Positions 1-64,000 of a stretch of 64,000 nt of DNA are shown here, in pieces. The translations under genes and the position numbers were made by a program. Source of the DNA: an uncultured Dehalococcoidia bacterium (GTDB lineage: Bacteria; Chloroflexota; Dehalococcoidia; Lucifugimonadales; UBA826). The stretch is from NCBI GenBank assembly GCA_964500645.1, contig CAZCOH010000001.1:24967-88966 (forward strand), in the 5' to 3' direction. Positions within the stretch are counted from its first letter, which is position 1. Each line of letters starts with the position of its first letter. Under the pieces are notes generated by a model. It saw only the letters and a program-made list of their open reading frames with translations. It did not search any database and was not told where the DNA came from.

Positions 1-1148
1 CTTCATGACATCCGATTTCACATGAAATCTCACGTCATTAGTCATGAAAGATCCAGAAGGGTTATTCGAAAAATCAGAAAATGCATTTGACTGTACTCCA
101 TGATCACCTATCAATTTATCAACAGTTAAAGCAACATCCTCGATAGGACCCGGCAAATCAACGTTTGAAAGAATATGACGAACAGAAGAAGAAGCTTGAG
201 GTGCATTACCTGCTGGCTCTTTGAAAACAATGGAGCGACTCCAGGAAGGAGAATTGAAAATGGTACATTTCAGAGTTAATTTAACAATATATTTTCCTTT
301 AATTTCCGATCGCGTATATGTTCTTCTAATGAGTGAGTCGACCGCAGAAAATAAAACTTCTCTGGAGATAGATGGGAACGGAAGAGAGATAAACTCAGTT
401 AATTCAAGGTTTTTTTTGTCAGCCACGATAGGATCTAAATCAATACCTTGTGATAAATCCCATGCTTTACGGCCCATCTGTCCAAATCTAGCTTGAATAC
501 TTCCAAGCTTTTGAAGAGATAAATCACCTATAGTATGAATTGAGAGTCTATGTAATCCTCTTATAGTCTCCCAATTTACAGGAAGTATATCTACGGAAAA
601 CGGTCTCAAAAATCTAGATACACTTTTTGAATCTCCCCCAACTTTGGTAGCTCTACCTTGACGACTAGAAATCGCCGCCACATAAGAGAAAAATTTACTA
701 CGCGATATGCCCACTCTGGGATTAAGAAATTCAGGAACAGACCTCAATATACGAGAAATTATCTCGGTTTCATCAGCATAAACATTTTTTAATCCTTTAA
801 TATCAACATAAGCTACACCTAAATCGTCTTGTTGTATCTTAGGCGCGATTTTAGACACATCAGACATTATCCTTGCAAAAATCTTTCCGTAAATTTCAGT
901 GTCAGCCCGTAACACGATTGAGTTAGGCGAAATAGATACCGCCTTAGAGAGAGGCATTCCAGCACGAACACCTTTAATTTGATGAGAAGTATCAAAAACT
1001 ACAGAATTTGCTGATCTGGTTCGACGAAATTGTGATTTATTCGATGAATCATATTTGTAAAGAATAATTTGTTTATCAACTAAATCAGGAGATCTATGCA
1101 TTTCATATTTGACACCTAAATGCGTTATCAATAAACATGCGATTTTCA
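1..1148 (-). CDS. Y-family DNA polymerase, ImuB-like (3' end runs off the window)
   Basis: Absent from the ORF track because it is open to the window edge. My translation from ATG 1148..1146 reads MKIACLLITHLGVKYEMHRSPDLVDKQ...HQIKGVRAGMPLSKAVSISP...HTIGDLSLQKLGSIQARFGQMGRKAWDLSQGID. Y-family layout, but lacks the acidic DMD-type N-terminal motif of DinB, as in ImuB. SOS box upstream. Confidence 0.6.
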
Positions 1149-1205
1149 TGTCTTTTACCAATATACAAAAACCCACTTGTTACAAATCATCTAATTGCTT
1201 AGTTG

Positions 1206-1235
1206 ATTATAATAGAACATAAGTTCTAAAAACAA
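1206..1235 (-). promoter_or_regulatory. SOS-regulated promoter: -35 TTGTTT, LexA box AGAACATAAGTTCT (1214..1227), -10 TATAAT
   Basis: On the minus strand, TTGTTT-18 nt-TATAAT lies about 58 nt upstream of ATG 1148. The spacer contains perfect GAAC-N4-GTTC arms (Gram-positive/Cheo-type LexA box). A lexA gene is present in the window. Confidence 0.55.
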
Positions 1236-1422
1236 GTTCGGAAATGATCACATTTCTGGACCCATTTCAGGAAAGAAATATCAGGTCACTAATCTGTTAG
1301 GACTGGGTGATGACACCGCTCTCAGAGAATGGGCCTTAAAGATATATAAACAGCAACACCCAGACGAATGGTCCAGTGAAGCACAGAGAGTTTTTGATCT
1401 AAAGTTGAGCAGTAGGGTAGTT

Positions 1423-1530
1423 ATGCAAACCCGAAGAGCGAATGGAAGTGGAAGCGTCCAGAAAAGAGGCAACGCCTGGCAGATACGGTACCTTGCTCCT
1501 CCTGATAAAGGCGAGGCCAGATATCATCAG
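1423..1530 (+). pseudogene. Relic of a tyrosine integrase N-terminus (arm/AP2-like domain only)
   Basis: MQTRRANGSGSVQKRGNAWQIRYLAPPDKGEARY matches the common integrase start pattern RR-x-NG-x-GS-[IV]-x-KR-x(2,3)-W-x-x-R-[YV]. No core-binding or catalytic domain follows. The ORF runs into the convergent GNAT gene and stops at 1596. Confidence 0.35.
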
Positions 1531-1569
1531 CTATACATTCTAGAGAGAATTTATCCCATTCTAGAAAAT

Positions 1570-2109
1570 CTAATCTTCCCAACTCTTCGGCAATAGTTGT
1601 ATTTGACGCTCTGTTTTATAAACACGCATACCGCGAGATAAATAATTCGAAAGAGCATTGGGATGATCTAAACTGCAGGTATGTAGCCATACTCTCATGG
1701 CACCCAGACCAAAAGCATCCTCAAGGGCTCTAGCTAGCATATATCCTCCTAGCCCTTTACCCAAAAATTTTGGCATTAATCCAAAATATGAGACTTCAAT
1801 ATCTCCTTGATCATGAGATTCCAGTTCATAATATCCTGCAGGGCATGACTGATATTCCATGAGGTAAAAGTTCACGTTCGGTTGAGACAACCTGTCAGAC
1901 CATTGATCAAGTTCCCAATAATATCGATCGGCCCAGTTCCATTTTCTACCAACCGTACGATACAAACATCTCAAAAAATTAGGCTCTGGGTCTTTCAACT
2001 CAACAATTTCGACCGGAAAATCAACGTGATATCCATAAACGATTTCACGACTGTCAGATATCTGAAGATAACTAACAGTCACTGGATGTTCAATGAATTC
2101 CATTACCAT
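1570..2109 (-). CDS. GNAT family N-acetyltransferase
   Basis: 179 aa. The acetyl-CoA binding region ...FGLMPKFLGKGLGGYMLARALEDAF... plus C-terminal ...NALSNYLSRGMRVYK is typical of GNAT. Confidence 0.75.
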   Translation of the reverse strand: MVMEFIEHPVTVSYLQISDSREIVYGYHVDFPVEIVELKDPEPNFLRCLYRTVGRKWNWADRYYWELDQWSDRLSQPNVNFYLMEYQSCPAGYYELESHDQGDIEVSYFGLMPKFLGKGLGGYMLARALEDAFGLGAMRVWLHTCSLDHPNALSNYLSRGMRVYKTERQIQLLPKSWED

Positions 2110-2135
2110 GATCTAATAAATTATGATTGCTTCAA

Positions 2136-3254
2136 TCAGCCGACCTTGTATCTATTCAAAAACTCCATATTAAGCTCAAATCCAATACCTGGTCTATCCG
2201 GAACAGTAACAAACCCATCACTATCAGGAAGCATCCTAGGAAGAAACATTTCCGCACGGATTGGATCAACTGCAACCGGATAATATTCCAAGAATTCCCC
2301 ATGTGGTATTGCTGCAGCAAGAGGAAGTTGAAGCTCCTGGCAACCATGAGGGGCAATAGAAACTCCTCTTTCCAGAGCAAGATCTGTAACATCCTTGGCA
2401 ACATCGTATCCAGGACAAATAGTCACATCTACATTCAAAATATCCGCTCCATTATGATCAAGTAATGTTTCAAAGTGAGCCAAATGATATCCATTCTCGC
2501 CGGTTGCAATCTTCACATTTGAAACATCTCGGAGCTTACCGTGTTCCTTGTATCTATGTATAGGCATTGGCTCCTCAAACCAGTAAACATCAAATTTATC
2601 AAGCTCTTCTGCAAAGGTGAGAGAATCTTCTAAGTTAAGAGCACAATTGGCATCCGCCATAAGAACGACCGAATCCCCTACAGCTTCACGAGCAGCTTCT
2701 ACCCTTTTAATGTCTCCTACAATGCCTACATGCGGATCACCTATTTTTATTTTCACAGCTCCAGCATGCATCTCATCAACGTTGAATTTAACTTCTTCCT
2801 GTAGTTCTTTTATACCTTTATTTTCAGCGTAATATCCTCCAGCAATATAAGTCCTAATCCTACTTTGGGAACCTCCTAAAAGCTGGTGGATAGATTTACC
2901 GAGTGCCTTTCCCTTAATATCCCAGCATGCAATATTTATCGCAGCTAAAACCTGGGTGTTGACACCTCCAGGGCCGAGTATTTTTATATGCTTTTCGCCA
3001 AGATCATCCACGATACCTCGAGTATCCATAGGATCCCTTCCGATCAAAAGTCCCCTGAAATAATCGACAAAAGGCGGGAATATATTCAATGGTCTCTCTG
3101 CAGCCGTACCCCCATTCCAACCATAACCTTCTATCCCCTCATCTGTCTTAACAGTGACCTTATGCAACCTACCAGGACCATAAAAGTGACCACCATTCCA
3201 TATTCCTGGACGTTCCCACTCAAATACCTCACTGATTACGTCCGTGATTTTCAT
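2136..3254 (-). CDS. Enolase-superfamily enzyme (mandelate racemase/muconate lactonizing family, acid-sugar dehydratase-like)
   Basis: 372 aa. MKITDV start, capping domain, KIKIG (KxK), ADAN, FEEP and ATGE metal-ligand motifs. Confidence 0.9.
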   Translation of the reverse strand: MKITDVISEVFEWERPGIWNGGHFYGPGRLHKVTVKTDEGIEGYGWNGGTAAERPLNIFPPFVDYFRGLLIGRDPMDTRGIVDDLGEKHIKILGPGGVNTQVLAAINIACWDIKGKALGKSIHQLLGGSQSRIRTYIAGGYYAENKGIKELQEEVKFNVDEMHAGAVKIKIGDPHVGIVGDIKRVEAAREAVGDSVVLMADANCALNLEDSLTFAEELDKFDVYWFEEPMPIHRYKEHGKLRDVSNVKIATGENGYHLAHFETLLDHNGADILNVDVTICPGYDVAKDVTDLALERGVSIAPHGCQELQLPLAAAIPHGEFLEYYPVAVDPIRAEMFLPRMLPDSDGFVTVPDRPGIGFELNMEFLNRYKVG

Positions 3255-3304
3255 AAATATATTGCTCCTAATATTTTTTAAAATTATCGAATGAATATCC
3301 TACG

Positions 3305-4258
3305 CTATCGCGAGAATTCAAGTTTTTTGGTCTTTATGTAAGACTCCCCCCCAAACACAATGATACCCACCACAACAAATACTAATCCTATGAGAAGTCC
3401 AATTCCTGCTTCTTCGCCTAATATAAACCAAGAAAGCATCACCCCTGCCGGAGGATTGACAAAAGAAAAGAAGGTTATTGTTGAAGGCAAGTATCTTTTC
3501 ATCAACCATGCATTAGAAATGAATCCAAATCCTGCTATAACTAAACCCTGATATAAAAGACCCTGCCAAAATCTAATTTCTAAAGTATAAGTTGGAGACT
3601 CAAAGAAATAACTAGAAACAAAAAACGTAGCAATACCAAAAATAAGCTGGTAAAACATGATTTTAGCCTCTGAAATTTTTTGGGCGAAATTTGACATAAG
3701 AACTAATCTGGACCCCAGCAGAACTGCAGAAATCAAACTTAATATGTCTCCTCTGACAGTAGCTCCTTCACTATTAATACCTATGATTACAGAATCCATC
3801 AAGACAATCGAAAGAACACCAGAGTACGACAAAACCATGGCGATGATTCTCCATCGGCTGAGTGCATCTCCAGGCACAACAAAATGTGCTATTACGGCAG
3901 CCCAAATAGGATAAGTTGCATTCAAGGCAGTTGCATGTCCAGCCGTCGTGAAATCCTGGCCATAATTCATAAAAACTATTTGAGCGCAGAAAAGAAGTCC
4001 GATTATAAAAATAGGTCTAATTTCCCTCATAGACACGGAAAAAGAATCTCTTCTCAAAGACATGAAGGAAAAAGTAACCAGAATCCCTAAGGCAAATCTC
4101 ATCCATGCAACTTGTAACGGTCCTGAATAATCAAGAGTAGTTTTAATACTAACGTGATTTCCACCCCACAAAAAAGACAGGAATACCTGAAATAAACTTG
4201 GGAAAACCCCAGCAGGACGCCTAGCATCCAAATCTTTATTGACCTGATTATTCAACAA
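3305..4258 (-). CDS. EamA/DMT family transporter
   Basis: 317 aa, about 10 hydrophobic helices in two internally repeated halves. TTG start as called. Confidence 0.75.
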   Translation of the reverse strand: MLNNQVNKDLDARRPAGVFPSLFQVFLSFLWGGNHVSIKTTLDYSGPLQVAWMRFALGILVTFSFMSLRRDSFSVSMREIRPIFIIGLLFCAQIVFMNYGQDFTTAGHATALNATYPIWAAVIAHFVVPGDALSRWRIIAMVLSYSGVLSIVLMDSVIIGINSEGATVRGDILSLISAVLLGSRLVLMSNFAQKISEAKIMFYQLIFGIATFFVSSYFFESPTYTLEIRFWQGLLYQGLVIAGFGFISNAWLMKRYLPSTITFFSFVNPPAGVMLSWFILGEEAGIGLLIGLVFVVVGIIVFGGESYIKTKKLEFSR

Positions 4259-4430
4259 CTAGAGATCACCTACCATCTCGAATTAATTATTTCGGAACTC
4301 AAACACTTCAAGTAGCAATAAGGCTTACATAATTTACTGCACAAAGCATAATGTTACCCCCTCAATAAAAAATGCCATTTACAGATCTCATGATAATCAG
4401 CCAGTCTCATGTTATTCTCTTACGGTAAAT

Positions 4431-5513
4431 ATGGCACAACCAAGAGAAATAATATTATCTGTAGTAGATCAGTCACCAATTAGACGTGACGGTACTCCAT
4501 CTGAGGCTCTCAATGAGTCTGTAGCTTTAGCTATACATGCTGAAAAGGCAGGATACTCTAGATACTGGGTATCTGAGCATCACAATTCGAGTTCATTTTC
4601 AGGTACAAGCCCAGAAATATTGATAGGGCAAATTGCAGCGAACACTAAAACTATACGAGTTGGTAGTGGTGGCGTGATGTTGAGCCATTACTCAGCTCTG
4701 AAAGTCGCCGAGCAATTCAGCATGCTGGATTCTTTCTATCCTGGACGAATTGATCTGGGAATAGGTAGAGCCCCCGGAAGCGATCGCAGAACTGCAGCCG
4801 CCTTAACATACCCGAGACCAACGATGGATGTACAAAGTGACTTTGCCCAAATGATTAAAGACCTATCTCAGTTTTTAGATGAGGGTATAGACGATACGAA
4901 TCCTTTACACGGCATCGTAGCCCATCCAGGAGGAAAAAAAGAATCCTCTCCAGAAATATGGCTTCTCGGTTCCAGTGACTACAGTGCAAGATTAGCAGCG
5001 GAATTAGGACTTCCTTTTAGCTTTGCTGATTTCTTCGGAAATACATCTGAATACGGACCTCAGGTTGCTGAAATATATAGACGCAATTTCAGACCATCTC
5101 AGTACATATCAGAGCCTCAATTGAATGTAGCTCTTCAGGTCATATGTGCAGATACAGAAGAAAAAGCAAAGTTCGTGGGATCATCACGAAGCCTGAACAA
5201 AGTTCTATCCCGACTAGGACTATCCACAAAAGGATTGATACCCCCGGAAGAAGCAAATGATTGGCCACTGGAAGAACATGCAAAGGCATATATAGAACAC
5301 GAAACTAAAAGTTACATTGAAGGAGATCCATCCCAAGTTCTGGACGGAATATTCAACGCATCTGAAAGGTATGAAACTTCAGATATAGGAATAGTTTCCA
5401 ACTGCTATTATTTTGAAGATCGCAAGAAGTCTTATTCTCTGGTTGCTGAACACCTGATTGGATCCACTCCTAAAAACGAAACATCCAACGAAACATCATA
5501 TGTTGAGAACTAG
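4431..5513 (+). CDS. LLM-class (luciferase-like) flavin-dependent oxidoreductase
   Basis: 360 aa. ...GYSRYWVSEHHNSSSF..., ...GGVMLSHYSALKVAEQF..., ...IDLGIGRAPG... are typical of the YhbW/MsnO8-like LLM subgroup. Confidence 0.85.
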   Translation: MAQPREIILSVVDQSPIRRDGTPSEALNESVALAIHAEKAGYSRYWVSEHHNSSSFSGTSPEILIGQIAANTKTIRVGSGGVMLSHYSALKVAEQFSMLDSFYPGRIDLGIGRAPGSDRRTAAALTYPRPTMDVQSDFAQMIKDLSQFLDEGIDDTNPLHGIVAHPGGKKESSPEIWLLGSSDYSARLAAELGLPFSFADFFGNTSEYGPQVAEIYRRNFRPSQYISEPQLNVALQVICADTEEKAKFVGSSRSLNKVLSRLGLSTKGLIPPEEANDWPLEEHAKAYIEHETKSYIEGDPSQVLDGIFNASERYETSDIGIVSNCYYFEDRKKSYSLVAEHLIGSTPKNETSNETSYVEN

Positions 5514-5533
5514 TATTTGATGGTCCAGTTATC

Positions 5534-6877
5534 CTATGCATAGTCCATGGGATGCCTAGGTTTGGTTGCCATCAGAAAACAAATTCCACCAACCGCGGCC
5601 AGAAAACCCAATACTCCGAATGCCACTGTGTAACTTCCAGTATTGTCTCTCATAAGGCCTGCAAAAATTGGGCCGATCAGAAGAAGTACATTCATCGGAA
5701 CTTGGGATATCCCCATAATTTTTCCATAGTTTTTTCTTCCAAAATAGTCACCCCTTATTGACGAAGAAATTGGATTCCTCCCCCCAAATCCGATCCCAAA
5801 CAAAACGGCGAATATATACGCTGTCGACAATGTTGGAGCACCAAACGTCAGAACAAATACACCGGCAGCCTGACACATTGTAAATATCATCAGGGCTACA
5901 TTCTTGGCAATTCTATCTCCAACATAACCGCCAATAAGTTGAAAAACCATAGAAACAGCAGTATATCCTGACACAACAAATGAGGCGGTCTGTAGGCTGT
6001 AGTTCATGTCTGTCATCATTGGAGCCAAATGAAGCATTAGTGCTAATAACACCATTGAGGTAAATCCATGTCCTAGACTAATAAACCAAAAAGCTTTGGT
6101 CCTGAGGGCTTGCCCAACCGTGAAATCACGACTTATTTCATTTTTTTCATCTAAGGAGTCAGTCTTCACGCCCGACTTCATAGCCCCTTTTGTGTCGCCA
6201 TCAGGGAGCAATCCATAATCTTCCGGCCTATTTCTTAAAAGTCTAGTGAGGGGAAACGCAATCCCAAATATCACCACGCCAAGAATTAATGCTGTAGCGC
6301 TCCATCCCAACCTATCAGGCATATCAGGGTCAACTAACCACGCTAAAAGTGGTACAAAAAAAAGGGAACCTAGTCTTGACACAGAATTTGCTAGTCCCAT
6401 CGCGAAAGATCGTCGCCTTACAAACCAATTGTTGAGCATTGTATTGAGAGCTAACCAACTACCCAATCCTTGACCAAGAGCAATAACAAGATAGGCTAAA
6501 TAGAAAACTAAAATATGATTGGTAAAACTGAATATAATCCACCCAACCCCCATTACAATCATCCCAACCAACACCATTCTGCGAGTTCCGTATTTATCTA
6601 TTAAGTAACCCTCCAAAGGACCCAATATTCCACCCTCAATACGAGTAAAAGAAAGTGCGAGAGATAGCTGTGTTCTATTCCAGCCGAATGCTCTTTCCAT
6701 TGCCACGGCCCAAATCCCCATTGCATGAAACAAAGGAGTAGTGGCTACTAACATGACGAGCCCAAAGACTGGTACCAGATACCATCCATAATAGGTTTTC
6801 TTTAGTCTACCTATCAAAGATGGATTTTCAGATTTGTTATTTACAACACTCAACGAGAAAAATCCAATACGATACAA
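5534..6877 (-). CDS. MFS transporter
   Basis: 447 aa, 12 predicted helices, central hydrophilic loop. TTG start is uncertain. Confidence 0.85.
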   Translation of the reverse strand: MYRIGFFSLSVVNNKSENPSLIGRLKKTYYGWYLVPVFGLVMLVATTPLFHAMGIWAVAMERAFGWNRTQLSLALSFTRIEGGILGPLEGYLIDKYGTRRMVLVGMIVMGVGWIIFSFTNHILVFYLAYLVIALGQGLGSWLALNTMLNNWFVRRRSFAMGLANSVSRLGSLFFVPLLAWLVDPDMPDRLGWSATALILGVVIFGIAFPLTRLLRNRPEDYGLLPDGDTKGAMKSGVKTDSLDEKNEISRDFTVGQALRTKAFWFISLGHGFTSMVLLALMLHLAPMMTDMNYSLQTASFVVSGYTAVSMVFQLIGGYVGDRIAKNVALMIFTMCQAAGVFVLTFGAPTLSTAYIFAVLFGIGFGGRNPISSSIRGDYFGRKNYGKIMGISQVPMNVLLLIGPIFAGLMRDNTGSYTVAFGVLGFLAAVGGICFLMATKPRHPMDYA

Positions 6878-7093
6878 CTAGATGATATTTTAAAAGGCCA
6901 CAATTTGTACGTTTCTAGGCAACCAAATCAATGACTTATAATGCAGGAATATACATTCACAAATATTAATGCATTGTTAATGAAGGAGTCCATAGAATTT
7001 CCTACATTCATATATTGATATATTCATCAACTCACCTCTAACTGTAATATATGTTTATTGCTCACAGCCTAAGACGATAAAAGGAGGTAAAAA

Positions 7094-8734
7094 TTGGAAA
7101 ACAAGCCCAATATAATACTCATACTAGCTGATGACATGGGATATTCCGATCTGGGGTGTTACGGCTCAGAAATTCAGACTCCAAATATTGATTCCCTAGC
7201 TGAAAACGGAATCTTATTTTCCCAAATGTATAACTCCGCGAGGTGCTGCCCATCTCGAGCTGCTTTGTTAACAGGTTTAAATCCGCACCAGGCAGGTATA
7301 GGTCACATGGTATCCACTTTCGGAATTCAATCACCATTACATTCTGGGCCGTATCAAGGTTATCTAAACAAAAATTGTGCAACTATTGCAGAAGTTCTTA
7401 GAATTAGTGGTTATTCTACTTACATGTCAGGAAAGTGGCATGTAGGTGGTGGATATGACCTCGTAAACGAAAAGTCATGGTCCGCAGGTGCTGAAGGTAA
7501 CCCGATTCCCACACAACGCGGATTTGATGAGTTTTTTGGAATTGTTGCCGGAGCTGCAAATTATTTTCATCCTCGCACCTTAATGAAGAACGATACTTTC
7601 ATAGGGATTGGTGAAGATTCTTTTTATCTGACAGATGCAATTAGTGATGAAGCAGTGTCAATGATCGATGACGCTTCACAAAAAGACAATCCATTTTTCA
7701 TGCATATTGCTTACACTGCACCCCACTGGCCTCTCCACGCGTTAGAAGAAGACATAGCCAAATATGAGGGAACCTACAAGATGGGATGGGACAACCTCAG
7801 AGCTAACAGGCATGAAGAACTAAAAGGCAAAAAAATACTGGATGCAAAATGGGATATATCTCCCCGAAATTCTTCTTCACAATCATGGAAAACATCGAAA
7901 GACAAAACTTGGGAAGATCTGCGAATGTCAGTGTATTCAGCCATGATAGACAGAATGGACCAAGGCATTGGCAAAATTCTAAAGAAACTCAAGGAATTAA
8001 ATATGGAGGATAATACGATTCTGATGTTTCTTTCAGACAACGGAGGCTGTGCTGAATTTCTAGCCGAAGATTCAAACAGACCGTCACCGTCCCAATACAG
8101 TTCTCCAACACGAGATGGTCGATCCATTAAAGTAGGGAACCGAAAAGACTTACGCCCTGGGCCTGATGATACTTTCATGAGCTACGACTTATCTTGGGCA
8201 AATGCAAGTAATTCTCCATTCCGTCTATTCAAAAGATGGACTCATGAAGGTGGAATTTCAACCCCATTTATTGTCAGTTGGCCTAATAAAATAAAGCGAG
8301 CACAGATAGCACATTCACCAACACACATAATAGATATTGCAACCACTATTTATGAAATCACCGGTGCAAACTACCCTGATGAAATGTACGGCCAAGAAAT
8401 CAAGCCACTGGAAGGAGAAAGTTTTTATGGAGCTTTTGAAAATGAAAAATGGCAACGTAAATCTCCAATATTCTGGGAACATGAAGGTAGTCGGGCAGTC
8501 CGTGATGGAGAGTGGAAACTCGTTTGCGAGGTAGGGTCGAATTGGGAAATTTATAATATGTCCCAAGACAGAACAGAGCTAACAAACCTTTTGAATGAAG
8601 AACAAGACAGGGTTCATAGGATGAAGGTCCAGTATCGTGAATGGTCAGATAGATGCGAGGTATCCGAATGGCCGGTTCATCAATCTAGGTGGGATCCCAA
8701 AATGATCTCCACACATGCCCATAGCTCAGGATAA
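7094..8734 (+). CDS. Arylsulfatase (Cys-type, formylglycine-dependent)
   Basis: 546 aa. ILILADDMGYSDLGCYG and the signature ARCCPSRAALLTG (C-x-P-x-R). SD AAAGGAGG precedes the TTG start. Confidence 0.9.
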   Translation: MENKPNIILILADDMGYSDLGCYGSEIQTPNIDSLAENGILFSQMYNSARCCPSRAALLTGLNPHQAGIGHMVSTFGIQSPLHSGPYQGYLNKNCATIAEVLRISGYSTYMSGKWHVGGGYDLVNEKSWSAGAEGNPIPTQRGFDEFFGIVAGAANYFHPRTLMKNDTFIGIGEDSFYLTDAISDEAVSMIDDASQKDNPFFMHIAYTAPHWPLHALEEDIAKYEGTYKMGWDNLRANRHEELKGKKILDAKWDISPRNSSSQSWKTSKDKTWEDLRMSVYSAMIDRMDQGIGKILKKLKELNMEDNTILMFLSDNGGCAEFLAEDSNRPSPSQYSSPTRDGRSIKVGNRKDLRPGPDDTFMSYDLSWANASNSPFRLFKRWTHEGGISTPFIVSWPNKIKRAQIAHSPTHIIDIATTIYEITGANYPDEMYGQEIKPLEGESFYGAFENEKWQRKSPIFWEHEGSRAVRDGEWKLVCEVGSNWEIYNMSQDRTELTNLLNEEQDRVHRMKVQYREWSDRCEVSEWPVHQSRWDPKMISTHAHSSG

Positions 8735-8740
8735 TCTCCT

Positions 8741-9997
8741 TTATTCCTGGCGTCTTATAGCTGGAGAACCAATCAAGAAGTAGGCTGAAAGCAAGAATCC
8801 CAGAACGCCCATGGCAGACAAGGCCCATCGTGGGGATGTTATGTCAGCAAACCATCCAACCAATAAACTGAAGAAAACAACCATACCCATCACTACCCTA
8901 TATACACTCATGACACGCACTCTATATTCATCATCAACCAAAGTCTGAGTCATAACTCCATTTGTAGTTCTATAAGCTGTTTGTGTCGCTCCAAATAAAG
9001 CCAATATAAGAAATGCTGACGGAATGAAGGTTGCCTGACTAAGTGAAAAGGTAAGTATTGCACTGAGAATTGCTGCAATGATACATAACATCCCTCTCAT
9101 TCGAGGAAATCCAAACGCCGACAACATAAATACCATGACAAACCCGCCTGCCCCATTTACCGCCATCAAATAACCCCCATAATCAACTCCCTGTCCCAAG
9201 ACTCCCACCGTGTACATAGGCAATAAAAAAATCACCGGATGGCAAATAATGTTTGGAGATGCCGAAAGAATCATCAACAGAGATAAAGATCTCTGTTTAT
9301 TCCATAAGTACCTAAACCCATCGATTATGTCTGAAAATACACCACTAACACCAGATACTGGAGAAGCCGTCCTTATCCCAACATAGTAAGGGGTCTTCAT
9401 TGGAAGTAGAGCAATAACAACTCCAAGGTATAAAACCGCTTCAATCAAAAAATTCCAAAAGAATCCAAATGACGCAACGATCAATCCTCCGATAAAAGGA
9501 CCAATCATTCTTGTACCCGGTATTGTAATAACACTTGTAGCATAAGCATTACTTATAGCGTGCTGAGGCACAGAATTAGCTATCAATGCTTGTCGCACAG
9601 GCATCTTAATAGACTCACAGGAGCCCGCTATTAGAGCATAAGTGTAAGCATGCCATACCTCAGCTAAGTCCAGTTTTATCAGAAGTGCAAATAAAGAGGC
9701 CATGAATATCATAAAGATTTCAATTGTTATCAGAAGCTTGCGCCTATCCAGCCTGTCCCCCAGAACGCCTCCCCAGGGACCGATCAAAATCCCAGGTAAA
9801 GCAACAACTCCACCAATGCCCATGACAAGCAAAGTGGAATTACTGGAAGACTGTGATAAATGCCGTACGAACCAACCTAAAGTCAGCAACTGTAACCACA
9901 TCGCCGTGTTGCCACAAAAATTTGCAGTCCACAGAAAGCGATAATCCCGATATTGACGCCAAGAATCTAATGTTTGAATTCTAGGTATGAAAGACAA
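8741..9997 (-). CDS. MFS transporter
   Basis: 418 aa multi-pass membrane protein with an MFS loop motif (GVLGDRLDRRK). TTG start. Confidence 0.85.
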   Translation of the reverse strand: MSFIPRIQTLDSWRQYRDYRFLWTANFCGNTAMWLQLLTLGWFVRHLSQSSSNSTLLVMGIGGVVALPGILIGPWGGVLGDRLDRRKLLITIEIFMIFMASLFALLIKLDLAEVWHAYTYALIAGSCESIKMPVRQALIANSVPQHAISNAYATSVITIPGTRMIGPFIGGLIVASFGFFWNFLIEAVLYLGVVIALLPMKTPYYVGIRTASPVSGVSGVFSDIIDGFRYLWNKQRSLSLLMILSASPNIICHPVIFLLPMYTVGVLGQGVDYGGYLMAVNGAGGFVMVFMLSAFGFPRMRGMLCIIAAILSAILTFSLSQATFIPSAFLILALFGATQTAYRTTNGVMTQTLVDDEYRVRVMSVYRVVMGMVVFFSLLVGWFADITSPRWALSAMGVLGFLLSAYFLIGSPAIRRQE

Positions 9998-10060
9998 AAG
10001 AGCTATCTGTTAGACCTTTTACTCTTTGACAACTTATTTGAATGCGTCGTAAATAAAATC

Positions 10061-11161
10061 TTATTCAACAGTTGCGGTGTATTCTTTCTTCAACAGATCC
10101 CAATCAATTTCATATCCCAATCCAGGTTTGGTAGGAGCATGAACAACCCCCCCGTCAAAAACAATATCCTCTACTAACCCGTACATGTTTGCACCTGTGC
10201 ATGGAAAGAATTCGAAAAATTCGCAATTAGGCACAGCCATTGTGACATGAAGATTTGCAACGTTATTAAGAGAATTACCGCCATGGTGTATCTCACACTT
10301 CATGTTAAATCCCTCGGCGAGATGAGCTAGTCGTATCATGGGAGTAATACCACCAGTAACGGCGACATCTCCTCGCAAAATATCAGTCGCATATTGAGTA
10401 ATCCACGACGTCATCCCATAATAGCGGCCCGGTGCATATTCAGTAGACATTATAGGAATATCAAGCTTCTGATGAAGCTTGATATAGTTATATATATCCT
10501 CCTCAACCAAAGGATCCTCATACCAATAAAAGTTTAAATCTTCTATAGCCCTTCCTACGCGAAGAGCATCCTCATACTGATAAGCCCACATGGAATCAAG
10601 CATCAATTTCATATCCCCACCAACAGCATCACGAACAGCTTCTGAAATTTCAATATCGTACAATGGGTCACCGTGCGGATGTATCTTGTGTGCTGTCCAC
10701 CCCATTTCTTTAAATCTAATAGCTTCTTCCGCGTATTCTTCTTTAGTTTCATGATAAGCAGTGCTGGAATACACAGGAACCGTTTCTTTACAGGTTCCTA
10801 GAAGCCTGTGAATAGGTTGATTAGCTATTTTTCCATTTATATCCCACAAGCAAATATCAACTGCACCGATGACGTAAGTTGATACAGACCTATTCATTTT
10901 CCATAGATCCCACCATATGGCCCCAATATCCTGCGGATTACGACCCATAATAATTGGCTTAATAAATTCTATGAGACCGGGTGCGAAATGGTCAGCCCCA
11001 ACACGGGAGGAACCAAGAAAAGCGTTCCCATTTATTCCTTCGTCGGTCTCAACAGTAACCACACCCAGTTGGCGAGTCTTTCCGAAACTGGTACCAACCC
11101 CTGTTTTCCATGGCTCAGAATCCCAGTTAAACATATCTACTTTTACGTTGGTGATTTTCAC
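10061..11161 (-). CDS. Enolase-superfamily enzyme (mandelate racemase-like), paralog 2
   Basis: 366 aa. MKITNVKV start, ...CLWDINGK..., LDSMWAY, YEDP and STEY motif positions. Confidence 0.88.
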   Translation of the reverse strand: MKITNVKVDMFNWDSEPWKTGVGTSFGKTRQLGVVTVETDEGINGNAFLGSSRVGADHFAPGLIEFIKPIIMGRNPQDIGAIWWDLWKMNRSVSTYVIGAVDICLWDINGKIANQPIHRLLGTCKETVPVYSSTAYHETKEEYAEEAIRFKEMGWTAHKIHPHGDPLYDIEISEAVRDAVGGDMKLMLDSMWAYQYEDALRVGRAIEDLNFYWYEDPLVEEDIYNYIKLHQKLDIPIMSTEYAPGRYYGMTSWITQYATDILRGDVAVTGGITPMIRLAHLAEGFNMKCEIHHGGNSLNNVANLHVTMAVPNCEFFEFFPCTGANMYGLVEDIVFDGGVVHAPTKPGLGYEIDWDLLKKEYTATVE

Positions 11162-11203
11162 AATATAGTCCTTTAGATAGTCAAATCTCGCCTGCTGGTC
11201 CTC

Positions 11204-12634
11204 TTATTTACAAATCTCGGGTAGTTTCTCCCAGAATCCCGTGGCATTTTCAAATGCCTTGGCCAATTGTAATACACCGATCTCATCCCGATATCTACCG
11301 ACAATTTGCAATCCAACGGGCAAACCCTCATTTGTAAATCCACAAGGAACTGAAATCGCTGGATGTCCGGTGGCAGTTATGTAATAACAAGATTTCATCC
11401 AAGCAATGAAATTCTCCATCGGGACTCCATTTATTTCCTCAACCCACCGCTGATTGATATCAAACGGAGGTCTCTGGCTCACCGGACACAATAGAAATTC
11501 ATGTTTTTCCATGAAACTATTCATTCTTTGAAAAAGTTCCATTCTTTTACTTTCAGCCCATCCTACCTGAGGACCTGTCAATTTCACCCCCTGCTCAATG
11601 TCCCATATCATCGTGTCCTTAAGATCTTTTCTGTTACTTTTCAGAAGCCCTCCCTGGTTAATTTCTCTCCCCCACCCTCTCCATATCAAAAAAATTTCAT
11701 TAGCATCTGTGAAATCTGGTTCGGCCTCGTAGACATTACACCCGATGTCATCAAATACATGTCTCTGAGACTGAAGCACCTCAGTTGTCCTTGGATCAAT
11801 CGGTAGTCCTCCCAAACTGTCACTCCATGCAATAGACACCCCCTGAAAATCTCTTTCTAGGGAACCCAAAAATTTGCTGCCTGCCTCCACAATAGAAATG
11901 GGTACCCTAGAATCAGGACCAGAAATCGCAGAAAGCAAAAGAGCACAGTCACTTACATTTCTAGCCATAGGACCTTGAACGGAGATTGGACTCCATCCCA
12001 CTCTCGAGGGAAATGAAGGAACCCTTCCTGGTGACGGCCTAAATCCGACAACATTGCAAAAATTCGCCGGATTCCTAAGTGAACCTCCCGTATCACTTCC
12101 ATCAGCCAGTGGAATCATGCGAGTAGCTAGAGACACGGCCGCACCTCCACTACTACCTCCGCAAGTCTTCGCAATATCATATGGATTCAAGGTTTCTCCA
12201 AAAACTTCATTGAAAGTTTGAGAACCGGCTCCAAATTCTGGTGTATTGGTCTTTCCTATTGTGATAGCACCTGCTGACTGCATTCTTTCCACTATCAAAG
12301 CATTATAGTCAGGTACATATTCAGAGAATAACGGCGAGCCAAAGGTAGTTCGCATGCCTTTCGTCGGAACAAGATCTTTATGAGCTACAGGAAGGCCATG
12401 AAGCAATCCAACATCATCACCTCTTTTAATTGCTCTATCAGCAACATCAGCATCTCTCAAACCTTTGTCTGCATCTAATGTAACTATTGCATTAACTTTA
12501 GGGTTAATATCCTCAATCTGCTGCAGGTGTGCTTCCATCACCTCCCTGCAAGATATGTCCCCATTGCGAATAAGTGCGGACATGTCCAATGCTGTTAAAT
12601 TCACAATGGATGATGTTTCTGGGAAGTTTGACAA
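11204..12634 (-). CDS. Amidase (amidase-signature family)
   Basis: 476 aa. AHKDLV (catalytic Lys region) and GGSSGGAAVSLA signature. Confidence 0.9.
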   Translation of the reverse strand: MSNFPETSSIVNLTALDMSALIRNGDISCREVMEAHLQQIEDINPKVNAIVTLDADKGLRDADVADRAIKRGDDVGLLHGLPVAHKDLVPTKGMRTTFGSPLFSEYVPDYNALIVERMQSAGAITIGKTNTPEFGAGSQTFNEVFGETLNPYDIAKTCGGSSGGAAVSLATRMIPLADGSDTGGSLRNPANFCNVVGFRPSPGRVPSFPSRVGWSPISVQGPMARNVSDCALLLSAISGPDSRVPISIVEAGSKFLGSLERDFQGVSIAWSDSLGGLPIDPRTTEVLQSQRHVFDDIGCNVYEAEPDFTDANEIFLIWRGWGREINQGGLLKSNRKDLKDTMIWDIEQGVKLTGPQVGWAESKRMELFQRMNSFMEKHEFLLCPVSQRPPFDINQRWVEEINGVPMENFIAWMKSCYYITATGHPAISVPCGFTNEGLPVGLQIVGRYRDEIGVLQLAKAFENATGFWEKLPEICK

Positions 12635-12638
12635 CTTT

Positions 12639-13973
12639 CTACTCCGTGCCGGTAACAGATGCAGTTTCTATATATTCTTGCTCAGCTTTTTGCCAATCAG
12701 GAATAAGCAAGTTAGCGGGGTTTTCTAACATGACTATACTCACAGCGCCACCAACACTAGCCACTATAGATACAGCTAACGCCCAGTTGTACGAACCGAA
12801 CAAATCGAACACTGGTCCACCAATCCAACCACCAACAGCCATTCCTATTCCAGCTCCGAGCATCTGGAAACCATGGGCACCACCCATAGGAGCATGACCA
12901 AAATACTTCCTGTTCAATATCGGAAATCCCCCAGTCTCACCCCCGTATCCAACACCAAAAGTTATTGCAAATATAAAAAACACACCCGTCAGATCAGGCA
13001 TAAATAGAATAAGTACTGGAGCACCTTGAAGCACGTAGAATATTGACATCACACTTCTAACACCAAAGCGCTCACATAGGACTGGTGTAGTCAATCTAGT
13101 TGCAATACTAACAACGGACATAACAGTCACAATAAATGAAGCAGTAACCAGGGAAAGTCCGCCGTCAGTGGCCATGGGAATTATCCACACCAGTATCACC
13201 GCATGACCAACACATCCAAGAAAATGTATTGAACTCATATTGTAGTAAGCAGTAGTCTTTTTCATATGCCCACTAAATTCACGAAGCAATTTAACGGGGG
13301 GCAGTGAATCACTCAAAGGCGGATCATCATGAAGAGTCCCATAAGCTTTTAAAGACATGTCTCCAGGCCTATTTCTGAATATAGCAATCATTACCAACAT
13401 CAAAGAGGTTGAAACAGCACCGATTACTATAAATGACATTTCCCAACCCAACTTATCAATCGACAGGGCTATGAGCGGTGTAGCCAGTGCGGGGCCGACA
13501 CCCCACGATGCCATAATCAGGCCCATAGCAAGACCTAAATGTCTTCTAAACCAAATCATAGCGGCCGGTATCAATGGCACCAAGAATATTGCCTGAGCGA
13601 TACCTAGCACGACACCGTATGTGAGCCAGAAATGCCACAATTGTGTAACGAAAGCAGTAAGTAACATGCCCAAAAGAAAGACAGCGGCACCCATAATCAT
13701 GGATTTCTTTGCCCCAAATCTATCTCCAAGATTACCTGTGATTGGCGACACTGCAGCGGAAACAATACTGCTCAAAGCATAGGCAAACCCAATCCCATTC
13801 TGACTCCAACCGAATTGATCTTCCAGAGGTTGGATAAAAACCCCAAACCCCATGCGTATGGACGTGCCCACAATTTGCATCCCGGCGATTATGACTACAA
13901 TCACCCAAGCATAATGCCAGTACAATGCACGTTGTGTGTTAGGAACTGGAGACTTTGTTTTATCTACACTCAA
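12639..13973 (-). CDS. MFS transporter (oxalate/formate antiporter-like)
   Basis: 444 aa, 12 helices, GNLGDRFGAKK loop motif. Confidence 0.85.
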   Translation of the reverse strand: MSVDKTKSPVPNTQRALYWHYAWVIVVIIAGMQIVGTSIRMGFGVFIQPLEDQFGWSQNGIGFAYALSSIVSAAVSPITGNLGDRFGAKKSMIMGAAVFLLGMLLTAFVTQLWHFWLTYGVVLGIAQAIFLVPLIPAAMIWFRRHLGLAMGLIMASWGVGPALATPLIALSIDKLGWEMSFIVIGAVSTSLMLVMIAIFRNRPGDMSLKAYGTLHDDPPLSDSLPPVKLLREFSGHMKKTTAYYNMSSIHFLGCVGHAVILVWIIPMATDGGLSLVTASFIVTVMSVVSIATRLTTPVLCERFGVRSVMSIFYVLQGAPVLILFMPDLTGVFFIFAITFGVGYGGETGGFPILNRKYFGHAPMGGAHGFQMLGAGIGMAVGGWIGGPVFDLFGSYNWALAVSIVASVGGAVSIVMLENPANLLIPDWQKAEQEYIETASVTGTE

Positions 13974-14032
13974 CTAAATTTCCTTTTAAACGTACGATTT
14001 CAATATTGAAAGGTCAAAACTCTTACGATAAA

Positions 14033-14257
14033 TTAGTGCAATGGACACGCCCATATTGCAGCTTCCTCCCATTTGTATGAATCCACAGAACTAACTTCAA
14101 TATCCCGCCCACGAGCCTCGATTCTGGAAGTTGCGGTAGCTGCAGCCAAGTACAAAACTATGATAGCACTCAGTACAAAAATCAATAAGAACTGAATCGG
14201 AAAACCATACACTCTCATTTCGATTTTTGCGCCACTCCCAGATAAGGTTTGAGACAT
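14033..14257 (-). CDS. Hypothetical small single-pass membrane protein
   Basis: 74 aa ORF (or 61 aa from the internal Met) with one hydrophobic helix. It lies 60 nt upstream of the MFS gene on the same strand. No recognisable family. Confidence 0.3.
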   Translation of the reverse strand: MSQTLSGSGAKIEMRVYGFPIQFLLIFVLSAIIVLYLAAATATSRIEARGRDIEVSSVDSYKWEEAAIWACPLH

Positions 14258-14446
14258 TATAATTCTCGTTGTATGAAAAAGTCGCTATTCCTAACTTCAA
14301 TTCTCCTCAGATCCACGACAACAAACTACTTATTGAGAGTAAATAGGATGAAATAGTGAAAGGATCGCCAGCATTTGATACCCTTGCCGCAAATCATAAA
14401 GTCTATAAATCTTCATTTTATGGAAATAGTATCAAGGAGTGCCAGT

Positions 14447-15235
14447 ATGAGAAAGAATTCACTTAGAGAAAAATTAAACCAAGATAAACCCACGTTAAGC
14501 ACACATATTCATAGCGTCTGGCCGACACAAATTGAGGCCCTGGGTCACACTGGGTTATATGACTATGTAGAATTTGTAGCAGAGTACGGACCCTCAGACC
14601 TTCATGACCTAGACAACATGTGTAGGGCAGCAGAATTACACAACCTAGGATCGATGTTTAAAATCGACCAAAGCCAAATGCCCTTTCTGGCCCAGAGAGG
14701 TATAGGAGCAGGGTTCGAAAGTATATTGTTCACCGATGTAAGAAGCATTGAAGAAGTGAGAGAATGCATAACCGCCGCACGTCCTGATCATCCAGACCAC
14801 AAGGGCCTGTATGGAGTGGCCACCAGAAGAAATTCGTACTGGGGATATGGGGGATCACAGGAATACGTAGATGCTATAGGAGACACTGTATTAGCCTTCA
14901 TGATAGAGAAAAAAGGCGCTGTGGATAATCTCGAAGAGATTCTAGAAGAACCTGGAGTCGAAATGGTTCAATGGGGAGGAGCTGACTTTTCCATGAACGT
15001 AGGTAAACCTCGTCAGATGAAGGATCCAGAAGTGGCAGATGCGATGAAAAAAACATTTGAGTTATCAATAAAAATGGGAGTACCTCCCAGAGCTGAAATA
15101 CAATCTGCCGATGAAATGAAACAGTATTTAGATTGGGGCGTACGGCATTTCTCGCTAGGTACTGACGTAGTCATTTTATATAACTACTGGAAAAATGAAG
15201 GAGAAAAAGTTCTGAGAGCAATGGAAGGGGAATAA
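14447..15235 (+). CDS. HpcH/HpaI family aldolase (2-keto-3-deoxy acid aldolase-like)
   Basis: Track ORF 14375..15235. I prefer ATG 14447, which is preceded by AAGGAG (14434..). Fold-level similarity to the two other aldolase paralogs (24914, 63147). Confidence 0.75.
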   Translation: MRKNSLREKLNQDKPTLSTHIHSVWPTQIEALGHTGLYDYVEFVAEYGPSDLHDLDNMCRAAELHNLGSMFKIDQSQMPFLAQRGIGAGFESILFTDVRSIEEVRECITAARPDHPDHKGLYGVATRRNSYWGYGGSQEYVDAIGDTVLAFMIEKKGAVDNLEEILEEPGVEMVQWGGADFSMNVGKPRQMKDPEVADAMKKTFELSIKMGVPPRAEIQSADEMKQYLDWGVRHFSLGTDVVILYNYWKNEGEKVLRAMEGE

Positions 15236-15256
15236 ATCCCCATAAGGATTAAATCA

Positions 15257-16051
15257 ATGGATCTAGAACTTAGCGGAAAAAAAGCGGTTATAACTGGAGG
15301 CAGTCGTGGAATAGGCAAATCTATCGCTATGTCTCTAGCAAAAGAAGGCGCTGAGGTGTCAATTTGCTCTAGATCGATGGAAACGCTTAAAAGCACAGCC
15401 AGAGAAATAGAATTAGAGACATCACAAAGAGTTTTCTTTTCAGAGGCAGACACTACCAGCATGGAGTCGGTTAATGATTTTATAGAATTTTCTGCTACTT
15501 CCCTAGGAGGTATCGACATTCTCATAAACAATGCCGCCGCACCAGGAGGGCTCGTAATGGGACCCCTTGATACAGCTGACCCAGATGAATTGCTCTCTGA
15601 CATCGATACGAAGGTGGTAGGCTACTTGAGATCTGCCAAGGCCGCTGCACCTTACATGAAATCCAAGGGATGGGGTCGAATTATCAACATTGGTGGACTA
15701 GCCGCCAGAAGTGGTGGGGCAATAAGTGGCATGAGAAACCTAGCTCTATCCCATTTCACTAAAACGTTGTCAAATGAACTAGGACCTTTCGGAATAACAG
15801 TAAACATAGTTCACCCGGGCGCCACTAGAACCGAAAGAACAGCGCCGCTTAACGAAAAACAGGCCGCTGAAAACAATTTAACGGTAGAAGAGATTGAAAG
15901 GAAATCTGCGGCTAACATAGATATCCGTAGAATTGTGGAATCCGATGAAATCGCCCACCTGACTACTTTTTTGGCATCACCAAAAGCGGCCGCAATTACC
16001 GGAGAATCTATTGCTGCTGGGGGTGGAGCTGGGTCAGCAGTGTTTCAATAG
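15257..16051 (+). CDS. Short-chain dehydrogenase/reductase (SDR)
   Basis: 264 aa. TGGSRGIGKSIA cofactor motif and NNAA. Confidence 0.9.
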   Translation: MDLELSGKKAVITGGSRGIGKSIAMSLAKEGAEVSICSRSMETLKSTAREIELETSQRVFFSEADTTSMESVNDFIEFSATSLGGIDILINNAAAPGGLVMGPLDTADPDELLSDIDTKVVGYLRSAKAAAPYMKSKGWGRIINIGGLAARSGGAISGMRNLALSHFTKTLSNELGPFGITVNIVHPGATRTERTAPLNEKQAAENNLTVEEIERKSAANIDIRRIVESDEIAHLTTFLASPKAAAITGESIAAGGGAGSAVFQ

Positions 16052-16077
16052 CATAGTAAGAAAAGAGGGATACAAAC

Positions 16078-16833
16078 ATGTATACAACTGATCAATTTGA
16101 AGGCATGATCGCCGAAACTACAGTGATAAAAGGTCACAATGGCGACCTGATAAATGCATACTACGCACGGCCAGCAGGTCCAGGGCCATTTCCATCAGTT
16201 GTCCTCATACACCACCTACCGGGATGGGACGAACTCTATCGGGAATTCACCAGGAGAATTGCTCATCACGGTTACCTAGCAATCAGCCCAGACCTATACT
16301 GTCGTGAAGCTAAGGGAACACCTGAAGATGTTGCCGCAGCAGTCAGAGCCGATGGAGGAGTATCTGACGAACAAGCACTCGGAGACATTCAAGGTGCCGC
16401 AGAATATGTGCTTGCTCTCCCTACATCGAACGGTAAAGTAGGTACTTTTGGAACCTGCTCGGGTGGAAGGCATGCTTTTCTAGCGGGATGTCGTTTAACG
16501 ATATTCGATGCTGTTGTTGAGTGTTGGGGTGGAAATGTAATCATGAACTCCGATCAACTGAGCGACAAACAACCCGTCTCACCTAATGAATACACCAAAG
16601 ATTTAAATGCCCCCCTGTTGGGTATTTTCGGAAACTTAGACCAAAGTCCAACTCCCGATCAAGTAAACCAGCATGAAAACGAGCTGAAAAAGGCAGGAAA
16701 AAGCATCGAATTCCATAGGTATGACGATGCCGGACATGGATTTTTCTATTACGACCGTGGAGCATACCATCAACCTTCCGCCGTAGATGGGTGGGAAAAA
16801 ATGTTCAATTTCCTGTCAAAAAATCTCAAGTAA
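16078..16833 (+). CDS. Dienelactone hydrolase family protein
   Basis: 251 aa. ...PSVVLIHHLPGWDE..., nucleophile elbow GTCSGG, C-terminal DAGHGF. Confidence 0.8.
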   Translation: MYTTDQFEGMIAETTVIKGHNGDLINAYYARPAGPGPFPSVVLIHHLPGWDELYREFTRRIAHHGYLAISPDLYCREAKGTPEDVAAAVRADGGVSDEQALGDIQGAAEYVLALPTSNGKVGTFGTCSGGRHAFLAGCRLTIFDAVVECWGGNVIMNSDQLSDKQPVSPNEYTKDLNAPLLGIFGNLDQSPTPDQVNQHENELKKAGKSIEFHRYDDAGHGFFYYDRGAYHQPSAVDGWEKMFNFLSKNLK

Positions 16834-16848
16834 TTAGGGAGCTAGATT

Positions 16849-17133
16849 ATGTGCACCATGATATGTGAGAAAGCATCCGTAGAGGGTAGCGCTAGAGGGT
16901 CAGAAGGATGGTTCCCTTTGAAGGGGGTAAATGTCTCATACGACCACCCAATGCATGCTCCATGGGAATATGGAATAAACCTAGACTTTGTCAACCCAGA
17001 GCGTGGTGTAGGAGCTAGAGTAGCTGTGGAACTTAGTCCTGAGTCAGCAGTACAACTCGCACATACTATAATTGCCGCTCTTGAAAGAGGAGAAAAAGAC
17101 CCACAAATAACAGTTTCTGTTTTAAATAAGTAA
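16849..17133 (+). CDS. Hypothetical protein
   Basis: 94 aa, preceded by an SD (AGGGAG), co-oriented with the upstream operon. No family recognised. Confidence 0.5.
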   Translation: MCTMICEKASVEGSARGSEGWFPLKGVNVSYDHPMHAPWEYGINLDFVNPERGVGARVAVELSPESAVQLAHTIIAALERGEKDPQITVSVLNK

Positions 17134-17148
17134 CCCGTTAAGGAAATG

Positions 17149-17523
17149 CTAACTCGACGTAGGCCTTGATAATATGTACCAAGTTCCTATAAGAGCCAGA
17201 ATCAACACCGGGATTTTGAACCAAAAAATATTATAGGGAGCAATCATAGATATCCCTGAAAATATCCATATGCAAGAAACAGATATGATTTTAGCTTTTC
17301 GCGGCATAGCACCAGTTTCCAGAAACCCTTTAACCAGTTTTCCAAACACTTTGTGTTCAGTTACCCAGCGATACATTTTCTCATTTGATCTTAGAAAGCA
17401 AGAAGCCGCTAAAATTAAGAAAACAGTACCCGGTAGACCCGGTAATATATAACCGGCTATACCTAGTCCCAAAAAGAAGAACCCGGCAACATATAAAAGA
17501 TAAATGCGAAATCGATGAAACAT
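17149..17523 (-). CDS. DUF454/YbaN family inner-membrane protein
   Basis: ...GIAGYILPGLPGTVFLILAASCFLRSNEKMYRWV... is the YbaN signature region. The track ORF extends to a TTG at 17616; I prefer ATG 17523. Confidence 0.7.
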   Translation of the reverse strand: MFHRFRIYLLYVAGFFFLGLGIAGYILPGLPGTVFLILAASCFLRSNEKMYRWVTEHKVFGKLVKGFLETGAMPRKAKIISVSCIWIFSGISMIAPYNIFWFKIPVLILALIGTWYILSRPTSS

Positions 17524-17647
17524 TCCTGATTTATAACCTTGATCAACAGATTCAGTAACGCCAAGGATAAAGGGTATCACGACTGATACGAGGCACAAAT
17601 ATCCCCTAAATATCAAAGTGGGAATAAGTGGAGACGAGAAAACCCAA

Positions 17648-18433
17648 ATGAGACTTCAAAACAAAGTAGCAGTAATAACTGGAGGTGCCTCAGGCATGGG
17701 ACGCGCAGCTGCAGAATTATTTTCTGCTAACGGGGCGGCAGTGGTAATAGCTGGCCGAAGATTTTCTGAAGGGGAAAAAGTCGCCGAAAATATCAAAGAG
17801 AACAACAAAAATGATTGTATTTTCGTACAGACAGACGTTTCGGATCCTGAGCAAACTTCGGAGCTAATGGCTAAGACAAAAGAAGCGTTTGGAAAAATAG
17901 ATATCCTGTTTAATAATGCGGGCATTAACAACCATTTAGAAGGTGATCCACATAATGAAGATATAGAAATTTTTGAGTCCGTCATAGACGTCAATTTGAA
18001 AGGTTCATTTCTGTGCACAAAATACGCCGTACCTTACATGATTGAAAACGGTCAAGGGTCGATAATAAACAATTCTTCAGTACTTGACAGTCGAGCTGCC
18101 AACAACTCCTCTACTTCATACCACGTGTCAAAAGGAGGATTAGCTATGTTGACCAAAAAGTCAGCTTTGGCTTATGCCAAATACAATATAAGAGTCAACA
18201 CAATCCAACCTGGAGCCATAGCTACAGAAATGTCTGGGATTAATTGGGATGAATTAACAGAAGACTCTGTGATCAAAAGACGATCAAGTATTCAGCCTCT
18301 ACAAAAAATGGGACATCCATATGACGTTGGATACGCTGCACTATATTTTGCATCTGATGAGTCCGGTTTTGTTACTGGTTCAACATTGCTTGTGGACGGC
18401 GGCATGAGTGCCGCCTACTCACCATCCCGATAA
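17648..18433 (+). CDS. Short-chain dehydrogenase/reductase (SDR)
   Basis: MRLQNKVAVITGGASGMGRAAA, NNAG, S...YxxxK (YHVSK). The track ORF starts at GTG 17618. Confidence 0.9.
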   Translation: MRLQNKVAVITGGASGMGRAAAELFSANGAAVVIAGRRFSEGEKVAENIKENNKNDCIFVQTDVSDPEQTSELMAKTKEAFGKIDILFNNAGINNHLEGDPHNEDIEIFESVIDVNLKGSFLCTKYAVPYMIENGQGSIINNSSVLDSRAANNSSTSYHVSKGGLAMLTKKSALAYAKYNIRVNTIQPGAIATEMSGINWDELTEDSVIKRRSSIQPLQKMGHPYDVGYAALYFASDESGFVTGSTLLVDGGMSAAYSPSR

Positions 18434-18654
18434 ATCCACACCTACTGGACTTTGTTCATTACCCGAAGCGTGGAAATATACCTCAAAATTTATCCTTTTT
18501 ATAAACCCTAGAGAGTCAACCAAATTTTGTACGCTATTTTCTACCAATTTCCTAAGGGATGTACTTTATTTTTTATACCCATCATCTAAGAACGGCATTA
18601 TAATCCTGTAACAGTGCTACTAAAAAGATCAACCTTCACAAAAAATAGAGTCAC

Positions 18655-19962
18655 GTGAGTTCCTCTAACACTCCATCAGGCAAGTTCTCTAAAGGAGAGG
18701 AATTTTCTCCGACTGAGAAAATTCGACCTTGGTCAGCATTTGAATTCCCTGGTTTTCGACTTATGTGGATATCAGGCCTGTCGTCTTCAGTCACCATGCA
18801 GATGAGAAATCTAGGGTTCGGAGTCTGGCTTTACCAAGAGACAGGTTCAGGCTTAATGCTGGGATTAATCGGCATAGTTCAGCTTTTTTCACAAATGCCA
18901 GCGACCCTATTTGGAGGCGCTTTTGCGGACTCAATGGATAGAAAAAAATTAATTGCCTCGACACAGGCATTTAGCTTCCTACTGATTTTGGTGGCCGCTG
19001 TTCTTCTACTAACTGACCAGCTATCCCCATGGCATATATATCTGATAGTTTTGATTTTGGGACTTACTAGCACTTTGGGTGGCCCTGCAAGGTCTGCTAT
19101 AACAGCTAACATTGTCCCTACCACACACCTCATGCATGCCGTAACATCAAATACAGCGACACAACAGATTAGCCTTATATTAAGTCCTCTTCTGTTTTCA
19201 GGGGCTTATGAGTTTATAGGGCTTTCCGCAGTTTTCATCATTGGAGTGATTACCGCTATACCAGCAACATTTCTACCCCTCCTCGTAACGCCCAAATATG
19301 GAGGCGACAAAGACGATAAAACGATTCAAGCCCCAATGACAAAAAGAATATGGGAAGGTTTCCAATTTGTGAGAAATCATCCCATACTGCCAGGACTCTA
19401 CACTATGGATATTGGGGTTACAGTGGTAAGTTTCTACAGAGAAATCATGCCCTTAATCGTAGATAAGATATTTAAACAAGGAGCCTGGGCAATTGGCCCC
19501 CTTGCAACCGCTAATTCAATTGGAGGGGTTGCCGGAAGTTTCATAGTTCTCTTTATGTCGAAATACCGAGCGAAGGGTATGCTGGTTTTGTTCGCCACAG
19601 GAACGTACTCCATACTTTTATTTGGATTCGGTTCACTTCAGTTTTTACCAGAAAACCCAATTTTATTATTGGTTATCGGAGGAATTATCATATCTGGTCT
19701 CGGATTGACTGACGCAGTAGGAATGACCACTAGGCAGACTACAGTACAACTCACTACCCCAGACAACATGAGAGGCAGAGCAGTCAGCTTCCATTCATTT
19801 TGTGCAATGTCAGCTAATAATATAGGGACCTTCGAAGTAGGATACATGTCTTCCAGAATAGGAGCTGGTAATACAATGCTATTAGGGGGAGCGGTATCTG
19901 TAGTCGTAGTGCTCTCTGTATGGAGATTTGTATCGGGCTTACGTAATTACAGATATCCGTAA
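18655..19962 (+). CDS. MFS transporter (EntS/MFS_3-like)
   Basis: 435 aa, 12 helices, GGAFADSMDRKK loop. GTG start. Confidence 0.85.
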   Translation: MSSSNTPSGKFSKGEEFSPTEKIRPWSAFEFPGFRLMWISGLSSSVTMQMRNLGFGVWLYQETGSGLMLGLIGIVQLFSQMPATLFGGAFADSMDRKKLIASTQAFSFLLILVAAVLLLTDQLSPWHIYLIVLILGLTSTLGGPARSAITANIVPTTHLMHAVTSNTATQQISLILSPLLFSGAYEFIGLSAVFIIGVITAIPATFLPLLVTPKYGGDKDDKTIQAPMTKRIWEGFQFVRNHPILPGLYTMDIGVTVVSFYREIMPLIVDKIFKQGAWAIGPLATANSIGGVAGSFIVLFMSKYRAKGMLVLFATGTYSILLFGFGSLQFLPENPILLLVIGGIIISGLGLTDAVGMTTRQTTVQLTTPDNMRGRAVSFHSFCAMSANNIGTFEVGYMSSRIGAGNTMLLGGAVSVVVVLSVWRFVSGLRNYRYP

Positions 19963-19967
19963 ACAGT

Positions 19968-20834
19968 TCAAATAATTGCCAATTTAGGCTCCACTTTTGG
20001 CGGCGACTGAAGGTCGATAATATTTTCCTGCTGCTCGACACTCAAACCCTCATACCTTTCTGCAGCATCCAACACCATAGGTAATAAAGAAGCTTCTCCA
20101 CAACTTGGCGCAGTGTGAATAGGTTGAGACAGCTGCCACCATAAGGCATTATCGATAGCTTCCTGGTCCCTATGAGGATCATACCAAGTTCCCATATCAG
20201 GAACGGAATCTCCCCACCCTCCTCTCGCAATCATTTTTATGGTCTGTATACCAATGTCCTTACTGTGACATATAGATATTAGTTCTTCAGCTTCCTTTCT
20301 GTAATCAGTATTTGCATACATAGTCGCATTAACAGGAAACATAACGGTATCAAAATCAAATCTCTTAATAGCTTCTATGTGAGTTTTTGGCACCGTCGGC
20401 CCATGCCCGGTTATGCCAAGCCATTTTGTAATACCTTGTTCCTTCATTTCAATCAATGCTTGTAAAGCACCATCAGGAGCCGTAACAATATCTAAAGTCT
20501 CAAGATCGATTACAGAATGTAACTGAAAAAGATCAAAAGTTTCCACCTGCATCCTTTTCATTATGTCTTCTATGTTTCTCCATGCTTCATCTCTCGTTCT
20601 CATGGGTGTCTTAGAGCCTAAAAACATTTGCTGTCTGAGATCTGGCATCCAAGGAGCTACTCTCTCCATAGCATTGGAATAACCAGGCGCTATATCTATA
20701 TGATTTACACCATGATCCAAACACAATTGGATGACATCATCTGCTTGTTCTTGAGTCAATTTACCCACTGAATATGATCCGAAAGTCACTACGGTGCTAT
20801 CGTGACCTGTTCTCCCAAGTCGGCGTTTTTCCAT
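19968..20834 (-). CDS. Aldo/keto reductase
   Basis: MEKRRLGRTGHDSTVVTFGS... N-terminus is typical of AKR. ATG 20834 is preceded by AAGGGG; the track ORF begins 2 codons earlier at TTG. Confidence 0.85.
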   Translation of the reverse strand: MEKRRLGRTGHDSTVVTFGSYSVGKLTQEQADDVIQLCLDHGVNHIDIAPGYSNAMERVAPWMPDLRQQMFLGSKTPMRTRDEAWRNIEDIMKRMQVETFDLFQLHSVIDLETLDIVTAPDGALQALIEMKEQGITKWLGITGHGPTVPKTHIEAIKRFDFDTVMFPVNATMYANTDYRKEAEELISICHSKDIGIQTIKMIARGGWGDSVPDMGTWYDPHRDQEAIDNALWWQLSQPIHTAPSCGEASLLPMVLDAAERYEGLSVEQQENIIDLQSPPKVEPKLAII

Positions 20835-20973
20835 GCCCAAATTCCCCTTAAGTTAATTGTCAAATATAATTTGATTAGAGTATATATATTTTTAAAATTT
20901 AACCTAGCTGCACTGACACGTAAAGAGAAGTCACAAAACTTTAGGCTATAACGGCTAACATAGGACTGATATT

Positions 20974-21714
20974 TTGAAAAATAACGATCACGGATTAGTT
21001 TGGCTTGGGATTTTCGCACACCCTGACGATGAAACTTCGGCAAGTGCAGGAACCATGGTCAGATGGATAGAAGAAGGTGGCGAAGTTTATATAGTTACTG
21101 CAACCGGAGGAGAAGAAGGAAGCCTCGGTACGGGGGGAGAGATTATAGAGAAAAAGGATCTCGCCAAAGTACGGGAATCAGAACTTAGAAAGAATTTGCT
21201 CCTTTATGGAGCTAACGAACCCTTTCTGCTTAGATACAGGGATCAAGATCTAGATAAGGAAAATGTCACAGACGTGTCAAAAAAATTACTGGACATAATG
21301 CACATTGTTGAACCTGACATAGTAACCACATTTGGCCCAAGCGGAATTTCAAACCACCCCGATCATATCGCGATACATAAAGCAACACTTTTAGCTCATG
21401 AATGGTATGTTGAATCTCAAGATAAATTACAAATCCCCCTCCTGATATATCCCACTCTTCCGATTGAAGTTGCAAAGCAATATGGATTGGAACTAAGTGA
21501 CGATGAAAAGAAAATAGACATAGAAGTGAATATTGAATCCAGTATAGATAAAAAAATACAAGGATTAAGAAACTATAAGAGCCAGCAAGATGCTCAGGAC
21601 TTCGCAGAAAGATTATCTAAAAGCGAAGATAAAAAAGAACACTTTGCTGTCAGTTCAAAAATTAGTTCACTATGGAGAGATTCATCTCTAGCATCTCACT
21701 TACTTTCCCTGTAG
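20974..21714 (+). CDS. PIG-L/LmbE family deacetylase
   Basis: 246 aa. ...IFAHPDDETSASAGT... and ...HPDHIAIH... zinc-binding motifs. Confidence 0.85.
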   Translation: MKNNDHGLVWLGIFAHPDDETSASAGTMVRWIEEGGEVYIVTATGGEEGSLGTGGEIIEKKDLAKVRESELRKNLLLYGANEPFLLRYRDQDLDKENVTDVSKKLLDIMHIVEPDIVTTFGPSGISNHPDHIAIHKATLLAHEWYVESQDKLQIPLLIYPTLPIEVAKQYGLELSDDEKKIDIEVNIESSIDKKIQGLRNYKSQQDAQDFAERLSKSEDKKEHFAVSSKISSLWRDSSLASHLLSL

Positions 21715-22941
21715 AGACATCTCTGAATCAGTTTTACCTGTAAGAAACAGAGAACTTCCTCCAATAGCAAAAAATGCAGCTGTTATAAAGAAAACCGGCC
21801 CGTAACTTTCCGATAAATCATAGCTAAGACCCGCTATTATGGGGCCACTGAAAAGAGATATGGCCGTTCCAATCGAAATAACTCCCATGATTGCACCAAA
21901 ATGTTTCACACCAAAGGACTCCATTACCAACAATTGAGTCAAAGCACCAAAAGCACCAAGAAAAAAACCCATGAACGGCACAACCAACCACAAGGGAATT
22001 GAGGTGCCCGCAAATACCAATAAGCACGCAAATACGGATTGCCCATATAGATCAAAGATCATAGCCGGTCTAGGACCGAATTTATCAGACATAATGCCAA
22101 ATATAAATTTACCTAACATTCCACATGCCGCAAATAAACTAACAGCGAGAGCTGTAGTAGATTCATCGATTCCGTTATCAATTAAATGCGAAGAAACCTG
22201 TGGTAGCAAAGCACTGTATGTGAATGTTCCACACATAAATGCGACAATAATTACATAGAATTTCCTCATACGAAAAGCCTGACTCAATGTAGATCCAACG
22301 ACCTCCAATTCTTGGGTGACACCATTTTCAGCTAATGATGCAATAGGATCTCTGACCATCAAAAATGAATAAATAGAAACGAGAATCGCAAATATTCCTA
22401 TTGCTGCATATCCCATCTGCCAACTATAGGCTGAAATTATTAAGGCGATTGCAGGCTGCACTGCTATACCTCCAAAATTATTTCCCATAGCAGCAATGCC
22501 AAGAATTTTTCCCCTGTTTTTAGGAAACCAAAGCCCAATTAATTTCCCGGTCGGGAGTATATTGGCTCCAGCTATCGTGAATGACTGCATTATTCCCAAA
22601 ACATACCAATGGGAGATGTGAGTCATAAACGGTCTTGCCAAGTAACTGATGGCAAACATAATGAGGCAAAAAGTCATGATAGGCCTGGCACCATGACGGT
22701 CAATTAGCGAACCGATTAAAGGAGAAATAAACGAGCCTAAAGCAACCAAAGACAGGGACAACCCAATCTCTGTCCTACTCCATCCAAACGTTTCCTGAAG
22801 CGGCTCAACGAAATGCCCAAACGAATATTGTGAACCTCCGACCGTTACGGCTGAAGCTAGAAAACAAGCTACTAAAATACCCCATTTTCTATAAGAAGCC
22901 TTACTATTCACATTCGAACAAGACACGCCCGATTCATGCAT
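21700..22941 (-). CDS. MFS transporter
   Basis: 413 aa, 12 helices. Its start overlaps the stop of the upstream amidohydrolase gene (ATGCATGA), which suggests translational coupling. Confidence 0.85.
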   Translation of the reverse strand: MHESGVSCSNVNSKASYRKWGILVACFLASAVTVGGSQYSFGHFVEPLQETFGWSRTEIGLSLSLVALGSFISPLIGSLIDRHGARPIMTFCLIMFAISYLARPFMTHISHWYVLGIMQSFTIAGANILPTGKLIGLWFPKNRGKILGIAAMGNNFGGIAVQPAIALIISAYSWQMGYAAIGIFAILVSIYSFLMVRDPIASLAENGVTQELEVVGSTLSQAFRMRKFYVIIVAFMCGTFTYSALLPQVSSHLIDNGIDESTTALAVSLFAACGMLGKFIFGIMSDKFGPRPAMIFDLYGQSVFACLLVFAGTSIPLWLVVPFMGFFLGAFGALTQLLVMESFGVKHFGAIMGVISIGTAISLFSGPIIAGLSYDLSESYGPVFFITAAFFAIGGSSLFLTGKTDSEMSLQGK

Positions 22942-23770
22942 AGAAATTTATTACTTTTAGCGCAGTCTTTCCCATCACCCACTCAATCTCATCAGATTTG
23001 TCAAACGCTGGGTATTCCTTCACACCCATTAATGCATTCCTATATCCTTCCCTTCCACTCACCGGAGGATAGTCACTGCCCCACATCATATGGTCTACGC
23101 CAAAAGCGTCCTTAGCTATATCAATCAATGGGGGTAATTCTCCATAAAATCCTGTAATGTAATTTTTATTGAGCACATTCGGTCTGTTAATAATCTCACC
23201 TAATCCATGTACTTTAATGTACACATTTGGGAATTTCGATAATTCCATAGCCTTATTAAATTGTAAATAAGGTTTCTCAGGACCTTTCCCGTTTCTAGGA
23301 AATGATGCCCCTTCACCTCCTCCTGCCAAATGTTCTAGGATGATTGGTAATTCAGGCAATTGTTCCACAACATCAGTGAATTGATCAGAAGCAAATCCCT
23401 CAACCGTTCCCATAGCACTGACAAACATCCCTAAGTCATTAGCTTGTCTCCATATTGCAAGAGAATCAGGGCCCGGTGACCTCGTATCCGGATTAAGTCG
23501 TATGCCAACTGCACCCCTTTCCCTATATCTTTCAAGGTCCCGGAGGGAATTAATGTTCTTAGCATCCAATATTACGACGATCGCGAATTTTCCCGGGTAT
23601 TTATCAAGACATTGAAATAGATACTCGTGATCGTAATGACCAAATTCAGGTCTCCCATGTTGTATCAGGACAGCCTTATCAACCCCATTAAGTTCCATCT
23701 GGCAGACCAACATTTCTATAGGCTCAAACCAATTGGGACCGGCATGTGTGTGAGTATCAATAGTAATCAT
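22934..23770 (-). CDS. Amidohydrolase-2 family protein (metal-dependent lactonase/decarboxylase-like)
   Basis: 278 aa. MITIDTHTH metal motif, ...LEHLAGGG..., ...MWGSDYP... Confidence 0.85.
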   Translation of the reverse strand: MITIDTHTHAGPNWFEPIEMLVCQMELNGVDKAVLIQHGRPEFGHYDHEYLFQCLDKYPGKFAIVVILDAKNINSLRDLERYRERGAVGIRLNPDTRSPGPDSLAIWRQANDLGMFVSAMGTVEGFASDQFTDVVEQLPELPIILEHLAGGGEGASFPRNGKGPEKPYLQFNKAMELSKFPNVYIKVHGLGEIINRPNVLNKNYITGFYGELPPLIDIAKDAFGVDHMMWGSDYPPVSGREGYRNALMGVKEYPAFDKSDEIEWVMGKTALKVINFYA

Positions 23771-23894
23771 TAACCTACCTCATTGGTTTTATTGTGAAAC
23801 ACAAATATTTATGTACAGGTGATATATTTGGAAAAGTCCTACAAGTATGGAGAATATTATTAAAGTCAGGCTATTTTTAAAATAGGAGTCACCC

Positions 23895-24860
23895 ATGCCT
23901 AAGTTTGTTTTCATGCCACCTCAAGACGATCTTAAAAAACAGTTTGCAGCTCGCCTGTCAGACACCCTTCCAGAATATGAAGTTGAAACACCCGAAACGG
24001 ATGAAGAGGCAATGGAAGCTATAAAGGATGCAGACGGGGCAATGGGATGGATACCTCCTGAAGCTCTTAAGTTAGCCAGTAAAATCGAATGGCTGCACAA
24101 TCCCGATGCTGGTCCATTCTTTGGATACTACTACAAAGAACTCTGTAATCATCCTCTAACGATTACAAATCCCCGAGGCATTTATTGGGATCATATATCA
24201 CATCACATCATGATGTTTGTTCTTGCTCTTTCGAGAGGGCTTCCATGGTTTGAAAATGCCCGCCGAGAAAAAATATGGGGGAAAAATGCAAGAAAAACTC
24301 CCTATATATATCTAGGAGATGCCACAGCTTTGATCAATGGTGTGGGTGGTATTGGTCACGAAACTGCACGGCTCTGCCAGGAATTGGGAATGAGGGTCAT
24401 AGGGATTGATCCAAGACCTGAATACGAAGTACCTGGTGTAGAAATGTTCAAACCAGAAGAACTGGATTCCCAACTCCCAAATGCAGACTTTGTAATATCC
24501 ACGGTCCCGCACACACCTGAAACTGAATTAATGTTCAATGCGAATAGATTCAAGTTGATGAAGAATAGTGCATATTTCATCAACGTTGGTAGAGGAATGG
24601 CATGTTCTATTAATGATCTCGCAAACGCAATCGAATCTGGCGACATAGCCGGATGCGGATTAGACGTGTACGAAATAGAGCCACTTCCGACTGATCACAA
24701 ACTATGGGATCTAGACAATGTACTTATGACCCCACATGTGGCCGTAGCCGATGCGGAAAACCTGTCAGAAAGACGTTTCCAAATATTGCTGGATAATGCT
24801 AAAAAATTTCTGGATAACGAACAATTAGACAACATTGTAGATAAGGAAAACTGGTACTGA
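23895..24860 (+). CDS. D-isomer-specific 2-hydroxyacid dehydrogenase
   Basis: 321 aa. NGVGGIGHETARL NAD motif, ...VGRG..., ...GCGLDV..EP..., ...TPHVA... Confidence 0.88.
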   Translation: MPKFVFMPPQDDLKKQFAARLSDTLPEYEVETPETDEEAMEAIKDADGAMGWIPPEALKLASKIEWLHNPDAGPFFGYYYKELCNHPLTITNPRGIYWDHISHHIMMFVLALSRGLPWFENARREKIWGKNARKTPYIYLGDATALINGVGGIGHETARLCQELGMRVIGIDPRPEYEVPGVEMFKPEELDSQLPNADFVISTVPHTPETELMFNANRFKLMKNSAYFINVGRGMACSINDLANAIESGDIAGCGLDVYEIEPLPTDHKLWDLDNVLMTPHVAVADAENLSERRFQILLDNAKKFLDNEQLDNIVDKENWY

Positions 24861-24913
24861 CTACCAAAACTTATGCACATTGGTTAAATCTGATTTCATA
24901 AACTGGAGAATCC

Positions 24914-25672
24914 ATGGCCGACTTAAGAGAAAATAAAGTTAAACAACGACTTGCTGAAGGAAAAGTTGTCGCGGTTCCAATGGGACCAATGAGCCCTGAA
25001 TTGGTCGAACATTTTGGCCCCCTTGGTTTTGATGGTCTATGGTTCGAGGGCGAACATGGGCCGGTAGACTTTGATAATGTATCTGACCTGACAAGAGCAT
25101 GTGACCTATGGGGTATGACTTCGATCGTTAGAGTTTACCAAAACGAGCCCGCCACTATTTACAGAACTCTCGATCTTGGTGCGCTAGGAATATGTGTTCC
25201 ACATATAAATTCGAAGTCGGAAGCAGAAAATGTAGTAAATGCGACAAAATTTGCCCCCATAGGAATGAGAGGCTCTTTCACAAGCAGACAGGGAATAGGT
25301 GTAGAAAATTACCTTTCCAAAGCAAATAACCAAACCATGTCTATCATCCTTATAGAAGACATAATCGCAGTAAATAATATTGAAGAAATTCTGGAAGTCA
25401 ATAATATCGACGTATTCTATGTTGCCCCTGGAGATCTTGCTCAATCTATGGGATTTTTAGGAGGAGCAGGATCAGACGAAGTAAATAAAGTCGTAGATAC
25501 TACGATCAAAAAGATTGTAGAAGCCGGAAAAACAGCAGGCACGTTGGGAACTTATCAAAACATGAACCATTACGTAAATACCGGGGTCCGTTTCTTTTCA
25601 TTTAGTTGGTTACCATGGCTATCCGATGGTGCTTCAAAAATATTGGAAACAATACATTCATCAGATGCCTAA
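24914..25672 (+). CDS. HpcH/HpaI family aldolase, paralog 2
   Basis: 252 aa. Collinear with the ORF at 63147 (LRENKVKQRLAEGK / LRQNRAKRKLANGE; FAPIGMRG in both; APGDLAQSMG / VPGDLSQSMG). Confidence 0.88.
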   Translation: MADLRENKVKQRLAEGKVVAVPMGPMSPELVEHFGPLGFDGLWFEGEHGPVDFDNVSDLTRACDLWGMTSIVRVYQNEPATIYRTLDLGALGICVPHINSKSEAENVVNATKFAPIGMRGSFTSRQGIGVENYLSKANNQTMSIILIEDIIAVNNIEEILEVNNIDVFYVAPGDLAQSMGFLGGAGSDEVNKVVDTTIKKIVEAGKTAGTLGTYQNMNHYVNTGVRFFSFSWLPWLSDGASKILETIHSSDA

Positions 25673-25831
25673 AACTTCACAACCTAATTCATAGATTATG
25701 ACCCAAATAAAAGAATTAGTTACCCCTATAAACATTTAAGGTAGCTATGAATTCAATAAATCAATAGAATTTACTCAAAGTCGTGACTTACACATAACAA
25801 TAATGGCAAATAAAAATTTACGAGGAGAAAC

Positions 25832-26152
25832 ATGTACAGAATAAGAAGAGTCTATAGAACGAAACCAGGAGAAGCTGGCAATGTTGCAAAACTTGTGTAC
25901 GCTCAAGCAAAAATATACCGAGATTCGGGACACAGAAGTGACTTTACCGTTTCTTACAATGGGTACACATTACCCGGCGAGCAAAATATCGTCATACTCG
26001 AATGGACAGACGACAAAATAATGTCACCAGGTAGACAAGGAAACAACATTCCCAAAGAGGCAATGGAGGCAGGAGCGAAATACAGACCATTACTGGAGAG
26101 TCAACACATAGAATTTTACGAAATGGTCGATTCGGAGAGTATGGGAGACTAA
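25832..26152 (+). CDS. Hypothetical protein
   Basis: 106 aa, preceded by a good SD (GAGGAG). No family recognised. Confidence 0.5.
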   Translation: MYRIRRVYRTKPGEAGNVAKLVYAQAKIYRDSGHRSDFTVSYNGYTLPGEQNIVILEWTDDKIMSPGRQGNNIPKEAMEAGAKYRPLLESQHIEFYEMVDSESMGD

Positions 26153-26165
26153 AAAAACCGTAACT

Positions 26166-26558
26166 GTGAACGAAAAAACAAAACTGAAGTTAAATTTACT
26201 GGGACCTGACTTTGTGTTGGCCCCAGATGGTTCTGAAATTAGGCCTCTTCAAGAAACAAACCGCGGCGGACTTAGCGAATGTACTCTCCCGGTTGATGGC
26301 ATCTCATCCGCTGTGTGTCATAGAACTGTAGAAGAAATCTGGTTATTTACTCAAGGTTCAGGACAGGTCTGGCGAAATTTAAAAAATACTGAACAAATTG
26401 ACGACGTTTTGCCTGGAACTTCATTATTAATACCACTAGGCACACATTTTCAGTTTAGAAATACAGGAAAAACGCCCTTAAAATTCATAATTTCCACTAT
26501 GCCTGCATGGCCAGGACCTACTGAGGCCTATCCAGTGCCTGGCAAATGGCCTAAATAA
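26166..26558 (+). CDS. Cupin domain protein
   Basis: 130 aa. ...HRTVEEIWLFTQGSGQV... and ...PLGTHFQFRNTG... are cupin motifs 1 and 2. GTG start. Confidence 0.7.
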   Translation: MNEKTKLKLNLLGPDFVLAPDGSEIRPLQETNRGGLSECTLPVDGISSAVCHRTVEEIWLFTQGSGQVWRNLKNTEQIDDVLPGTSLLIPLGTHFQFRNTGKTPLKFIISTMPAWPGPTEAYPVPGKWPK

Positions 26559-26590
26559 CAACGTTTAGTATTTAAAAGGTAAAGGAATTG

Positions 26591-27493
26591 ATGAAAGAAT
26601 TTGAAATAATAGAAGAATCTTTTAACGAAATACTTTTAAAGGATTCCCACGTAGAACACATAGCGACAGGATTCGGATTTGTTGAAGGTCCGGTATGGAA
26701 AAATGAGAGATTACTTTTCTCTGACATACCTAACAGCAGGATTACATCTTTATCCGTTTCAGAAGAGGGAACTAGTATTTCAACATTTCGGTATCCGAGT
26801 GGCAACTCAAATGGTTTAACCCTGGATATGGAAGGACATCTCATAGCATGCGAGCACTCCAATCGCAGGGTTTCAAAAACTAACTCCGCAGGAGACATCA
26901 CACCATTAGCTACCCGATATCGAGGGAAGCGTCTTAACAGCCCAAACGACGCAGTCGTAAAGTCTGACGGATGGGTTTATTTCACGGATCCTCCATACGG
27001 TCTAGCAGGAAGAAGTCAAGGTAAAGAATTAAATTTCAATGGAGTCTACCGGGTCAACCTCGATGGATCCGAGATAGAACTTCTTATATCAGATATGGAA
27101 GGCCCTAATGGAATAGCATTTTCACCCGATGAAAGCCAACTATATGTAGCTGACTCATTAAAAAAGTTCATAAACGTCTACGACTTAGATAAAGAAGGTT
27201 ACATAACTAACCAACGACAATTCTTCGATATGGACACTGGAGAAGAGGGAGTTCCAGACGGAATTAAAATAGATACGGACGGTCGACTGTACTCATCTGG
27301 CCCAGGAGGAATATGGGTTTTTGAACCTTCCTCAGAAAACAAAACAGGGAAATTAATCGGCAAGATCTTGTTTCCAGAAATTCCGGCTAACTGTGGCTGG
27401 GGTGAGGATGGATCAACCCTATTTGTAACCGCCCGAACAGGAGTCTATAAAATCAGGCTATCAAGCAAAGGAACTTCAGTAGGGCCAAAATAA
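26591..27493 (+). CDS. SMP-30/gluconolactonase/LRE family protein
   Basis: About 300 aa. ...EGPVW..., ...SNGLTLD..., ...NSPNDAVV..., ...PNGIAFSPD..., ...PDGIKID... beta-propeller repeats. Confidence 0.88.
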   Translation: MKEFEIIEESFNEILLKDSHVEHIATGFGFVEGPVWKNERLLFSDIPNSRITSLSVSEEGTSISTFRYPSGNSNGLTLDMEGHLIACEHSNRRVSKTNSAGDITPLATRYRGKRLNSPNDAVVKSDGWVYFTDPPYGLAGRSQGKELNFNGVYRVNLDGSEIELLISDMEGPNGIAFSPDESQLYVADSLKKFINVYDLDKEGYITNQRQFFDMDTGEEGVPDGIKIDTDGRLYSSGPGGIWVFEPSSENKTGKLIGKILFPEIPANCGWGEDGSTLFVTARTGVYKIRLSSKGTSVGPK

Positions 27494-27532
27494 TTATCAA
27501 ATCTTGAAGCCCGTTAAAGGAATAGAAAACAT

Positions 27533-28915
27533 ATGTCGAACTTTGATATAGCAATTTCAGGCGGGCGAATTATAGACCCAGATTCCGGATTAGATTCAAT
27601 AACCAACATTGGAATCAAAAAAGGGATAATTGCTGAAATCAGTAATGCAACGCTGGACGCCGAGGAGACGATTGACGCAACCGGAAAAGTAGTATCCCCT
27701 GGTTTCATAGATCTTCACTGCCATCCACAGGATTACGAGATTTTTGAAGTCCAAGCCAGAGACGGAGTAACAACAACACTCGAACTCGAGGTGGGGACAG
27801 ATGATATAGATTCGTTCTACAAAAAATGGGAGGGTAAATCTCCCATAAATTACGGAGCCAGTATCGGACATATCCCATCCAGGATGAAAGTAATGAACGA
27901 TCCTGGGGTTTTTGTACCATCAGGAGACGCGGCAAGACGTGAGGCTACCGAAGACGAAATAGAAGGAATGAAAACTCTCATTAGACTTGGTCTTGAAAAG
28001 GGAGCCTTGGCAGTTGGATTTGGAATCGACTACACCCGGGCAGCCAGCAGATGGGAAATCATTGAAATGTTTAAGGTGGCTGCTGAATATTCTGCCTCTT
28101 GCCATGTTCATTTACGAGGTAAAGGCCACAAAGAACCCTCCAGTTCCATAGAGGCGCTTGAGGAAGTAATCGCTGCCACTGCAATTACAGGGGCACCTTT
28201 ACACGTAGTACACATAAACAGCACTGGGCTGAAAGCAGTACCAAAACTTCTAAACATGATAGAGGGAGCAAGATCCCAGGGATTAGACGTTACTACGGAG
28301 TGTTACCCATATTCTGCAGGAATGACCAAAATCGAATCGTCAGTCTTTGACGAAGGCTGGGAAGATCACTATGGCATTACGGTGAACGATCTAATGTGGC
28401 CTGAAACTGGCGAATATCTTACCCCGGAAACATTCGCTGAACATAGAGAAACGGGCGGCTGGGTAATCGCTTTCTCTATACCTGAAGACGCATTAAATGC
28501 AGCGGTAGTAAGTCCTTTAACTATGATCGCTACAGACAGCATCATTGAGGCCGGTAAAGGACACCCAAGAACAGCAGGATCATACAGCAGAGTTCTTGGA
28601 AGATATGTGAGACAAAGTGGTGACTTAAGCTTAATTGATGCTCTGGCTAAAATGACTATTATGCCGGCACAAAGGTTAGAACAAAGAGCGCCAGCATTCA
28701 AGAAAAAGGGTCGACTCCAAACAGGGTCAGATGCCGATATCACCATCTTCAATCCAAATACGATTCTAGATATGTCGACATACACAGAGCCAATAAAAGC
28801 TCCTATTGGAGTCGAATATGTCTTAGTAGGTGGAATTCCAGTTATCCATAACTCGAAATTTGAGCAGGGCTCCACCCCGGGAAGAGGTCTATTAGCCAGA
28901 AAGGGAGCAATTTAA
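27533..28915 (+). CDS. Amidohydrolase, N-acyl-D-amino-acid deacylase (D-aminoacylase)-like
   Basis: 460 aa. ...ISGGRIIDP..., ...VVSPGFIDLHCH... metal motif, composite beta-sandwich plus TIM-barrel layout. Confidence 0.8.
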   Translation: MSNFDIAISGGRIIDPDSGLDSITNIGIKKGIIAEISNATLDAEETIDATGKVVSPGFIDLHCHPQDYEIFEVQARDGVTTTLELEVGTDDIDSFYKKWEGKSPINYGASIGHIPSRMKVMNDPGVFVPSGDAARREATEDEIEGMKTLIRLGLEKGALAVGFGIDYTRAASRWEIIEMFKVAAEYSASCHVHLRGKGHKEPSSSIEALEEVIAATAITGAPLHVVHINSTGLKAVPKLLNMIEGARSQGLDVTTECYPYSAGMTKIESSVFDEGWEDHYGITVNDLMWPETGEYLTPETFAEHRETGGWVIAFSIPEDALNAAVVSPLTMIATDSIIEAGKGHPRTAGSYSRVLGRYVRQSGDLSLIDALAKMTIMPAQRLEQRAPAFKKKGRLQTGSDADITIFNPNTILDMSTYTEPIKAPIGVEYVLVGGIPVIHNSKFEQGSTPGRGLLARKGAI

Positions 28916-28916
28916 A

Positions 28917-29207
28917 ATGTCAGTTTATTCAATTAGCAGCATTACAGTGAAAGATTGGGACATATATCAAGAATATATGGAGAAAGTACCGGCTGTAATA
29001 GAAAAATACGGTGGAAAATACTTAGTTAGAGGTGGAAATATAATATCTGATGACACGACCTGGAATCCACAAAGGATAGTTATCCTTGAATTTCCATCCG
29101 TCGAAGACATGAAAGCCTTTGTAAGCTCTGAAGATTACAAACCAATAGCTGCCCTCAGGCACAAAGCAGCGGATACAGAATCATTTTCAGTAGAGGGGTT
29201 TGCCTAA
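28917..29207 (+). CDS. DUF1330 domain protein
   Basis: 96 aa. ...YQEYMEKVPAVIEKYGGKYLVRGG..., ...VILEFPSVEDMKAF..S.EY... Start overlaps the upstream stop (TAAAATG). Confidence 0.7.
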   Translation: MSVYSISSITVKDWDIYQEYMEKVPAVIEKYGGKYLVRGGNIISDDTTWNPQRIVILEFPSVEDMKAFVSSEDYKPIAALRHKAADTESFSVEGFA

Positions 29208-29233
29208 TAAAACATTGTTCAGCTATCAAGTAA

Positions 29234-30169
29234 TCATTTAGCAGGACCTTCTATACCAAAGTTTTCGCCGTAATTTCCGAACTTGGTCAGTAAATCTATT
29301 TCTACTGGACCTATTCCAGAGAGCCCGGGGAAACCTAACATCTCTGAAGCAAACCTGCCACCCTGAGCAACCGTAAACATCGCCATAATGTCTGTCACCT
29401 TCAAATCTTCAACATCCACTTTTATCTCCAAAACAATATCTTCCAAATCAAATGGCTCTGAGGTTCCCTCAGCACCCAGCAGGGAAAGTAAAATAGGTAT
29501 CTCGGATTGGCTCGAATGGGTCAGTAATAATTTTCCAGAATTCCCTTTATCTGATAATCGATCATTGGAAACGAATGGAAGGCTGAGAATGTCACCTCCG
29601 GCTGAAACCCAAAAATCAGAAGGAATAAGGCCTATTGATGGATCTGATGAATAAATCCAGTTACCAGACGCAGCATCTTTTACATAGAAATCATCACCTA
29701 TTCGCATGGAATCCATACGTGTATTTATTCCCAGAAAAGATACCTCTAGAAGAGACAGTGCCTTATCGTCCTGAACCTGACCAAATATCTGTATAGGAAT
29801 AGTCAGCGGTATACCACCAGCATCCATTACCGCGACCCCAGATCCCTCATACGAATATGATGATACTGAGGCCATTATTTCCTTAACTTGTTTTAAAATT
29901 TCATCTACGTCAGCCAGGCTTTCTGATTTGGCTAATATCGGAGATTGTGTAGGAGAAGGAATCGGGGTGCTCGTTGGGAGAGGGGTGGGCGTTTTTGTCG
30001 GTATAAGGGTTGGTGTGGGAGTATGAGTAGGTGTAGCAGTAGGATCCCAAGTGGAAAAATATAGAGGTGGTAAATCATCATCCTTTTTAGTGTTTGACCC
30101 AAAATCACAAGACACGAAAACAAATGAAATTACCATAAAAAATATGTAGTAGTGATTTCTATAGCGCAT
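29234..30169 (-). CDS. Putative secreted lipoprotein with a Thr/Pro-rich linker
   Basis: 311 aa. Signal peptide ending FVSC (lipobox-like), then a PT-rich low-complexity tract (about 29941..30043), then a globular domain of unknown family. Confidence 0.65.
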   Translation of the reverse strand: MRYRNHYYIFFMVISFVFVSCDFGSNTKKDDDLPPLYFSTWDPTATPTHTPTPTLIPTKTPTPLPTSTPIPSPTQSPILAKSESLADVDEILKQVKEIMASVSSYSYEGSGVAVMDAGGIPLTIPIQIFGQVQDDKALSLLEVSFLGINTRMDSMRIGDDFYVKDAASGNWIYSSDPSIGLIPSDFWVSAGGDILSLPFVSNDRLSDKGNSGKLLLTHSSQSEIPILLSLLGAEGTSEPFDLEDIVLEIKVDVEDLKVTDIMAMFTVAQGGRFASEMLGFPGLSGIGPVEIDLLTKFGNYGENFGIEGPAK

Positions 30170-30231
30170 TAACTTTTATTGCAGATTTCACTCATATATT
30201 GTGCCGAATTTCTAAGTTTAAATTGTCTTAC

Positions 30232-31209
30232 TCAAAGTACTTCAGGATTAAGACATGCGGGCATAGACTCCCCATTAAGTAAAGCGATGACATTATCTGC
30301 TGCCATCAGGCCCATTCTTCTTAAGGTCGCTGCACTGGCACTGGCTATATGAGGAGTTATAAGAACATTCTCCATATGAACCAACGGATCTTGTGCGTCA
30401 ATAGGTTCAGGAAATGTCACATCTAAAGCGGCTCCAGCAATCTGGCCATTATTGAGAGCATTTCTCAAAGCATCTGGACTAACCGTACCTCCTCGGGATG
30501 TATTTATTAAGAAAGCCTCTTTTTTCATTGCAGCAAGCTCTTTATGATCTATAAAATTCTGTGTCTCTGGACCGAGTGGAACATGGACTGATACAAAATC
30601 AGATTTACCTAGTAAATCATTTAATTCAGGTACCCAATTTAATCCGTATTTTTCTTCCATTTCAGGTTTCCTAGTTCGGGAATAATAGAGAATCTCCATA
30701 TCAAAGCCCACTGCTCTTCTAGCAACTGCCTCTCCAATTAGTCCCAGTCCTATAAGCCCCAAGGTCTTACCGTAAACATCGGTACCCAAATACGGAGTTT
30801 GATCAAATACTTTCCAGTCTCCATTTATCACTTTCCTATTAGATCTACTTATCTGTCTAGAAAGTGACAACATCAATCCCATAGCAAAGTCAGCGCAGGA
30901 TTCGTGCAGGATACCAGGCGTATTACCGATCGCTACTCTATTTCTAGTAGCGGCCGAGACATCAATGTTGTCATACCCTATCGCTCGAGTGGCCACAACC
31001 TTCAATCTTTCTGCAGAGTCGAACACCTCGGAATCCATGATGTCGTTGGATTCAATCATCATGCCATCAAATTCACTAACAACCTTTTTGATCAAATCTT
31101 TCGGCGGGGGAGTTGAGTCTTGCCAAACCTCTACGTCAAAATGATCTTTCAATTTATCGATAGCGTCAGGAACGATTATCCTTGTCACATAAACTCTATT
31201 CTTTGCCAT
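30232..31209 (-). CDS. D-2-hydroxyacid dehydrogenase / glyoxylate-hydroxypyruvate reductase-like
   Basis: 325 aa. GLIGLGLIGEAVARR NAD motif, ...NTSRG..., ...GAALDV..EP..., ...TPHIASA... Confidence 0.88.
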   Translation of the reverse strand: MAKNRVYVTRIIVPDAIDKLKDHFDVEVWQDSTPPPKDLIKKVVSEFDGMMIESNDIMDSEVFDSAERLKVVATRAIGYDNIDVSAATRNRVAIGNTPGILHESCADFAMGLMLSLSRQISRSNRKVINGDWKVFDQTPYLGTDVYGKTLGLIGLGLIGEAVARRAVGFDMEILYYSRTRKPEMEEKYGLNWVPELNDLLGKSDFVSVHVPLGPETQNFIDHKELAAMKKEAFLINTSRGGTVSPDALRNALNNGQIAGAALDVTFPEPIDAQDPLVHMENVLITPHIASASAATLRRMGLMAADNVIALLNGESMPACLNPEVL

Positions 31210-31309
31210 GACAATACTCCTAGTTAGAATCTACATAGAGCTGACCTATATTAGAACCAAGTTTATATTAACGTAAAACTAAGATAATTTTGGGTCATCA
31301 AAATAAATA

Positions 31310-31801
31310 TTATTGCGAAGAACCACTTTCGATCGAAATGAGTCGATCATAATCAGGCAATGAATAGCTTTTATCAATCACTTGCCCATTTGATTCAATC
31401 ATCACAAATCCAGGAACAGAAATTACAGAATAAGATCTTTTTAGAGATAGACCGAGAGAAGAATGTACATCCACCCTCGCAACAATCCATTTACTACCCA
31501 ATCGTTTCTCTAGTCTGTCAACGGCAGACTTCGTAGATAAACAACCAATTCAATAATCTGAATAAAGTTGCAATAAAACCGGTGTATTCCTAGTAAACAA
31601 AGCCTCCCAATCAGATTGAGTCTCCACATTAGGCTGTCTAATCGATCGAGTTTGCTGAAAAACACCTACTGCAACCAACAATAGTACGAGCGTTACAGCA
31701 GAAGCCTGCCACGAAAAAAACCTTGATGCTACCAACCATATTATTGGCAGACCTAAGAGAGCGATTATAAAAAAAGAATACTGATTTAGAAGAGCATACA
31801 T
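31310..31801 (-). CDS. Candidate selenoprotein: membrane-anchored thioredoxin-fold protein with U-I-G-C (in-frame TGA at 31552..31550)
   Basis: Track ORFs 31550..31801 and 31310..31501 share a frame and are separated by one TGA. The joined 163 aa product has two N-terminal helices, then ...VLLQLYSDY-U-IGC... and ...YSVISVPGFVMIESNG... (Trx active site and cis-Pro region). Hairpin downstream of the TGA. Confidence 0.6.
31512..31530 (-). promoter_or_regulatory. Candidate bacterial SECIS-like hairpin
   Basis: mRNA AGUCUG-CCGUUGA-CAGACU (6 bp stem, 7 nt loop containing GU) begins 19 nt after the in-frame UGA. Confidence 0.4.
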
Positions 31802-31810
31802 TGGTACATT

Positions 31811-31853
31811 AATTGTAAAACAAATACGGACTGCCCCGGTAGGGCAGTCCGTA
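31811..31853 (-). terminator. Rho-independent terminator of the small Cys-rich gene
   Basis: Perfect 12 bp GC-rich stem TACGGACTGCCC/GGGCAGTCCGTA with a 5 nt loop, followed on the minus strand by TTTGTTTT. Confidence 0.75.
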
Positions 31854-31882
31854 TAAATACAGATCTCTAATCTAATAAGATA

Positions 31883-32077
31883 CTAATCAGCAGCCACCAT
31901 GTCATGGCCGCAGCACATGGGCGACTTTATCTTGCCGCATCCATTACTGCATTGAGCGACACCAACAGTAGTACCATCATCTTTCTCTATAACTGCATGT
32001 GTTAATTCTGTTCCACATTTACCACAGGTAATATTGTGAACTTCCATTCCACAATCTCCACAACTGTAATTAGACAT
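31883..32077 (-). CDS. Small Cys-rich (zinc-ribbon-like) protein, unknown function
   Basis: 64 aa with 9 Cys: CGDC-x8-CGKC ... C-x3-C ... CCGH. Strong SD AAGGAG precedes the ATG and a strong terminator follows. Confidence 0.65.
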   Translation of the reverse strand: MSNYSCGDCGMEVHNITCGKCGTELTHAVIEKDDGTTVGVAQCSNGCGKIKSPMCCGHDMVAAD

Positions 32078-32093
32078 TCCATTCTCCTTTTAA

Positions 32094-32131
32094 CATGCTT
32101 GAATACAACAATAACTAGCCCTTCAAGCATG
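32094..32131. repeat. 10 bp perfect inverted repeat CATGCTTGAA-N18-TTCAAGCATG
   Basis: Read directly from the sequence. It lies 17 nt upstream of the Cys-rich gene start, in the divergent intergenic region. Confidence 0.6.
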
Positions 32132-32278
32132 AAGTCTATCCACCTAAACAAACCGCTGTCAACAATAGTATTCATGGTCACTCAGCCTTAGCCTTGGTAC
32201 CCAAAAGCATCCAAAAAGTCTAGAATGGCCTCCCACAGGAAAAAATTCTATATCTTCATATAGAAATAGGAGGTCGAA

Positions 32279-33202
32279 ATGTCAGAAGATCCAATCAGAG
32301 TAAGTTACGGTAAATATGTTTTTGAAAACGTCCCCGGATGGGCTCCGCTACCCGACGGGTGGGAATGGAATCATGTTGTTGGTGTGGGAGTTGACAGCCA
32401 AGACAGAATTTTCGCATACAACAGAAGTAATCACCCAATGATAGTTCTGAGCAAATCAGGTGAAATATTAGACACTTGGGGAGAAAACACATTTAAAAGA
32501 GCACATCATCTAGAAATAGGACCTGATGACTCTATATGGACCACAGACAATACGGATCACACCGTCAGAAAATGGACATCAGATGGTGAAGAGTTAATGA
32601 TTATTGGCACCCCTGATAAACCAGCACCCGAACAAAGTGGTGAGCCGTTCAATCAACCCACCGATATAGCCTTCGGTCTGGATGGTTCGATCTATGTATC
32701 CGACGGTTACGGAAACTCCAGAGTTCACCAATTTACTCCACAGGGCAAACTAATCAGGTCTTGGGGTGAACGTGGATCTGCCCCAGGACAGTTCATGATT
32801 CCTCATGGTGTAGCTGTTGACCCAACCGGTCTGGTATATGTGTGTGACCGAGAAAACAACAGAATCCAGATTTTTACCCCAGATGGTCAATATGTTAGCG
32901 AATGGGGCGGAGTTCATAGGCCCAATCAAATTGTTCCAAGTAATGACGGCAGTATGTACGTTACAGAACTCGGGCACAAAACTGGACTCGGTGCCAAAGG
33001 ATCAGGTGTGAATGTAGCTACCCATAACTCCGGACTAAAAATAATGACGAAAAACGGGCAATGGTTAGGAGGATGGGGAGCCAGTACACATACGGAAGGT
33101 GACCTGATAGCAGCGCATGCTCTGGGTATAGACTCTGAAGGAAGTCTTTATGTAGGAGAGACATTGGAAGGAGCTAGGCTTCAAAAATTCGTCAGGGTGT
33201 AA
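32279..33202 (+). CDS. NHL-repeat beta-propeller protein (peptidylglycine amidating lyase-like)
   Basis: 307 aa. Repeated ...P.G[IV]AVD..G.[IV]YV.D..N.R[IV]Q.F... units. SD AGGAGG. Confidence 0.8.
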   Translation: MSEDPIRVSYGKYVFENVPGWAPLPDGWEWNHVVGVGVDSQDRIFAYNRSNHPMIVLSKSGEILDTWGENTFKRAHHLEIGPDDSIWTTDNTDHTVRKWTSDGEELMIIGTPDKPAPEQSGEPFNQPTDIAFGLDGSIYVSDGYGNSRVHQFTPQGKLIRSWGERGSAPGQFMIPHGVAVDPTGLVYVCDRENNRIQIFTPDGQYVSEWGGVHRPNQIVPSNDGSMYVTELGHKTGLGAKGSGVNVATHNSGLKIMTKNGQWLGGWGASTHTEGDLIAAHALGIDSEGSLYVGETLEGARLQKFVRV

Positions 33203-33219
33203 GAATTCAGTGACCATCT

Positions 33220-33280
33220 AGTTTATGAAAAAACCAGCAAGGGAAATCAATCTCATCATAGCCTGATTTTTTCATAAACT
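33220..33280. repeat. Long AT-rich inverted repeat (possible bidirectional terminator)
   Basis: AGTTTATGAAAAAACCAG ... CTGATTTTTTCATAAACT: 17 of 18 positions complementary, about 25 nt spacer, between convergent genes. Confidence 0.5.
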
Positions 33281-33316
33281 GGAACATAAATTATCAAAGA
33301 TACCATCAAATCAGAT

Positions 33317-33802
33317 TTACGAATTAATCGCCTTCATCAAAAGATTTAAAGTCTCAATTGTGAAAGAGATCATATTCTCTTCACGATCATCACTACCAGT
33401 TTCAATGGTAGCTGTAAGGTTCACAGGACCAGAAACCGCTATACAAGTATGCCCAGCCTGATCCCCGTATCTATTTCCCTTAGGACCCGTGGCTCCTGTC
33501 TCTGATACCCCCCACGTGGAACCTAGAATCGACTTCACTCTATCCGCATTCAATGATGCATATGATTCCGTTGCGGCTCTCATTCCCTTCATATCCTCAT
33601 CAGAAACTCCCAGAAAACCCCTGCCAGCAAAACGAGTATAAATCACCGAACCCCCAAGAAAATAAGCAGAGGCTCCCGGTACAGCAAGAAGATGTGCGGA
33701 AACCAAACCCCCAGTGGAAGATTCTGCAATCCCAACAGTTTCGCTTCTATCTATCAACAAAGATCCTATTTCACGCGTCAAAGTCATGATTTCCTGATTC
33801 AT
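33317..33802 (-). CDS. CinA C-terminal domain / nicotinamide-nucleotide amidohydrolase (PncC-like)
   Basis: ...TVGIAESSTGGLVSAHL... and ...GGSVIYT... are CinA-C signatures. ATG 33802 lies 9 nt after GAGG; the track ORF starts at GTG 33817. Confidence 0.85.
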   Translation of the reverse strand: MNQEIMTLTREIGSLLIDRSETVGIAESSTGGLVSAHLLAVPGASAYFLGGSVIYTRFAGRGFLGVSDEDMKGMRAATESYASLNADRVKSILGSTWGVSETGATGPKGNRYGDQAGHTCIAVSGPVNLTATIETGSDDREENMISFTIETLNLLMKAINS

Positions 33803-33925
33803 AAATTCATACCTCACTTAAAATCTAACCTCAAAACAATACGGTATAACAATGGATTTTTTAATCCCAAAAACCAATAGTCACGGTTACAATCTAACCA
33901 AACTTGAACAGGAGCATCAACAACT

Positions 33926-34075
33926 ATGTCCAAAGGATGGTTCACCCTTGTTGCATTATTCGCATTTTCTTTAGGTTTGATAACCGGTGGCATTCTACAA
34001 GGCCGACCCGAGTTGATGTTCATAGGGCTGGGTTTACTAGTTTTCCTATACTTTGTCCGAAATCACCTAAAGTAA
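33926..34075 (+). CDS. Hypothetical small membrane protein (49 aa)
   Basis: Below the track length cutoff. My translation is MSKGWFTLVALFAFSLGLITGGILQGRPELMFIGLGLLVFLYFVRNHLK: two hydrophobic segments, with GGAG 12 nt upstream. Confidence 0.3.
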   Translation: MSKGWFTLVALFAFSLGLITGGILQGRPELMFIGLGLLVFLYFVRNHLK

Positions 34076-34080
34076 ATTTT

Positions 34081-35151
34081 CTATCTCGCTCTCACGTATT
34101 GTCTTGGCCAAAGGTCGTCAACACCGTCTAGTTCGTCTCTTGCATAAAGAGGCCAGTATGGATTTCTTAAAAGCTCTCTGCCTAACAAAATTACGTCTGC
34201 GTCACCATTTCGTAGTGTTTGTTCGGCCTGCGAAGCATCAGTTATCAAACCCACGGCCCCAGTCGGAATGTCCACTTCTCTGCGTATCCTAGAAGCAAAT
34301 GGAACCTGATAACCAGGAAATGGATCAAGATCTTGATCAGGTGAATTACCTCCAGAGGAACAATCAATCATGTCAACGCCTTCGCTTTTCATCCAGCCGG
34401 CCAGCTCAATAGAATCTTCTATCTTCCATCCAGACTCCATATATTCCGTTGATGAAATACGGGCCAATAATGGCATTGAATCCGGTATAACTTTTCTCAC
34501 AGCTGAAACTATTTCTAGAGATAAGCGACATCTATTCTTAAGGGACCCCCCATAATTGTCGGAACGACTGTTGGAAATGGGAGACATGAATTCACAAGCC
34601 AAATATCCGTGAGCAAGATGTAATTCAATAACCTTGAATCCTGCATCTACGGACCTCGAAGCGGACTCAGCAAAATCGGAAACTATCCTGTCTATATCTT
34701 CAATCCCAAGTTGATTGGGGGTAACCCAGTCAGCTTCGTAAGGAATAGAACTTGGTCCAACTATGTCCCATCCCCCATCCTTTGGAAGCAGAACCTCACC
34801 ATCGTCCCAGGGCCTGAAATGAGAAGCTTTTCTACCTGCGTGAGCCAGCTGGATTGCTGACAAAGCTCCTTGAGTCGCCATAAAAGCTACTATTGGCTCT
34901 AACGCTTCAGCGTGACGATCTGACCATATCCCGACATCCTGCGGAGAAATCCTTCCTTCAGGTGAGACTGCCGATGCCTCTACCATAACAAGGCCGGCGC
35001 CCCCAACCGCTCTCGTTCCCAAATGAACCATGTGCCAATCAGTCGCGACACCATCTGTTTTATCCACAGAATATTGACACATTGGGGCCACAAAAACCCT
35101 GTTTCTTGCCACTTCTCCTCTCATTTTTATCGGTGTGAAAAGTTCACTCAT
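34081..35151 (-). CDS. NADH:flavin oxidoreductase, Old Yellow Enzyme family (YqjM/NamA-like)
   Basis: 356 aa. ...NRVFVAPMCQYS..., ...IQLAHAGRK..., ...ELHLAHGYL..., ...GRELLRNPYW... Confidence 0.9.
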   Translation of the reverse strand: MSELFTPIKMRGEVARNRVFVAPMCQYSVDKTDGVATDWHMVHLGTRAVGGAGLVMVEASAVSPEGRISPQDVGIWSDRHAEALEPIVAFMATQGALSAIQLAHAGRKASHFRPWDDGEVLLPKDGGWDIVGPSSIPYEADWVTPNQLGIEDIDRIVSDFAESASRSVDAGFKVIELHLAHGYLACEFMSPISNSRSDNYGGSLKNRCRLSLEIVSAVRKVIPDSMPLLARISSTEYMESGWKIEDSIELAGWMKSEGVDMIDCSSGGNSPDQDLDPFPGYQVPFASRIRREVDIPTGAVGLITDASQAEQTLRNGDADVILLGRELLRNPYWPLYARDELDGVDDLWPRQYVRAR

Positions 35152-35191
35152 AGAATAAATTACGACTCCATATCAAACATTTTGTTTATTG

Positions 35192-35566
35192 TTACGAAAT
35201 TCTTATCTCTTGAAATTCCACATGGCCCTCGTTAACCAAATCCCGTATCCTCCTCTGTCTCGTAGATAACTTACTACCGGCGGACTTGAACTCCACTAGC
35301 ACAATTTTGTCTTCCTCAAATTGCACACCATCAATTGGGGACCCGAGAAATCTGAAATGTTTGGGATCAAAGGGATATTGTTCCACTAGAGGCAAAAATT
35401 GTTCAGAAATCTGCCCATACCTGGTTGACTCACTTCTACGAAGAGATTTCTGTTCTTGAATCTTCTTAGTCAAATTGATACATACTAACAAAAGAATTAC
35501 GGATAATCCGAGTCCAATTAATGCAATCCAGAAGAGAATTGAGACCTCACCAATCAGCTCAGACAT
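35192..35566 (-). CDS. Membrane-anchored endonuclease related to archaeal Holliday-junction resolvase (Endonuc_Holl-like)
   Basis: 124 aa. N-terminal TM helix, then ...FRFLGSPIDGVQFEEDKIVLVEFKSAGSKLSTRQRRIRDLVNEGHVEF... I recognise this layout from PF10107-type proteins; assigned from memory only. Confidence 0.5.
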   Translation of the reverse strand: MSELIGEVSILFWIALIGLGLSVILLLVCINLTKKIQEQKSLRRSESTRYGQISEQFLPLVEQYPFDPKHFRFLGSPIDGVQFEEDKIVLVEFKSAGSKLSTRQRRIRDLVNEGHVEFQEIRIS

Positions 35567-35615
35567 TTAACCTCCGTACTACAATCTTAGAGCATGATTA
35601 TTTTAGGAAAAATGT

Positions 35616-36695
35616 TTATACAAGTTCCTCAAGACACTGAGATAGATTCTCCCCGAATTCATCAAATTGCCAGTTCCTAACATCCGGCTCAAGCCTTTCA
35701 TCGCTGAGTTTATCCGGAAAGCGGGAAAGACGAGCAAGACTTGATGTAGGCCAGAGCAGACTGGGATCTATCTCGAGTCTCTCACCAATCATTTTTCTCC
35801 ACTCTTTCAAACCTTTTAAGCGATTATTAGCCTGCTCCCGTTCCTTATGACTCAGACGAAGACCCCGGACCTGACCAGTACTGGGTCTTTTTAGCGGACC
35901 ATCACTTCGAGCTTCTTGAACTAAGCTCTTCAATCGCTTCAGAGTAGATGGACGTTCCCACCATCCAATCCCCTTTATCCTGGAATAATCAGAGTCTGGC
36001 TCTGCAGCGATTGAAACAAGAACGGGATCTCCAACAATTTTGAAAGGAGGCCTATCTTTGCCAATCGCTTCATCCTCTCTAAAATCAAATATCCTTTTCA
36101 AAATAGCCAGACCAATCCCGTCAAGATCTCGACTACCTTTTACGTTAAGAAATGCTGTTTCTTCATCTTTACGCTCAAACTTGATTCTGGACAATCTCTC
36201 ACATTCTTCTTCAGCCCATCTAATCCTTTCCTTGTCAATTAACCTACCTTTCATAACTTCCCTGGCTTCCCCCAAATACCTAACATCATCTGCAGCATAA
36301 GCCAATGCTTCTTTCGATAAGGGTCTATTAGTCCAATCACTTCTCTGTAATTTCTTATCTTTTGTAACCTCCACATCAACATATTCCTTCAAAATAGCAT
36401 CCAGGCCTAACCTCTTAGATCCCAAGAAACCCGCGGCAATACTCGTATCGAAAACATTTCTGAATTTGAAACCATAGTCCCTGTTGAGGCTTCGAATGTC
36501 ATAGTCACCAGAGTGCACAATCTTCACGACATTAGAATCTATCAAAACCTTACCAAGTGGTTCCATATCCTCAACATCTAAGGGATCTATAAGATACGGA
36601 ACTGACCCTATAGATATTTGAATAAGACAAACCCTTTCTGGATATCGAAAGAATCCATTTCCTTCTATATCCAGACCGATCCAGCTATGAGTCAA
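35616..36695 (-). CDS. rnd: Ribonuclease D (DEDD 3'-5' exonuclease + HRDC)
   Basis: 359 aa. ...GLDIEG..., ...VKIVHSGDYDIRSL..., ...YAADDVRYL... exo motifs. TTG is the first canonical start, but homology seems to continue upstream (see findings). Confidence 0.85.
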   Translation of the reverse strand: MTHSWIGLDIEGNGFFRYPERVCLIQISIGSVPYLIDPLDVEDMEPLGKVLIDSNVVKIVHSGDYDIRSLNRDYGFKFRNVFDTSIAAGFLGSKRLGLDAILKEYVDVEVTKDKKLQRSDWTNRPLSKEALAYAADDVRYLGEAREVMKGRLIDKERIRWAEEECERLSRIKFERKDEETAFLNVKGSRDLDGIGLAILKRIFDFREDEAIGKDRPPFKIVGDPVLVSIAAEPDSDYSRIKGIGWWERPSTLKRLKSLVQEARSDGPLKRPSTGQVRGLRLSHKEREQANNRLKGLKEWRKMIGERLEIDPSLLWPTSSLARLSRFPDKLSDERLEPDVRNWQFDEFGENLSQCLEELV

Positions 36696-36995
36696 AGCTT
36701 CGTCCGAAAAATCTTTCAGACGCTCTGACGTAGTGATTATTTCTGAAGGTTCGTAAGCTACGATGACTATCTTTCACTGACTAAATTGACATGATGGGCC
36801 TAGTATAACTTATGATCTGCGTATATATAGAGGTTTGATGTCAACGGATATTTTAAGTAAGTTATCCATTGAAGCTATGAAACATTTATTAAAAATAGGC
36901 AATTAGCTATGAAAATTACTATTTTGTAATTTATCCATCAACCGTACCAATCGTCATGAAGGAATTAATAAGAATCTGAATGTGAGGATAAAAGT

Positions 36996-38120
36996 ATGAA
37001 AATTACAGATATAACAGTTAATCGGATTCGGTCGCCTCAGGGAGAAAACGTAAGAAGCTTCGTTGGCAGACCGGGAAGGCTACTTCTTCAAATTCACACA
37101 GATGAAGGAATTACAGGAATTGCGGAGGCAAGCCGGAACCTAAAAATAGTGAAGGCGTACGTAGATGAATTAATAAAACCACTACTCGTAGGTACAGACC
37201 CATGTAGACCAAGAAAGATATGGGAACTGTTATCTCTAGGTGAGGGACAACAGGCAACCAGATTTCCTTCTCAAATAGTAGGATCGATTGATGTGGCTCT
37301 CTGGGATATAAGTGGTAAAGCTGCCAACATGCCAATATACAAATTACTAGGAGGGGCTCGTAGGACAGATATACCTCTTTACTGGAGTAGAGGGAACGGA
37401 TGGAGTAAATCCCCTGAAGAAATGCTGGAAGAAGTTCAAGAAGGGTATGACAAAGGTTATCGTTCATTCAAAATAAGAATGGATTGGCGGGATTACAGAC
37501 AGGACGCAGATCCAAAAAAAGACTTTGCTCTATTTAAGAAATGTCGAGAATGGTTACCAGATGACTGTCCACTTAGTTTCGATGCTAACTGCGGTTATTC
37601 AGTTCCTACGGCTATCGAACAGGGTCGAAGATTTGAAGAAATGGGAATTGCACACTTTGAGGAACCCTTACCTCAATACGATTTTCCCGGCCTAAAACAA
37701 GTGGTAGATGCTCTGGATTGTTCAGTGTCTACAGGAGAGCAAGAAATATCGTCCTGGAGATTTAGAGATTTAATAGAGCTAGGAAATCCAGACATTCTAC
37801 AGCCAGATGTTTTAAACGTGGGGGGATTATCTGAAATGATCAGGGTTTATGAAATGGCTGTAGTTCACAATAAAATTGTCATGCCTCACAGTCCAAGCGT
37901 TGGGGCAAACTCAATGGCGAGTCTCCACCTTTATTCAACCGTCACAAACGCTGTCCGTCCTCACGAATTCTCCGAAGAATTTACTGGACCTGCTGAAGAG
38001 GTGTCAAAACTGTATAAGGAACCAGTCCTTCCGAAAAATGGAACGATCTCTCTTCCTGACAGGCCGGGTCTCGGACTCGAACTTGACCCCCAGGCATTAA
38101 AAGAATTTATAGAGGAATAA
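36996..38120 (+). CDS. Enolase-superfamily enzyme (mandelate racemase-like), paralog 3
   Basis: 374 aa. MKITDITV start, ...ALWDISGK..., FKIRMD, FDANCG, FEEP, STGE. Confidence 0.88.
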   Translation: MKITDITVNRIRSPQGENVRSFVGRPGRLLLQIHTDEGITGIAEASRNLKIVKAYVDELIKPLLVGTDPCRPRKIWELLSLGEGQQATRFPSQIVGSIDVALWDISGKAANMPIYKLLGGARRTDIPLYWSRGNGWSKSPEEMLEEVQEGYDKGYRSFKIRMDWRDYRQDADPKKDFALFKKCREWLPDDCPLSFDANCGYSVPTAIEQGRRFEEMGIAHFEEPLPQYDFPGLKQVVDALDCSVSTGEQEISSWRFRDLIELGNPDILQPDVLNVGGLSEMIRVYEMAVVHNKIVMPHSPSVGANSMASLHLYSTVTNAVRPHEFSEEFTGPAEEVSKLYKEPVLPKNGTISLPDRPGLGLELDPQALKEFIEE

Positions 38121-38159
38121 CTGAACTCGTAAAATAAACCGCAGGGGAATATTTTTTAG

Positions 38160-39725
38160 ATGAAATACGACACAATTATTATTGGAGCAGGATCAGCAGG
38201 CTCAATCCTGGCTACAAGACTATCAGAAGACCCGACGAAGTCTGTCCTACTACTGGAATCTGGGCCCGACTATCCAGATATGGATAGCTTGCCAGACGAA
38301 GTCAAATACGGGTATGCAACAGGAACAGAAATCACAACAAGTGACCATAATTGGCAATTTACAGCTAGAGGCACAGACGACGCGGAAATACTTGTACCAA
38401 GAGGGAAAGTTACTGGAGGATCGAGCGCAATAAACGGGCAAATATTTCTGAGAGGCATACCAGAAGACTACGACAATTGGGAAAGTGAAGGTAATAAAGG
38501 CTGGAACTACCAAAACATGTTGCCATATTTCAACAAAGTCGAGACAGACACAACATACCAGGACGATCCCGGAGACTTCCATGGTTCAGAAGGACCGATA
38601 ATATGTCACCGATTTCCCAGAGAAGAGTGGCTAACAGGGTCCCAGGCCTTTGAAAAAGCTTGTCTTGAAGCCGGGTTTTCGTCCTGCGAAGATGCTAACG
38701 CCCCAGGAACTACCGGAGTGGGACCTCTCCCTCTAAACAATCCGAACGGAATTAGATGGTCAACAGCAATTGGATATCTTGGTCTCTCCAGACATAGATT
38801 AAACCTCACTATCAGACCTAATGTGGATGTTAAAAAAATACTTTTTGATACCTCTAGTGGTACTCCTCGGGCCACAGGTGTAGAAGTGGTCTCCGACGAA
38901 GAAACTTTTGCAATAGAGGGTGAAGAAATAATTTTGAGTGCCGGAGCGGCAATTTCACCACAGATCCTGATGCTTAGTGGAGTGGGACCTTCAGATCATC
39001 TTGCTGAACACGGAATTGAAAGTGTAGTAAATCTACCCGGGGTGGGTCAAAATCTGGCAGATCATCCCATGCTTTATGTTACTTGGCGTACCAAACCAGA
39101 AGTTGATCTTGACGCTCTCGGACCTAGGATACAGTTAACCTTAAGATATACGGCTGAAGGATCTGATCTAGAAAACGACATGATTGTTTACATGATGTGT
39201 GCTGCAAGTGATAGACCGGAACGGGGTGGATTAAGAAGTAATCCGATAGGTCTGCAAACAAATTTGTGCGTAAATTTGGCCAAAGGTAAGGGAGAAATAA
39301 GATTGAATTCTTCCGATTACCGAGACCAGCCTCATCTGGATTACAACTACCTAGATGAAGAAGAAGATCGCCGGCGTTTTAGAGATGGTATACGAATGCT
39401 AGTCAATCTTGAAAACAGCGCAGACATGGCAGCTTTGATAGAGGAAAGAATAACTCCTTTAGATTCTGACCTTGAATCAGATGAAGCAATGAATGCATGG
39501 ATGAGGAAAGATGTAACAACAGGACATCACATTTCGTGCACTAACAAAATGGGTCCTGCTACAGATGAAATGGCAGTCGTAGACGAATCAGGCCGAGTTA
39601 GAGGAACTCTAGGACTCAGAGTTGTGGACGCCTCAATAATGCCTGAATGCGTACGAGCAAATATAAACGTCACTGTAATGACGATGGCAGAACGGATATC
39701 TGATCTAATAAAACAGGGAGAATAG
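38160..39725 (+). CDS. GMC family oxidoreductase (choline dehydrogenase-like)
   Basis: 521 aa. YDTIIIGAGSAGSILATRLSED FAD motif, ...GGSSAINGQ..., C-terminal ...HHISCTNKMG... active-site region. Confidence 0.9.
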   Translation: MKYDTIIIGAGSAGSILATRLSEDPTKSVLLLESGPDYPDMDSLPDEVKYGYATGTEITTSDHNWQFTARGTDDAEILVPRGKVTGGSSAINGQIFLRGIPEDYDNWESEGNKGWNYQNMLPYFNKVETDTTYQDDPGDFHGSEGPIICHRFPREEWLTGSQAFEKACLEAGFSSCEDANAPGTTGVGPLPLNNPNGIRWSTAIGYLGLSRHRLNLTIRPNVDVKKILFDTSSGTPRATGVEVVSDEETFAIEGEEIILSAGAAISPQILMLSGVGPSDHLAEHGIESVVNLPGVGQNLADHPMLYVTWRTKPEVDLDALGPRIQLTLRYTAEGSDLENDMIVYMMCAASDRPERGGLRSNPIGLQTNLCVNLAKGKGEIRLNSSDYRDQPHLDYNYLDEEEDRRRFRDGIRMLVNLENSADMAALIEERITPLDSDLESDEAMNAWMRKDVTTGHHISCTNKMGPATDEMAVVDESGRVRGTLGLRVVDASIMPECVRANINVTVMTMAERISDLIKQGE

Positions 39726-39728
39726 ATA

Positions 39729-40112
39729 ATGTCAGAATCTTTCGAGCGGGGACTTCAAACCAGGAAAGAAGTTCTGGGCGCAGAATACGTGGAAAATTCC
39801 ATAAAAAATGCTACTCCTTTTGATCTACCATTTCAGGAATTTGTCACTGAGTCAGCCTGGGGCAATGTCTGGACCAAAGGGCCCCTAGATAGAAAGACAA
39901 AAAGCATAATAACTTTGTCTGTACTCGTAGCGTTAAGAGCCGAAGATGAGATAGCACTCCATATCCGTGGGGCAGTAAACAATGGAGTAACCCCTGAAGA
40001 AATTATGGGTCTGTTGATACATGCCTCGGTTTACGCAGGGGTACCATCATCACTGTCAGCAGTCCGAGTGGCCAAAAGAGTATTAACTGAAATGGGGAAA
40101 ATAAACACATAA
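39729..40112 (+). CDS. Carboxymuconolactone decarboxylase family protein (PcaC-like)
   Basis: 127 aa. ...WGNVWTKGPLDRKTKSIITLSVLVAL... and ...HIRGAVNNGVTPEEI... Confidence 0.8.
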   Translation: MSESFERGLQTRKEVLGAEYVENSIKNATPFDLPFQEFVTESAWGNVWTKGPLDRKTKSIITLSVLVALRAEDEIALHIRGAVNNGVTPEEIMGLLIHASVYAGVPSSLSAVRVAKRVLTEMGKINT

Positions 40113-40186
40113 CATAGATAGTATGAGAGACTAATCACAACATCCTTCTTTCCGAAATATCACTACTAGCGTTAGGAAGTATCAAA

Positions 40187-40432
40187 ATGGGGAAAATAAA
40201 AGTTTTTGGTACCACATGGTGTGGAGACTGTCATAGGGCCAAGTCATTTATGGATGAACATGACATTGCATATGACTGGACTGATGTAGATGCTGAACCT
40301 GAATTCCAAGACTACATCATTAAGTTAAATGGCGGAAATATGACGGTACCAACCATAATATTTGAAGACGGTTCAGTTCTTTTTGAACCCACAAATGAGG
40401 CTCTGGCTGAAAAATTCTCTATTGAGATCTGA
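40187..40432 (+). CDS. Glutaredoxin-like/NrdH-like small thiol oxidoreductase
   Basis: 81 aa. ...KVFGTTWCGDCHRAK... CxxC and ...TVPTIIFEDG... cis-Pro. Confidence 0.8.
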   Translation: MGKIKVFGTTWCGDCHRAKSFMDEHDIAYDWTDVDAEPEFQDYIIKLNGGNMTVPTIIFEDGSVLFEPTNEALAEKFSIEI

Positions 40433-41536
40433 TCACCTGTCCCGAGCTGTGTGTTGAAATTTTCCAGTAACAAAACCAGAAGAATCAACCACCTTTGTGT
40501 AAGGAAATTTAACTGTGAGGGTACACGCGTGGCCAGGGGCAGCGAGCACAAAATCTCCAACATTTAACGAATGTCCGTTTAGTTTCACAACTCCGTGTTC
40601 CTCACTCTGCTGAACAAGTTCTGAGTCAGGAAAATTAATTAATTTAAACCGGTGTTCCAAGGGCTGATCTGATGAACATGCTTTAGACCCGATGTCTAAT
40701 GTGACTGTGTCCATTTCGTCATCACGATCCACCACCTGTCCCAAAATCAGGCTCGCTATTTTAAAATTCAATTCATCCATTTCTGAATTTCTAGTATCCC
40801 AATAGATCCAAGTACCGGGAGTGACCCTTATATTGGGGCAGCCTATATAACCACTAAATGACCACGAACCTCCGGCAAGGTTATCTGCAAATGGGATTTT
40901 GTTCACCTCTGCATATTCCCATATGTCCTCAAATTTCTTTACATTGCGATTAATTATGGTTTCCCTTTCATAAACACCAGAAATATAGAGTGTTTCGCCA
41001 TCAAATACATGAAGTCCTACAGGGCTTAAGGATTCCGTATTAGCAATCTCAGTATAAAAACTCTTTGCATACTCACCAGGTTGAACTCCAGTTCTTCTCA
41101 TCCCGGTATCCAGGTCCATATAGACTCCCATGGATAGCCCATTCTCCTTCATTGTTGAGGAAAGTACTTTAAGGTGCTGTGGAGTACTAACAATCGACTT
41201 GATGTCTATTTTAGGGTGCCCTTCTTTAAGTTTAGCCATCCTTTCAAGCTTAAGTGGATGAATTACCGGATACGCTATTATTATTTCTTCAGCTCCAGCA
41301 TCAACAGCCATTTCAGCCTCGCGAAGAGTAGAACATTTAAATGACTTAATCCCCATTGCTATCTGTATTTTTAATACTTCCTGAGACTTATGGGTCTTCA
41401 GGTGGGGTACTACACCCTCCGCTCCACACATGCGAATTATTTCCTCTATGTTATGGCGAACTAAGTCGGAATAAGTCAGCATAGCCGGGGTATCAATTAG
41501 TTCTGGATTCTGTAGTTTGTAATCTCCAAACTCCAT
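40433..41536 (-). CDS. D-TA family PLP-dependent enzyme (alanine-racemase-fold, D-Ser dehydratase/D-Thr aldolase-like)
   Basis: 367 aa. ...VVPHLKTHKS... PLP-lysine motif, C-terminal beta domain ...EEHGVV... Confidence 0.8.
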   Translation of the reverse strand: MEFGDYKLQNPELIDTPAMLTYSDLVRHNIEEIIRMCGAEGVVPHLKTHKSQEVLKIQIAMGIKSFKCSTLREAEMAVDAGAEEIIIAYPVIHPLKLERMAKLKEGHPKIDIKSIVSTPQHLKVLSSTMKENGLSMGVYMDLDTGMRRTGVQPGEYAKSFYTEIANTESLSPVGLHVFDGETLYISGVYERETIINRNVKKFEDIWEYAEVNKIPFADNLAGGSWSFSGYIGCPNIRVTPGTWIYWDTRNSEMDELNFKIASLILGQVVDRDDEMDTVTLDIGSKACSSDQPLEHRFKLINFPDSELVQQSEEHGVVKLNGHSLNVGDFVLAAPGHACTLTVKFPYTKVVDSSGFVTGKFQHTARDR

Positions 41537-41547
41537 ATAACCACCTC

Positions 41548-43950
41548 CTAAATGGCGGGATCAGTACCTATATGCCCAAGGTCTTTCATTTTCTGAATAA
41601 TATTCTCATTCCTATCTACCAAATCCCGCAGAATGGATTCGGTATGTTCACCAAGTGTAGGTGCAGGTGCCCGAACTGTCGCGCTTGTTCTACTATAGTT
41701 CCAGGGAGGAGACACGTAGTAATAAGCGCCTGAATCTCGATGAAGAAATTCTTCATATAACTCCATGTCATAAAATTCTTGTTTGGTCGCGACTTGGAGA
41801 GTATCCAGAACAACTTCACATGGAATTCCATTCTCGCGAATTTTTTCAGCAACCGTGACAGCATCGATTTTCTTAATCATTTCAGAAATAATATTATCTA
41901 GATCTACACCATTTTTCTGTCTAAGTTCTCTAGTTAAAAATCTATAATCTGACTTCAGGTCTTCGATTCCTAAAACTAGACATAAAGAATTCCATTCATT
42001 TTGATCGGTAACTGTCAATGCAACCCATTTATTATCCCGGGACTTGTAACATCCCTGTGGTCCAGCATTTCTTTGAAAATTACCTTGACGGCCTGGCGTT
42101 GATCCATTATGAGATGCATCTACTAAATATTCAGCCAGAAGGCTCATAGTACCTTCCTGCTGAGAAACTTCAACGCACTGACCTTTACCAGTTACAAGCC
42201 TGTGTCTCAACGCGGTCAACACTGCCCCCGCAGACAAAATCCCACAATAGGCGTCTGTGTGCATAATCCCTGAGTTAAGAGGTGGCCCGCCGGGATATCC
42301 AATCAAATGCGACATCCCTGACACCGGTTCTGTCGTACCACCATTACCGGGAAAAGTTGAATAGGGACCGTAGGTACCGTACGTTGGCATCCTTAACATA
42401 ACAATCGATGGATTTACTTTGCGCAATGATTCGTAATCCAATCCCAGGTTCCCTATGACCCGACCTGAAAAATTCTCTACAAAAACATCACTGATTTTTA
42501 TTAGATCCAGTAAAGCTGCCTTACATTCTTCATCATTTAGATCCAGAGTCATACCCTTCTTATTTCTATTAACTGAATTGTATTGCGCATTCCTGTTCCA
42601 GGGTCTATCACCAGGATCATTATCTGCATACATCCCATTTAGTCGGGGTGGTAGCCCTCCCCTCCAGGGATCCAGTCTGTGTACTGACTCAACCTGAATC
42701 ACATCCATTCCTAGATCACCAAGTAGCTGCGTAGAATAAGCTCCAGCCCAAGCCTGAGTAAGTACGGTAGCCCTTAATCCGTCCAACGGTCCTTTCCCTA
42801 TAGGGTGATGGTCACTAAAAGTATTTATGTTTAGGGCATCCAACATATTTGAAATAATCTCGGTTCTTTCCAATTTAAGTGGTGCAGAATTTCGGAAAGC
42901 CGATGGAGATGAGGTCATTTTTGATGGATTGGATGGCATTTTTATTCTCTCATCATCGTTGTAGGAAAATAATGCCTCTCTTTCGCCAAGATGCTTGTCA
43001 TTGATCAAGTCATCAATGGAATTAGCCGGTCCTACCATTATTCGTAGAGGACTAAGTTCGGTTAGCAGTTCCTCTCTTGTGTATTTAGCCAATTGAGGAA
43101 GAAGAATCCTGGATAGTTCAGCCTCATTTTCCCTTCTCTTAGCTGCAGTATCGAATCTTTCGTCCCGGGCAAAGTCAGGATCTCCAAGAAAAACCCATAG
43201 AAGTTCCCATGTTGGTTCGTGTCTGACACTTAGAGAAACGTACCCGTCCTTACAGGGAAACAAACCGAAGTGAAGACCCTGCTCCCGTCTCTTGATTGGC
43301 TGTCCCGTATGAAGAGATCCAAGTAAATAAGGGCTGTAACTGGACAGTGAAGAGTGGAGTAAAGAGACGCCCAATCGTTGACCAATCCCCGTAGTATCCC
43401 TGTGAATAAGAGCTGCCACTATCCCTGAAAAGGCATTTGCCCCCGCTGTGAATTCAGTTTCCATTCCAGGTTCTTTCAGAGGATATCCTTTGTTAGTACC
43501 ATTCACGCTGCAATAACCCGATATCGCCTGGATTGTAAGATCACTATACGGTCGGTCCGACCATTCATTTCCTCTGCCAAACGGTGTTATAGAGCAAACG
43601 ATGGCGTCTTCTGAAACACCTGACATCATAATCTTTACGTCAGCACGGTGGTGTTCTATATCCGAAAAATCTTCAACAACAATATCAATGCGGCTTAGAA
43701 ATTCTGCAGGATCTTCTTTCAGTGATTCCGGCAAATTTGACTTATTAAAGTTAAGAAAGTGATACATACCACTTTCTACTGGATGATTCTCCACATGTAT
43801 TACGGGGCCATAATCTAGCGATACATCTTTCCTACCGGGAAGTGAAACCTTGAAAACCTCGGCTCCAAAATCAGCCAGTAGGCGAGAGCAAAAAGATGCG
43901 GCGAACCCAGACGAAATATCTAAAACTTTAAGGTCAGAAAAGGCAGACAT
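41548..43950 (-). CDS. Tandem-fused family III CoA-transferase (two CaiB/BaiF-like modules in one 800 aa protein)
   Basis: Module 1 begins LKVLDISSGFAASFCSRLLADFGAEVFKV. Module 2 begins at about residue 395, LDGLRATVLTQAWAGAYSTQLLGDLGMDVIQVES. Each has an N-x-NK...DL and ...G.GQ..(G/E)VS... region. Confidence 0.85.
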   Translation of the reverse strand: MSAFSDLKVLDISSGFAASFCSRLLADFGAEVFKVSLPGRKDVSLDYGPVIHVENHPVESGMYHFLNFNKSNLPESLKEDPAEFLSRIDIVVEDFSDIEHHRADVKIMMSGVSEDAIVCSITPFGRGNEWSDRPYSDLTIQAISGYCSVNGTNKGYPLKEPGMETEFTAGANAFSGIVAALIHRDTTGIGQRLGVSLLHSSLSSYSPYLLGSLHTGQPIKRREQGLHFGLFPCKDGYVSLSVRHEPTWELLWVFLGDPDFARDERFDTAAKRRENEAELSRILLPQLAKYTREELLTELSPLRIMVGPANSIDDLINDKHLGEREALFSYNDDERIKMPSNPSKMTSSPSAFRNSAPLKLERTEIISNMLDALNINTFSDHHPIGKGPLDGLRATVLTQAWAGAYSTQLLGDLGMDVIQVESVHRLDPWRGGLPPRLNGMYADNDPGDRPWNRNAQYNSVNRNKKGMTLDLNDEECKAALLDLIKISDVFVENFSGRVIGNLGLDYESLRKVNPSIVMLRMPTYGTYGPYSTFPGNGGTTEPVSGMSHLIGYPGGPPLNSGIMHTDAYCGILSAGAVLTALRHRLVTGKGQCVEVSQQEGTMSLLAEYLVDASHNGSTPGRQGNFQRNAGPQGCYKSRDNKWVALTVTDQNEWNSLCLVLGIEDLKSDYRFLTRELRQKNGVDLDNIISEMIKKIDAVTVAEKIRENGIPCEVVLDTLQVATKQEFYDMELYEEFLHRDSGAYYYVSPPWNYSRTSATVRAPAPTLGEHTESILRDLVDRNENIIQKMKDLGHIGTDPAI

Positions 43951-44777
43951 CAGTTTCTGTCACCAAATCTTTCATCTCGTTTTGCCGCCCTCTCTTTTGA
44001 GGTAATCCTCTCACCTTCGTACATCTCCCTTCTGTGAGACAATCCGAGCGCATGATTATGAAACCCGGATATTATGCTGTTCCGATAGCCCATCTGATCC
44101 TGGAGTTGATTAACCGAAGCCTTTGACAAACGAAGGGCAAATGGATCTTGTAAAGCTATTCTCTGAGCAAGCTTCATTGTCTCTTCTACCAAATCTTCCC
44201 TGGGAACAACTCTGTTAACCAGTCCCATTGTTTCTGCCTCTTTAGCAGTAATCCAGTCTCCGGTAAAAAGGTATTCTTTGGCTTTCCGCACCCCTATCTC
44301 ATAGGGTAGTGCGAGGTACTGCACGTGAGGACCACCCCACCGGACGGTACGGTCGCTGAAACGAGCATCTTCTGAGGCAACTATCAAGTCACATGATGCC
44401 GCAAGTATTATTCCTCCCATGATGCAATAACCATGAACCTGCGCTATTGTAGGTTTCGGGAAATCTCTCCACCTGAGAGTGTTTGCAACGTTCTGTTGCC
44501 AGCTTCTCTCGTATTCCCCTGCGGTACCGGGAGCATACGGCCTGTCCTCGCGGTCTTTCATTTCCTGAGGACTACCGAGATCGTGGCCCGCCGAAAAATG
44601 ATCTCCTGCCCCTGCGATAATTACCACTTTTACGGAATCATCTAGCCTGGCATTTTCGAAAGCATCATCAAGTTCCTCTCGCATAATCCGACTCTGAGCA
44701 TTTAGAACCTCAGGTCTATTTACGGTGATTGTCAGAACCGATTCATTCTGAGAAAGTATCAAGTCTGTATATTCCAT
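43950..44777 (-). CDS. Enoyl-CoA hydratase/isomerase (crotonase) family
   Basis: MEYTDLILSQNESVLTITVNRPEVLNA..., ...GAGDHFSAGHDLG..., ...AQVHGYCIMGG... The stop overlaps the CoA-transferase start (ATGA). The track ORF starts at GTG 44807. Confidence 0.88.
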   Translation of the reverse strand: MEYTDLILSQNESVLTITVNRPEVLNAQSRIMREELDDAFENARLDDSVKVVIIAGAGDHFSAGHDLGSPQEMKDREDRPYAPGTAGEYERSWQQNVANTLRWRDFPKPTIAQVHGYCIMGGIILAASCDLIVASEDARFSDRTVRWGGPHVQYLALPYEIGVRKAKEYLFTGDWITAKEAETMGLVNRVVPREDLVEETMKLAQRIALQDPFALRLSKASVNQLQDQMGYRNSIISGFHNHALGLSHRREMYEGERITSKERAAKRDERFGDRN

Positions 44778-44920
44778 ATCAGTCTTACCCCTTGTAAACT
44801 TCGCCACTTACGCACTTCGTTTTATTTCAAAAAGTCGGCTCGATTATACTCATCATTGATCAGTATTTCAGATGTGATTAAATAACCTCAAAATAAAGAT
44901 CCGGAGGCATATTAGCTACC

Positions 44921-47194
44921 ATGACTTCAGAACCAAATTTTCAAGGCAAAATTGGGAAAACCTACAAAGACTCGATACCAGACTGGAAAGAACCGCCTTC
45001 CACTCATGATGGAAACTCACCCAATGTACTTATAATTCTCCTCGATGACACCGGGTTTGCTAATTTCGGATGCTTTGGCTCTACGATCGAGACCCCCAAT
45101 ATTGACTCACTCGCCTCAAATGGTCTCAGGTATTCAAATTTTCACGTTACTCCACTATGTTCACCAACAAGGGCTTCATTACTGACAGGCAGAAATCACC
45201 ACACCGTCGGCATGGGATCGATCGGTAACTACCATGACGCTGGATTCCCAAATCTTAGAGGACTCGTGAGTAGAAATGCCGCTCTACTTTCGGAAATGCT
45301 CAGAGAGGAGGGGTATGCCACTTATGCTCTAGGCAAATGGCATCTAAATCCTTCGGAAGAAACTTCAGCCGCCGGCCCCAGACACGGATGGCCTCTACAG
45401 AGGGGTTTCGATAGATTTTATGGATTCCTTGCCGGAGCCACAGATCAATTTTATCCCGAGCTAAGCTACGACAATCATCCTGTTGATCCCCCTAAAACAC
45501 CCGAGAACGGATATCACGTAACAGAGGATCTTGTCGATCACGGAATTCAATTTATAAACGACCAGAAATCCATTTATCCAAACACTCCGTTTTTTATGTA
45601 TCTTGCGACCGGTGCGATGCACTATCCACACCAGGTTCCGAAAAAATATATAGAAAAATATCGCGGCAAGTTTGATGAAGGATGGGATGTGATAAGAGAA
45701 AGGTATTTCAACAAGCAACTTGAACTTGGGATCATACCTGAAAATACTAAACTTCCTCCCAGGAATCCCGGAGTGCAACCCTGGAACGAGTTGGGGGAAA
45801 ACGAAAAGAAATTCATGTGCAGACTTCAGGAAACGTGGGCAGGTTTCCTCGACCATACTGATGAGCAAATAGGAAGACTCATTGACCATCTTAAGTCTAT
45901 AGGTGAGATCGATAACACAGTCGTCATAATTACAGCAGATAACGGAACCAGCCAAAATGGTGGCCCCTATGGTGTAATGAGAGTGGGCCCAAGTTCAGCT
46001 CGAAATGCGGCCAATGACGGAAGAACTGTTGGTGAAGAGATCGGACTGCCCACCATAGAAGAGAATTTCTCAGAGATCCAATCCATTCTTGATGAAATAG
46101 GTGGCCCAAAGAGCTACACAGATATTCCATGGGGATGGTCACAAGTAGGAAACACTCCACTTAGATGGTACAAACAAGATACCCACGGTGGTGGTGTGCG
46201 GGTACCTATGATCGTTCATTATCCTTCTTCATCAGATCAAGGGTCCACAAGTGGAAAGATTCGAAACCAGTTTCATCACGTAAGTGACATTACGCCTACT
46301 GTGCTGGACATACTTTCTATAGAACCAAGATCAAGTTACCTTGGTTACGATCAAATACCAATTTCGGGTACTAGCTTTGCTTACACACTAAGAAAAGAAA
46401 ACGATGACCAATCTCAAAAGAAAGTTCAGTATTTTGAGATGTCCGGGAACCGGGCAATATGGTCGGAAGGCTGGAAGGCGGTCACGCGCCACAGAAAAGA
46501 CGATGATTATGACTCAGAAACATGGGAACTCTACAACCTTACCGAAGACTTCTCTGAAACAAATGACCTGTCTGAATCCGAACCAGTAAGACTGAAAAAG
46601 ATGATTGAACTATGGTGGAGCGAAGCAGAAAAACATGGGGCCCTACCATTGGACGACAGATCCTTTGAAAAAACCGGCCCCAGTAAACAACCTGGCGCAT
46701 ATCACGAAGACCTACACTACCATTACAAAGCCCCTCTATCCCATATATCCTCACCATTATCACCGCAGATATTAAGAGGTGACTGGACCCTTACGGCAGA
46801 TATTACTATCGATAATCATGAGACTGAAGGAGTTATATATTCCCAAGGGTCTTCTATGGATGGATTTTCACTTTTCATCAAAGAAAACAAGCTTAACCTG
46901 TCACACAAGTCATCGGGCAGCGAAACCCGCTTACAATCCACAGAGTCACTGGACGTCGGTAGAGTAACTATAGTCCTACATAGCAATGACGATTCTGAAG
47001 GTGGGTTGTCAATTTCAATGCATGTAGATGATAAAAACTTCGGAATAGTCTCAATCGACAGTAAATCTAAAGGATCCCGAATGGGCACGGATGTGGGAAA
47101 AGACGCATTATCTCCCATTTCTGATGCATATGATGCTCCTTTTCCTTTCACAGGAACAATACATACCGTCGATATCGTGGTTGTACCGGGATGA
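44921..47194 (+). CDS. Arylsulfatase (Cys-type), long form with a C-terminal beta-rich extension
   Basis: 757 aa. VLIILLDDTGFANFGCFG and PLCSPTRASLLTG (C-x-P-x-R). About 200 aa of extra C-terminal domain. Confidence 0.9.
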   Translation: MTSEPNFQGKIGKTYKDSIPDWKEPPSTHDGNSPNVLIILLDDTGFANFGCFGSTIETPNIDSLASNGLRYSNFHVTPLCSPTRASLLTGRNHHTVGMGSIGNYHDAGFPNLRGLVSRNAALLSEMLREEGYATYALGKWHLNPSEETSAAGPRHGWPLQRGFDRFYGFLAGATDQFYPELSYDNHPVDPPKTPENGYHVTEDLVDHGIQFINDQKSIYPNTPFFMYLATGAMHYPHQVPKKYIEKYRGKFDEGWDVIRERYFNKQLELGIIPENTKLPPRNPGVQPWNELGENEKKFMCRLQETWAGFLDHTDEQIGRLIDHLKSIGEIDNTVVIITADNGTSQNGGPYGVMRVGPSSARNAANDGRTVGEEIGLPTIEENFSEIQSILDEIGGPKSYTDIPWGWSQVGNTPLRWYKQDTHGGGVRVPMIVHYPSSSDQGSTSGKIRNQFHHVSDITPTVLDILSIEPRSSYLGYDQIPISGTSFAYTLRKENDDQSQKKVQYFEMSGNRAIWSEGWKAVTRHRKDDDYDSETWELYNLTEDFSETNDLSESEPVRLKKMIELWWSEAEKHGALPLDDRSFEKTGPSKQPGAYHEDLHYHYKAPLSHISSPLSPQILRGDWTLTADITIDNHETEGVIYSQGSSMDGFSLFIKENKLNLSHKSSGSETRLQSTESLDVGRVTIVLHSNDDSEGGLSISMHVDDKNFGIVSIDSKSKGSRMGTDVGKDALSPISDAYDAPFPFTGTIHTVDIVVVPG

Positions 47195-47247
47195 ACACTA
47201 ATCACTGAAACATAAAAGATACATACGATTTTCTGAAGGAGGAGAGT

Positions 47248-48174
47248 ATGAAGGTAGGATTTATAGGTCTTGGTGGTATCGGCAAGCACATGGCAATAAA
47301 TATTGCCAAAGCAGATTTTGATCTCACAGTCACTGATCTACGCGAGCCACCCCTTAAGGAACTCGAAACGCACGGAGCCCATATTGCTGGCAACCCCCGT
47401 GAGGTAGCTGAATCCGCTGACATAATATTATCCAGCCTTCCATCTAATGAAGCGAGCATAGAAGTAGCTCTTGGATCGGATGGTGTCCTGAACGGTACCA
47501 AAAATGGCGATATTTACATAGAGCTGAGTACCATTAGCCCAGAAGTGGTTCACTCGATTGCTAGTGAAGCGGAAAGTAAAGGCGTGTCAGTTCTGGATGC
47601 CCCGGTAAGTGGAGGACTTAAAAAACGTCAGGAAGGATTACTGACCGTTATGGTGGGAGGTGACACAAAAAGCGTGACACGAGCGATGCCGGTTTTCGAG
47701 GCTTTTGGAAATAATATATTTCACGTAGGAGAGAGTGGATCAGGGGCTACCATAAAGCTGATCAATAATCTTCTTTGCGGCATAAATTACGTTAGCACGA
47801 TGGAGGCACTTGTACTGGGTGCAAAGTCAGGCCTGGATATAGAAACACTGAGATCAGTAATCAGTGAGAGCAGCGGTAACAGTTATGCCTTTGAAGAAGT
47901 GATTAATAATCTCACTACTCGCAGTCCTGAACCCCCACAAGGTGAGATTGCTACTCAGGGACTGCACACCATCGGTAAAGATGTAATATTGGCGAATGAG
48001 ATGGCACAGAACATGTCTGTACCTCTATCTGTCGGTTCATCAGCACTACAACCTTTACTAGCCGGCTTAGCGAACGGCTGGGCTCATAAGGAATACTGGG
48101 TAATCCTGAAATTGTTAGAGCAGCTTAGCGGGGTAGAGGTAATGCCACGGGAATTGCGACATTCCGAGGATTAG
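47248..48174 (+). CDS. NAD(P)-dependent oxidoreductase, 3-hydroxyisobutyrate dehydrogenase family
   Basis: 308 aa. MKVGFIGLGGIGKHMA Rossmann motif, ...LDAPVSGG..., ...GSGATIKLINN... Confidence 0.88.
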   Translation: MKVGFIGLGGIGKHMAINIAKADFDLTVTDLREPPLKELETHGAHIAGNPREVAESADIILSSLPSNEASIEVALGSDGVLNGTKNGDIYIELSTISPEVVHSIASEAESKGVSVLDAPVSGGLKKRQEGLLTVMVGGDTKSVTRAMPVFEAFGNNIFHVGESGSGATIKLINNLLCGINYVSTMEALVLGAKSGLDIETLRSVISESSGNSYAFEEVINNLTTRSPEPPQGEIATQGLHTIGKDVILANEMAQNMSVPLSVGSSALQPLLAGLANGWAHKEYWVILKLLEQLSGVEVMPRELRHSED

Positions 48175-48300
48175 TCACATCATCAGCACATAAAGTCTTT
48201 GATTGGGTATCATCTCTGGTGTCACCCTTCCCTCAGGAGTCATGATTACTCCTGTAGCAGGCATATATGATGATTTTGGCAATTTAGCTGTGGAAGCTGA

Positions 48301-49986
48301 TTAAGTTCTATCACTGATCTCGACAGTTTGTGTTGGCCCGTTCAAGAACATGACCATACTTTTGCCAGCCGGCCCACCAAACGACATCAGTTCTATCTTC
48401 TCTGGACGTTCAAATCCAGGAAATTCAGTTGTGCGAGCTTGATCACTGGGAAGATCTAATATCCATCGCCAAGGTTTTAATAGAAATGATGGGTTAATTC
48501 TGAAGCTATTTTGCAAGGAAGCAGCACTAATTTTTGTGTTGGCCCACAAGAAATCTCTAACCATTTCTTTAGACCAACCTTCCTTGGCGCATATTTCAGC
48601 ATGATCAGGAGCCAATATAACGATTGTTCCGGTACCGCCCTCAGGATCGTATGGATCAGGATCAGACCAACGCAGGCTGGTGTAGCCACCACGCCCGGTG
48701 ATGGCCCCGGATACACCTCGAAGAAGTGGCTCCGGTTCGTAATTGTTAAGGTCTGCGGCATCGATAATGTTTCTCACGCCTCCTACTGTGACTGTAGAAG
48801 AAGATTGTGAAAATCCTTTTGAGGTGTGAAATTGAGGCCATATCTCCGGGAAATTGTCTTGGGATTCCGCGGCACACAGACTGAATTTTGCTGCAGAACC
48901 AATTGTGTCCATATCCATTTCACCAGGATAGTTGTGCCCTACGTTCATTAAAGTAAGTCTCAGTGCTCTGCCTAGAATAACGTTGACTCTAGATTGCCTT
49001 CCTGGGCCTAACGTAGCCTGTTTGGAATTAATACCGAGTTCGTCGACAATTGGTCCGTTTACAAGCATAAAAGGGGCGTCTGGAGAGGTAGACATTAACC
49101 ATTGTCGTGCTCTTCCTCCCATTTGTATGATTGATTTACACGCCGCAATTATGATGGGAAGGTGCGCTGGTTCGCATCCGGCCATTGCACTAGAAATAGC
49201 AATTTTTTTGACTGTAGCGATCCCCATACCCGGAGGCAAATGGCCCACTATCTGCTCTGAAGGTAGAGTTGTACCAGAAAGCAGTTCATTCACCCTTTCT
49301 TCTGTTGGAGGAACTAGAGGAAAGCCATCACCCCACCCTTTATCGAGGAAATCTTTATTGAAATTTTCCCAAGCGTCTAACTTATCTTTCCCTTTAAAAG
49401 TTATTGATGGACCGTCTGCTCTGTAGGCTTCTACATCAGAGGAATCTATTGTTAAAGAGTCTGGGTTTGTTAGACCATTAACAATTGAGTCGATTTGCTT
49501 CTCTATTTCTCTACTCGATTCTTCTGGGCTGACTGAGGTTATAACGCAGGGAATAGTTACGAACGGAGCAGTTTCCATTCCAAAAGCTTTCGCTGTTGCT
49601 ACTGTATCTTTCTGGAAACCAGAAGAAGCTATTGAAACTGTTGGAAGCCCCTTTCTTTCAAGATAAATCATGTCGTGGACAAGCCACGACGTACATTGGC
49701 CTCAATCTGAAGAAGAACCAACAGCGACATCACATTCTTTAGCGACTTTATCTAATACAGCCGTCGGAGTTGGTATTCCACCTTCATATAGTGTCACATC
49801 GATGTGTTTATACTTTTCTTTAAGTTTAGTTCCTACCCTGTTAAGCACAGCATCTCCACCTCTTTTACGATTCCAGACTAGCCCAACCTTTAGTCCGTCA
49901 AGGTTGTTTGGTCTTATTGCTGGATCTGTGGTTTGAGCTGGTCCTCTTAATTCAGACACAGGATTTAGGACATGTAAATCCGACAT
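48301..49986 (-). CDS. Candidate selenoprotein: UGSC-like module (U-G-Q-C, in-frame TGA at 49704..49702) fused to a large uncharacterised domain
   Basis: Track ORFs 49702..49986 and 48301..49671 share a frame, separated by one TGA plus 10 sense codons: ...ECDVAVGSSSD-U-GQCTSWLVHD-MIYLERKGLP... A 7 bp hairpin starts 11 nt after the TGA. Strong SD GGAGG precedes ATG 49986. Confidence 0.6.
49672..49690 (-). promoter_or_regulatory. Candidate bacterial SECIS-like hairpin
   Basis: mRNA GUCGUGG-CUUGU-CCACGAC (7 bp stem, 5 nt loop containing GU) starts 11 nt downstream of the in-frame UGA. Confidence 0.45.
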
Positions 49987-50147
49987 AGTTCCTCCAACGA
50001 TATCTATAGGTAAGCGTGAATACTATAGATTTAGGAGAAGTTATAGCAACCCAGACGTACAGAGAGTATCTCTCTGCCATCTAGCCATGCAGGAATTTCA
50101 GATAAAAGGTAGTGACCTTTTTGTGCCTGAAAATGACGAAAATTTCG

Positions 50148-51284
50148 TCACCATTGAACAAACATCGGCATTACAACGTGGGTGTAACCTTCTTTACCTG
50201 TTGAACGTACCACGCCCGGACTGGAAGGATTCGTCATCTCGAAGGCAACCTCACCGTCACCCAGAACGTCAAGAACTTCCGATAGATATTTATTGTTAAA
50301 TGCTATCCGGGAGTCTTCATCCACCTCCCCATTAACATCTCCGTCAATCTCACCCTGATTGTCACCAAGTTCTTCAGCTCTTGAAGATATTGATATACCA
50401 GACCCCTCTTCACCATCCATGATCTGTACTCTGACAATTCCACTACCGTCTCTTGCAAATATGGAAGCGGACCGAACAGCTCTCATAAAATCTGATTGCT
50501 GGACTATTACGCTATTTCTGTGATCTTCAGGTATTAGAGACCTGAAATTAGGAAAAGCACCTGGCATAAGCTGTGACACAATTTCAACGGTCCCTATATT
50601 AAAGAGAGCATGTGTTCCGGCTGAGGTTACGGTGAATTCAACTTCTGAATCATCGCTGCCAATTAATCTTCCAACCTCCTGCATAGCTTTTGCAGGAATA
50701 ATAAACTCTGACGGCTCAGGAAGTGGTTCTGATAGTTTCCCTTCATAAACTGCCAACCTGAAACCATCTGCGGCTGCAAAGGTAAAATCATCGCCGTTTA
50801 CTTCAACTTTTATCCCGGTAAGTACAGGGCGTGAATCTTCGGTTGCTGCAGCAAAAGCCACATGGGCAATAGTCTCTCTCAGTACCTGAGGATCAATTTT
50901 GATTGTGGATCCCTCATCTACAGTTGGTATTGGAGGAAATTCTTCAGCATCTGTTCCATTTATGTTCGCTTCAAATCTCTGACATTTTAGAGAAGTACTT
51001 AAGGGATCAGGAGTGGTCTTAATATCAATCCGGTCATCCGGTAGGGAATTAACAAAGTCGGTGAGAAGTCTTGCAGGAATTGTTACCTCACCTTCCTGTT
51101 CAACCTGAGCACCAATCTTGGTAGTTATAGCTATATCCAGATTAGTGGCTGTCAGGACAAGCATACTGTCTTCTGTGGATATTTTAACATTCTGCAACAC
51201 TGGCAAATTGCTACGTGTAGCAACAGCCCGTCCCACGATAGCTAATCCTCTGCTTAAATTCTGTTGAAGGCATGATACCTGCAT
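50148..51284 (-). CDS. dnaN: DNA polymerase III beta sliding clamp
   Basis: 378 aa. MQVSCLQQNLSRGLAIVGRAVATRSNLPVLQNVKI... Three-domain length, C-terminus ...HVVMPMFVQW. Terminates with TGA. Confidence 0.92.
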   Translation of the reverse strand: MQVSCLQQNLSRGLAIVGRAVATRSNLPVLQNVKISTEDSMLVLTATNLDIAITTKIGAQVEQEGEVTIPARLLTDFVNSLPDDRIDIKTTPDPLSTSLKCQRFEANINGTDAEEFPPIPTVDEGSTIKIDPQVLRETIAHVAFAAATEDSRPVLTGIKVEVNGDDFTFAAADGFRLAVYEGKLSEPLPEPSEFIIPAKAMQEVGRLIGSDDSEVEFTVTSAGTHALFNIGTVEIVSQLMPGAFPNFRSLIPEDHRNSVIVQQSDFMRAVRSASIFARDGSGIVRVQIMDGEEGSGISISSRAEELGDNQGEIDGDVNGEVDEDSRIAFNNKYLSEVLDVLGDGEVAFEMTNPSSPGVVRSTGKEGYTHVVMPMFVQW

Positions 51285-51413
51285 CGATAGTCACTCCTAA
51301 GTATTTAGACCAAGTATATTGCCGTCCAATATCATCGTCAACGAGAACGCTATATATAGTATCCGCGAATATAAATACTACTACTGACTGTATCCTACTA
51401 TTTAGGTATTCAA

Positions 51414-52139
51414 TTACCGGATCGCCTTGAAGTTAAGTTCCAGAAAAATTTCGTCATCAACAGAAATTATGAACGGCAATCTCGGTTTCGATAAATTGAA
51501 TTGATCCCATGTTATGGAAGTCTTTGCAACACCGACAATCTCTCTCACCGAAAAATCTGCAGTCGTATCCCAGGAAGTCGAAACTGTAGTTCCAGATACG
51601 GTCATATCGCCTGTAATGGCAAATGTAGCGGAATCGGAGGAAGGCAAAGGCCATGGTAGATTCTGAAAGTCTGTGACTACAAAAGTTATTTCCTGTCCCA
51701 GTCCCCCGTTTCGTCTAACCCAGTTATCACGTTTATTATCATCGCTTTTAAATGAAGTTGCATCAATCTTTATCAGGGAATCTTCAGTCGTATTTCCTTC
51801 GGCATCAAAACTCAATTCACCGATAACCTGGGTTGTTATTCCCTCTGCTGTAATGGGTGTGTCAAAACGAGCAAGCCTTTCACCTATACTGTATTTTGCT
51901 GCAGAACCCTCTCCAAGAACGAGGGTGACACCAGAGTCAGCTTTATTAGCATCATTTACGGACTCCAATTTCGGTTCCTGAGACTCTTCCGGTTTATCAT
52001 TAGAATTGCTGTCTACGTTAGTCGTAGTGACAGTTTGAACAGATGACGACGAAGTTACAGAAACGTCATCCTGAGAATCTGAACATGCGGAAATAAAAAG
52101 ACATAGAATCACAGCCATCAAGAAAACCCGAATATGCAT
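51414..52139 (-). CDS. YceI-like domain lipoprotein
   Basis: 241 aa. Signal peptide with lipobox FISAC, Ser/Thr-rich linker, then a YceI-like region ...FAITGDMTVSGTTVSTSW... Confidence 0.6.
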   Translation of the reverse strand: MHIRVFLMAVILCLFISACSDSQDDVSVTSSSSVQTVTTTNVDSNSNDKPEESQEPKLESVNDANKADSGVTLVLGEGSAAKYSIGERLARFDTPITAEGITTQVIGELSFDAEGNTTEDSLIKIDATSFKSDDNKRDNWVRRNGGLGQEITFVVTDFQNLPWPLPSSDSATFAITGDMTVSGTTVSTSWDTTADFSVREIVGVAKTSITWDQFNLSKPRLPFIISVDDEIFLELNFKAIR

Positions 52140-52263
52140 CTTGGACCTCCACAGAAATTAAAATCCTGACCTTCTAATTTTATATAAAAATATGGGACAT
52201 TCACTTCGACAGCAAATGCCCCATATATTGTGGAGTTCTCAACCTCCGAATTGTATAAACTAC

Positions 52264-52770
52264 TTATTGAACAGTTATAGTGCCCACCATGCCCAAAGAC
52301 TCGTGGGGTATACATATGAGTTCGTAAGTTCCTGCTTTATCAAATGTAAAATTTAAAGTCCCTGTCTCACCAGCTTCAACCTCCATATCTATCCCGAGGT
52401 CATCAACGGTAAAAGAATGAAATTCGTTCTGGGACGTCATCTTAAACGTAACAGTCTCTCCGACTGAAAAAGCCAACTCTGCCGGTGCGAATGCATAATC
52501 TCCCCCTTCATCCTTCAGTTCAACAATTACTTCTGTTCCCGCGGAGGCGCTAGAAGCCGAACTCTCCGCTGCAACCGGAGCTGCTGCCGCAGGGGCAGCG
52601 GCAGGTGGCGCTGAAGAAGGCTGTTGGGAGGCAGGAATTGGTGCGGCTTTTACTGCGTCATGGTCACCCTTTGGTGGCACGTCCCCTCCACACGCCGCAA
52701 CAATAGACAAAGCTGCCACAAGTGTTGTTAATAGGACTATCTTCATATGAAGCATAAAATTAGACCTCAC
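52264..52770 (-). CDS. Cupredoxin (plastocyanin/azurin-like blue copper) lipoprotein
   Basis: Lipobox VAAC, Ala/Pro-rich linker, type-1 Cu ligands ...FHSF... and ...CIPHESLGM... (C-x-x-H-x-x-x-x-M). The true start is probably an internal ATG (52755 or 52746). Confidence 0.8.
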   Translation of the reverse strand: MRSNFMLHMKIVLLTTLVAALSIVAACGGDVPPKGDHDAVKAAPIPASQQPSSAPPAAAPAAAAPVAAESSASSASAGTEVIVELKDEGGDYAFAPAELAFSVGETVTFKMTSQNEFHSFTVDDLGIDMEVEAGETGTLNFTFDKAGTYELICIPHESLGMVGTITVQ

Positions 52771-52921
52771 TCCTTTGTAACTGATTTTGGACCCTTTACA
52801 TTGAAAGTTGTATCAACATTATTTAGATTGGTGATAACTTTCACAATTAATATCATATCATCCGGCTTTTTAGGGGGTCAACGAACATATTATCAATTAG
52901 CAATATCAAAAGTTGACGGGG

Positions 52922-52968
52922 TTGACGTAGCACATCTGTTCTGATAATATGTTTCGAACATTAGTACT
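52922..52968 (+). promoter_or_regulatory. Putative lexA promoter (TTGACG-17-TAATAT) with an imperfect LexA box CGAACATTAGTACT (52955..52968)
   Basis: Hexamers and spacing read directly from the sequence. The box has GAAC-N4-GTAC, one arm mismatch relative to the perfect box at 1214..1227. Confidence 0.4.
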
Positions 52969-53044
52969 GATAATGCCCCATTTGGCGAAATCAGTAACCG
53001 TAGAAAACACACAATAACATCATAGAACAGAATCGGGAGGAAAA

Positions 53045-53698
53045 ATGAAGAGGCCGCTTTCCAAACGACAAAAAACAATGCTCGACTATATCCAAGATTT
53101 CATGAAGTCAAACAGCTATCCGCCTACCGTACGGGACATACAGGCGGGTTGCGATATAAGTTCTACTTCAGTTGTTGATTACAATCTGCAGATTTTGCAG
53201 CGAGAAGGATACCTACAGAGGAAAAGGGAAGTTTCTCGTGGTATAGAACTCCTTGGTGAAGCTGCATCCTCAGCAGGGGATACATTCAGAAACCTTATGA
53301 CAGTCCCCGTTCTGGGAAACATAGCAGCCGGTGAACCTTTACCTGTTTCCAATACCGGTCCCTGGAACAACGCCGACTTCGACAATGTTGATCTACCTCC
53401 ATTTTTAACCAAGGGAAAAGAAAACATTTTTGCCTTAAGGGTTAAAGGTGAATCTATGATTGATGCTCTTGTCGGAGATGGAGACCTCGTTCTACTTGAA
53501 CCTGTAACACAACCACAGAATGGTGACATGGTAGCTGCCTGGTTACAGGACAGAGAAGAAGCTACTTTAAAACATTTTTACCTTGACGGAGATCAGGTCC
53601 GTCTCGTCCCGGCTAACAGCCAGTTAAGTCCAATCACTGTTGACGCCACAAACGTCGCAGTAAAAGGACGTGTAGTTGGAGTAGTAAGAACCATGTAG
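53045..53698 (+). CDS. lexA: LexA repressor
   Basis: 217 aa. N-terminal wHTH (...YPPTVRDIQAGCDISSTSVV...), cleavage site ...NIAAGEP..., Ser ...VKGESM..., Lys ...VKGRVVGV... Confidence 0.93.
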   Translation: MKRPLSKRQKTMLDYIQDFMKSNSYPPTVRDIQAGCDISSTSVVDYNLQILQREGYLQRKREVSRGIELLGEAASSAGDTFRNLMTVPVLGNIAAGEPLPVSNTGPWNNADFDNVDLPPFLTKGKENIFALRVKGESMIDALVGDGDLVLLEPVTQPQNGDMVAAWLQDREEATLKHFYLDGDQVRLVPANSQLSPITVDATNVAVKGRVVGVVRTM

Positions 53699-53738
53699 GA
53701 AATTTCCTACACCAACAAATAATTTTGATTATCTCAGG

Positions 53739-53774
53739 GACTGATTCCGCGCCGGAGTCGGTCTCTTTGGTTTG
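53739..53774 (+). terminator. Putative rho-independent terminator after lexA
   Basis: 11 bp stem GACUGAUUCCG/CGGAGUCGGUC (two G-U pairs), 3 nt loop, followed by UCUUUGGUUUG. Confidence 0.5.
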
Positions 53775-53834
53775 TAAGAGATATAATCGTTCAGCAGATA
53801 ATTCCTTTAGAAAAGACTCTTAAGGTGGGAAATA

Positions 53835-56282
53835 TTGGCGGAAGCAGTTATGCCCGGGATTAACAAAATCACCCTCCCTGTTACAGGTATGACCTGTGCT
53901 GCCTGCGTAGTTCACGTATCAGCTGCTCTTGAAAAACTCCCGGAAGTTTTGGAAACAGATGTAAACCTGACTACTGAAAAGGCCACGATAAGCCTGACCG
54001 ATGAGCTCGCTTCAATTCACCTCATATCGGACACGCTGAAAAAGGCCGGTTATGGACTGGCCAGCAGCTCTGTAATCCTATCGATCGGCAAAATGACATG
54101 TGCCGCCTGTGTATCTCACGTGGAAACTGGGATAAGTTCTGTGAATGGAGTCCTATCTTGCTCTGTAAATCTCGCCACAGAAAAAGCTAATGTGAACTAC
54201 CTCCCTGAAATCACTTCAACATTTGAAATAATCAACGCTGTTGAAAAAACAGGTTATACGGCCGAGAGAATTGACTCGGATGATTACAGTTATGGGGAAA
54301 CATCGAGCGAAACAAGGATATTGACTAAGAAAATAGCCCTTGGAGGATTTACCTCTGTACTCATAGCCTTGACCAATATATTCCCGTCATTGAAAGAAGT
54401 CGGAGACATAAACCCTCAGTACATCTTTCTTGCTATGGCAACAGGTGTTCAATTCTGGTCCGGCAGTCACTTCTACATAAGCTCATGGTCGGCGCTAAAA
54501 CTCAAGACCACAAACATGAACACACTGGTAGTACTTGGGACAACAGTTGCCTATTTATATAGCCTCGTTATTACAATCACGGAAGCCATTGGAATTGACT
54601 TTGGTGATGGGCAAACTCATTATTCAGCATCAAGTTCCATAATCACACTTGTTTTAGTCGGTCGTTTATTAGAGACAAAAGCCCGAAAAAAAGCATCGAA
54701 TTCAATAAGATCTCTTCTCAATCTCAGTCCAAAAATCGCAAGAGTTATCAGATCAACAGAAGTGGAAATTCCTAGAGATGAACTCATTGTGGGAGACAAA
54801 ATCATCGTCAGACCGGGTGAAAGTTTTCCCACGGATGGATTAATTTATGAAGGCAGAGGAACAGTAGATGAATCGATGCTTACAGGTGAAAGCATACCTG
54901 CGCTAAAAGAGACGGGAAGTTATGTTTTCGGGTCTACGGTAAATGGGACTAATACCTTTCAATACACAGCTACAAAGGTTGGAAAAGACACGCTTCACTC
55001 AAAAATCATTAAGCTTGTCGAAGAGGCACAGAACTCAAAGGCTCCTATACAAAGACTAGCCGACCAGATATCAGGTATTTTTGTTCCTGTCGTTCTTCTT
55101 ATCGCCCTCCTGACTTTCTGTGCATGGTTTATATTCGAGCCATCCCGATCATTGAATACGGCCATGATTACAACCGTAGCAGTCCTTGTAATAGCCTGTC
55201 CCTGTGCGATGGGCCTCGCGACACCAACCGCAATAGTTGTTGGAACTGGAAGAGGAGCAACTATGGGTATTCTTTTTAGAAATGCACAATCACTGGAAAC
55301 TTCGCAAAAAATCGATACCGTAGTCTTCGACAAAACTGGCACTCTCACGTACGGCACTCCACGTGTGGAATCAATATGGGAAGTGGAACTAACTCGATCA
55401 GAAATTCTCAAATATGCCGGATCAGTCAGCCGACGATCTGAACATGTTTTGGCAAAATCGATAGCTGAAACCGCTTTTCAAGAAAGTATAAAATTAAGTA
55501 ACCCAGAAGACTTCCAAGCTCATCCAGGTATGGGATCCATAGCCAAGGTCGATGGAAAGACTGTTGCAATCGGTAACAGGGCTTTTTTACTTGAAATGGG
55601 TTTGGCTGTAGACAGCAAGACAAATGGATCCACAGAAACACTGGTCATGGTTGACGATGAATTAGCAGGTGTCATCAACTTTACAGACGAGCCAAGAAAA
55701 GAAGCCAAAAAAAGTATTGAATTGCTTAAAAAAATGGGAATGACCGTGGTACTGCTAAGTGGAGACAACCTGACTGTAGCGAATAAAACAGCCTCGTTGT
55801 TGGGGATATCTGAAGTAGAAGCAGAGGCACTTCCAGATCAGAAATTAGAGTACATAAAAAATCTCCAATCAAAAGGAAAAGTTGTTGCAATGGTCGGAGA
55901 TGGCATAAACGATGCACCTGCCCTCGCTCAGTCAGATATAGGAATATCTATGGGAGGAGGAACCGACGCAGCTATAGAAGCCGGAGATATAACACTTGTA
56001 AGAGAAGATCTACGGACTCTACCTGAGGCTGTTTCTTTGAGTAGAGTCACGATGAGAAAGATAAAACAAAATTTATTCTGGGCCTTTGCTTATAACATTT
56101 TCCTCATACCGGTTGCGGCAGGTTTACTTCATTTAATTCTAGGAACTGACGGGACCATTTCATTAACACCTTTAGTTAATAGTGATGGGTTTATGAACCC
56201 AATCGCAGCTTCGTGTGCGATGGCCCTCAGCTCAATATGTGTCGTTTTAAATTCAATCCATCTCAGAAAGGTTCGTCTGTAG
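53835..56282 (+). CDS. copA: Copper-translocating P1B-type ATPase
   Basis: 815 aa. Two N-terminal HMA domains (GMTCAACV twice), TGES, CPC, DKTGTLT, MVGDGINDAPAL. SD AAGGTGGG precedes the TTG start. Confidence 0.93.
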   Translation: MAEAVMPGINKITLPVTGMTCAACVVHVSAALEKLPEVLETDVNLTTEKATISLTDELASIHLISDTLKKAGYGLASSSVILSIGKMTCAACVSHVETGISSVNGVLSCSVNLATEKANVNYLPEITSTFEIINAVEKTGYTAERIDSDDYSYGETSSETRILTKKIALGGFTSVLIALTNIFPSLKEVGDINPQYIFLAMATGVQFWSGSHFYISSWSALKLKTTNMNTLVVLGTTVAYLYSLVITITEAIGIDFGDGQTHYSASSSIITLVLVGRLLETKARKKASNSIRSLLNLSPKIARVIRSTEVEIPRDELIVGDKIIVRPGESFPTDGLIYEGRGTVDESMLTGESIPALKETGSYVFGSTVNGTNTFQYTATKVGKDTLHSKIIKLVEEAQNSKAPIQRLADQISGIFVPVVLLIALLTFCAWFIFEPSRSLNTAMITTVAVLVIACPCAMGLATPTAIVVGTGRGATMGILFRNAQSLETSQKIDTVVFDKTGTLTYGTPRVESIWEVELTRSEILKYAGSVSRRSEHVLAKSIAETAFQESIKLSNPEDFQAHPGMGSIAKVDGKTVAIGNRAFLLEMGLAVDSKTNGSTETLVMVDDELAGVINFTDEPRKEAKKSIELLKKMGMTVVLLSGDNLTVANKTASLLGISEVEAEALPDQKLEYIKNLQSKGKVVAMVGDGINDAPALAQSDIGISMGGGTDAAIEAGDITLVREDLRTLPEAVSLSRVTMRKIKQNLFWAFAYNIFLIPVAAGLLHLILGTDGTISLTPLVNSDGFMNPIAASCAMALSSICVVLNSIHLRKVRL

Positions 56283-56326
56283 TTGTAATATAGTGTTACT
56301 CAAACCTACAACTTCTTGAGGATTGC

Positions 56327-56530
56327 ATGAAATTACCTTTATTTCGGAAACGTCAGAGTCCCAATTCAATTGATCCCGTGTGCGATATGGAAGTAACGAC
56401 AAAAAATCCAGCAGGAGGGTCGTGGAAATACAAGGGAATTACATACATGTTCTGTGCAACCGGGTGCAAAATAGCTTTTCAAAAAGAACCAGACAGTTAT
56501 ATATCTGGCGACAAGAAAATAGAGATGTAA
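56327..56530 (+). CDS. YHS domain protein
   Basis: 67 aa. ...DPVCDMEV...YKGITYMFCATGCKIAFQKEPDSY... YHS/TRASH-type metal-binding motif immediately downstream of copA. Confidence 0.8.
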   Translation: MKLPLFRKRQSPNSIDPVCDMEVTTKNPAGGSWKYKGITYMFCATGCKIAFQKEPDSYISGDKKIEM

Positions 56531-56579
56531 CTTCAGGAAACTTTTGAGGGATATCATCTATAATTATTGACCTAATAAA

Positions 56580-56665
56580 GCCGAAGTGGCGGAATGGTAG
56601 ACGCGCTGGTCTCAAAAACCAGTGGGAGCAATCCCGTGTGAGTTCGAGTCTCACCTTCGGCACCA
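56580..56665 (+). tRNA. tRNA-Leu (anticodon CAA), CCA encoded
   Basis: Manual fold: acceptor GCCGAAG/CTTCGGC, anticodon stem CTGGT/ACCAG with loop CTCAAAA, long variable arm, T-arm GTGAG-TTCGAGT-CTCAC, then discriminator A plus CCA. Confidence 0.92.
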
Positions 56666-56722
56666 AATCTCTGAATATCCCTGAAACCTTGAATGTTTTA
56701 TGAGGTTGAAACAATCTGATTA

Positions 56723-57424
56723 ATGGATTCAATCAAACCTACTAACTCATCACCCTTGGAACAATTTTCTATATTGTCCAAATCCAAACAATTAGATCTC
56801 GCTAAATTGGCACTCTTGTTTGCGATGTATGAATATCCTGACCTCAACATAGATGAGGAACTCCAATCACTCGATTCCCTGGCATCTGTAGCAAAGACAA
56901 GAATAAATCCAGATTCAGATCCTATTTCCCAGATCAATGCACTCAGTGAATATCTATTTGACGAAGTTGGTTTTCAGGGAAACTATGAAGACTATTACGA
57001 TCCTAGAAATTCCTTCCTCAACGAAGTCCTAAACAGGAGACAGGGAATCCCAATTACGCTTTCTCTGCTTTATATGGAAGTCGGGAAAAGATTGGGTATA
57101 CAGCTGGAGGGTGTAGGAATGCCTGGTCATTTTCTAGTGCGTATGAAAAATGACCACGCAGGTCTATATATAGACCCATTCCATAGAGGAATATTATTGT
57201 CACAAGAGGAATGCGCCAAAATGCTTGAAGCAATTGCCGGGCAATCCATTATTTGGGACCAAAATTACCTGACACCAGTCAATAATATTGAACTGATCTC
57301 CAGACTGATCAGAAATGTTCACGCAATATATACTCACAGAAACGAAACAACTAGAATTCTCACCATTGAGAAATATTTATTAGCCGCCCAGTTTTCAATG
57401 CAGGAACAGATAAAATCTGAATAA
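56723..57424 (+). CDS. SirB1/transglutaminase-like plus TPR-like family protein
   Basis: 233 aa. ...YYDPRNSFLNEVLNRRQGIPITLSLLYMEVGKRLG...GMPGHFLVR... is characteristic of the SirB1 N-terminal (transglutaminase-like) family. Confidence 0.65.
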   Translation: MDSIKPTNSSPLEQFSILSKSKQLDLAKLALLFAMYEYPDLNIDEELQSLDSLASVAKTRINPDSDPISQINALSEYLFDEVGFQGNYEDYYDPRNSFLNEVLNRRQGIPITLSLLYMEVGKRLGIQLEGVGMPGHFLVRMKNDHAGLYIDPFHRGILLSQEECAKMLEAIAGQSIIWDQNYLTPVNNIELISRLIRNVHAIYTHRNETTRILTIEKYLLAAQFSMQEQIKSE

Positions 57425-57431
57425 TAAAAGC

Positions 57432-58790
57432 TTACTGGTCATAAGTTGTGCGCCATGCCCCAATGGCGGGTCGGTCCAACCCAAGATGATGCCTCAACGT
57501 AGGCCCTGTGTAGTCTTCCCTGTAGACCCCGCGTTTTTGTAATTCAGGAACAACAAACTTCACAAAATCCTCAAACGCACCGGGCTGGTGGGTTGGGCCA
57601 ACTACAAACCCATCGCATGCCGGAGAGTGAAACCATTCTTCCATCTCATCAGCAACCTCTTTTGGCCCACCGACAAATGTGATGCTATCACTTAATAAGC
57701 CTCTTCTGGTTATACGCATAAAATCCCGCACCGTTGGATTCGTGACCCCGGTGGAAATAACCCTGTCCCTCATTGCTTGCATACCCTGAAGACCTTCAAG
57801 CTCTTCATCTGTAAATTCTTCATCCATTCCCTTTTTAGCAAAATCGAAGTTGAGAGCTTCAGATAAAAGTAACAACTGATCCATATCATTAGAGAGCAAC
57901 TCATATGCCGCTTTTTTGTCTTCTGCCTCACTTTTAGTCTCAGCCACAATTGGATACATGAGAGCAGCAATCTTCATATGGTCAGGATTACGACCAGCGT
58001 CTTCAGCGGCTAATTTTAAAGCAGAATATTCAACTTTCCCTACTTCACTATTCCTGTAACCTGCAAATATCAACTCCCCCCACCGGGCGGCAAACTCCTT
58101 GCCCCTGGAACTCGCACCGGCCTGCATCACTACTGGGTGGCCCTGCGGGCTCCGAGGTACGGTGAAAGGGCCCCGGGAACTGAGAAATTCACCTTTATAG
58201 TCGATGCGCCGAACTTTGTCCGGATGGGCGTATAAGTTGTTTACCTTATCCACGACTACAGCATCATCATCCCAAGAATCCCAATGCCTTAAAACAACCT
58301 CTACAAATTCATCCGCACGGTCGTACCTGAGGTCATGTTCCGTGTGGCTCTCCCTACCCATATTCAAAGCCTCGTTGTCGTTGACTGATGTCACCACATT
58401 CCAGGCAGCTCTTCCTTTAGTCATCAAATCTAGAGTTTGAAACAATCGAGCAACGTGAAAAGGCTCAAAATAGGTAGTGGAATAAGTAGCGCCTAACCCA
58501 AGATGCTTTGTCACGGAACCCATCGTCATCAAGCAAGTTACTGCATCCAGCTTGGTACATCGAATCCCGTTCTTTACAGTCTCGGAGTGATCACCGGCAT
58601 ACATATCAGGCATCGCAAGTCTGTCATCAAAAAATCCAACATCAAATTTTCCATGTTCTAAGACCTGAGCGATGTGCTGGTAGTATTCCGGCGAATAAGT
58701 ATCGATACGTGCCTCCGGATGCCTCCAGGAAGAAGGCAAAGTCGTGCAATTCTGAGCTTGAAGAAAAGCAACCAGTGACATTTGGCGCAT
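57432..58790 (-). CDS. LLM-class FMN-dependent monooxygenase, NtaA/SnaA/DszA subfamily
   Basis: 452 aa. ...LPSSWRHPEA..., ...FDVGFFDDRLAMPD..., length with insertion typical of NtaA/DszA. SD AGGAGAGG. Confidence 0.88.
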   Translation of the reverse strand: MRQMSLVAFLQAQNCTTLPSSWRHPEARIDTYSPEYYQHIAQVLEHGKFDVGFFDDRLAMPDMYAGDHSETVKNGIRCTKLDAVTCLMTMGSVTKHLGLGATYSTTYFEPFHVARLFQTLDLMTKGRAAWNVVTSVNDNEALNMGRESHTEHDLRYDRADEFVEVVLRHWDSWDDDAVVVDKVNNLYAHPDKVRRIDYKGEFLSSRGPFTVPRSPQGHPVVMQAGASSRGKEFAARWGELIFAGYRNSEVGKVEYSALKLAAEDAGRNPDHMKIAALMYPIVAETKSEAEDKKAAYELLSNDMDQLLLLSEALNFDFAKKGMDEEFTDEELEGLQGMQAMRDRVISTGVTNPTVRDFMRITRRGLLSDSITFVGGPKEVADEMEEWFHSPACDGFVVGPTHQPGAFEDFVKFVVPELQKRGVYREDYTGPTLRHHLGLDRPAIGAWRTTYDQ

Positions 58791-58898
58791 AGAAATCCTC
58801 TCCTGAGCTTAATTCTACTTGTATTTAACGGCTACACCTTACAGTGTAATTCCGATACAGTACACATGACGTCACAACGAGTTACTGGAGGGCTGTAT

Positions 58899-60278
58899 AT
58901 GGTCGAAATTAACGAGGGAGAAATACTCAGGCAAAAATCTCTTGATTTTCTATGGATGCAAAATAGAGACTGGGTGGAAATGGCGGAAGGTGGGGATCCT
59001 CTCATCATCGAAACTGGAACCGGCATAAGAGTAACAGACTCAAACGGAAAATCATGGATTGATGTGAACGGGGGGTATACATCCGTAAACGTCGGGTATG
59101 GCAGACAGGAAATTGTAGATGCTGCCCATGACCAGATGGAAAAATTGCCATATTTCCCACAGGGTTCAGCCACTATACCTACGATAAATCTTGCCAAAAA
59201 ATTATCTGAGATAACACCAGGTAATTTAACAAGAACATTCCCTGTAAGCGGAGGGTCAGAAGCGAACGAAACAGCATTAAAAATTGCACGAGCATTTCAC
59301 TCACGTCGTGGAGAAAACGGCCGCTACAAGGTCATAAGCAGAAAGGGGTCATATCACGGTACAACTGGTGGAGTGTTATGGACGGGAAGTAATCCAGCCA
59401 CCCCTAGAAGCGACTTTGAACCACCATATCCAGGAATGTTGTATGCGCCACAACCTAACCCTTATAGATGCGAATACGGGGGGAAGACAAGCTCTGAATG
59501 TGCAGTTCTTTGCGCGAATGCTGTTGAGACTTTAATTATAGAAAATGACCCCGATACAATCGCGGCATTTATCGCTGAGCCAATCGCTACCCCCCTTGGA
59601 TGCCCGGTACCAGGTGAAGAATATTGGCCAATGATAAGAAATATCTGCGATAAATATGGGGTTGTACTTATAGCGGACGAGGTGATTTGTGGCTTTGGAC
59701 GCACAGGAAAGATGTTCGCTAGTGAACACTGGAATCTCGAACCCGACATGATGAGTGTAGCTAAAGGAATAATTAGCAGCTATCTTCCTCTAGCTGCCAC
59801 CATAGTTTCAGAGAACATAGCAAGCCAGTTTGCTGGTGATGGTAATCAATTGAGGCACGTTTTTACCTCCAGTGGCCATCCAGTTGCAGCCGCAGCGTCC
59901 TTAAAAAACATAGAGATAATCGAGAAAGAAAACCTCGTTCATAACGCCGCAACTACTGGGGACTATTTTAAATCTAGATTGATTGAACTGAAGGATAAGC
60001 ACGAGATAATTGGTGATGTTCGTGGAATAGGACTCTTATTATCAATGGAACTTGTGAGTAACAGGGATACAAAAGAAGGGTTCGCTAAAGAACTAAAACT
60101 GGCGGATAGGTTAAACCATAAATTCAGATCTGAAGGCCTGATCTTTAGGGCCAGTGGACATATCCTTAATTTTGGCCCCCCGATATGCATAACTCCGTCA
60201 GAGGTGGATGAAATAGTAGATTCAGTAGACAGAATCATAAAAAGTCTTTCCAGAGAAATTGGTATTGGGTCCAGTTAA
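58899..60278 (+). CDS. Class-III (omega) aminotransferase, copy 1
   Basis: ...PVSGGSEANETALKIAR..., ...LIADEVICGFGRTGKMFA..., ...SVAKGIISSYLPL... (PLP Lys). The start is uncertain: ATG 58899 (GGAG 9 nt upstream) or 58866. The track start 58782 overlaps the divergent monooxygenase gene. Confidence 0.88.
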   Translation: MVEINEGEILRQKSLDFLWMQNRDWVEMAEGGDPLIIETGTGIRVTDSNGKSWIDVNGGYTSVNVGYGRQEIVDAAHDQMEKLPYFPQGSATIPTINLAKKLSEITPGNLTRTFPVSGGSEANETALKIARAFHSRRGENGRYKVISRKGSYHGTTGGVLWTGSNPATPRSDFEPPYPGMLYAPQPNPYRCEYGGKTSSECAVLCANAVETLIIENDPDTIAAFIAEPIATPLGCPVPGEEYWPMIRNICDKYGVVLIADEVICGFGRTGKMFASEHWNLEPDMMSVAKGIISSYLPLAATIVSENIASQFAGDGNQLRHVFTSSGHPVAAAASLKNIEIIEKENLVHNAATTGDYFKSRLIELKDKHEIIGDVRGIGLLLSMELVSNRDTKEGFAKELKLADRLNHKFRSEGLIFRASGHILNFGPPICITPSEVDEIVDSVDRIIKSLSREIGIGSS

Positions 60279-60317
60279 TACACTCAAACTCTGACGCAGC
60301 AAAAACAAGGAGTAGGA

Positions 60318-61700
60318 ATGGTAAATACAAACCACACTTCAGACGACATAAGCGATCTAAAGTCATCTGCTTTATCACATCTATGGATGCACAATCGCGA
60401 CTGGGTCAAAACAGGAGAGGATGGTGGTCCCGACATAATGGTGGAAGGAAGCGGAATTTATGTCACCGACATTCAAGGCAAGACCTGGATTGATGTTAAC
60501 GGAGGATATAATTCTGTAAACGCAGGGTATGGAAGGAAAAAGATCGCAGATCGATCAGCAGACCAAATGCGTCGCCTTCAATATTTCCCTCAGGGCACTA
60601 CCACAGCACCCCTAATCCAACTTTCTGAAAAGATCGCATCCATAAGCCCGGGGGATTTGCAAAGAACCTGGCCAGTAAGTGGAGGGTCGGAAGCAAATGA
60701 GACTGCAATAAAAATCGCTAGGTCCTATCACAAGCGGACAGGAGATACTGGACGATACAAAATTATAAGTAGAGTCGGGTCTTACCATGGAGCTACCGGA
60801 GGCGTGATGTGGCTTGGAGGAACAGGTGCAATCAGGTCAGATTATGAACCAGCAATATCAGGTATGGTATACGCCCCCCAACCAAACCCATACAGATGTC
60901 AATTTGGGCCCAATTCTGCAGAAGAATGTGCAATCAAATGTGCTCAGGCCATAGAAGATTTGATATTGCTTCACGGTCCAGAAACTATCGCTGCATTAAT
61001 CGCGGAACCCGTCTCAGCATCATCAATAGCGGCAGTCCCCGGTGACCCTTATTGGCCTATGATAAGAGAAATATGCGATAAATACGGTGTCCTCCTGATT
61101 GCCGACGAGGTGATAACCGGCTTCGGAAGAACAGGAAAAATGTTTGCAACCGAGCACTGGGACATAGTCCCCGATTTAATGACTGTGGCAAAAGGCATTA
61201 CCAGTAGCTACCTACCACTTGCAGCGACAGTTTGCACAACTGGAGTCTCTGAAGTATTTGCGGGGGAGCAAAATACATTTAAGCAGGCTCTCACCTTCGG
61301 CGGCCACCCAGTATGTGCAGAGGCAGCACTAGCTAACATAGAAATCATAGAGCAAGAAAAACTGGTGGAAAACTCTGCTAACGTCGGCAAATATCTTCTG
61401 AAAAAGCTTAATGGATTAAAAGAAATTCACCCTTTAATAGGTGATTGCAGAGGATTAGGCCTTCTATCAGGGGTAGAGTTAGTAAAGGATCAGAAAACAA
61501 AAGAAAGTTTTACCCCAGAATCTGGATTGGCAGACAAACTGTCTAAAGCGTTTCGCCAAAACGGTCTTATTTTATTCTCAACAGAAAAAGGATTCACTGT
61601 TGGACCACCTCTTTGCATTATTGAAAAAGAGGTAGACGAAATAGTGGCAAAGATTGATGCATCTCTTTCAGAAGTGGAAACGCAAATAAAAATCGGGTAG
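60318..61700 (+). CDS. Class-III (omega) aminotransferase, copy 2 (tandem paralog)
   Basis: 460 aa. Collinear with copy 1 with well over half of positions identical by eye (PVSGGSEANETAIKIAR; LIADEVITGFGRTGKMFA; TVAKGITSSYLPL). SD AAGGAG. Confidence 0.9.
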   Translation: MVNTNHTSDDISDLKSSALSHLWMHNRDWVKTGEDGGPDIMVEGSGIYVTDIQGKTWIDVNGGYNSVNAGYGRKKIADRSADQMRRLQYFPQGTTTAPLIQLSEKIASISPGDLQRTWPVSGGSEANETAIKIARSYHKRTGDTGRYKIISRVGSYHGATGGVMWLGGTGAIRSDYEPAISGMVYAPQPNPYRCQFGPNSAEECAIKCAQAIEDLILLHGPETIAALIAEPVSASSIAAVPGDPYWPMIREICDKYGVLLIADEVITGFGRTGKMFATEHWDIVPDLMTVAKGITSSYLPLAATVCTTGVSEVFAGEQNTFKQALTFGGHPVCAEAALANIEIIEQEKLVENSANVGKYLLKKLNGLKEIHPLIGDCRGLGLLSGVELVKDQKTKESFTPESGLADKLSKAFRQNGLILFSTEKGFTVGPPLCIIEKEVDEIVAKIDASLSEVETQIKIG

Positions 61701-62996
61701 CTAAACCCCTGGAGCAGCAGGGCGTTTTGCTGCTGCCATAAAAAAAGCACCAATCAACATAACAAAAGACGTAACAATAAATGTCATTCTGTAATCTCCC
61801 TGAATATCAGCCATATAACCAGCAAGAACGGGGGCCGCTATGGAAAATGGTATGCCAATAGACTGTAGCCATCCTCGTATTACACCTTGAGATTGTCTGC
61901 CAAAGTATTCTCCCTGTAAGGCGTTCATAACAGGCGTTCTGATACCCCATCCGATGCCATAGAAAATTGCATATGCAAAAGCAAGTGACACTCGGTCCGC
62001 AATTCCAAGTATGAAAACGGAAATTGCCATCGAAAAAGTAGCAAATCCAACAATGAAATTTTTAGGCATACGATCTCCAAGTATTCCCCCGATCAACCGG
62101 GAGGGAACATTGGAAATGCTAGCGACCATCCAAACAAAAGCCGCCGTAGTTCTTTCAAAACCTAGGCCCTGTTCCAAGTGCAAAAAAAGGTGAACCTGGG
62201 CCGTCCCCATTCCTAAGTTACCTAGAGCCGATCCCACTGCAACAAACCAAAAAGCACGAGTCATTAAAGATTGACGAAGCGTGAAGTCATAATCGACTAC
62301 TTCAGAAGACCTGCCACTACCTGAATTTTCATTCAATGGGGAGGAATCTCCATCTGGTTGTAAACCATACAATTCAGGCTTTGTCCTCAATAACATGGCA
62401 CACGGCAAACCAACTACCCATACAACCAGTCCTGAACCTATTGCAGATTCCCGCCAACCAATTGATGTCTGCAAAAATACCAGCAGCGGAACACCCACTA
62501 TCCCAGCAGCCGAAAATCCCAGCAACATGATGGAATTCGCTATTGTCCGCCTCCTTCGAAACCAATTATTTACAGTCACAGATAGAACTAGTAATCCCTG
62601 CAAACCTGTGCCTAATACGATCACCATACTTGCAAGGTAATACATCCATAGAGAATCTATAAATCCAAACAATATGAATCCCAGACCAAGTATAAACACA
62701 CCTGACATAACAACCTTACGAGGACCTAAACTATCTATTAGATATCCCTCCACAGGACCAAGTACCGCACTTTGTACTTGTGTCACTGAACGTGGTCCGG
62801 CCAATATTGCTCTATTCCATCCAAATCCGTTATGAAGAGGTCCCAGATAAGTTGTAAAACCCTGGAATGCAATTCCCTGAAGAAATTGGCCCACCATACC
62901 AACCGCCACTATTACCCATCCATAAAATATCCGCTCGCCAAGAAACGGTATTTTAGGAAGAGTTTTTGTTTTCATTTCGAGATTTTCTTCAGTCAT
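61701..62996 (-). CDS. MFS transporter
   Basis: 431 aa, 12 helices. Similar to the MFS at 5534..6877 (...YYGW/FYGW..., ...NNWF.RRR...). Confidence 0.85.
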   Translation of the reverse strand: MTEENLEMKTKTLPKIPFLGERIFYGWVIVAVGMVGQFLQGIAFQGFTTYLGPLHNGFGWNRAILAGPRSVTQVQSAVLGPVEGYLIDSLGPRKVVMSGVFILGLGFILFGFIDSLWMYYLASMVIVLGTGLQGLLVLSVTVNNWFRRRRTIANSIMLLGFSAAGIVGVPLLVFLQTSIGWRESAIGSGLVVWVVGLPCAMLLRTKPELYGLQPDGDSSPLNENSGSGRSSEVVDYDFTLRQSLMTRAFWFVAVGSALGNLGMGTAQVHLFLHLEQGLGFERTTAAFVWMVASISNVPSRLIGGILGDRMPKNFIVGFATFSMAISVFILGIADRVSLAFAYAIFYGIGWGIRTPVMNALQGEYFGRQSQGVIRGWLQSIGIPFSIAAPVLAGYMADIQGDYRMTFIVTSFVMLIGAFFMAAAKRPAAPGV

Positions 62997-63146
62997 TACA
63001 TCTTGGCTCTAAAACTATTTTTGTGAACACAGGCTATATGTACATTCTTGCACATAACCAATTTTTGCCTCGTAACGAAAAATGGAGTAACAGTGTTAAT
63101 ATCTGACCATAAACTTACCAATAAACGATATTCATGAGGAAAACAG

Positions 63147-63908
63147 ATGGCAGAGTTAAGGCAAAATAGAGCAAAAAGAAAACTTGCTAACGGAGAGACA
63201 GTTATAGCTGTTGCCTGCAGTGACACAGATACAGTAGATCTCCTCGGTGCAACTGGTGTGGTTGACGTTATATGGATAGAAATGGAACATGGAGGTTCAA
63301 CCTGGTCCGACTTAAGTGACATATCCAGAGCCTGTGACTTATGGGGAATGACGTCGTTAGTCAGGGTACACAATAACGATCCCTGGCTTGTTGGAAGAGC
63401 CCTCGATAGAGGTGTACAGGCTGTAGTGGTACCTCATGTTAATAATAAGGAAGAAGCTGAACGATTTGTGAGGGGCGGAAAATTTGCTCCTGTTGGTATG
63501 AGAGGAATGGGAGGATCCAGGCAAGGTCTGGGTGTTGATGACTACGCCAGAAAAGCAAATGACGAAATCATGTTAGTTGCTCTAATAGAGGATGTTGTTG
63601 CCATAGATGACCTAGACCGAATACTGACGGTGGATGGAATTGATTGTTTCATGGTAGTTCCTGGAGATTTATCGCAAAGTATGGGCCCAGATTATTTAGG
63701 AAGGCCTGATCACCCCGATGTCCAAAAAATCATCGCGGATACCATGGAGGTGATTGTGGCAGCAGGATACTCCACAGGATCTACCGCAAACGACAATAAC
63801 ATAGCGAAATGGACGAATGCTGGGGGTCGATTTTTCCTTTGTAACTACATGGGATATGTCCAGAACGGACTCAAGGAACTAAAGGCAAAGTCAACATCAA
63901 CAAATTGA
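63147..63908 (+). CDS. HpcH/HpaI family aldolase, paralog 3
   Basis: 253 aa. ...FAPVGMRG..., ...VPGDLSQSMG... Collinear with 24914..25672. Confidence 0.88.
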   Translation: MAELRQNRAKRKLANGETVIAVACSDTDTVDLLGATGVVDVIWIEMEHGGSTWSDLSDISRACDLWGMTSLVRVHNNDPWLVGRALDRGVQAVVVPHVNNKEEAERFVRGGKFAPVGMRGMGGSRQGLGVDDYARKANDEIMLVALIEDVVAIDDLDRILTVDGIDCFMVVPGDLSQSMGPDYLGRPDHPDVQKIIADTMEVIVAAGYSTGSTANDNNIAKWTNAGGRFFLCNYMGYVQNGLKELKAKSTSTN

Positions 63909-64000
63909 TATAGATATCCAGGGAGTGACGACTATAGCTGAGGAACGACTTGATCTGCAAAATGCTCCATGACTTTAATACAATCGTTTACATTGGTTGC

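Follow-up and report, generated by a model that had tools for sequence, protein, structure and literature searches.

A thioredoxin-like gene of a marine SAR202/Dehalococcoidia bacterium that very probably encodes a membrane-anchored selenoprotein with selenocysteine at its catalytic site

Introduction

Two short open reading frames (ORFs) stand one behind the other on the minus strand of a 64-kb piece of DNA from an uncultured Dehalococcoidia bacterium (the window, by which the whole analysed stretch is meant), and the question they raise is whether the TGA between them ends a gene or is decoded as selenocysteine (Sec). In public records the locus appears as two separate 'hypothetical proteins', of 83 and 63 aa, assigned to Dehalococcoidia bacteria. 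The evidence presented here leads with high confidence to another reading, in which the two half-ORFs are a single 163-residue selenoprotein gene with Sec at UGA codon 84. The gene is very probably that of a membrane-anchored thioredoxin (Trx) selenoprotein of marine SAR202/Dehalococcoidia, with Sec at the catalytic site.

Gene structure and predicted product

The upstream ORF (31550..31801, minus strand) starts with ATG and encodes 83 aa, and the downstream ORF (31310..31501, minus strand) is called from a TTG and encodes 63 aa. Both share one frame, whose sole interruption is the TGA at 31552..31550, and the distance from this TGA to the TTG is 48 nt, that is, 16 codons. The joined frame gives a product of 163 aa, MYALLNQYS...YSDY-U-IGCLSTK...SSQ, with the following parts:

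31310..31801, minus strand: proposed complete selenoprotein CDS, 163 codons and a TAA stop, with the ATG start at 31801
31550..31552, minus strand: in-frame TGA, codon 84, very probably read as Sec; it falls in the first-Cys column of WCGPC and is TGA in 8 lineages
31541..31543, minus strand: resolving Cys87 (TGT) of U-x-x-C, a column invariant in the family alignments
31652..31780, minus strand: predicted two-helix membrane anchor, from hydropathy, the AF2 model of a homolog and the charge distribution in the family
31313..31624, minus strand: predicted Trx-fold domain, residues about 60-163, from PF00085, alignments to PDB thioredoxins and the homolog model
31412..31414, minus strand: codon of cis-Pro130, inside the Trx-fold domain

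By hydropathy, TM1 covers approximately residues 8-28 and TM2 approximately residues 30-50, with the short basic loop SRFFSW separating them. Beyond the anchor, the Pfam Thioredoxin profile PF00085 matches residues 60-144 with 26.4 bits (cutoff 23.5, E 7.1e-6), and alignments to solved thioredoxins put the TGA at the first Cys of W-C-G-P-C. The structure was modelled on the Cys-form homolog P0044 in place of the window protein itself. This AF2 model (pLDDT 87.4) has helices at residues 11-28 and 34-54, the order β-α-β-α-β-β-α with an extra helix before it, and its CxxC (87-90) at the point where α1 begins; in Foldseek it aligns to E. coli TrxA-type structures with a target-normalised TM-score of ~0.8 and an rmsd of ~2.2 Å. 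The Pro of the cis-Pro loop is invariant in the family. On this model, a Trx fold is predicted for the window protein, with a cis-Pro loop and with its redox motif at the N-terminal end of α1. Against the TrxA equivalog TIGR01068 it scores 26.8 bits, with a cutoff of 96.8, and by its profile scores it is a Trx-like protein and not an ortholog of TrxA.

The side of the membrane on which the Trx domain lies is less clear. The window protein has 1 K/R in the loop versus 2 just past TM2. The positive-inside rule, applied within the window's own subfamily, suggests an extracytoplasmic Trx domain, and the topology is ambiguous, the charge pattern of a sister subfamily being opposite to that of the window subfamily.

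A sequence-only reading of the window had already described two ORFs in one frame, broken by a single TGA and a 48-nt gap, and all of this is present in the sequence. Its joined product of 163 aa with two hydrophobic N-terminal helices agrees with hydropathy and with the homolog model, and its placement of the TGA on the first active-site Cys is where the PDB thioredoxin alignments put it as well.

A family with TGA or Cys at one column

Homologs were sought exhaustively with HMMER, using the post-TGA segment as the query in place of the full joined sequence. A word-indexed search with the joined protein returns just two truncated N-terminal fragments and misses the family. The exhaustive search yielded many fragments of 63-81 aa that begin right after the TGA column, together with three entries of 138-166 aa (P0009, P0011 and P0014) that show 'W' at that column. 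In the DNA of seven such matches, an in-frame TGA occupies the column in 7/7. In the 'W' entries a TGA has been translated under code 4, and table 11 does not reproduce the stated protein.

Apart from close relatives of the window locus, 7 further lineages, ~30-45% identical, carry TGA in this column as part of the motif U-[IV]-[GAS]-C; TAA and TAG do not occur there, and the TGA is always in frame. This brings the total to 8 divergent lineages with TGA at the column, which are not statistically independent of one another. There are also ~25 full-length homologs, mostly from Chloroflexota, that combine the same two-helix anchor and Trx domain with C-x-x-C at the column (CVGC, CIGC, CAGC and others); among the homologs with a codon other than TGA, Cys is invariant there. 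The sequence-only reading had proposed to see whether the CxxC of Cys homologs aligns with the TGA codon, and in the family alignments it does. The family is mostly Chloroflexota, and its alignments indicate that some lineages have Sec and others Cys at the nucleophile position.

The conservation of the TGA column in 8 divergent lineages, and the fact that this is one of only two such cases in the window, make the arrangement more than a chance one. A scan of the window for single-TGA joins of long segments identified this locus as one of only two that are unexplained by an overlapping gene on the opposite strand. The other TGA-joined ORF pairs are short or contain several TGAs, lie antisense to or overlap real genes, and were attributed to chance; an example is 17149..18033, where the DUF454 gene is prolonged into sequence antisense to an SDR gene. 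An AhpD/CMD-like ORF (39729..40112), considered as a CxxU selenoprotein, is without a CxxC/CxxU motif and ends in an ordinary stop.

A SECIS-like hairpin downstream of the TGA

A candidate SECIS lies inside the CDS, shortly after the UGA:

31512..31530, minus strand: SECIS-like hairpin, from folding, pairing in the Sec lineages and covariation

It consists of a 5' arm (31530..31525, AGUCUG), a loop (31524..31518, CCGUUGA) and a 3' arm (31517..31512, CAGACU). It starts 19 nt past the UGA, which puts the loop at a spacing of 25 nt from that codon. Bacterial SECIS (bSECIS) elements have been described as having an apical loop of 3-9 nt, an upper stem of 4-16 bp and a UGA-to-loop distance of 16-37 nt (PMC13188914). 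The hairpin falls within these ranges in loop length, stem length and spacing, and its 7-nt loop, 6-bp stem and 25-nt spacing are identical in 8/8 lineages. For the bSECIS consensus a minimum free energy of -7.5 kcal/mol or lower is given (PMC13188914); the 58 nt from the UGA reach -12.9 kcal/mol, a value that includes a non-conserved lower stem, and the minimal 31-nt hairpin alone reaches -6.5. Other lineages do not conserve this extended lower stem (GGUUGUUU/AAACGAUU and UCU/AGA, by ViennaRNA on the window sequence), and it was dropped from the element. Compared with shuffled sequences, the folding energy of the hairpin is unexceptional (z = -1.3 to -1.9), and support for the hairpin comes from the comparative data and not from folding energy.

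These comparative data are of several kinds. All Sec lineages form 6/6 or 5/6 of the stem pairs, and the hairpin is the only consensus structure found by RNAalifold, with 96% of cells paired versus 11-44% for slid controls. Compensatory (double) changes occur at 4/6 pairs, and 0/500 shuffles reach the covariation score. The peptide encoded here, K-[PS]-x-V-D-R-L, by itself gives ~4/6 pairs; under a null in which only synonymous codons vary and the encoded peptide stays fixed, the combined p is ~1e-4. The hairpin is thus kept by selection beyond the pairing that the protein imposes, and one Cys-form gene, L019, also keeps 6/6 pairs. The other two of the three Cys-form loci have 4/6 and 3/6, and in this sample of three genes the hairpin is not exclusive to Sec forms.

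The loop has the consensus NNGU[U/G]GA, in which the GU at positions 3-4 does not vary; its G stands at position 3 versus position 1-2 in the strict bSECIS consensus. The sub-loop C-GU[U/G]-G matches N1-G-U-N-N2 only if the outer N.A is counted as closing; this outer N.A is a U-A pair, a strict fit, in L016 and L017, and a C.A mismatch in the window. In Rfam, which may hold no bacterial SECIS model, neither UGA of the window has a SECIS-type match nearby at gathering thresholds or at E <= 10, the matches there being noise, and this outcome is taken as uninformative and not as a negative. The hairpin AGUCUG-CCGUUGA-CAGACU, 19 nt past the UGA and with GU in its loop, had been proposed in the sequence-only reading, whose position and sequence for it are correct; the structure and covariance analysis suggested there finds it conserved, with covariation, in all Sec lineages.

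A probable second selenoprotein gene and the identity of the inserted residue

The other unexplained single-TGA join lies ~18 kb from the Trx-like gene:

48301..49986, minus strand: candidate second selenoprotein gene, in which a UGSC-family domain is followed by a large fused C-terminal domain
49704..49702, minus strand: TGA of this gene, in the motif D-U-G-Q-C
49690..49672, minus strand: hairpin GUCGUGG-CUUGU-CCACGAC, 11 nt after the UGA, from folding

This gene matches NF041046 (UGSC_fam) over model positions 2-146 of 147 (E 7.9e-31). Its 107 bits lie below the equivalog cutoff of 125, as is expected because it encodes a fusion protein; its post-TGA part scores 38.5 bits against PF24696 (UGSC; cutoff 25). 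In the UGSC family the TGA lies in U-G-x-C, here U-G-Q-C, and the N-terminal domain matches that family, the second gene differing by the fusion. UGSC fused to a conserved unknown domain is already present in the Global Ocean Sampling (GOS) data as 'Unknown_1' (PMC2398784). As the second gene belongs to the UGSC family, it supports the use of Sec in the source genome; the claim of the sequence-only reading, that two cases within 18 kb lend support to each other, gains from the match of the second to a curated (seleno)protein family. Chloroflexi tRNA(Sec) has been described (PMC5389517), an 8/4 acceptor/T-stem type being on record for that group, and marine Dehalococcoidia metagenome-assembled genomes (MAGs) are among the most selenoprotein-rich bacteria, with 46-49 selenoproteins (BSepDB, PMC13326102). 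Within the 64-kb window itself, profile scanning of the 52 large ORFs and ARAGORN detected no selA, selB, selD or tRNA(Sec).

It could be argued that the UGA is recoded to a residue other than Sec, either by SelB-type insertion of Cys or by near-cognate read-through giving Trp or Cys. SECIS/SelB-type recoding in which a tRNA(Sec)-like tRNA(Cys) delivers Cys is a reported phenomenon. Sec at codon 84 is a prediction from sequence, no Sec machinery was detected in the 64-kb window, and Cys is tolerated at the site, as the many Cys forms show. This reading is nevertheless very improbable: the window holds another gene of a curated selenoprotein family, large selenoproteomes are documented for Dehalococcoidia MAGs, and a conserved structure at SECIS distance favours SelB-type recoding over leaky read-through. 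Moreover, were Cys the residue inserted, TGT or TGC would be the simpler outcome of selection, and it is the one reached in the Cys lineages. Sec is therefore kept as the preferred residue at codon 84.

An intact frame on both sides of the TGA

If the TGA were a true stop, the locus would be a pseudogene or split gene, yielding a two-helix membrane peptide of 83 aa and perhaps, with the TTG at 31501 as start, a separate fragment of 63 aa. Public gene callers divide it in just this way, and elsewhere in the window TGA does serve as an ordinary stop. The close loci tell against it. In 7/7 of them (88-96% protein identity, including a Dehalococcoidia MAG) the TGA is kept, there are no indels, the final stop is the same and the 79-codon frame after the TGA is intact; pN/pS past the TGA is 0.13 in frame versus 1.1-1.5 out of frame, and purifying selection is seen on both sides of the codon. 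The dead downstream frame in orthologs that the sequence-only reading had named as grounds for abandoning its proposal is contradicted by these loci. At greater distance, down to ~30-45% identity, the same in-frame TGA recurs in 8 lineages without ever becoming TAA or TAG. Across lineages, the stretch of 16 codons from the TGA to the TTG has a coding-constraint ratio of 0.39 in frame, versus 0.96 and 1.39 when read in the other two frames, and the invariant resolving Cys lies within it. Conservation does not extend to the TTG start, the fragments of other lineages being called from different codons, and either half taken alone would be a Trx fold severed at its active site; the half-ORFs are as senseless alone as they had been said to be in the earlier reading. 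A true stop is hence highly improbable.

The reassignment of TGA to Trp or Gly (codes 4 or 25), with Trp as the residue, is in effect already refuted: the W of the three database proteins is a gene-caller artefact, since the codon in those entries is TGA; TGA is the normal stop of 11/52 large ORFs in the window and is internal in two genes only, and therefore the genetic code is not reassigned; and Trp at the CxxC nucleophile, where non-TGA homologs have invariant Cys, would abolish redox chemistry. The single selenoprotein gene with Sec at codon 84 is the reading followed below.

Relation to known systems

Trx-like proteins with UxxC count among the selenoprotein types met most often in the sea, and the GOS selenoproteome includes 'Trx-like 1' (COG0526) (PMC2398784); a selenoprotein Trx with a PF00085 fold and UxxC has been studied experimentally (ref. 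84 in PMC13188914). The gene is probably a mis-annotated new member of this well-known class. It shares with it the PF00085 fold, Sec in place of the first CxxC Cys at the N-terminus of α1, a marine bacterial source, many Cys homologs and a SECIS hairpin directly downstream, inside the CDS. It differs in that an N-terminal two-helix anchor with a conserved NQYS motif is added, that the family has U-[IV]-[GAS]-C and not U/C-G-P-C, and that it is mostly from Chloroflexota and far from TrxA in profile score (26.8 versus 96.8 bits).

As in DsbD, the Trx domain follows transmembrane helices, and in the window subfamily the positive-inside rule suggests that it is extracytoplasmic. Weak matches are obtained to PRK00293 (DsbD C-terminal region; E 3e-4), TsoB (E 2.7e-4) and PDB chains of DsbD γ (E ~1e-3). 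The protein does not belong to either family by score (19 bits against cutoffs of 330 and 805; PRK00293 and TsoB, NF045694), and it has two TM helices only. Unlike DsbD, it is without the β (CcdA-like) domain, and there is no CcdA or DsbD gene nearby; in contrast to DsbD and TlpA, the best structural matches, from the homolog model, are to cytoplasmic-type TrxA.

Curated NCBIfam models exist for Trx-like selenoproteins, namely SaoT (NF040730), the HUIPC-motif family (NF047660) and the VPGUxxT family (NF041383) (PMC13188914). Like the window protein, they are small, have a Trx fold and carry Sec within the redox motif. None of the three models matches the joined protein at E <= 0.01, and the NCBIfam release searched holds no dedicated model for it. 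Among the papers searched, none mentions selenoprotein and SAR202 together.

Genomic neighbourhood and proposed mechanism

Two features lie upstream of the start codon:

31824..31854, minus strand: terminator-like 14-bp hairpin with a T-run, after the Cys-rich ORF and ahead of the start codon
31883..32077, minus strand: upstream ORF of 64 aa, rich in Cys, whose SAR202/Chloroflexota family is uncharacterised

This arrangement suggests that the selenoprotein gene may be transcribed on its own or by read-through, and would then be almost leaderless. The Cys-rich ORF has no family match in profile searches. It is 100% identical in L003-L005 and 62% identical beside L017/L018, a divergent lineage, and it has 70 homolog clusters, all of them marine SAR202/Chloroflexota where the organism is named. 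In several lineages either a BCP-type peroxiredoxin or the Cys-rich small protein is encoded adjacent to the gene, and from this adjacency a partnership with one of these neighbours is possible.

The proposed model is as follows. The UGA at codon 84 would not be read as a stop; the stem-loop 19 nt downstream (6 bp, loop NNGU[U/G]GA) would act as a bacterial SECIS and recruit SelB-GTP-Sec-tRNA(Sec) to the ribosome, so that Sec is inserted. Both the binding of SelB and the insertion of Sec are deduced in this scheme. Sec84 would then be the attacking nucleophile of U-I-G-C at the N-terminus of α1 and form a selenenylsulfide with Cys87, and the product would be a membrane-tethered thiol/selenol:disulfide oxidoreductase, a redox role that is likewise deduced.

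A wider proposal, doubtful as a whole, is that the gene represents an undescribed, mostly Chloroflexota family of membrane-tethered (seleno)thioredoxins. In it, the Trx domain would face outward as a dedicated envelope redox module, with the BCP-type peroxiredoxin and/or the Cys-rich 64-aa protein as partners, and the SECIS would have arisen inside the stretch for the conserved α1 peptide K-P-x-V-D-R-L, which it would now co-constrain.

Significance

The understanding of Sec decoding is unchanged by this gene, whose protein belongs to the commonest structural class of selenoproteins. What it reveals is a gene that standard pipelines miss: NCBI, ENA and JGI show two short, unrelated hypothetical proteins, or Trp through the wrong code. 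The mis-split gene is found on hundreds of marine SAR202 contigs, and once the two parts are joined, the records of a lineage abundant in the ocean (SAR202/Dehalococcoidia) are put right. A further gain is a Sec/Cys family unmatched by any curated NCBIfam selenoprotein model. The 8 Sec lineages and ~25 Cys forms provide material on the exchange of Sec and Cys and on how a SECIS is accommodated within a conserved protein helix. With this gene, a membrane-anchored selenothioredoxin very probably joins the redox toolkit of organisms with known large selenoproteomes.

Gene structure and conservation of the in-frame TGA

The thioredoxin-like (Trx-like) gene opens with an ATG and reaches a TAA (31312..31310), and the only stop within the frame is the TGA of codon 84. 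The mechanical ORF list breaks this frame into two segments lying 48 nt apart, and in public annotation the gene is divided into two hypothetical proteins (e.g., the 63-aa MBR98298.1 and MFL2783921.1), some C-terminal halves being labeled 'thioredoxin-related protein' by JGI. The gene is found on hundreds of contigs. The sequence-only reading had described the two ORFs, the TGA, the joined product and a downstream hairpin, and re-reading of the sequence found all of these direct statements correct.

Features of the two TGA-containing genes and their surroundings (window positions)
31801..31310, minus strand: Trx-like gene, 163 codons
31552..31550, minus strand: in-frame TGA, codon 84
31550..31801, minus strand: first listed ORF, 83 aa
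31310..31501, minus strand: second listed ORF, 63 aa, TTG start
31530..31512, minus strand: hairpin AGUCUG-CCGUUGA-CAGACU, 19 nt after the UGA
31817..31812: TACAAT, between the terminator-like hairpin and the selenoprotein ATG
31824..31854, minus strand: terminator-like hairpin and T-run
31883..32077, minus strand: Cys-rich 64-aa ORF
48301..49986, minus strand: second TGA-containing gene (UGSC gene)
49704..49702, minus strand: TGA of the UGSC gene
49690..49672, minus strand: hairpin of the UGSC gene

Near the N-terminus of the joined product lie two hydrophobic helices (residues ~8-28 and ~30-50), followed by ...PVLLQLYSDY-[TGA]-IGCLSTKSAVDRLEKRLG...SVISVPGFVM....

Seven loci of close relatives (L001-L007; 88-96% protein identity), among them a Tara-derived MAG, 'uncultured Dehalococcoidia bacterium', were gathered by protein search and contig look-ups. 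All seven keep the TGA and the same final stop, with no indel. Substitutions are mainly synonymous on both sides of the TGA, with a pN/pS in the reading frame of 0.24 upstream and 0.13 downstream, and of 1.1-1.7 in the other two frames, a pattern which implies that the post-TGA segment is translated in the same frame as the pre-TGA one. Over the whole gene, DNA conservation among these relatives is highest in the ~57 nt that surround and follow the TGA. The 16 codons from the TGA to the TTG of the window are constrained in this frame, with a ratio across eight Sec lineages of 0.39 vs 0.96 and 1.39, which excludes both a pseudogene and a pair of independent genes. A chance pair of ORFs is ruled out by a window scan for TGA-joined frames, which left only two cases not explained by an overlapping real gene in another frame or strand, namely the Trx-like gene and the UGSC gene. 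Genome-wide recoding of TGA is ruled out by its use as a terminator in 11 of the 52 large ORFs of the window.

The terminator-like hairpin is strong (14 bp, eight G-C pairs) and its T-run ends only ~22 nt upstream of the selenoprotein ATG, a position that points to a 5' leader either very short or lacking. On other contigs this hairpin has been read through by gene callers, giving spurious N-terminal extensions in the database entries P0001 and P0002.

Distant relatives carrying TGA or Cys

The distant relatives decide the case, and what they encode at the TGA column supports the selenoprotein reading. When the 79 residues after the TGA were searched exhaustively with HMMER against 1.84 billion representatives, 30 matches were returned, in three groups: fragments of 63-81 aa starting at, or a few residues past, the x-G-C after the TGA column; proteins of 138-166 aa with Trp at that column; and full-length proteins of 161-173 aa, with some shorter forms, carrying Cys there. 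The DNA behind seven fragment or Trp entries was examined (loci L008, L009, L010-12, L013/14, L015, L016 and L017/18), and all seven have an in-frame TGA at exactly the Sec column, preceded by two TM helices wherever the contig extends far enough. Their motifs are YSNF-U-VAC, YSDY-U-VGC, YSNY-U-VAC, YSDY-U-VSC, YSDL-U-IGC, FTNT-U-VGC and QSEY-U-IAC. The Trp entries P0009, P0011 and P0014 (L008 251..736; L009 289..705; L017 63..563; L018 167..667) are untranslatable under table 11, so the TGA must have been read by a gene caller using code 4.

Searching with a profile of the family alignment brought in ~20 further full-length Cys forms (160-179 aa; CVGC, CIAC, CAGC, CASC, CSGC and other motifs), annotated as hypothetical protein or thioredoxin and derived, where an organism is named, from Chloroflexi or Anaerolineae MAGs. 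Homologs with Cys at this codon do exist as full-length C-x-x-C proteins. Three columns are invariant in the family alignments: that of Sec/Cys, that of the resolving Cys and that of the cis-Pro.

The candidate SECIS hairpin

The hairpin that the sequence-only reading had noticed is conserved and covaries across the eight Sec lineages. In all eight a 6-bp stem closes a 7-nt loop, NNGU[U/G]GA, at the same position, 19 nt after the UGA and with 25 nt from UGA to loop; pairing is 6/6 in six lineages and 5/6 in two. The compensatory changes consist of UCU...AGA to CCU...AGG, AAG...CUA to AAA...UUA and, in L016, G-C to A-U and U-A to C-G. RNAalifold finds this hairpin as the only consensus structure, with double changes at four of six pairs; 96.3% of cells are paired vs 11-44% with slid partners, and none of 500 shuffles reached the covariation score. 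The hairpin overlaps the codons of a conserved peptide, K-[PS]-x-V-D-R-L, so an amino-acid-preserving null was built in which only synonymous codons vary. The peptide alone yields ~4/6 pairs, and P per lineage is ~0.04-0.10, giving a Fisher-combined p of ~1e-4 for lineages that are not fully independent. The energy of the window hairpin is unremarkable on its own (z -1.3 to -1.9), the longer lower stem that is predicted for the window sequence lacks conservation, and an Rfam search gave no relevant match.

Comparison of the Trx-like hairpin with the bSECIS consensus (PMC13188914)
Element; consensus; Trx-like hairpin; agreement
Apical loop; 3-9 nt; 7 nt; fits
Upper stem; 4-16 bp; 6 bp; fits
UGA-to-loop spacing; 16-37 nt; 25 nt; fits
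MFE; -7.5 kcal/mol or lower; -12.9 (58 nt), minimal hairpin -6.5; fits for the extended fold
Loop G; position 1-2; position 3; near miss

The inner C-GU[U/G]-G agrees with the N1-G-U-N-N2 motif, exactly so in L016 and L017 through an extra U-A pair.

The three Cys-form genes examined at the DNA level pair 6/6 (L019), 4/6 (L020) and 3/6 (L021), the last encoding a near-identical peptide, K-S-A-V-D-R-I, in non-pairing codons. The perfect hairpin of L019 (296..670, homolog P0015, CLGC), AACCGG-CGGUGGA-UCGGUU with a CGG Arg codon, stands at the SECIS position. This hairpin may have survived from a recent replacement of Sec by Cys, may have arisen by chance (P ~0.05 under the amino-acid-preserving null) or may point to another role for the structure.

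Sec decoding and the second TGA-containing gene

No tRNA(Sec), selA, selB or selD lies within the 64-kb window. The UGSC gene appears from its sequence to be a second selenoprotein gene in the window. A stop-to-stop scan divides it at the TGA into segments of 321 and 1401 nt; the TGA falls within a D-U-G-Q-C motif, and the N-terminal domain matches 'UGSC family (seleno)protein' (NF041046, E 7.9e-31; PF24696). This domain is fused to a C-terminal one of ~390 aa with no family match, and UGSC fusions have already been described in GOS data (PMC2398784). A 7-bp hairpin begins 11 nt downstream of the TGA, and its loop, CUUGU, with G at position 4, fits the bSECIS consensus more poorly than that of the Trx-like gene. 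In BSepDB, Dehalococcoidia MAGs are entered with 46-49 selenoproteins (PMC13326102), and tRNA(Sec) species of Chloroflexi have been described (PMC5389517); together with the UGSC gene, these provide good indirect support for Sec decoding.

Fold and membrane topology

When the TGA is replaced by Cys, the product matches Pfam Thioredoxin at 26.4 bits (gathering 23.5, E 7e-6), and in alignments to solved thioredoxins the TGA falls on the first Cys of W-C-G-P-C. The full-length Cys-form homolog P0044 was modeled confidently by AlphaFold2 with the family alignment (pLDDT 87.4, pTM 0.77). The model has long helices at residues 11-28 and 34-54 followed by a canonical Trx fold, in which C-x-x-C opens alpha1, and the structures it matches best are classical thioredoxins (target-normalised TM-score ~0.8, rmsd ~2.2 A). 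By sequence the protein falls far below the TrxA equivalog cutoff and weakly resembles the DsbD C-terminal region and TsoB; none of the curated Trx-like selenoprotein models matches it.

Membrane topology is uncertain. The subfamily comparison (alignments A3 and A4) set P0033-P0053 against the window, L008-L013 and entries P0018, P0022, P0032, P0038, P0043, P0044, P0051 and P0052. In the 'NQYS' subfamily, to which the window belongs, the inter-helix loop is strongly basic (~32 K/R vs 4 D/E over 14 members), whereas the N-terminus carries no charge and the post-TM2 linker is net acidic, a pattern that favors an outward-facing Trx domain. The sister 'FNHRAYP' subfamily has the opposite charges, a basic N-terminus and an acidic loop, which hints at opposite orientations within one family; the window protein alone is ambiguous.

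Gene neighborhood

The neighbors of the Trx-like gene vary and two recur, which are leads to partners rather than evidence. A 156-aa BCP/PrxQ-type peroxiredoxin (PGAFTGGCQEEAC) lies directly upstream in L001 (205..675), L006 (79..546), L007 (2359..2826) and the divergent Sec lineage L013 (1..318), where it is 83% identical, and is a candidate substrate of the selenoprotein. In the window's own lineage its place is occupied by the Cys-rich ORF (CGDCG...CGKCG...CSNGCG...CCGH), which adjoins the gene in the window and in L003-L005. This ORF is 100% identical in L003-L005 although the adjacent selenoprotein diverges, and 62% identical beside the divergent Sec-form gene in L017/L018. Pfam and NCBIfam give no match; it has 70 homolog clusters, some with hundreds of members and, where an organism is named, from SAR202 or Chloroflexota MAGs. 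The ORF, of an uncharacterised SAR202/Chloroflexota family, may be a metal-binding or redox partner.

The window carries a set of genes typical for Dehalococcoidia of the SAR202 type, with three genes of the enolase superfamily (MR_MLE), two luciferase-like monooxygenases, six or more MFS transporters, two sulfatases and one family III CoA-transferase (examples at 2136..3254, 10061..11161, 36996..38120, 4431..5513, 57432..58790, 7094..8734 and 44921..47194). The UGSC gene adjoins dnaN (50148..51284), and genes for LexA and for a heavy-metal P-type ATPase are located nearby.

Proposed mechanism and place in the family

The hairpin would recruit SelB-GTP-Sec-tRNA(Sec) while UGA84 sits in the ribosomal A site; we infer that Sec would be inserted there and translation would run on to the TAA. 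The mature protein would be anchored through its helical hairpin, and Sec84 would attack substrate disulfides, or sulfenic/selenenic species, after which Cys87 would resolve the mixed intermediate into a selenenylsulfide, to be recycled by a reductant. Of this picture, the data establish how the gene is built, that Sec and Cys correspond at one column, the fold, and a hairpin that is conserved and covaries, while Sec insertion, membrane orientation and substrates are inferred.

The sequence-only observation is thus confirmed, and its interpretation as a selenoprotein is very probably right. Among marine selenoproteins, the UxxC Trx-like type is one of the most abundant classes: the GOS study counted 321 sequences of Trx-like 1, besides Trx-like 2 and 3 (PMC2398784). 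Experimental work has been done on one selenoprotein Trx (listed in PMC13188914). Being of a familiar kind, the finding is of modest interest, though real. The gene adds to this class a member that is new or at least uncurated, set apart by the two-helix anchor, the motif U-[IV]-[GAS]-C and an occurrence mostly within Chloroflexota, and the artefactual Trp at the TGA column offers a handy flag for hidden selenoprotein genes.

Follow-up and report, generated by a model that had tools for sequence, protein, structure and literature searches.

The in-frame UGA at codon 95 of a minus-strand gene in the window (the whole 64-kb stretch of DNA that we have analyzed) is very probably decoded as selenocysteine (Sec). 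Sequence comparison makes it very probable that this gene of a marine Dehalococcoidia bacterium encodes a true selenoprotein of 561 aa. The original prediction had read the TGA as Sec in a U-G-Q-C motif, and that reading is now strongly supported by the combination of a Pfam domain that runs across the TGA, a Cys aligned to it in homologues, a TGA shared by 90 of the 94 copies of the family, a covarying hairpin, linkage to selB or to selB, selA and tRNA-Sec in two relatives, and the use of TGA as an ordinary stop in the window. With good confidence, we describe the locus as a single gene for a two-domain selenoprotein, a UGSC domain followed by a C-terminal domain that is coupled to it. The selenoprotein call is correct, but the gene is not new in kind.

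One reading frame across a TGA

The complete recoded gene (49986..48301, minus strand) translates as a single frame of 561 codons plus TAA, and its sole interruption is the TGA at 49704..49702. A Shine-Dalgarno-like GGAGG, read from the sequence, lies at 49991..49995 on the same strand, 4 nt 5′ of the ATG. The two minus-strand ORFs that are listed for the region, 49702..49986 (94 aa) and 48301..49671 (456 aa), had been predicted to share a frame and to be parted by the TGA and 10 sense codons, and our retranslation agrees: the frame reads ...KECDVAVGSSSD-TGA-GQCTSWLVHD-MIYLERKG.... The predicted junction peptide of the recoded product is ...ECDVAVGSSSD-U-GQCTSWLVHDMIYLER, in which U95 (49702..49704) would be partnered in U-G-Q-C by Cys98, a TGT codon at 49693..49695 whose first two letters are invariant, or nearly so, in our alignment of 77 sequences.

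The N-terminal part of the product, residues 6-173 (49468..49971, minus strand), is a UGSC domain. Pfam PF24696 matches it with an E-value of 2.5e-35 and 122.6 bits (cutoff 25), aligning residues 6-173 to profile positions 2-171 of 172, straight across the TGA, and so the UGSC-type assignment stands. The UGSC family model that the original prediction had mentioned does exist, as PF24696 and as NCBIfam NF041046. The latter matches 15 of 15 full-length fusion members, with a best E-value of 7.9e-31 and a score of 107 bits, under its curated 125-bit cutoff; the window protein scores 107 bits. The description of UGSC as a major selenoprotein family of aquatic habitats goes back to 2005-2008, and the GOS counts are 255 Sec vs. 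21 Cys forms (PMC2398784). Like the ‘UGSC-containing protein’ of Zhang & Gladyshev, the window protein matches the domain end to end, has U-G-x-C at the same position with a putative SECIS just 3′ of it, and belongs to a set in which Sec is commoner than Cys (90/4 here). It differs from the family in its motif, which is UGQC and not UGSC, and from NF041046, which models an unfused protein with some 147 positions, in carrying an additional domain of about 380 aa.

What do the homologues have in the TGA column? In 90 of the 94 family copies it is TGA, and in the remaining 4 it is TGY, which gives a Sec:Cys ratio of about 22:1; a UxxC or CxxC is found in 90 of the 94. The TGA copies span Chloroflexota, Betaproteobacteria, Binatia, Acidobacteriota, Thermodesulfobacteriota, and Bacillaceae, and SSSD-U-GQC of the window aligns with D-U-G-[SGTAH]-C in some 90 loci. 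Contiguous homologues with Cys at this position, for which the original prediction had suggested searching, were found: they read GD-C-GSC-TSW, are 548-584 aa long, and cover 95-100% of the 561-aa product. The homologue alignment has no gaps near the recoding site. A MAG of the same species carries an identical copy of the gene, and synteny with dnaN is kept only within the same species.

Were the TGA a true stop, the locus would consist of two genes or a pseudogene, namely a UGSC fragment of 94 aa and a separate protein of 456 aa that starts at the ATG at 49671. The gene callers split the gene in this way in every public assembly, TGA terminates other ORFs of the window, and genuine pairs of UGSC and partner genes occur in other taxa. 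Those two-gene forms, however, split after a complete UGSC domain, whereas the break here divides the Pfam domain midway and comes 3 residues ahead of the partner Cys, in a column where contiguous homologues have Cys and where 90 copies across phyla keep a TGA with the frame unchanged and no indels. The ATG at 49671 itself, as read from the sequence, has no Shine-Dalgarno motif and sits right behind the 3′ arm of the hairpin described below. We regard a true stop as very improbable.

Nor do we give much credit to a UGA that is read through but not as Sec, be it by a reassigned code (Trp or Gly) or by near-cognate suppression inserting Cys or Trp, a reading that we consider highly unlikely. Stop-codon read-through is known in bacteria, and none of selA, selB, selD and tRNA-Sec lies within the 64-kb window. 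Against such a reading, selenocysteine genes are linked to the family elsewhere: in a Burkholderiales MAG the family gene is flanked by selB and selA-tRNA-Sec, and the copy of Paracoccus ferrooxidans has selB at a distance of some 3 kb. Dehalococcoidia MAGs are moreover documented among the most selenoprotein-rich bacteria (PMC13326102), homologues without a TGA always have Cys there, within a CxxC, and a hairpin is conserved at SECIS distance. As to the genetic code, TGA had been described as a normal stop in this window, which holds: it terminates 11 of the 49 long ORFs, including dnaN (50148..51284), whose last Pfam domain is intact. When we scanned the window for further in-frame TGA codons of this kind, no convincing candidate emerged.

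The hairpin downstream of the UGA

The hairpin GUCGUGG-CUUGU-CCACGAC of the original prediction is found at 49690..49672 (minus strand) in the minimum-free-energy fold, with a 7-bp stem and the 5-nt loop CUUGU, which includes GU. From the UGA it is 11 nt to the stem and 18 nt to the loop; in bacterial SECIS elements, the distance from UGA to apical loop is 16-37 nt (PMC10778597). The SECIS geometry, in terms of distance to the loop and a loop G, is thus present, and it is conserved in orthologues. Taken by itself, the hairpin is ordinary (z = -1.06, with 29 of 200 shuffles folding equally well), so that its significance derives only from comparison.

That comparison used 77 distinct homologous sequences, and it answers whether the hairpin is conserved at orthologous loci. 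Of the cells at stem positions, 89.6% are paired, while slid registers reach 19-48%. Double-sided changes occur at 6 of the 7 stem pairs, and we count 38 compensatory cells where 8.5 are expected, a number attained in 0 of 500 shuffles. At least 6 of the 7 pairs are retained in 63 of the 77 sequences, and all of those 63 have the loop G. A covariance model (R1), another of the checks that had been proposed, has one match in the 64-kb window, the hairpin site, with an E-value of about 5e-14. It scores 61-70 bits on Sec forms outside its training set and 23-51 bits on Cys forms. Rfam, including a permissive scan of the recoding site, has no matching or relevant model.

Some Cys forms retain the hairpin (that of Natrialba is an example), and part of its conservation can therefore not be separated from that of the SW..HD peptide; some of the conserved peptide ...TSW-x-x-HD is encoded by the hairpin itself. 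The hairpin very probably acts as a SelB-type SECIS inside the coding sequence and directs Sec insertion at UGA-95. In this putative role it resembles the SECIS of E. coli fdhF, which is also a stem-loop within the ORF, 11 nt past the UGA and with G/GU in the apical loop, and it differs from that element in lacking an evident bulged U and in its unrelated sequence.

A simple terminator scan also flags the hairpin, which has 5 G-C pairs in its 7-bp stem and is followed by the tail ATGATTTATC, and one could take it for an intrinsic terminator or attenuator behind a short ORF. We find this hardly credible: the number of such sites does not exceed the shuffled expectation, the tails of G+C-rich homologues have no U run (e.g., ...GACACCGCAGAA), and the hairpin is located within a conserved protein domain.

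The C-terminal partner and its association with UGSC

The C-terminal domain, about 380 aa (residues 185-561; 48304..49434, minus strand), had been reported as impossible to assign to any family, and our searches lead to the same result: neither Pfam nor NCBIfam nor the PDB sequences gave a match. Its AlphaFold2 (AF2) model has a pLDDT of 92.2, and a Foldseek search of that model against the PDB returns nothing below an E-value of 1e-3 and no TM above 0.24. We have for this reason set aside a kinship to fumarate hydratase, to Toblerone-fold enzymes, or to PrpD. The family is large, with 4,057 representatives at 50% identity. D220, R340, N348, and E374 are invariant, and D358 and K367 nearly so. 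A conserved Cys271 is replaced by Ala in 18 of 77 UxxC forms, and we reject on that ground a relay from Sec to Cys271 as a general mechanism.

The fusion itself had been thought unusual, which was an overstatement. UGSC with this partner is the common architecture, found in hundreds of genomes, and Zhang & Gladyshev described a UGSC/Unknown_1 fusion in 2008 (PLoS Genet, Fig. S1A; PMC2398784). In both cases a UGSC selenoprotein, known from aquatic metagenomes, carries a conserved, functionally uncharacterised domain as its fusion partner, and in both the partner domain also occurs free-standing and has a conserved Cys; it is likely that Unknown_1 is the C-terminal domain of the window protein. 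UGSC and partner are also found as separate adjoining genes, in both orders, in Natrinema, Halalkalicoccus, Halorientalis, Arthrobacter, Paracoccus, and one other Dehalococcoidia locus. By fusion or by adjacency, the functional coupling of the C-terminal family to UGSC is strongly supported. The full-length AF2 model of P0034, a Cys homologue, has a pTM of 0.93.

The subfamilies of Vibrio and Sporomusa, as well as the members P0098 and P0113, have neither Cys nor Sec at the motif, which implies that the C-terminal domain can work without this redox centre. One apparent stand-alone C-terminal gene (P0111) was rejected as a truncated call of another Sec fusion. Many homologue matches of 350-405 aa may likewise be truncated calls of Sec fusions.

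Possible chemistry of the UGSC/partner system

Tentatively, and with somewhat less than even confidence, we infer that the system is a thioredoxin-driven selenol/thiol reductase that acts on a small carboxylated substrate. The Sec/Cys pair would alternate between selenol/thiol and selenenyl-sulfide, a thioredoxin or a TrxB-like flavoprotein would re-reduce it, and electrons or a nucleophilic selenolate would pass to a small carboxylated substrate held by the C-terminal domain. Selenoprotein B, as found in the glycine/proline reductases, would be a broad analogue.

The P0034 model predicts for the UGSC domain a flavodoxin/Rossmann-like alpha/beta fold of five beta-alpha units, for which Foldseek reports flavodoxin-like matches only and no thioredoxin, in contrast to the thioredoxin-like fold guessed in the literature. 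In this model, the residue aligned to Sec sits just ahead of the N-terminus of helix 3, whose first turn holds the partner Cys.

We surveyed recurrent neighbours over 91 loci and 10 annotated plasmid contexts. The family genes recur beside carboxylate-binding transport proteins, organic-acid enzymes, and TrxB-like reductases: TctC at 11 loci, PrpD-family proteins at 9, and TrxB-like proteins at 5, with CoA-transferase/lyase, RraA, and PEP-mutase-family genes as further recurring neighbours. None is universal, and the commonest is present at about 13% of loci. (A neighbour ‘cluster 2’, at 22 loci, was discarded; it consists mostly of antisense ORFs of the fusion gene.) In Variovorax the gene order is TrxB-like, TctC, fusion. 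In Arthrobacter ERGS1:01, trxB-trxA lies immediately upstream, in one gene string with the UGSC/partner pair WP_054009257 and WP_054009256.

The grd operons also carry trxB-trxA. Further likenesses to GrdB/GrdF and PrdB are a UxxC within an alpha/beta domain, plausibly carboxylate substrates, and weak matches that recur in one short segment around the CxxC: 4 of 15 members match GrdB/GrdF there with E-values of 0.05-0.14, as when residues 68-123 of P0034 match positions 317-371 of TIGR01917, below significance. The sequence similarity is not significant (TIGR01917 / NF040794 give E-values of 0.048-0.14 and scores near 11 bits, where the cutoffs are 602-800, and PF07355 has no match). Also unlike the Grd and Prd systems, the recurrent neighbours at the 91 loci and in the 10 plasmid contexts include no GrdA, GrdE, or pyruvoyl PrdA, and the hosts of UGSC are largely aerobic aquatic or soil bacteria and haloarchaea, not Stickland fermenters.

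A quite different assignment of roles is possible, although we think it rather unlikely: the protein would be a true selenoprotein with a C-terminal domain that is a non-redox organic-acid enzyme of hydratase, isomerase, or lyase type, and UGSC would be a subunit with a structural or redox-regulatory role, or else a disulfide/selenenylsulfide reductase dedicated to maintaining the activity of that enzyme. The members devoid of the motif Cys/Sec speak for it, since in P0098/P0113, Vibrio, and Sporomusa the UGSC-like domain is otherwise intact, and the Vibrio and Sporomusa genes adjoin aconitase X and DUF126. The recurrent PrpD, lyase, and CoA-transferase neighbours fit as well, and so do the best Foldseek likenesses of the C-terminal domain (class-I fumarate hydratase, Toblerone-fold hydrolases, and PrpD), but these are weak and not significant. 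On the other hand, the preponderance of Sec over Cys speaks for demanding chemistry by the selenol and not for a regulatory role, and the co-transcribed trxB-trxA suggests stoichiometric electron flow.

Extended beyond this gene, the reductase proposal suggests a bolder idea, which we offer as a doubtful one: UGSC and its partner may be an unrecognised class of thioredoxin-dependent selenoenzymes, a distant analogue of glycine/proline reductase B in the aerobic world, with a substrate-binding domain of new fold and an expansion of paralogues (2-4 copies per Dehalococcoidia locus), that would reduce varied small carboxylated compounds of marine and freshwater dissolved organic matter.

In aquatic metagenomes, few selenoprotein families are more abundant than the functionally uncharacterised UGSC. 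The present gene is an example of how such proteins are mis-annotated, as it has been divided between two “hypothetical proteins” of 94 and 456 aa, and the cutoff of the NCBI model misses the fused form. The partner family, with its roughly 4,000 clusters and neither a Pfam entry nor a structural relative, merits a family definition and a solved structure. The comparative results make the function of UGSC approachable by experiment. Among cultured hosts, Sec forms occur in Paracoccus versutus and P. ferrooxidans, in Acidovorax sp. T1, where the gene is carried by an IncP plasmid, and, within the Bacillaceae, in Robertmurraya sp. 2P01SA and Bacillus dakarensis. Cys forms occur in cultured Variovorax, in haloarchaea, and in Arthrobacter with its adjoining trxB-trxA.

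A probably recoded member of the UGSC family

The minus-strand gene at 49986..48301 is a single frame of 561 sense codons whose sole interruption is a TGA at codon 95 (49704..49702), across which the translation reads ...VAVGSSSD-TGA-GQCTSWLVHD-M... The first ATG of this frame has a GGAGG 4 nt on its 5′ side; gene callers instead start at an internal ATG (49671), which lacks such a motif and immediately follows the 3′ arm of a hairpin. TGA terminates 11 of the 49 long ORFs in the window, including dnaN just upstream, and since it is an ordinary stop here, a reassigned genetic code is excluded. The original prediction, which had described the frame, the TGA at codon 95, the hairpin 11 nt on and the use of TGA as a stop elsewhere, was right in these observations, and also in reading the gene as a UGSC-type selenoprotein.

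The kind of gene is already known. The selenoprotein family named "UGSC-containing protein" dates back to the Sargasso Sea and GOS surveys, and GOS has 255 Sec and 21 Cys sequences of it (PMC2398784). The recoding is textbook, and the gene is a further UGSC member. The Pfam UGSC profile PF24696 matches residues 6-173, across the TGA, with an E-value of 2.5e-35. NCBIfam NF041046 also matches, with 107 bits, under its curated cutoff of 125 bits, and every full-length fusion protein tested falls short of that score; the NCBI pipeline is therefore unable to name or recode these genes, and in public records the fusions appear as two "hypothetical proteins".

Among 5.8 billion proteins searched there are 143 relatives, and the majority are about 455 aa long, their calls starting at the Met 3′ of the TGA. 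Contiguous homologues with an aligned Cys, which the original prediction had proposed to look for, do exist: seven relatives of 548-584 aa (P0029, P0030, P0034, P0035, P0041, P0051 and P0054) place a Cys in precisely the TGA column, and in all of them but P0051 it lies within a GD-C-GSC-TSW motif. Across 86 loci from metagenomes and species-representative genomes (Chloroflexota, Betaproteobacteria, Binatia, Acidobacteriota, Thermodesulfobacteriota and Bacillaceae), this column holds TGA in 90 of 94 UGSC copies and a Cys codon in the other 4.

As for the surroundings, the gene after dnaN (50148-51284) is YceI-like, and dnaA does not precede dnaN in the stretch inspected. Farther upstream, 53045-56665 holds a LexA gene (53045-53698), a copper/heavy-metal P-type ATPase with two HMA domains (53835-56282) and a tRNA-Leu(CAA) (56580-56665).

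Covariation in the hairpin after the UGA

The hairpin GUCGUGG-CUUGU-CCACGAC (49690..49672, minus strand) begins 11 nt 3′ of the UGA and is what minimum-free-energy folding predicts. By itself it is statistically ordinary (z = -1.06 in a shuffle test), and an Rfam scan finds no model matching it. The 54-nt alignment of 77 distinct sequences around the recoding site, which has no gaps, gives a clear comparative signal that points to a conserved hairpin. Paired cells amount to 89.6%, and sliding the partner column lowers this to 19-48%. Six of the seven pairs show double-sided changes, such as G-C to C-G (21/27), U-A to A-U (16/32) and G-C to A-U or C-G (18/30), and there are 38 compensatory cells versus 8.5 in shuffles, with none of 500 shuffles reaching as high. 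The original prediction would have failed with a hairpin not conserved among orthologues, and we observe the opposite. At least 6 of the 7 pairs are kept in the same register in 63 of the 77 sequences, where the loop has a G in 63/63 and GU in 49/63; divergent subfamilies have alternative hairpins a few nucleotides off.

The geometry also agrees with what is known in bacteria, where 16-37 nt separate the UGA from the apical loop (18 here) and E. coli SECIS constructs use the same 11-nt spacing (PMC10778597, PMC8326192). A covariance model built from the 77-sequence alignment, a check suggested at the outset, has a single hit in the 64-kb window, at the recoding site. It scores Sec forms outside the training set at 61-70 bits, above the Cys forms (23-51 bits).

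Because the stem also codes for the conserved SW..HD peptide and is retained in some Cys forms, constraint on the RNA is hard to separate from constraint on the protein. As an example, a perfect SECIS-like hairpin persists in a Natrialba Cys-form copy (L080), pointing either to a purely peptide-driven constraint or to a gene recently acquired from a bacterium that uses Sec. In a terminator scan, the hairpin (49672-49690) is the only "terminator-like" site in the region, a reminder that SECIS elements within ORFs can be mistaken for attenuators.

Sec machinery, split genes and mobility

No Sec-machinery gene was found in the 64-kb window. The best DnaN match in the searchable genome set (86%) is to an uncultured Dehalococcoidia MAG, and MAGs of this class figure among the bacteria richest in selenoproteins (PMC13326102). 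At the level of the family, the link of UGSC genes to Sec machinery is direct: a Burkholderiales MAG (SJ348, JADLEZ010000369.1; L063:2007-9159) has selB, a TGA-containing fusion, selA and tRNA-Sec (Rfam RF01852, 66.8 bits) in that order, and Paracoccus ferrooxidans has an annotated selB about 3 kb downstream of its UGSC gene. On its opposite strand L063 has another full-length selB-like gene, and it is unusual for a selenoprotein gene to be flanked by selB twice.

UGSC and its C-terminal partner domain also occur as separate adjoining genes, in both orders (Natrinema, Halalkalicoccus, Halorientalis, Arthrobacter, Paracoccus and the Dehalococcoidia locus L004). By the classic gene-fusion argument, two parts found fused or adjoining would work together. 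The 2008 GOS paper reported a "UGSC/Unknown_1" fusion, with Unknown_1 also found alone (PMC2398784); like the window gene, it joins UGSC to a second domain, and Unknown_1 is likely our partner domain.

Several loci carry multiple copies. L004 (3638-9458, GCA_024711665.1) has four TGA-recoded genes in a row, as do L005 and L006, and its order is two tandem fusion paralogues, a stand-alone partner gene (7654-8781) and a stand-alone Sec-UGSC (8922-9458). L039 and L079 have three tandem Sec fusions, and in Halobacteria UGSC is sometimes flanked by two partner paralogues. A fusion gene can also be mobile: the IncP conjugative plasmid p2-T1 of Acidovorax sp. T1 (NZ_CP021650.1) carries a Sec-form (TGA) fusion (L176:5926-8599) dependent on host Sec machinery, in a module with PEP-mutase-family, FAD-oxidoreductase and TctC genes that adjoins IS1071 and IS91 transposases; the PLSDB gene table annotates only its 96-aa N-terminal ORF. 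The haloarchaeal megaplasmids (L173, L175, L180) and Natrialba L080 carry Cys-form UGSC and partner genes.

Domain structure and possible function

The AlphaFold model of the Cys homologue P0034 (pLDDT 92, pTM 0.93) is confident and gives the UGSC domain five beta-alpha units. Helix 3 has Cys101 in its first turn and the Sec-equivalent Cys98 immediately ahead of its N-terminus. Foldseek returns only weak flavodoxin-like matches, at odds with the thioredoxin-like guess in the literature. The partner domain (residues 185-561; pLDDT 92.2) has no fold relative in the PDB by Foldseek (best E about 2e-3, TM <= 0.24) and no sequence relative in Pfam, NCBIfam or PDB, in agreement with the earlier remark that the C-terminal region fits no assignable family. 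An exhaustive search puts the family at 4,057 representatives (50% identity, E <= 1e-3), of which 628 reach E <= 1e-30; stand-alone (~350 aa) and tandem double-domain (~710 aa) forms are among them. Six proteins of ~710-740 aa (P0262, P0264, P0270, P0289, P0314 and P0379) have two tandem partner domains, apparently without UGSC. D220, R340, N348 and E374 are invariant, with T228, N335, D358, T361 and K367 nearly so, and from conservation the invariant polar residues look like an active site.

Across the loci examined there is no universal neighbour besides UGSC and the partner. Several others recur in tight linkage: TctC/Bug carboxylate-binding proteins in 11 betaproteobacterial loci, MmgE/PrpD enzymes in 9 loci from several phyla and TrxB-like flavoproteins in 5 loci, as well as SDRs and acyl-CoA dehydrogenases. 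Replicons of cultured strains have trxB-trxA, partner domain and UGSC in Arthrobacter, and TrxB-like, TctC and fusion in Variovorax; around the haloarchaeal pair are CoA-transferase, CoA-ester lyase, RraA, PEP-mutase-family and TRAP/TTT binding proteins. In addition, 4 of 15 members weakly match glycine/sarcosine reductase selenoprotein B (E 0.05-0.14), always over the same short segment at the CxxC. From the fusion, these neighbours and the selenoprotein B matches we infer, tentatively, a reductase in which thioredoxin would drive reduction of a small carboxylated substrate by the UGSC selenol/thiol.

In the main rival reading, the partner domain would be a non-redox enzyme acting on organic acids, with a redox accessory. 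The motif has neither Cys nor Sec in Vibrio, in Sporomusa and in some members from metagenomes, and therefore the partner domain can act without the UGSC redox center; the Vibrio and Sporomusa variants adjoin aconitase X. In these two (Vibrio europaeus, L178:3331-8618; Sporomusa termitida, L179:2226-8825) GDMGTS replaces GDUGSC and DUF126 accompanies aconitase X, and in Vibrio an enolase paralogue lies 3 nt downstream.

An organosulfonate link is also possible, with too few cases to judge. A phosphosulfolactate-synthase-family gene is near the UGSC/partner pair in Arthrobacter (L174:3656-4444) and Natrinema (L173:3494-3961), and a sulfatase (44921-47194) lies 1.1 kb from the UGSC gene in the window. 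Recent reviews still describe the UGSC family as uncharacterized (PMC13188914, PMC9312934). The operons of cultured strains that carry UGSC and partner genes make the question of its function testable.
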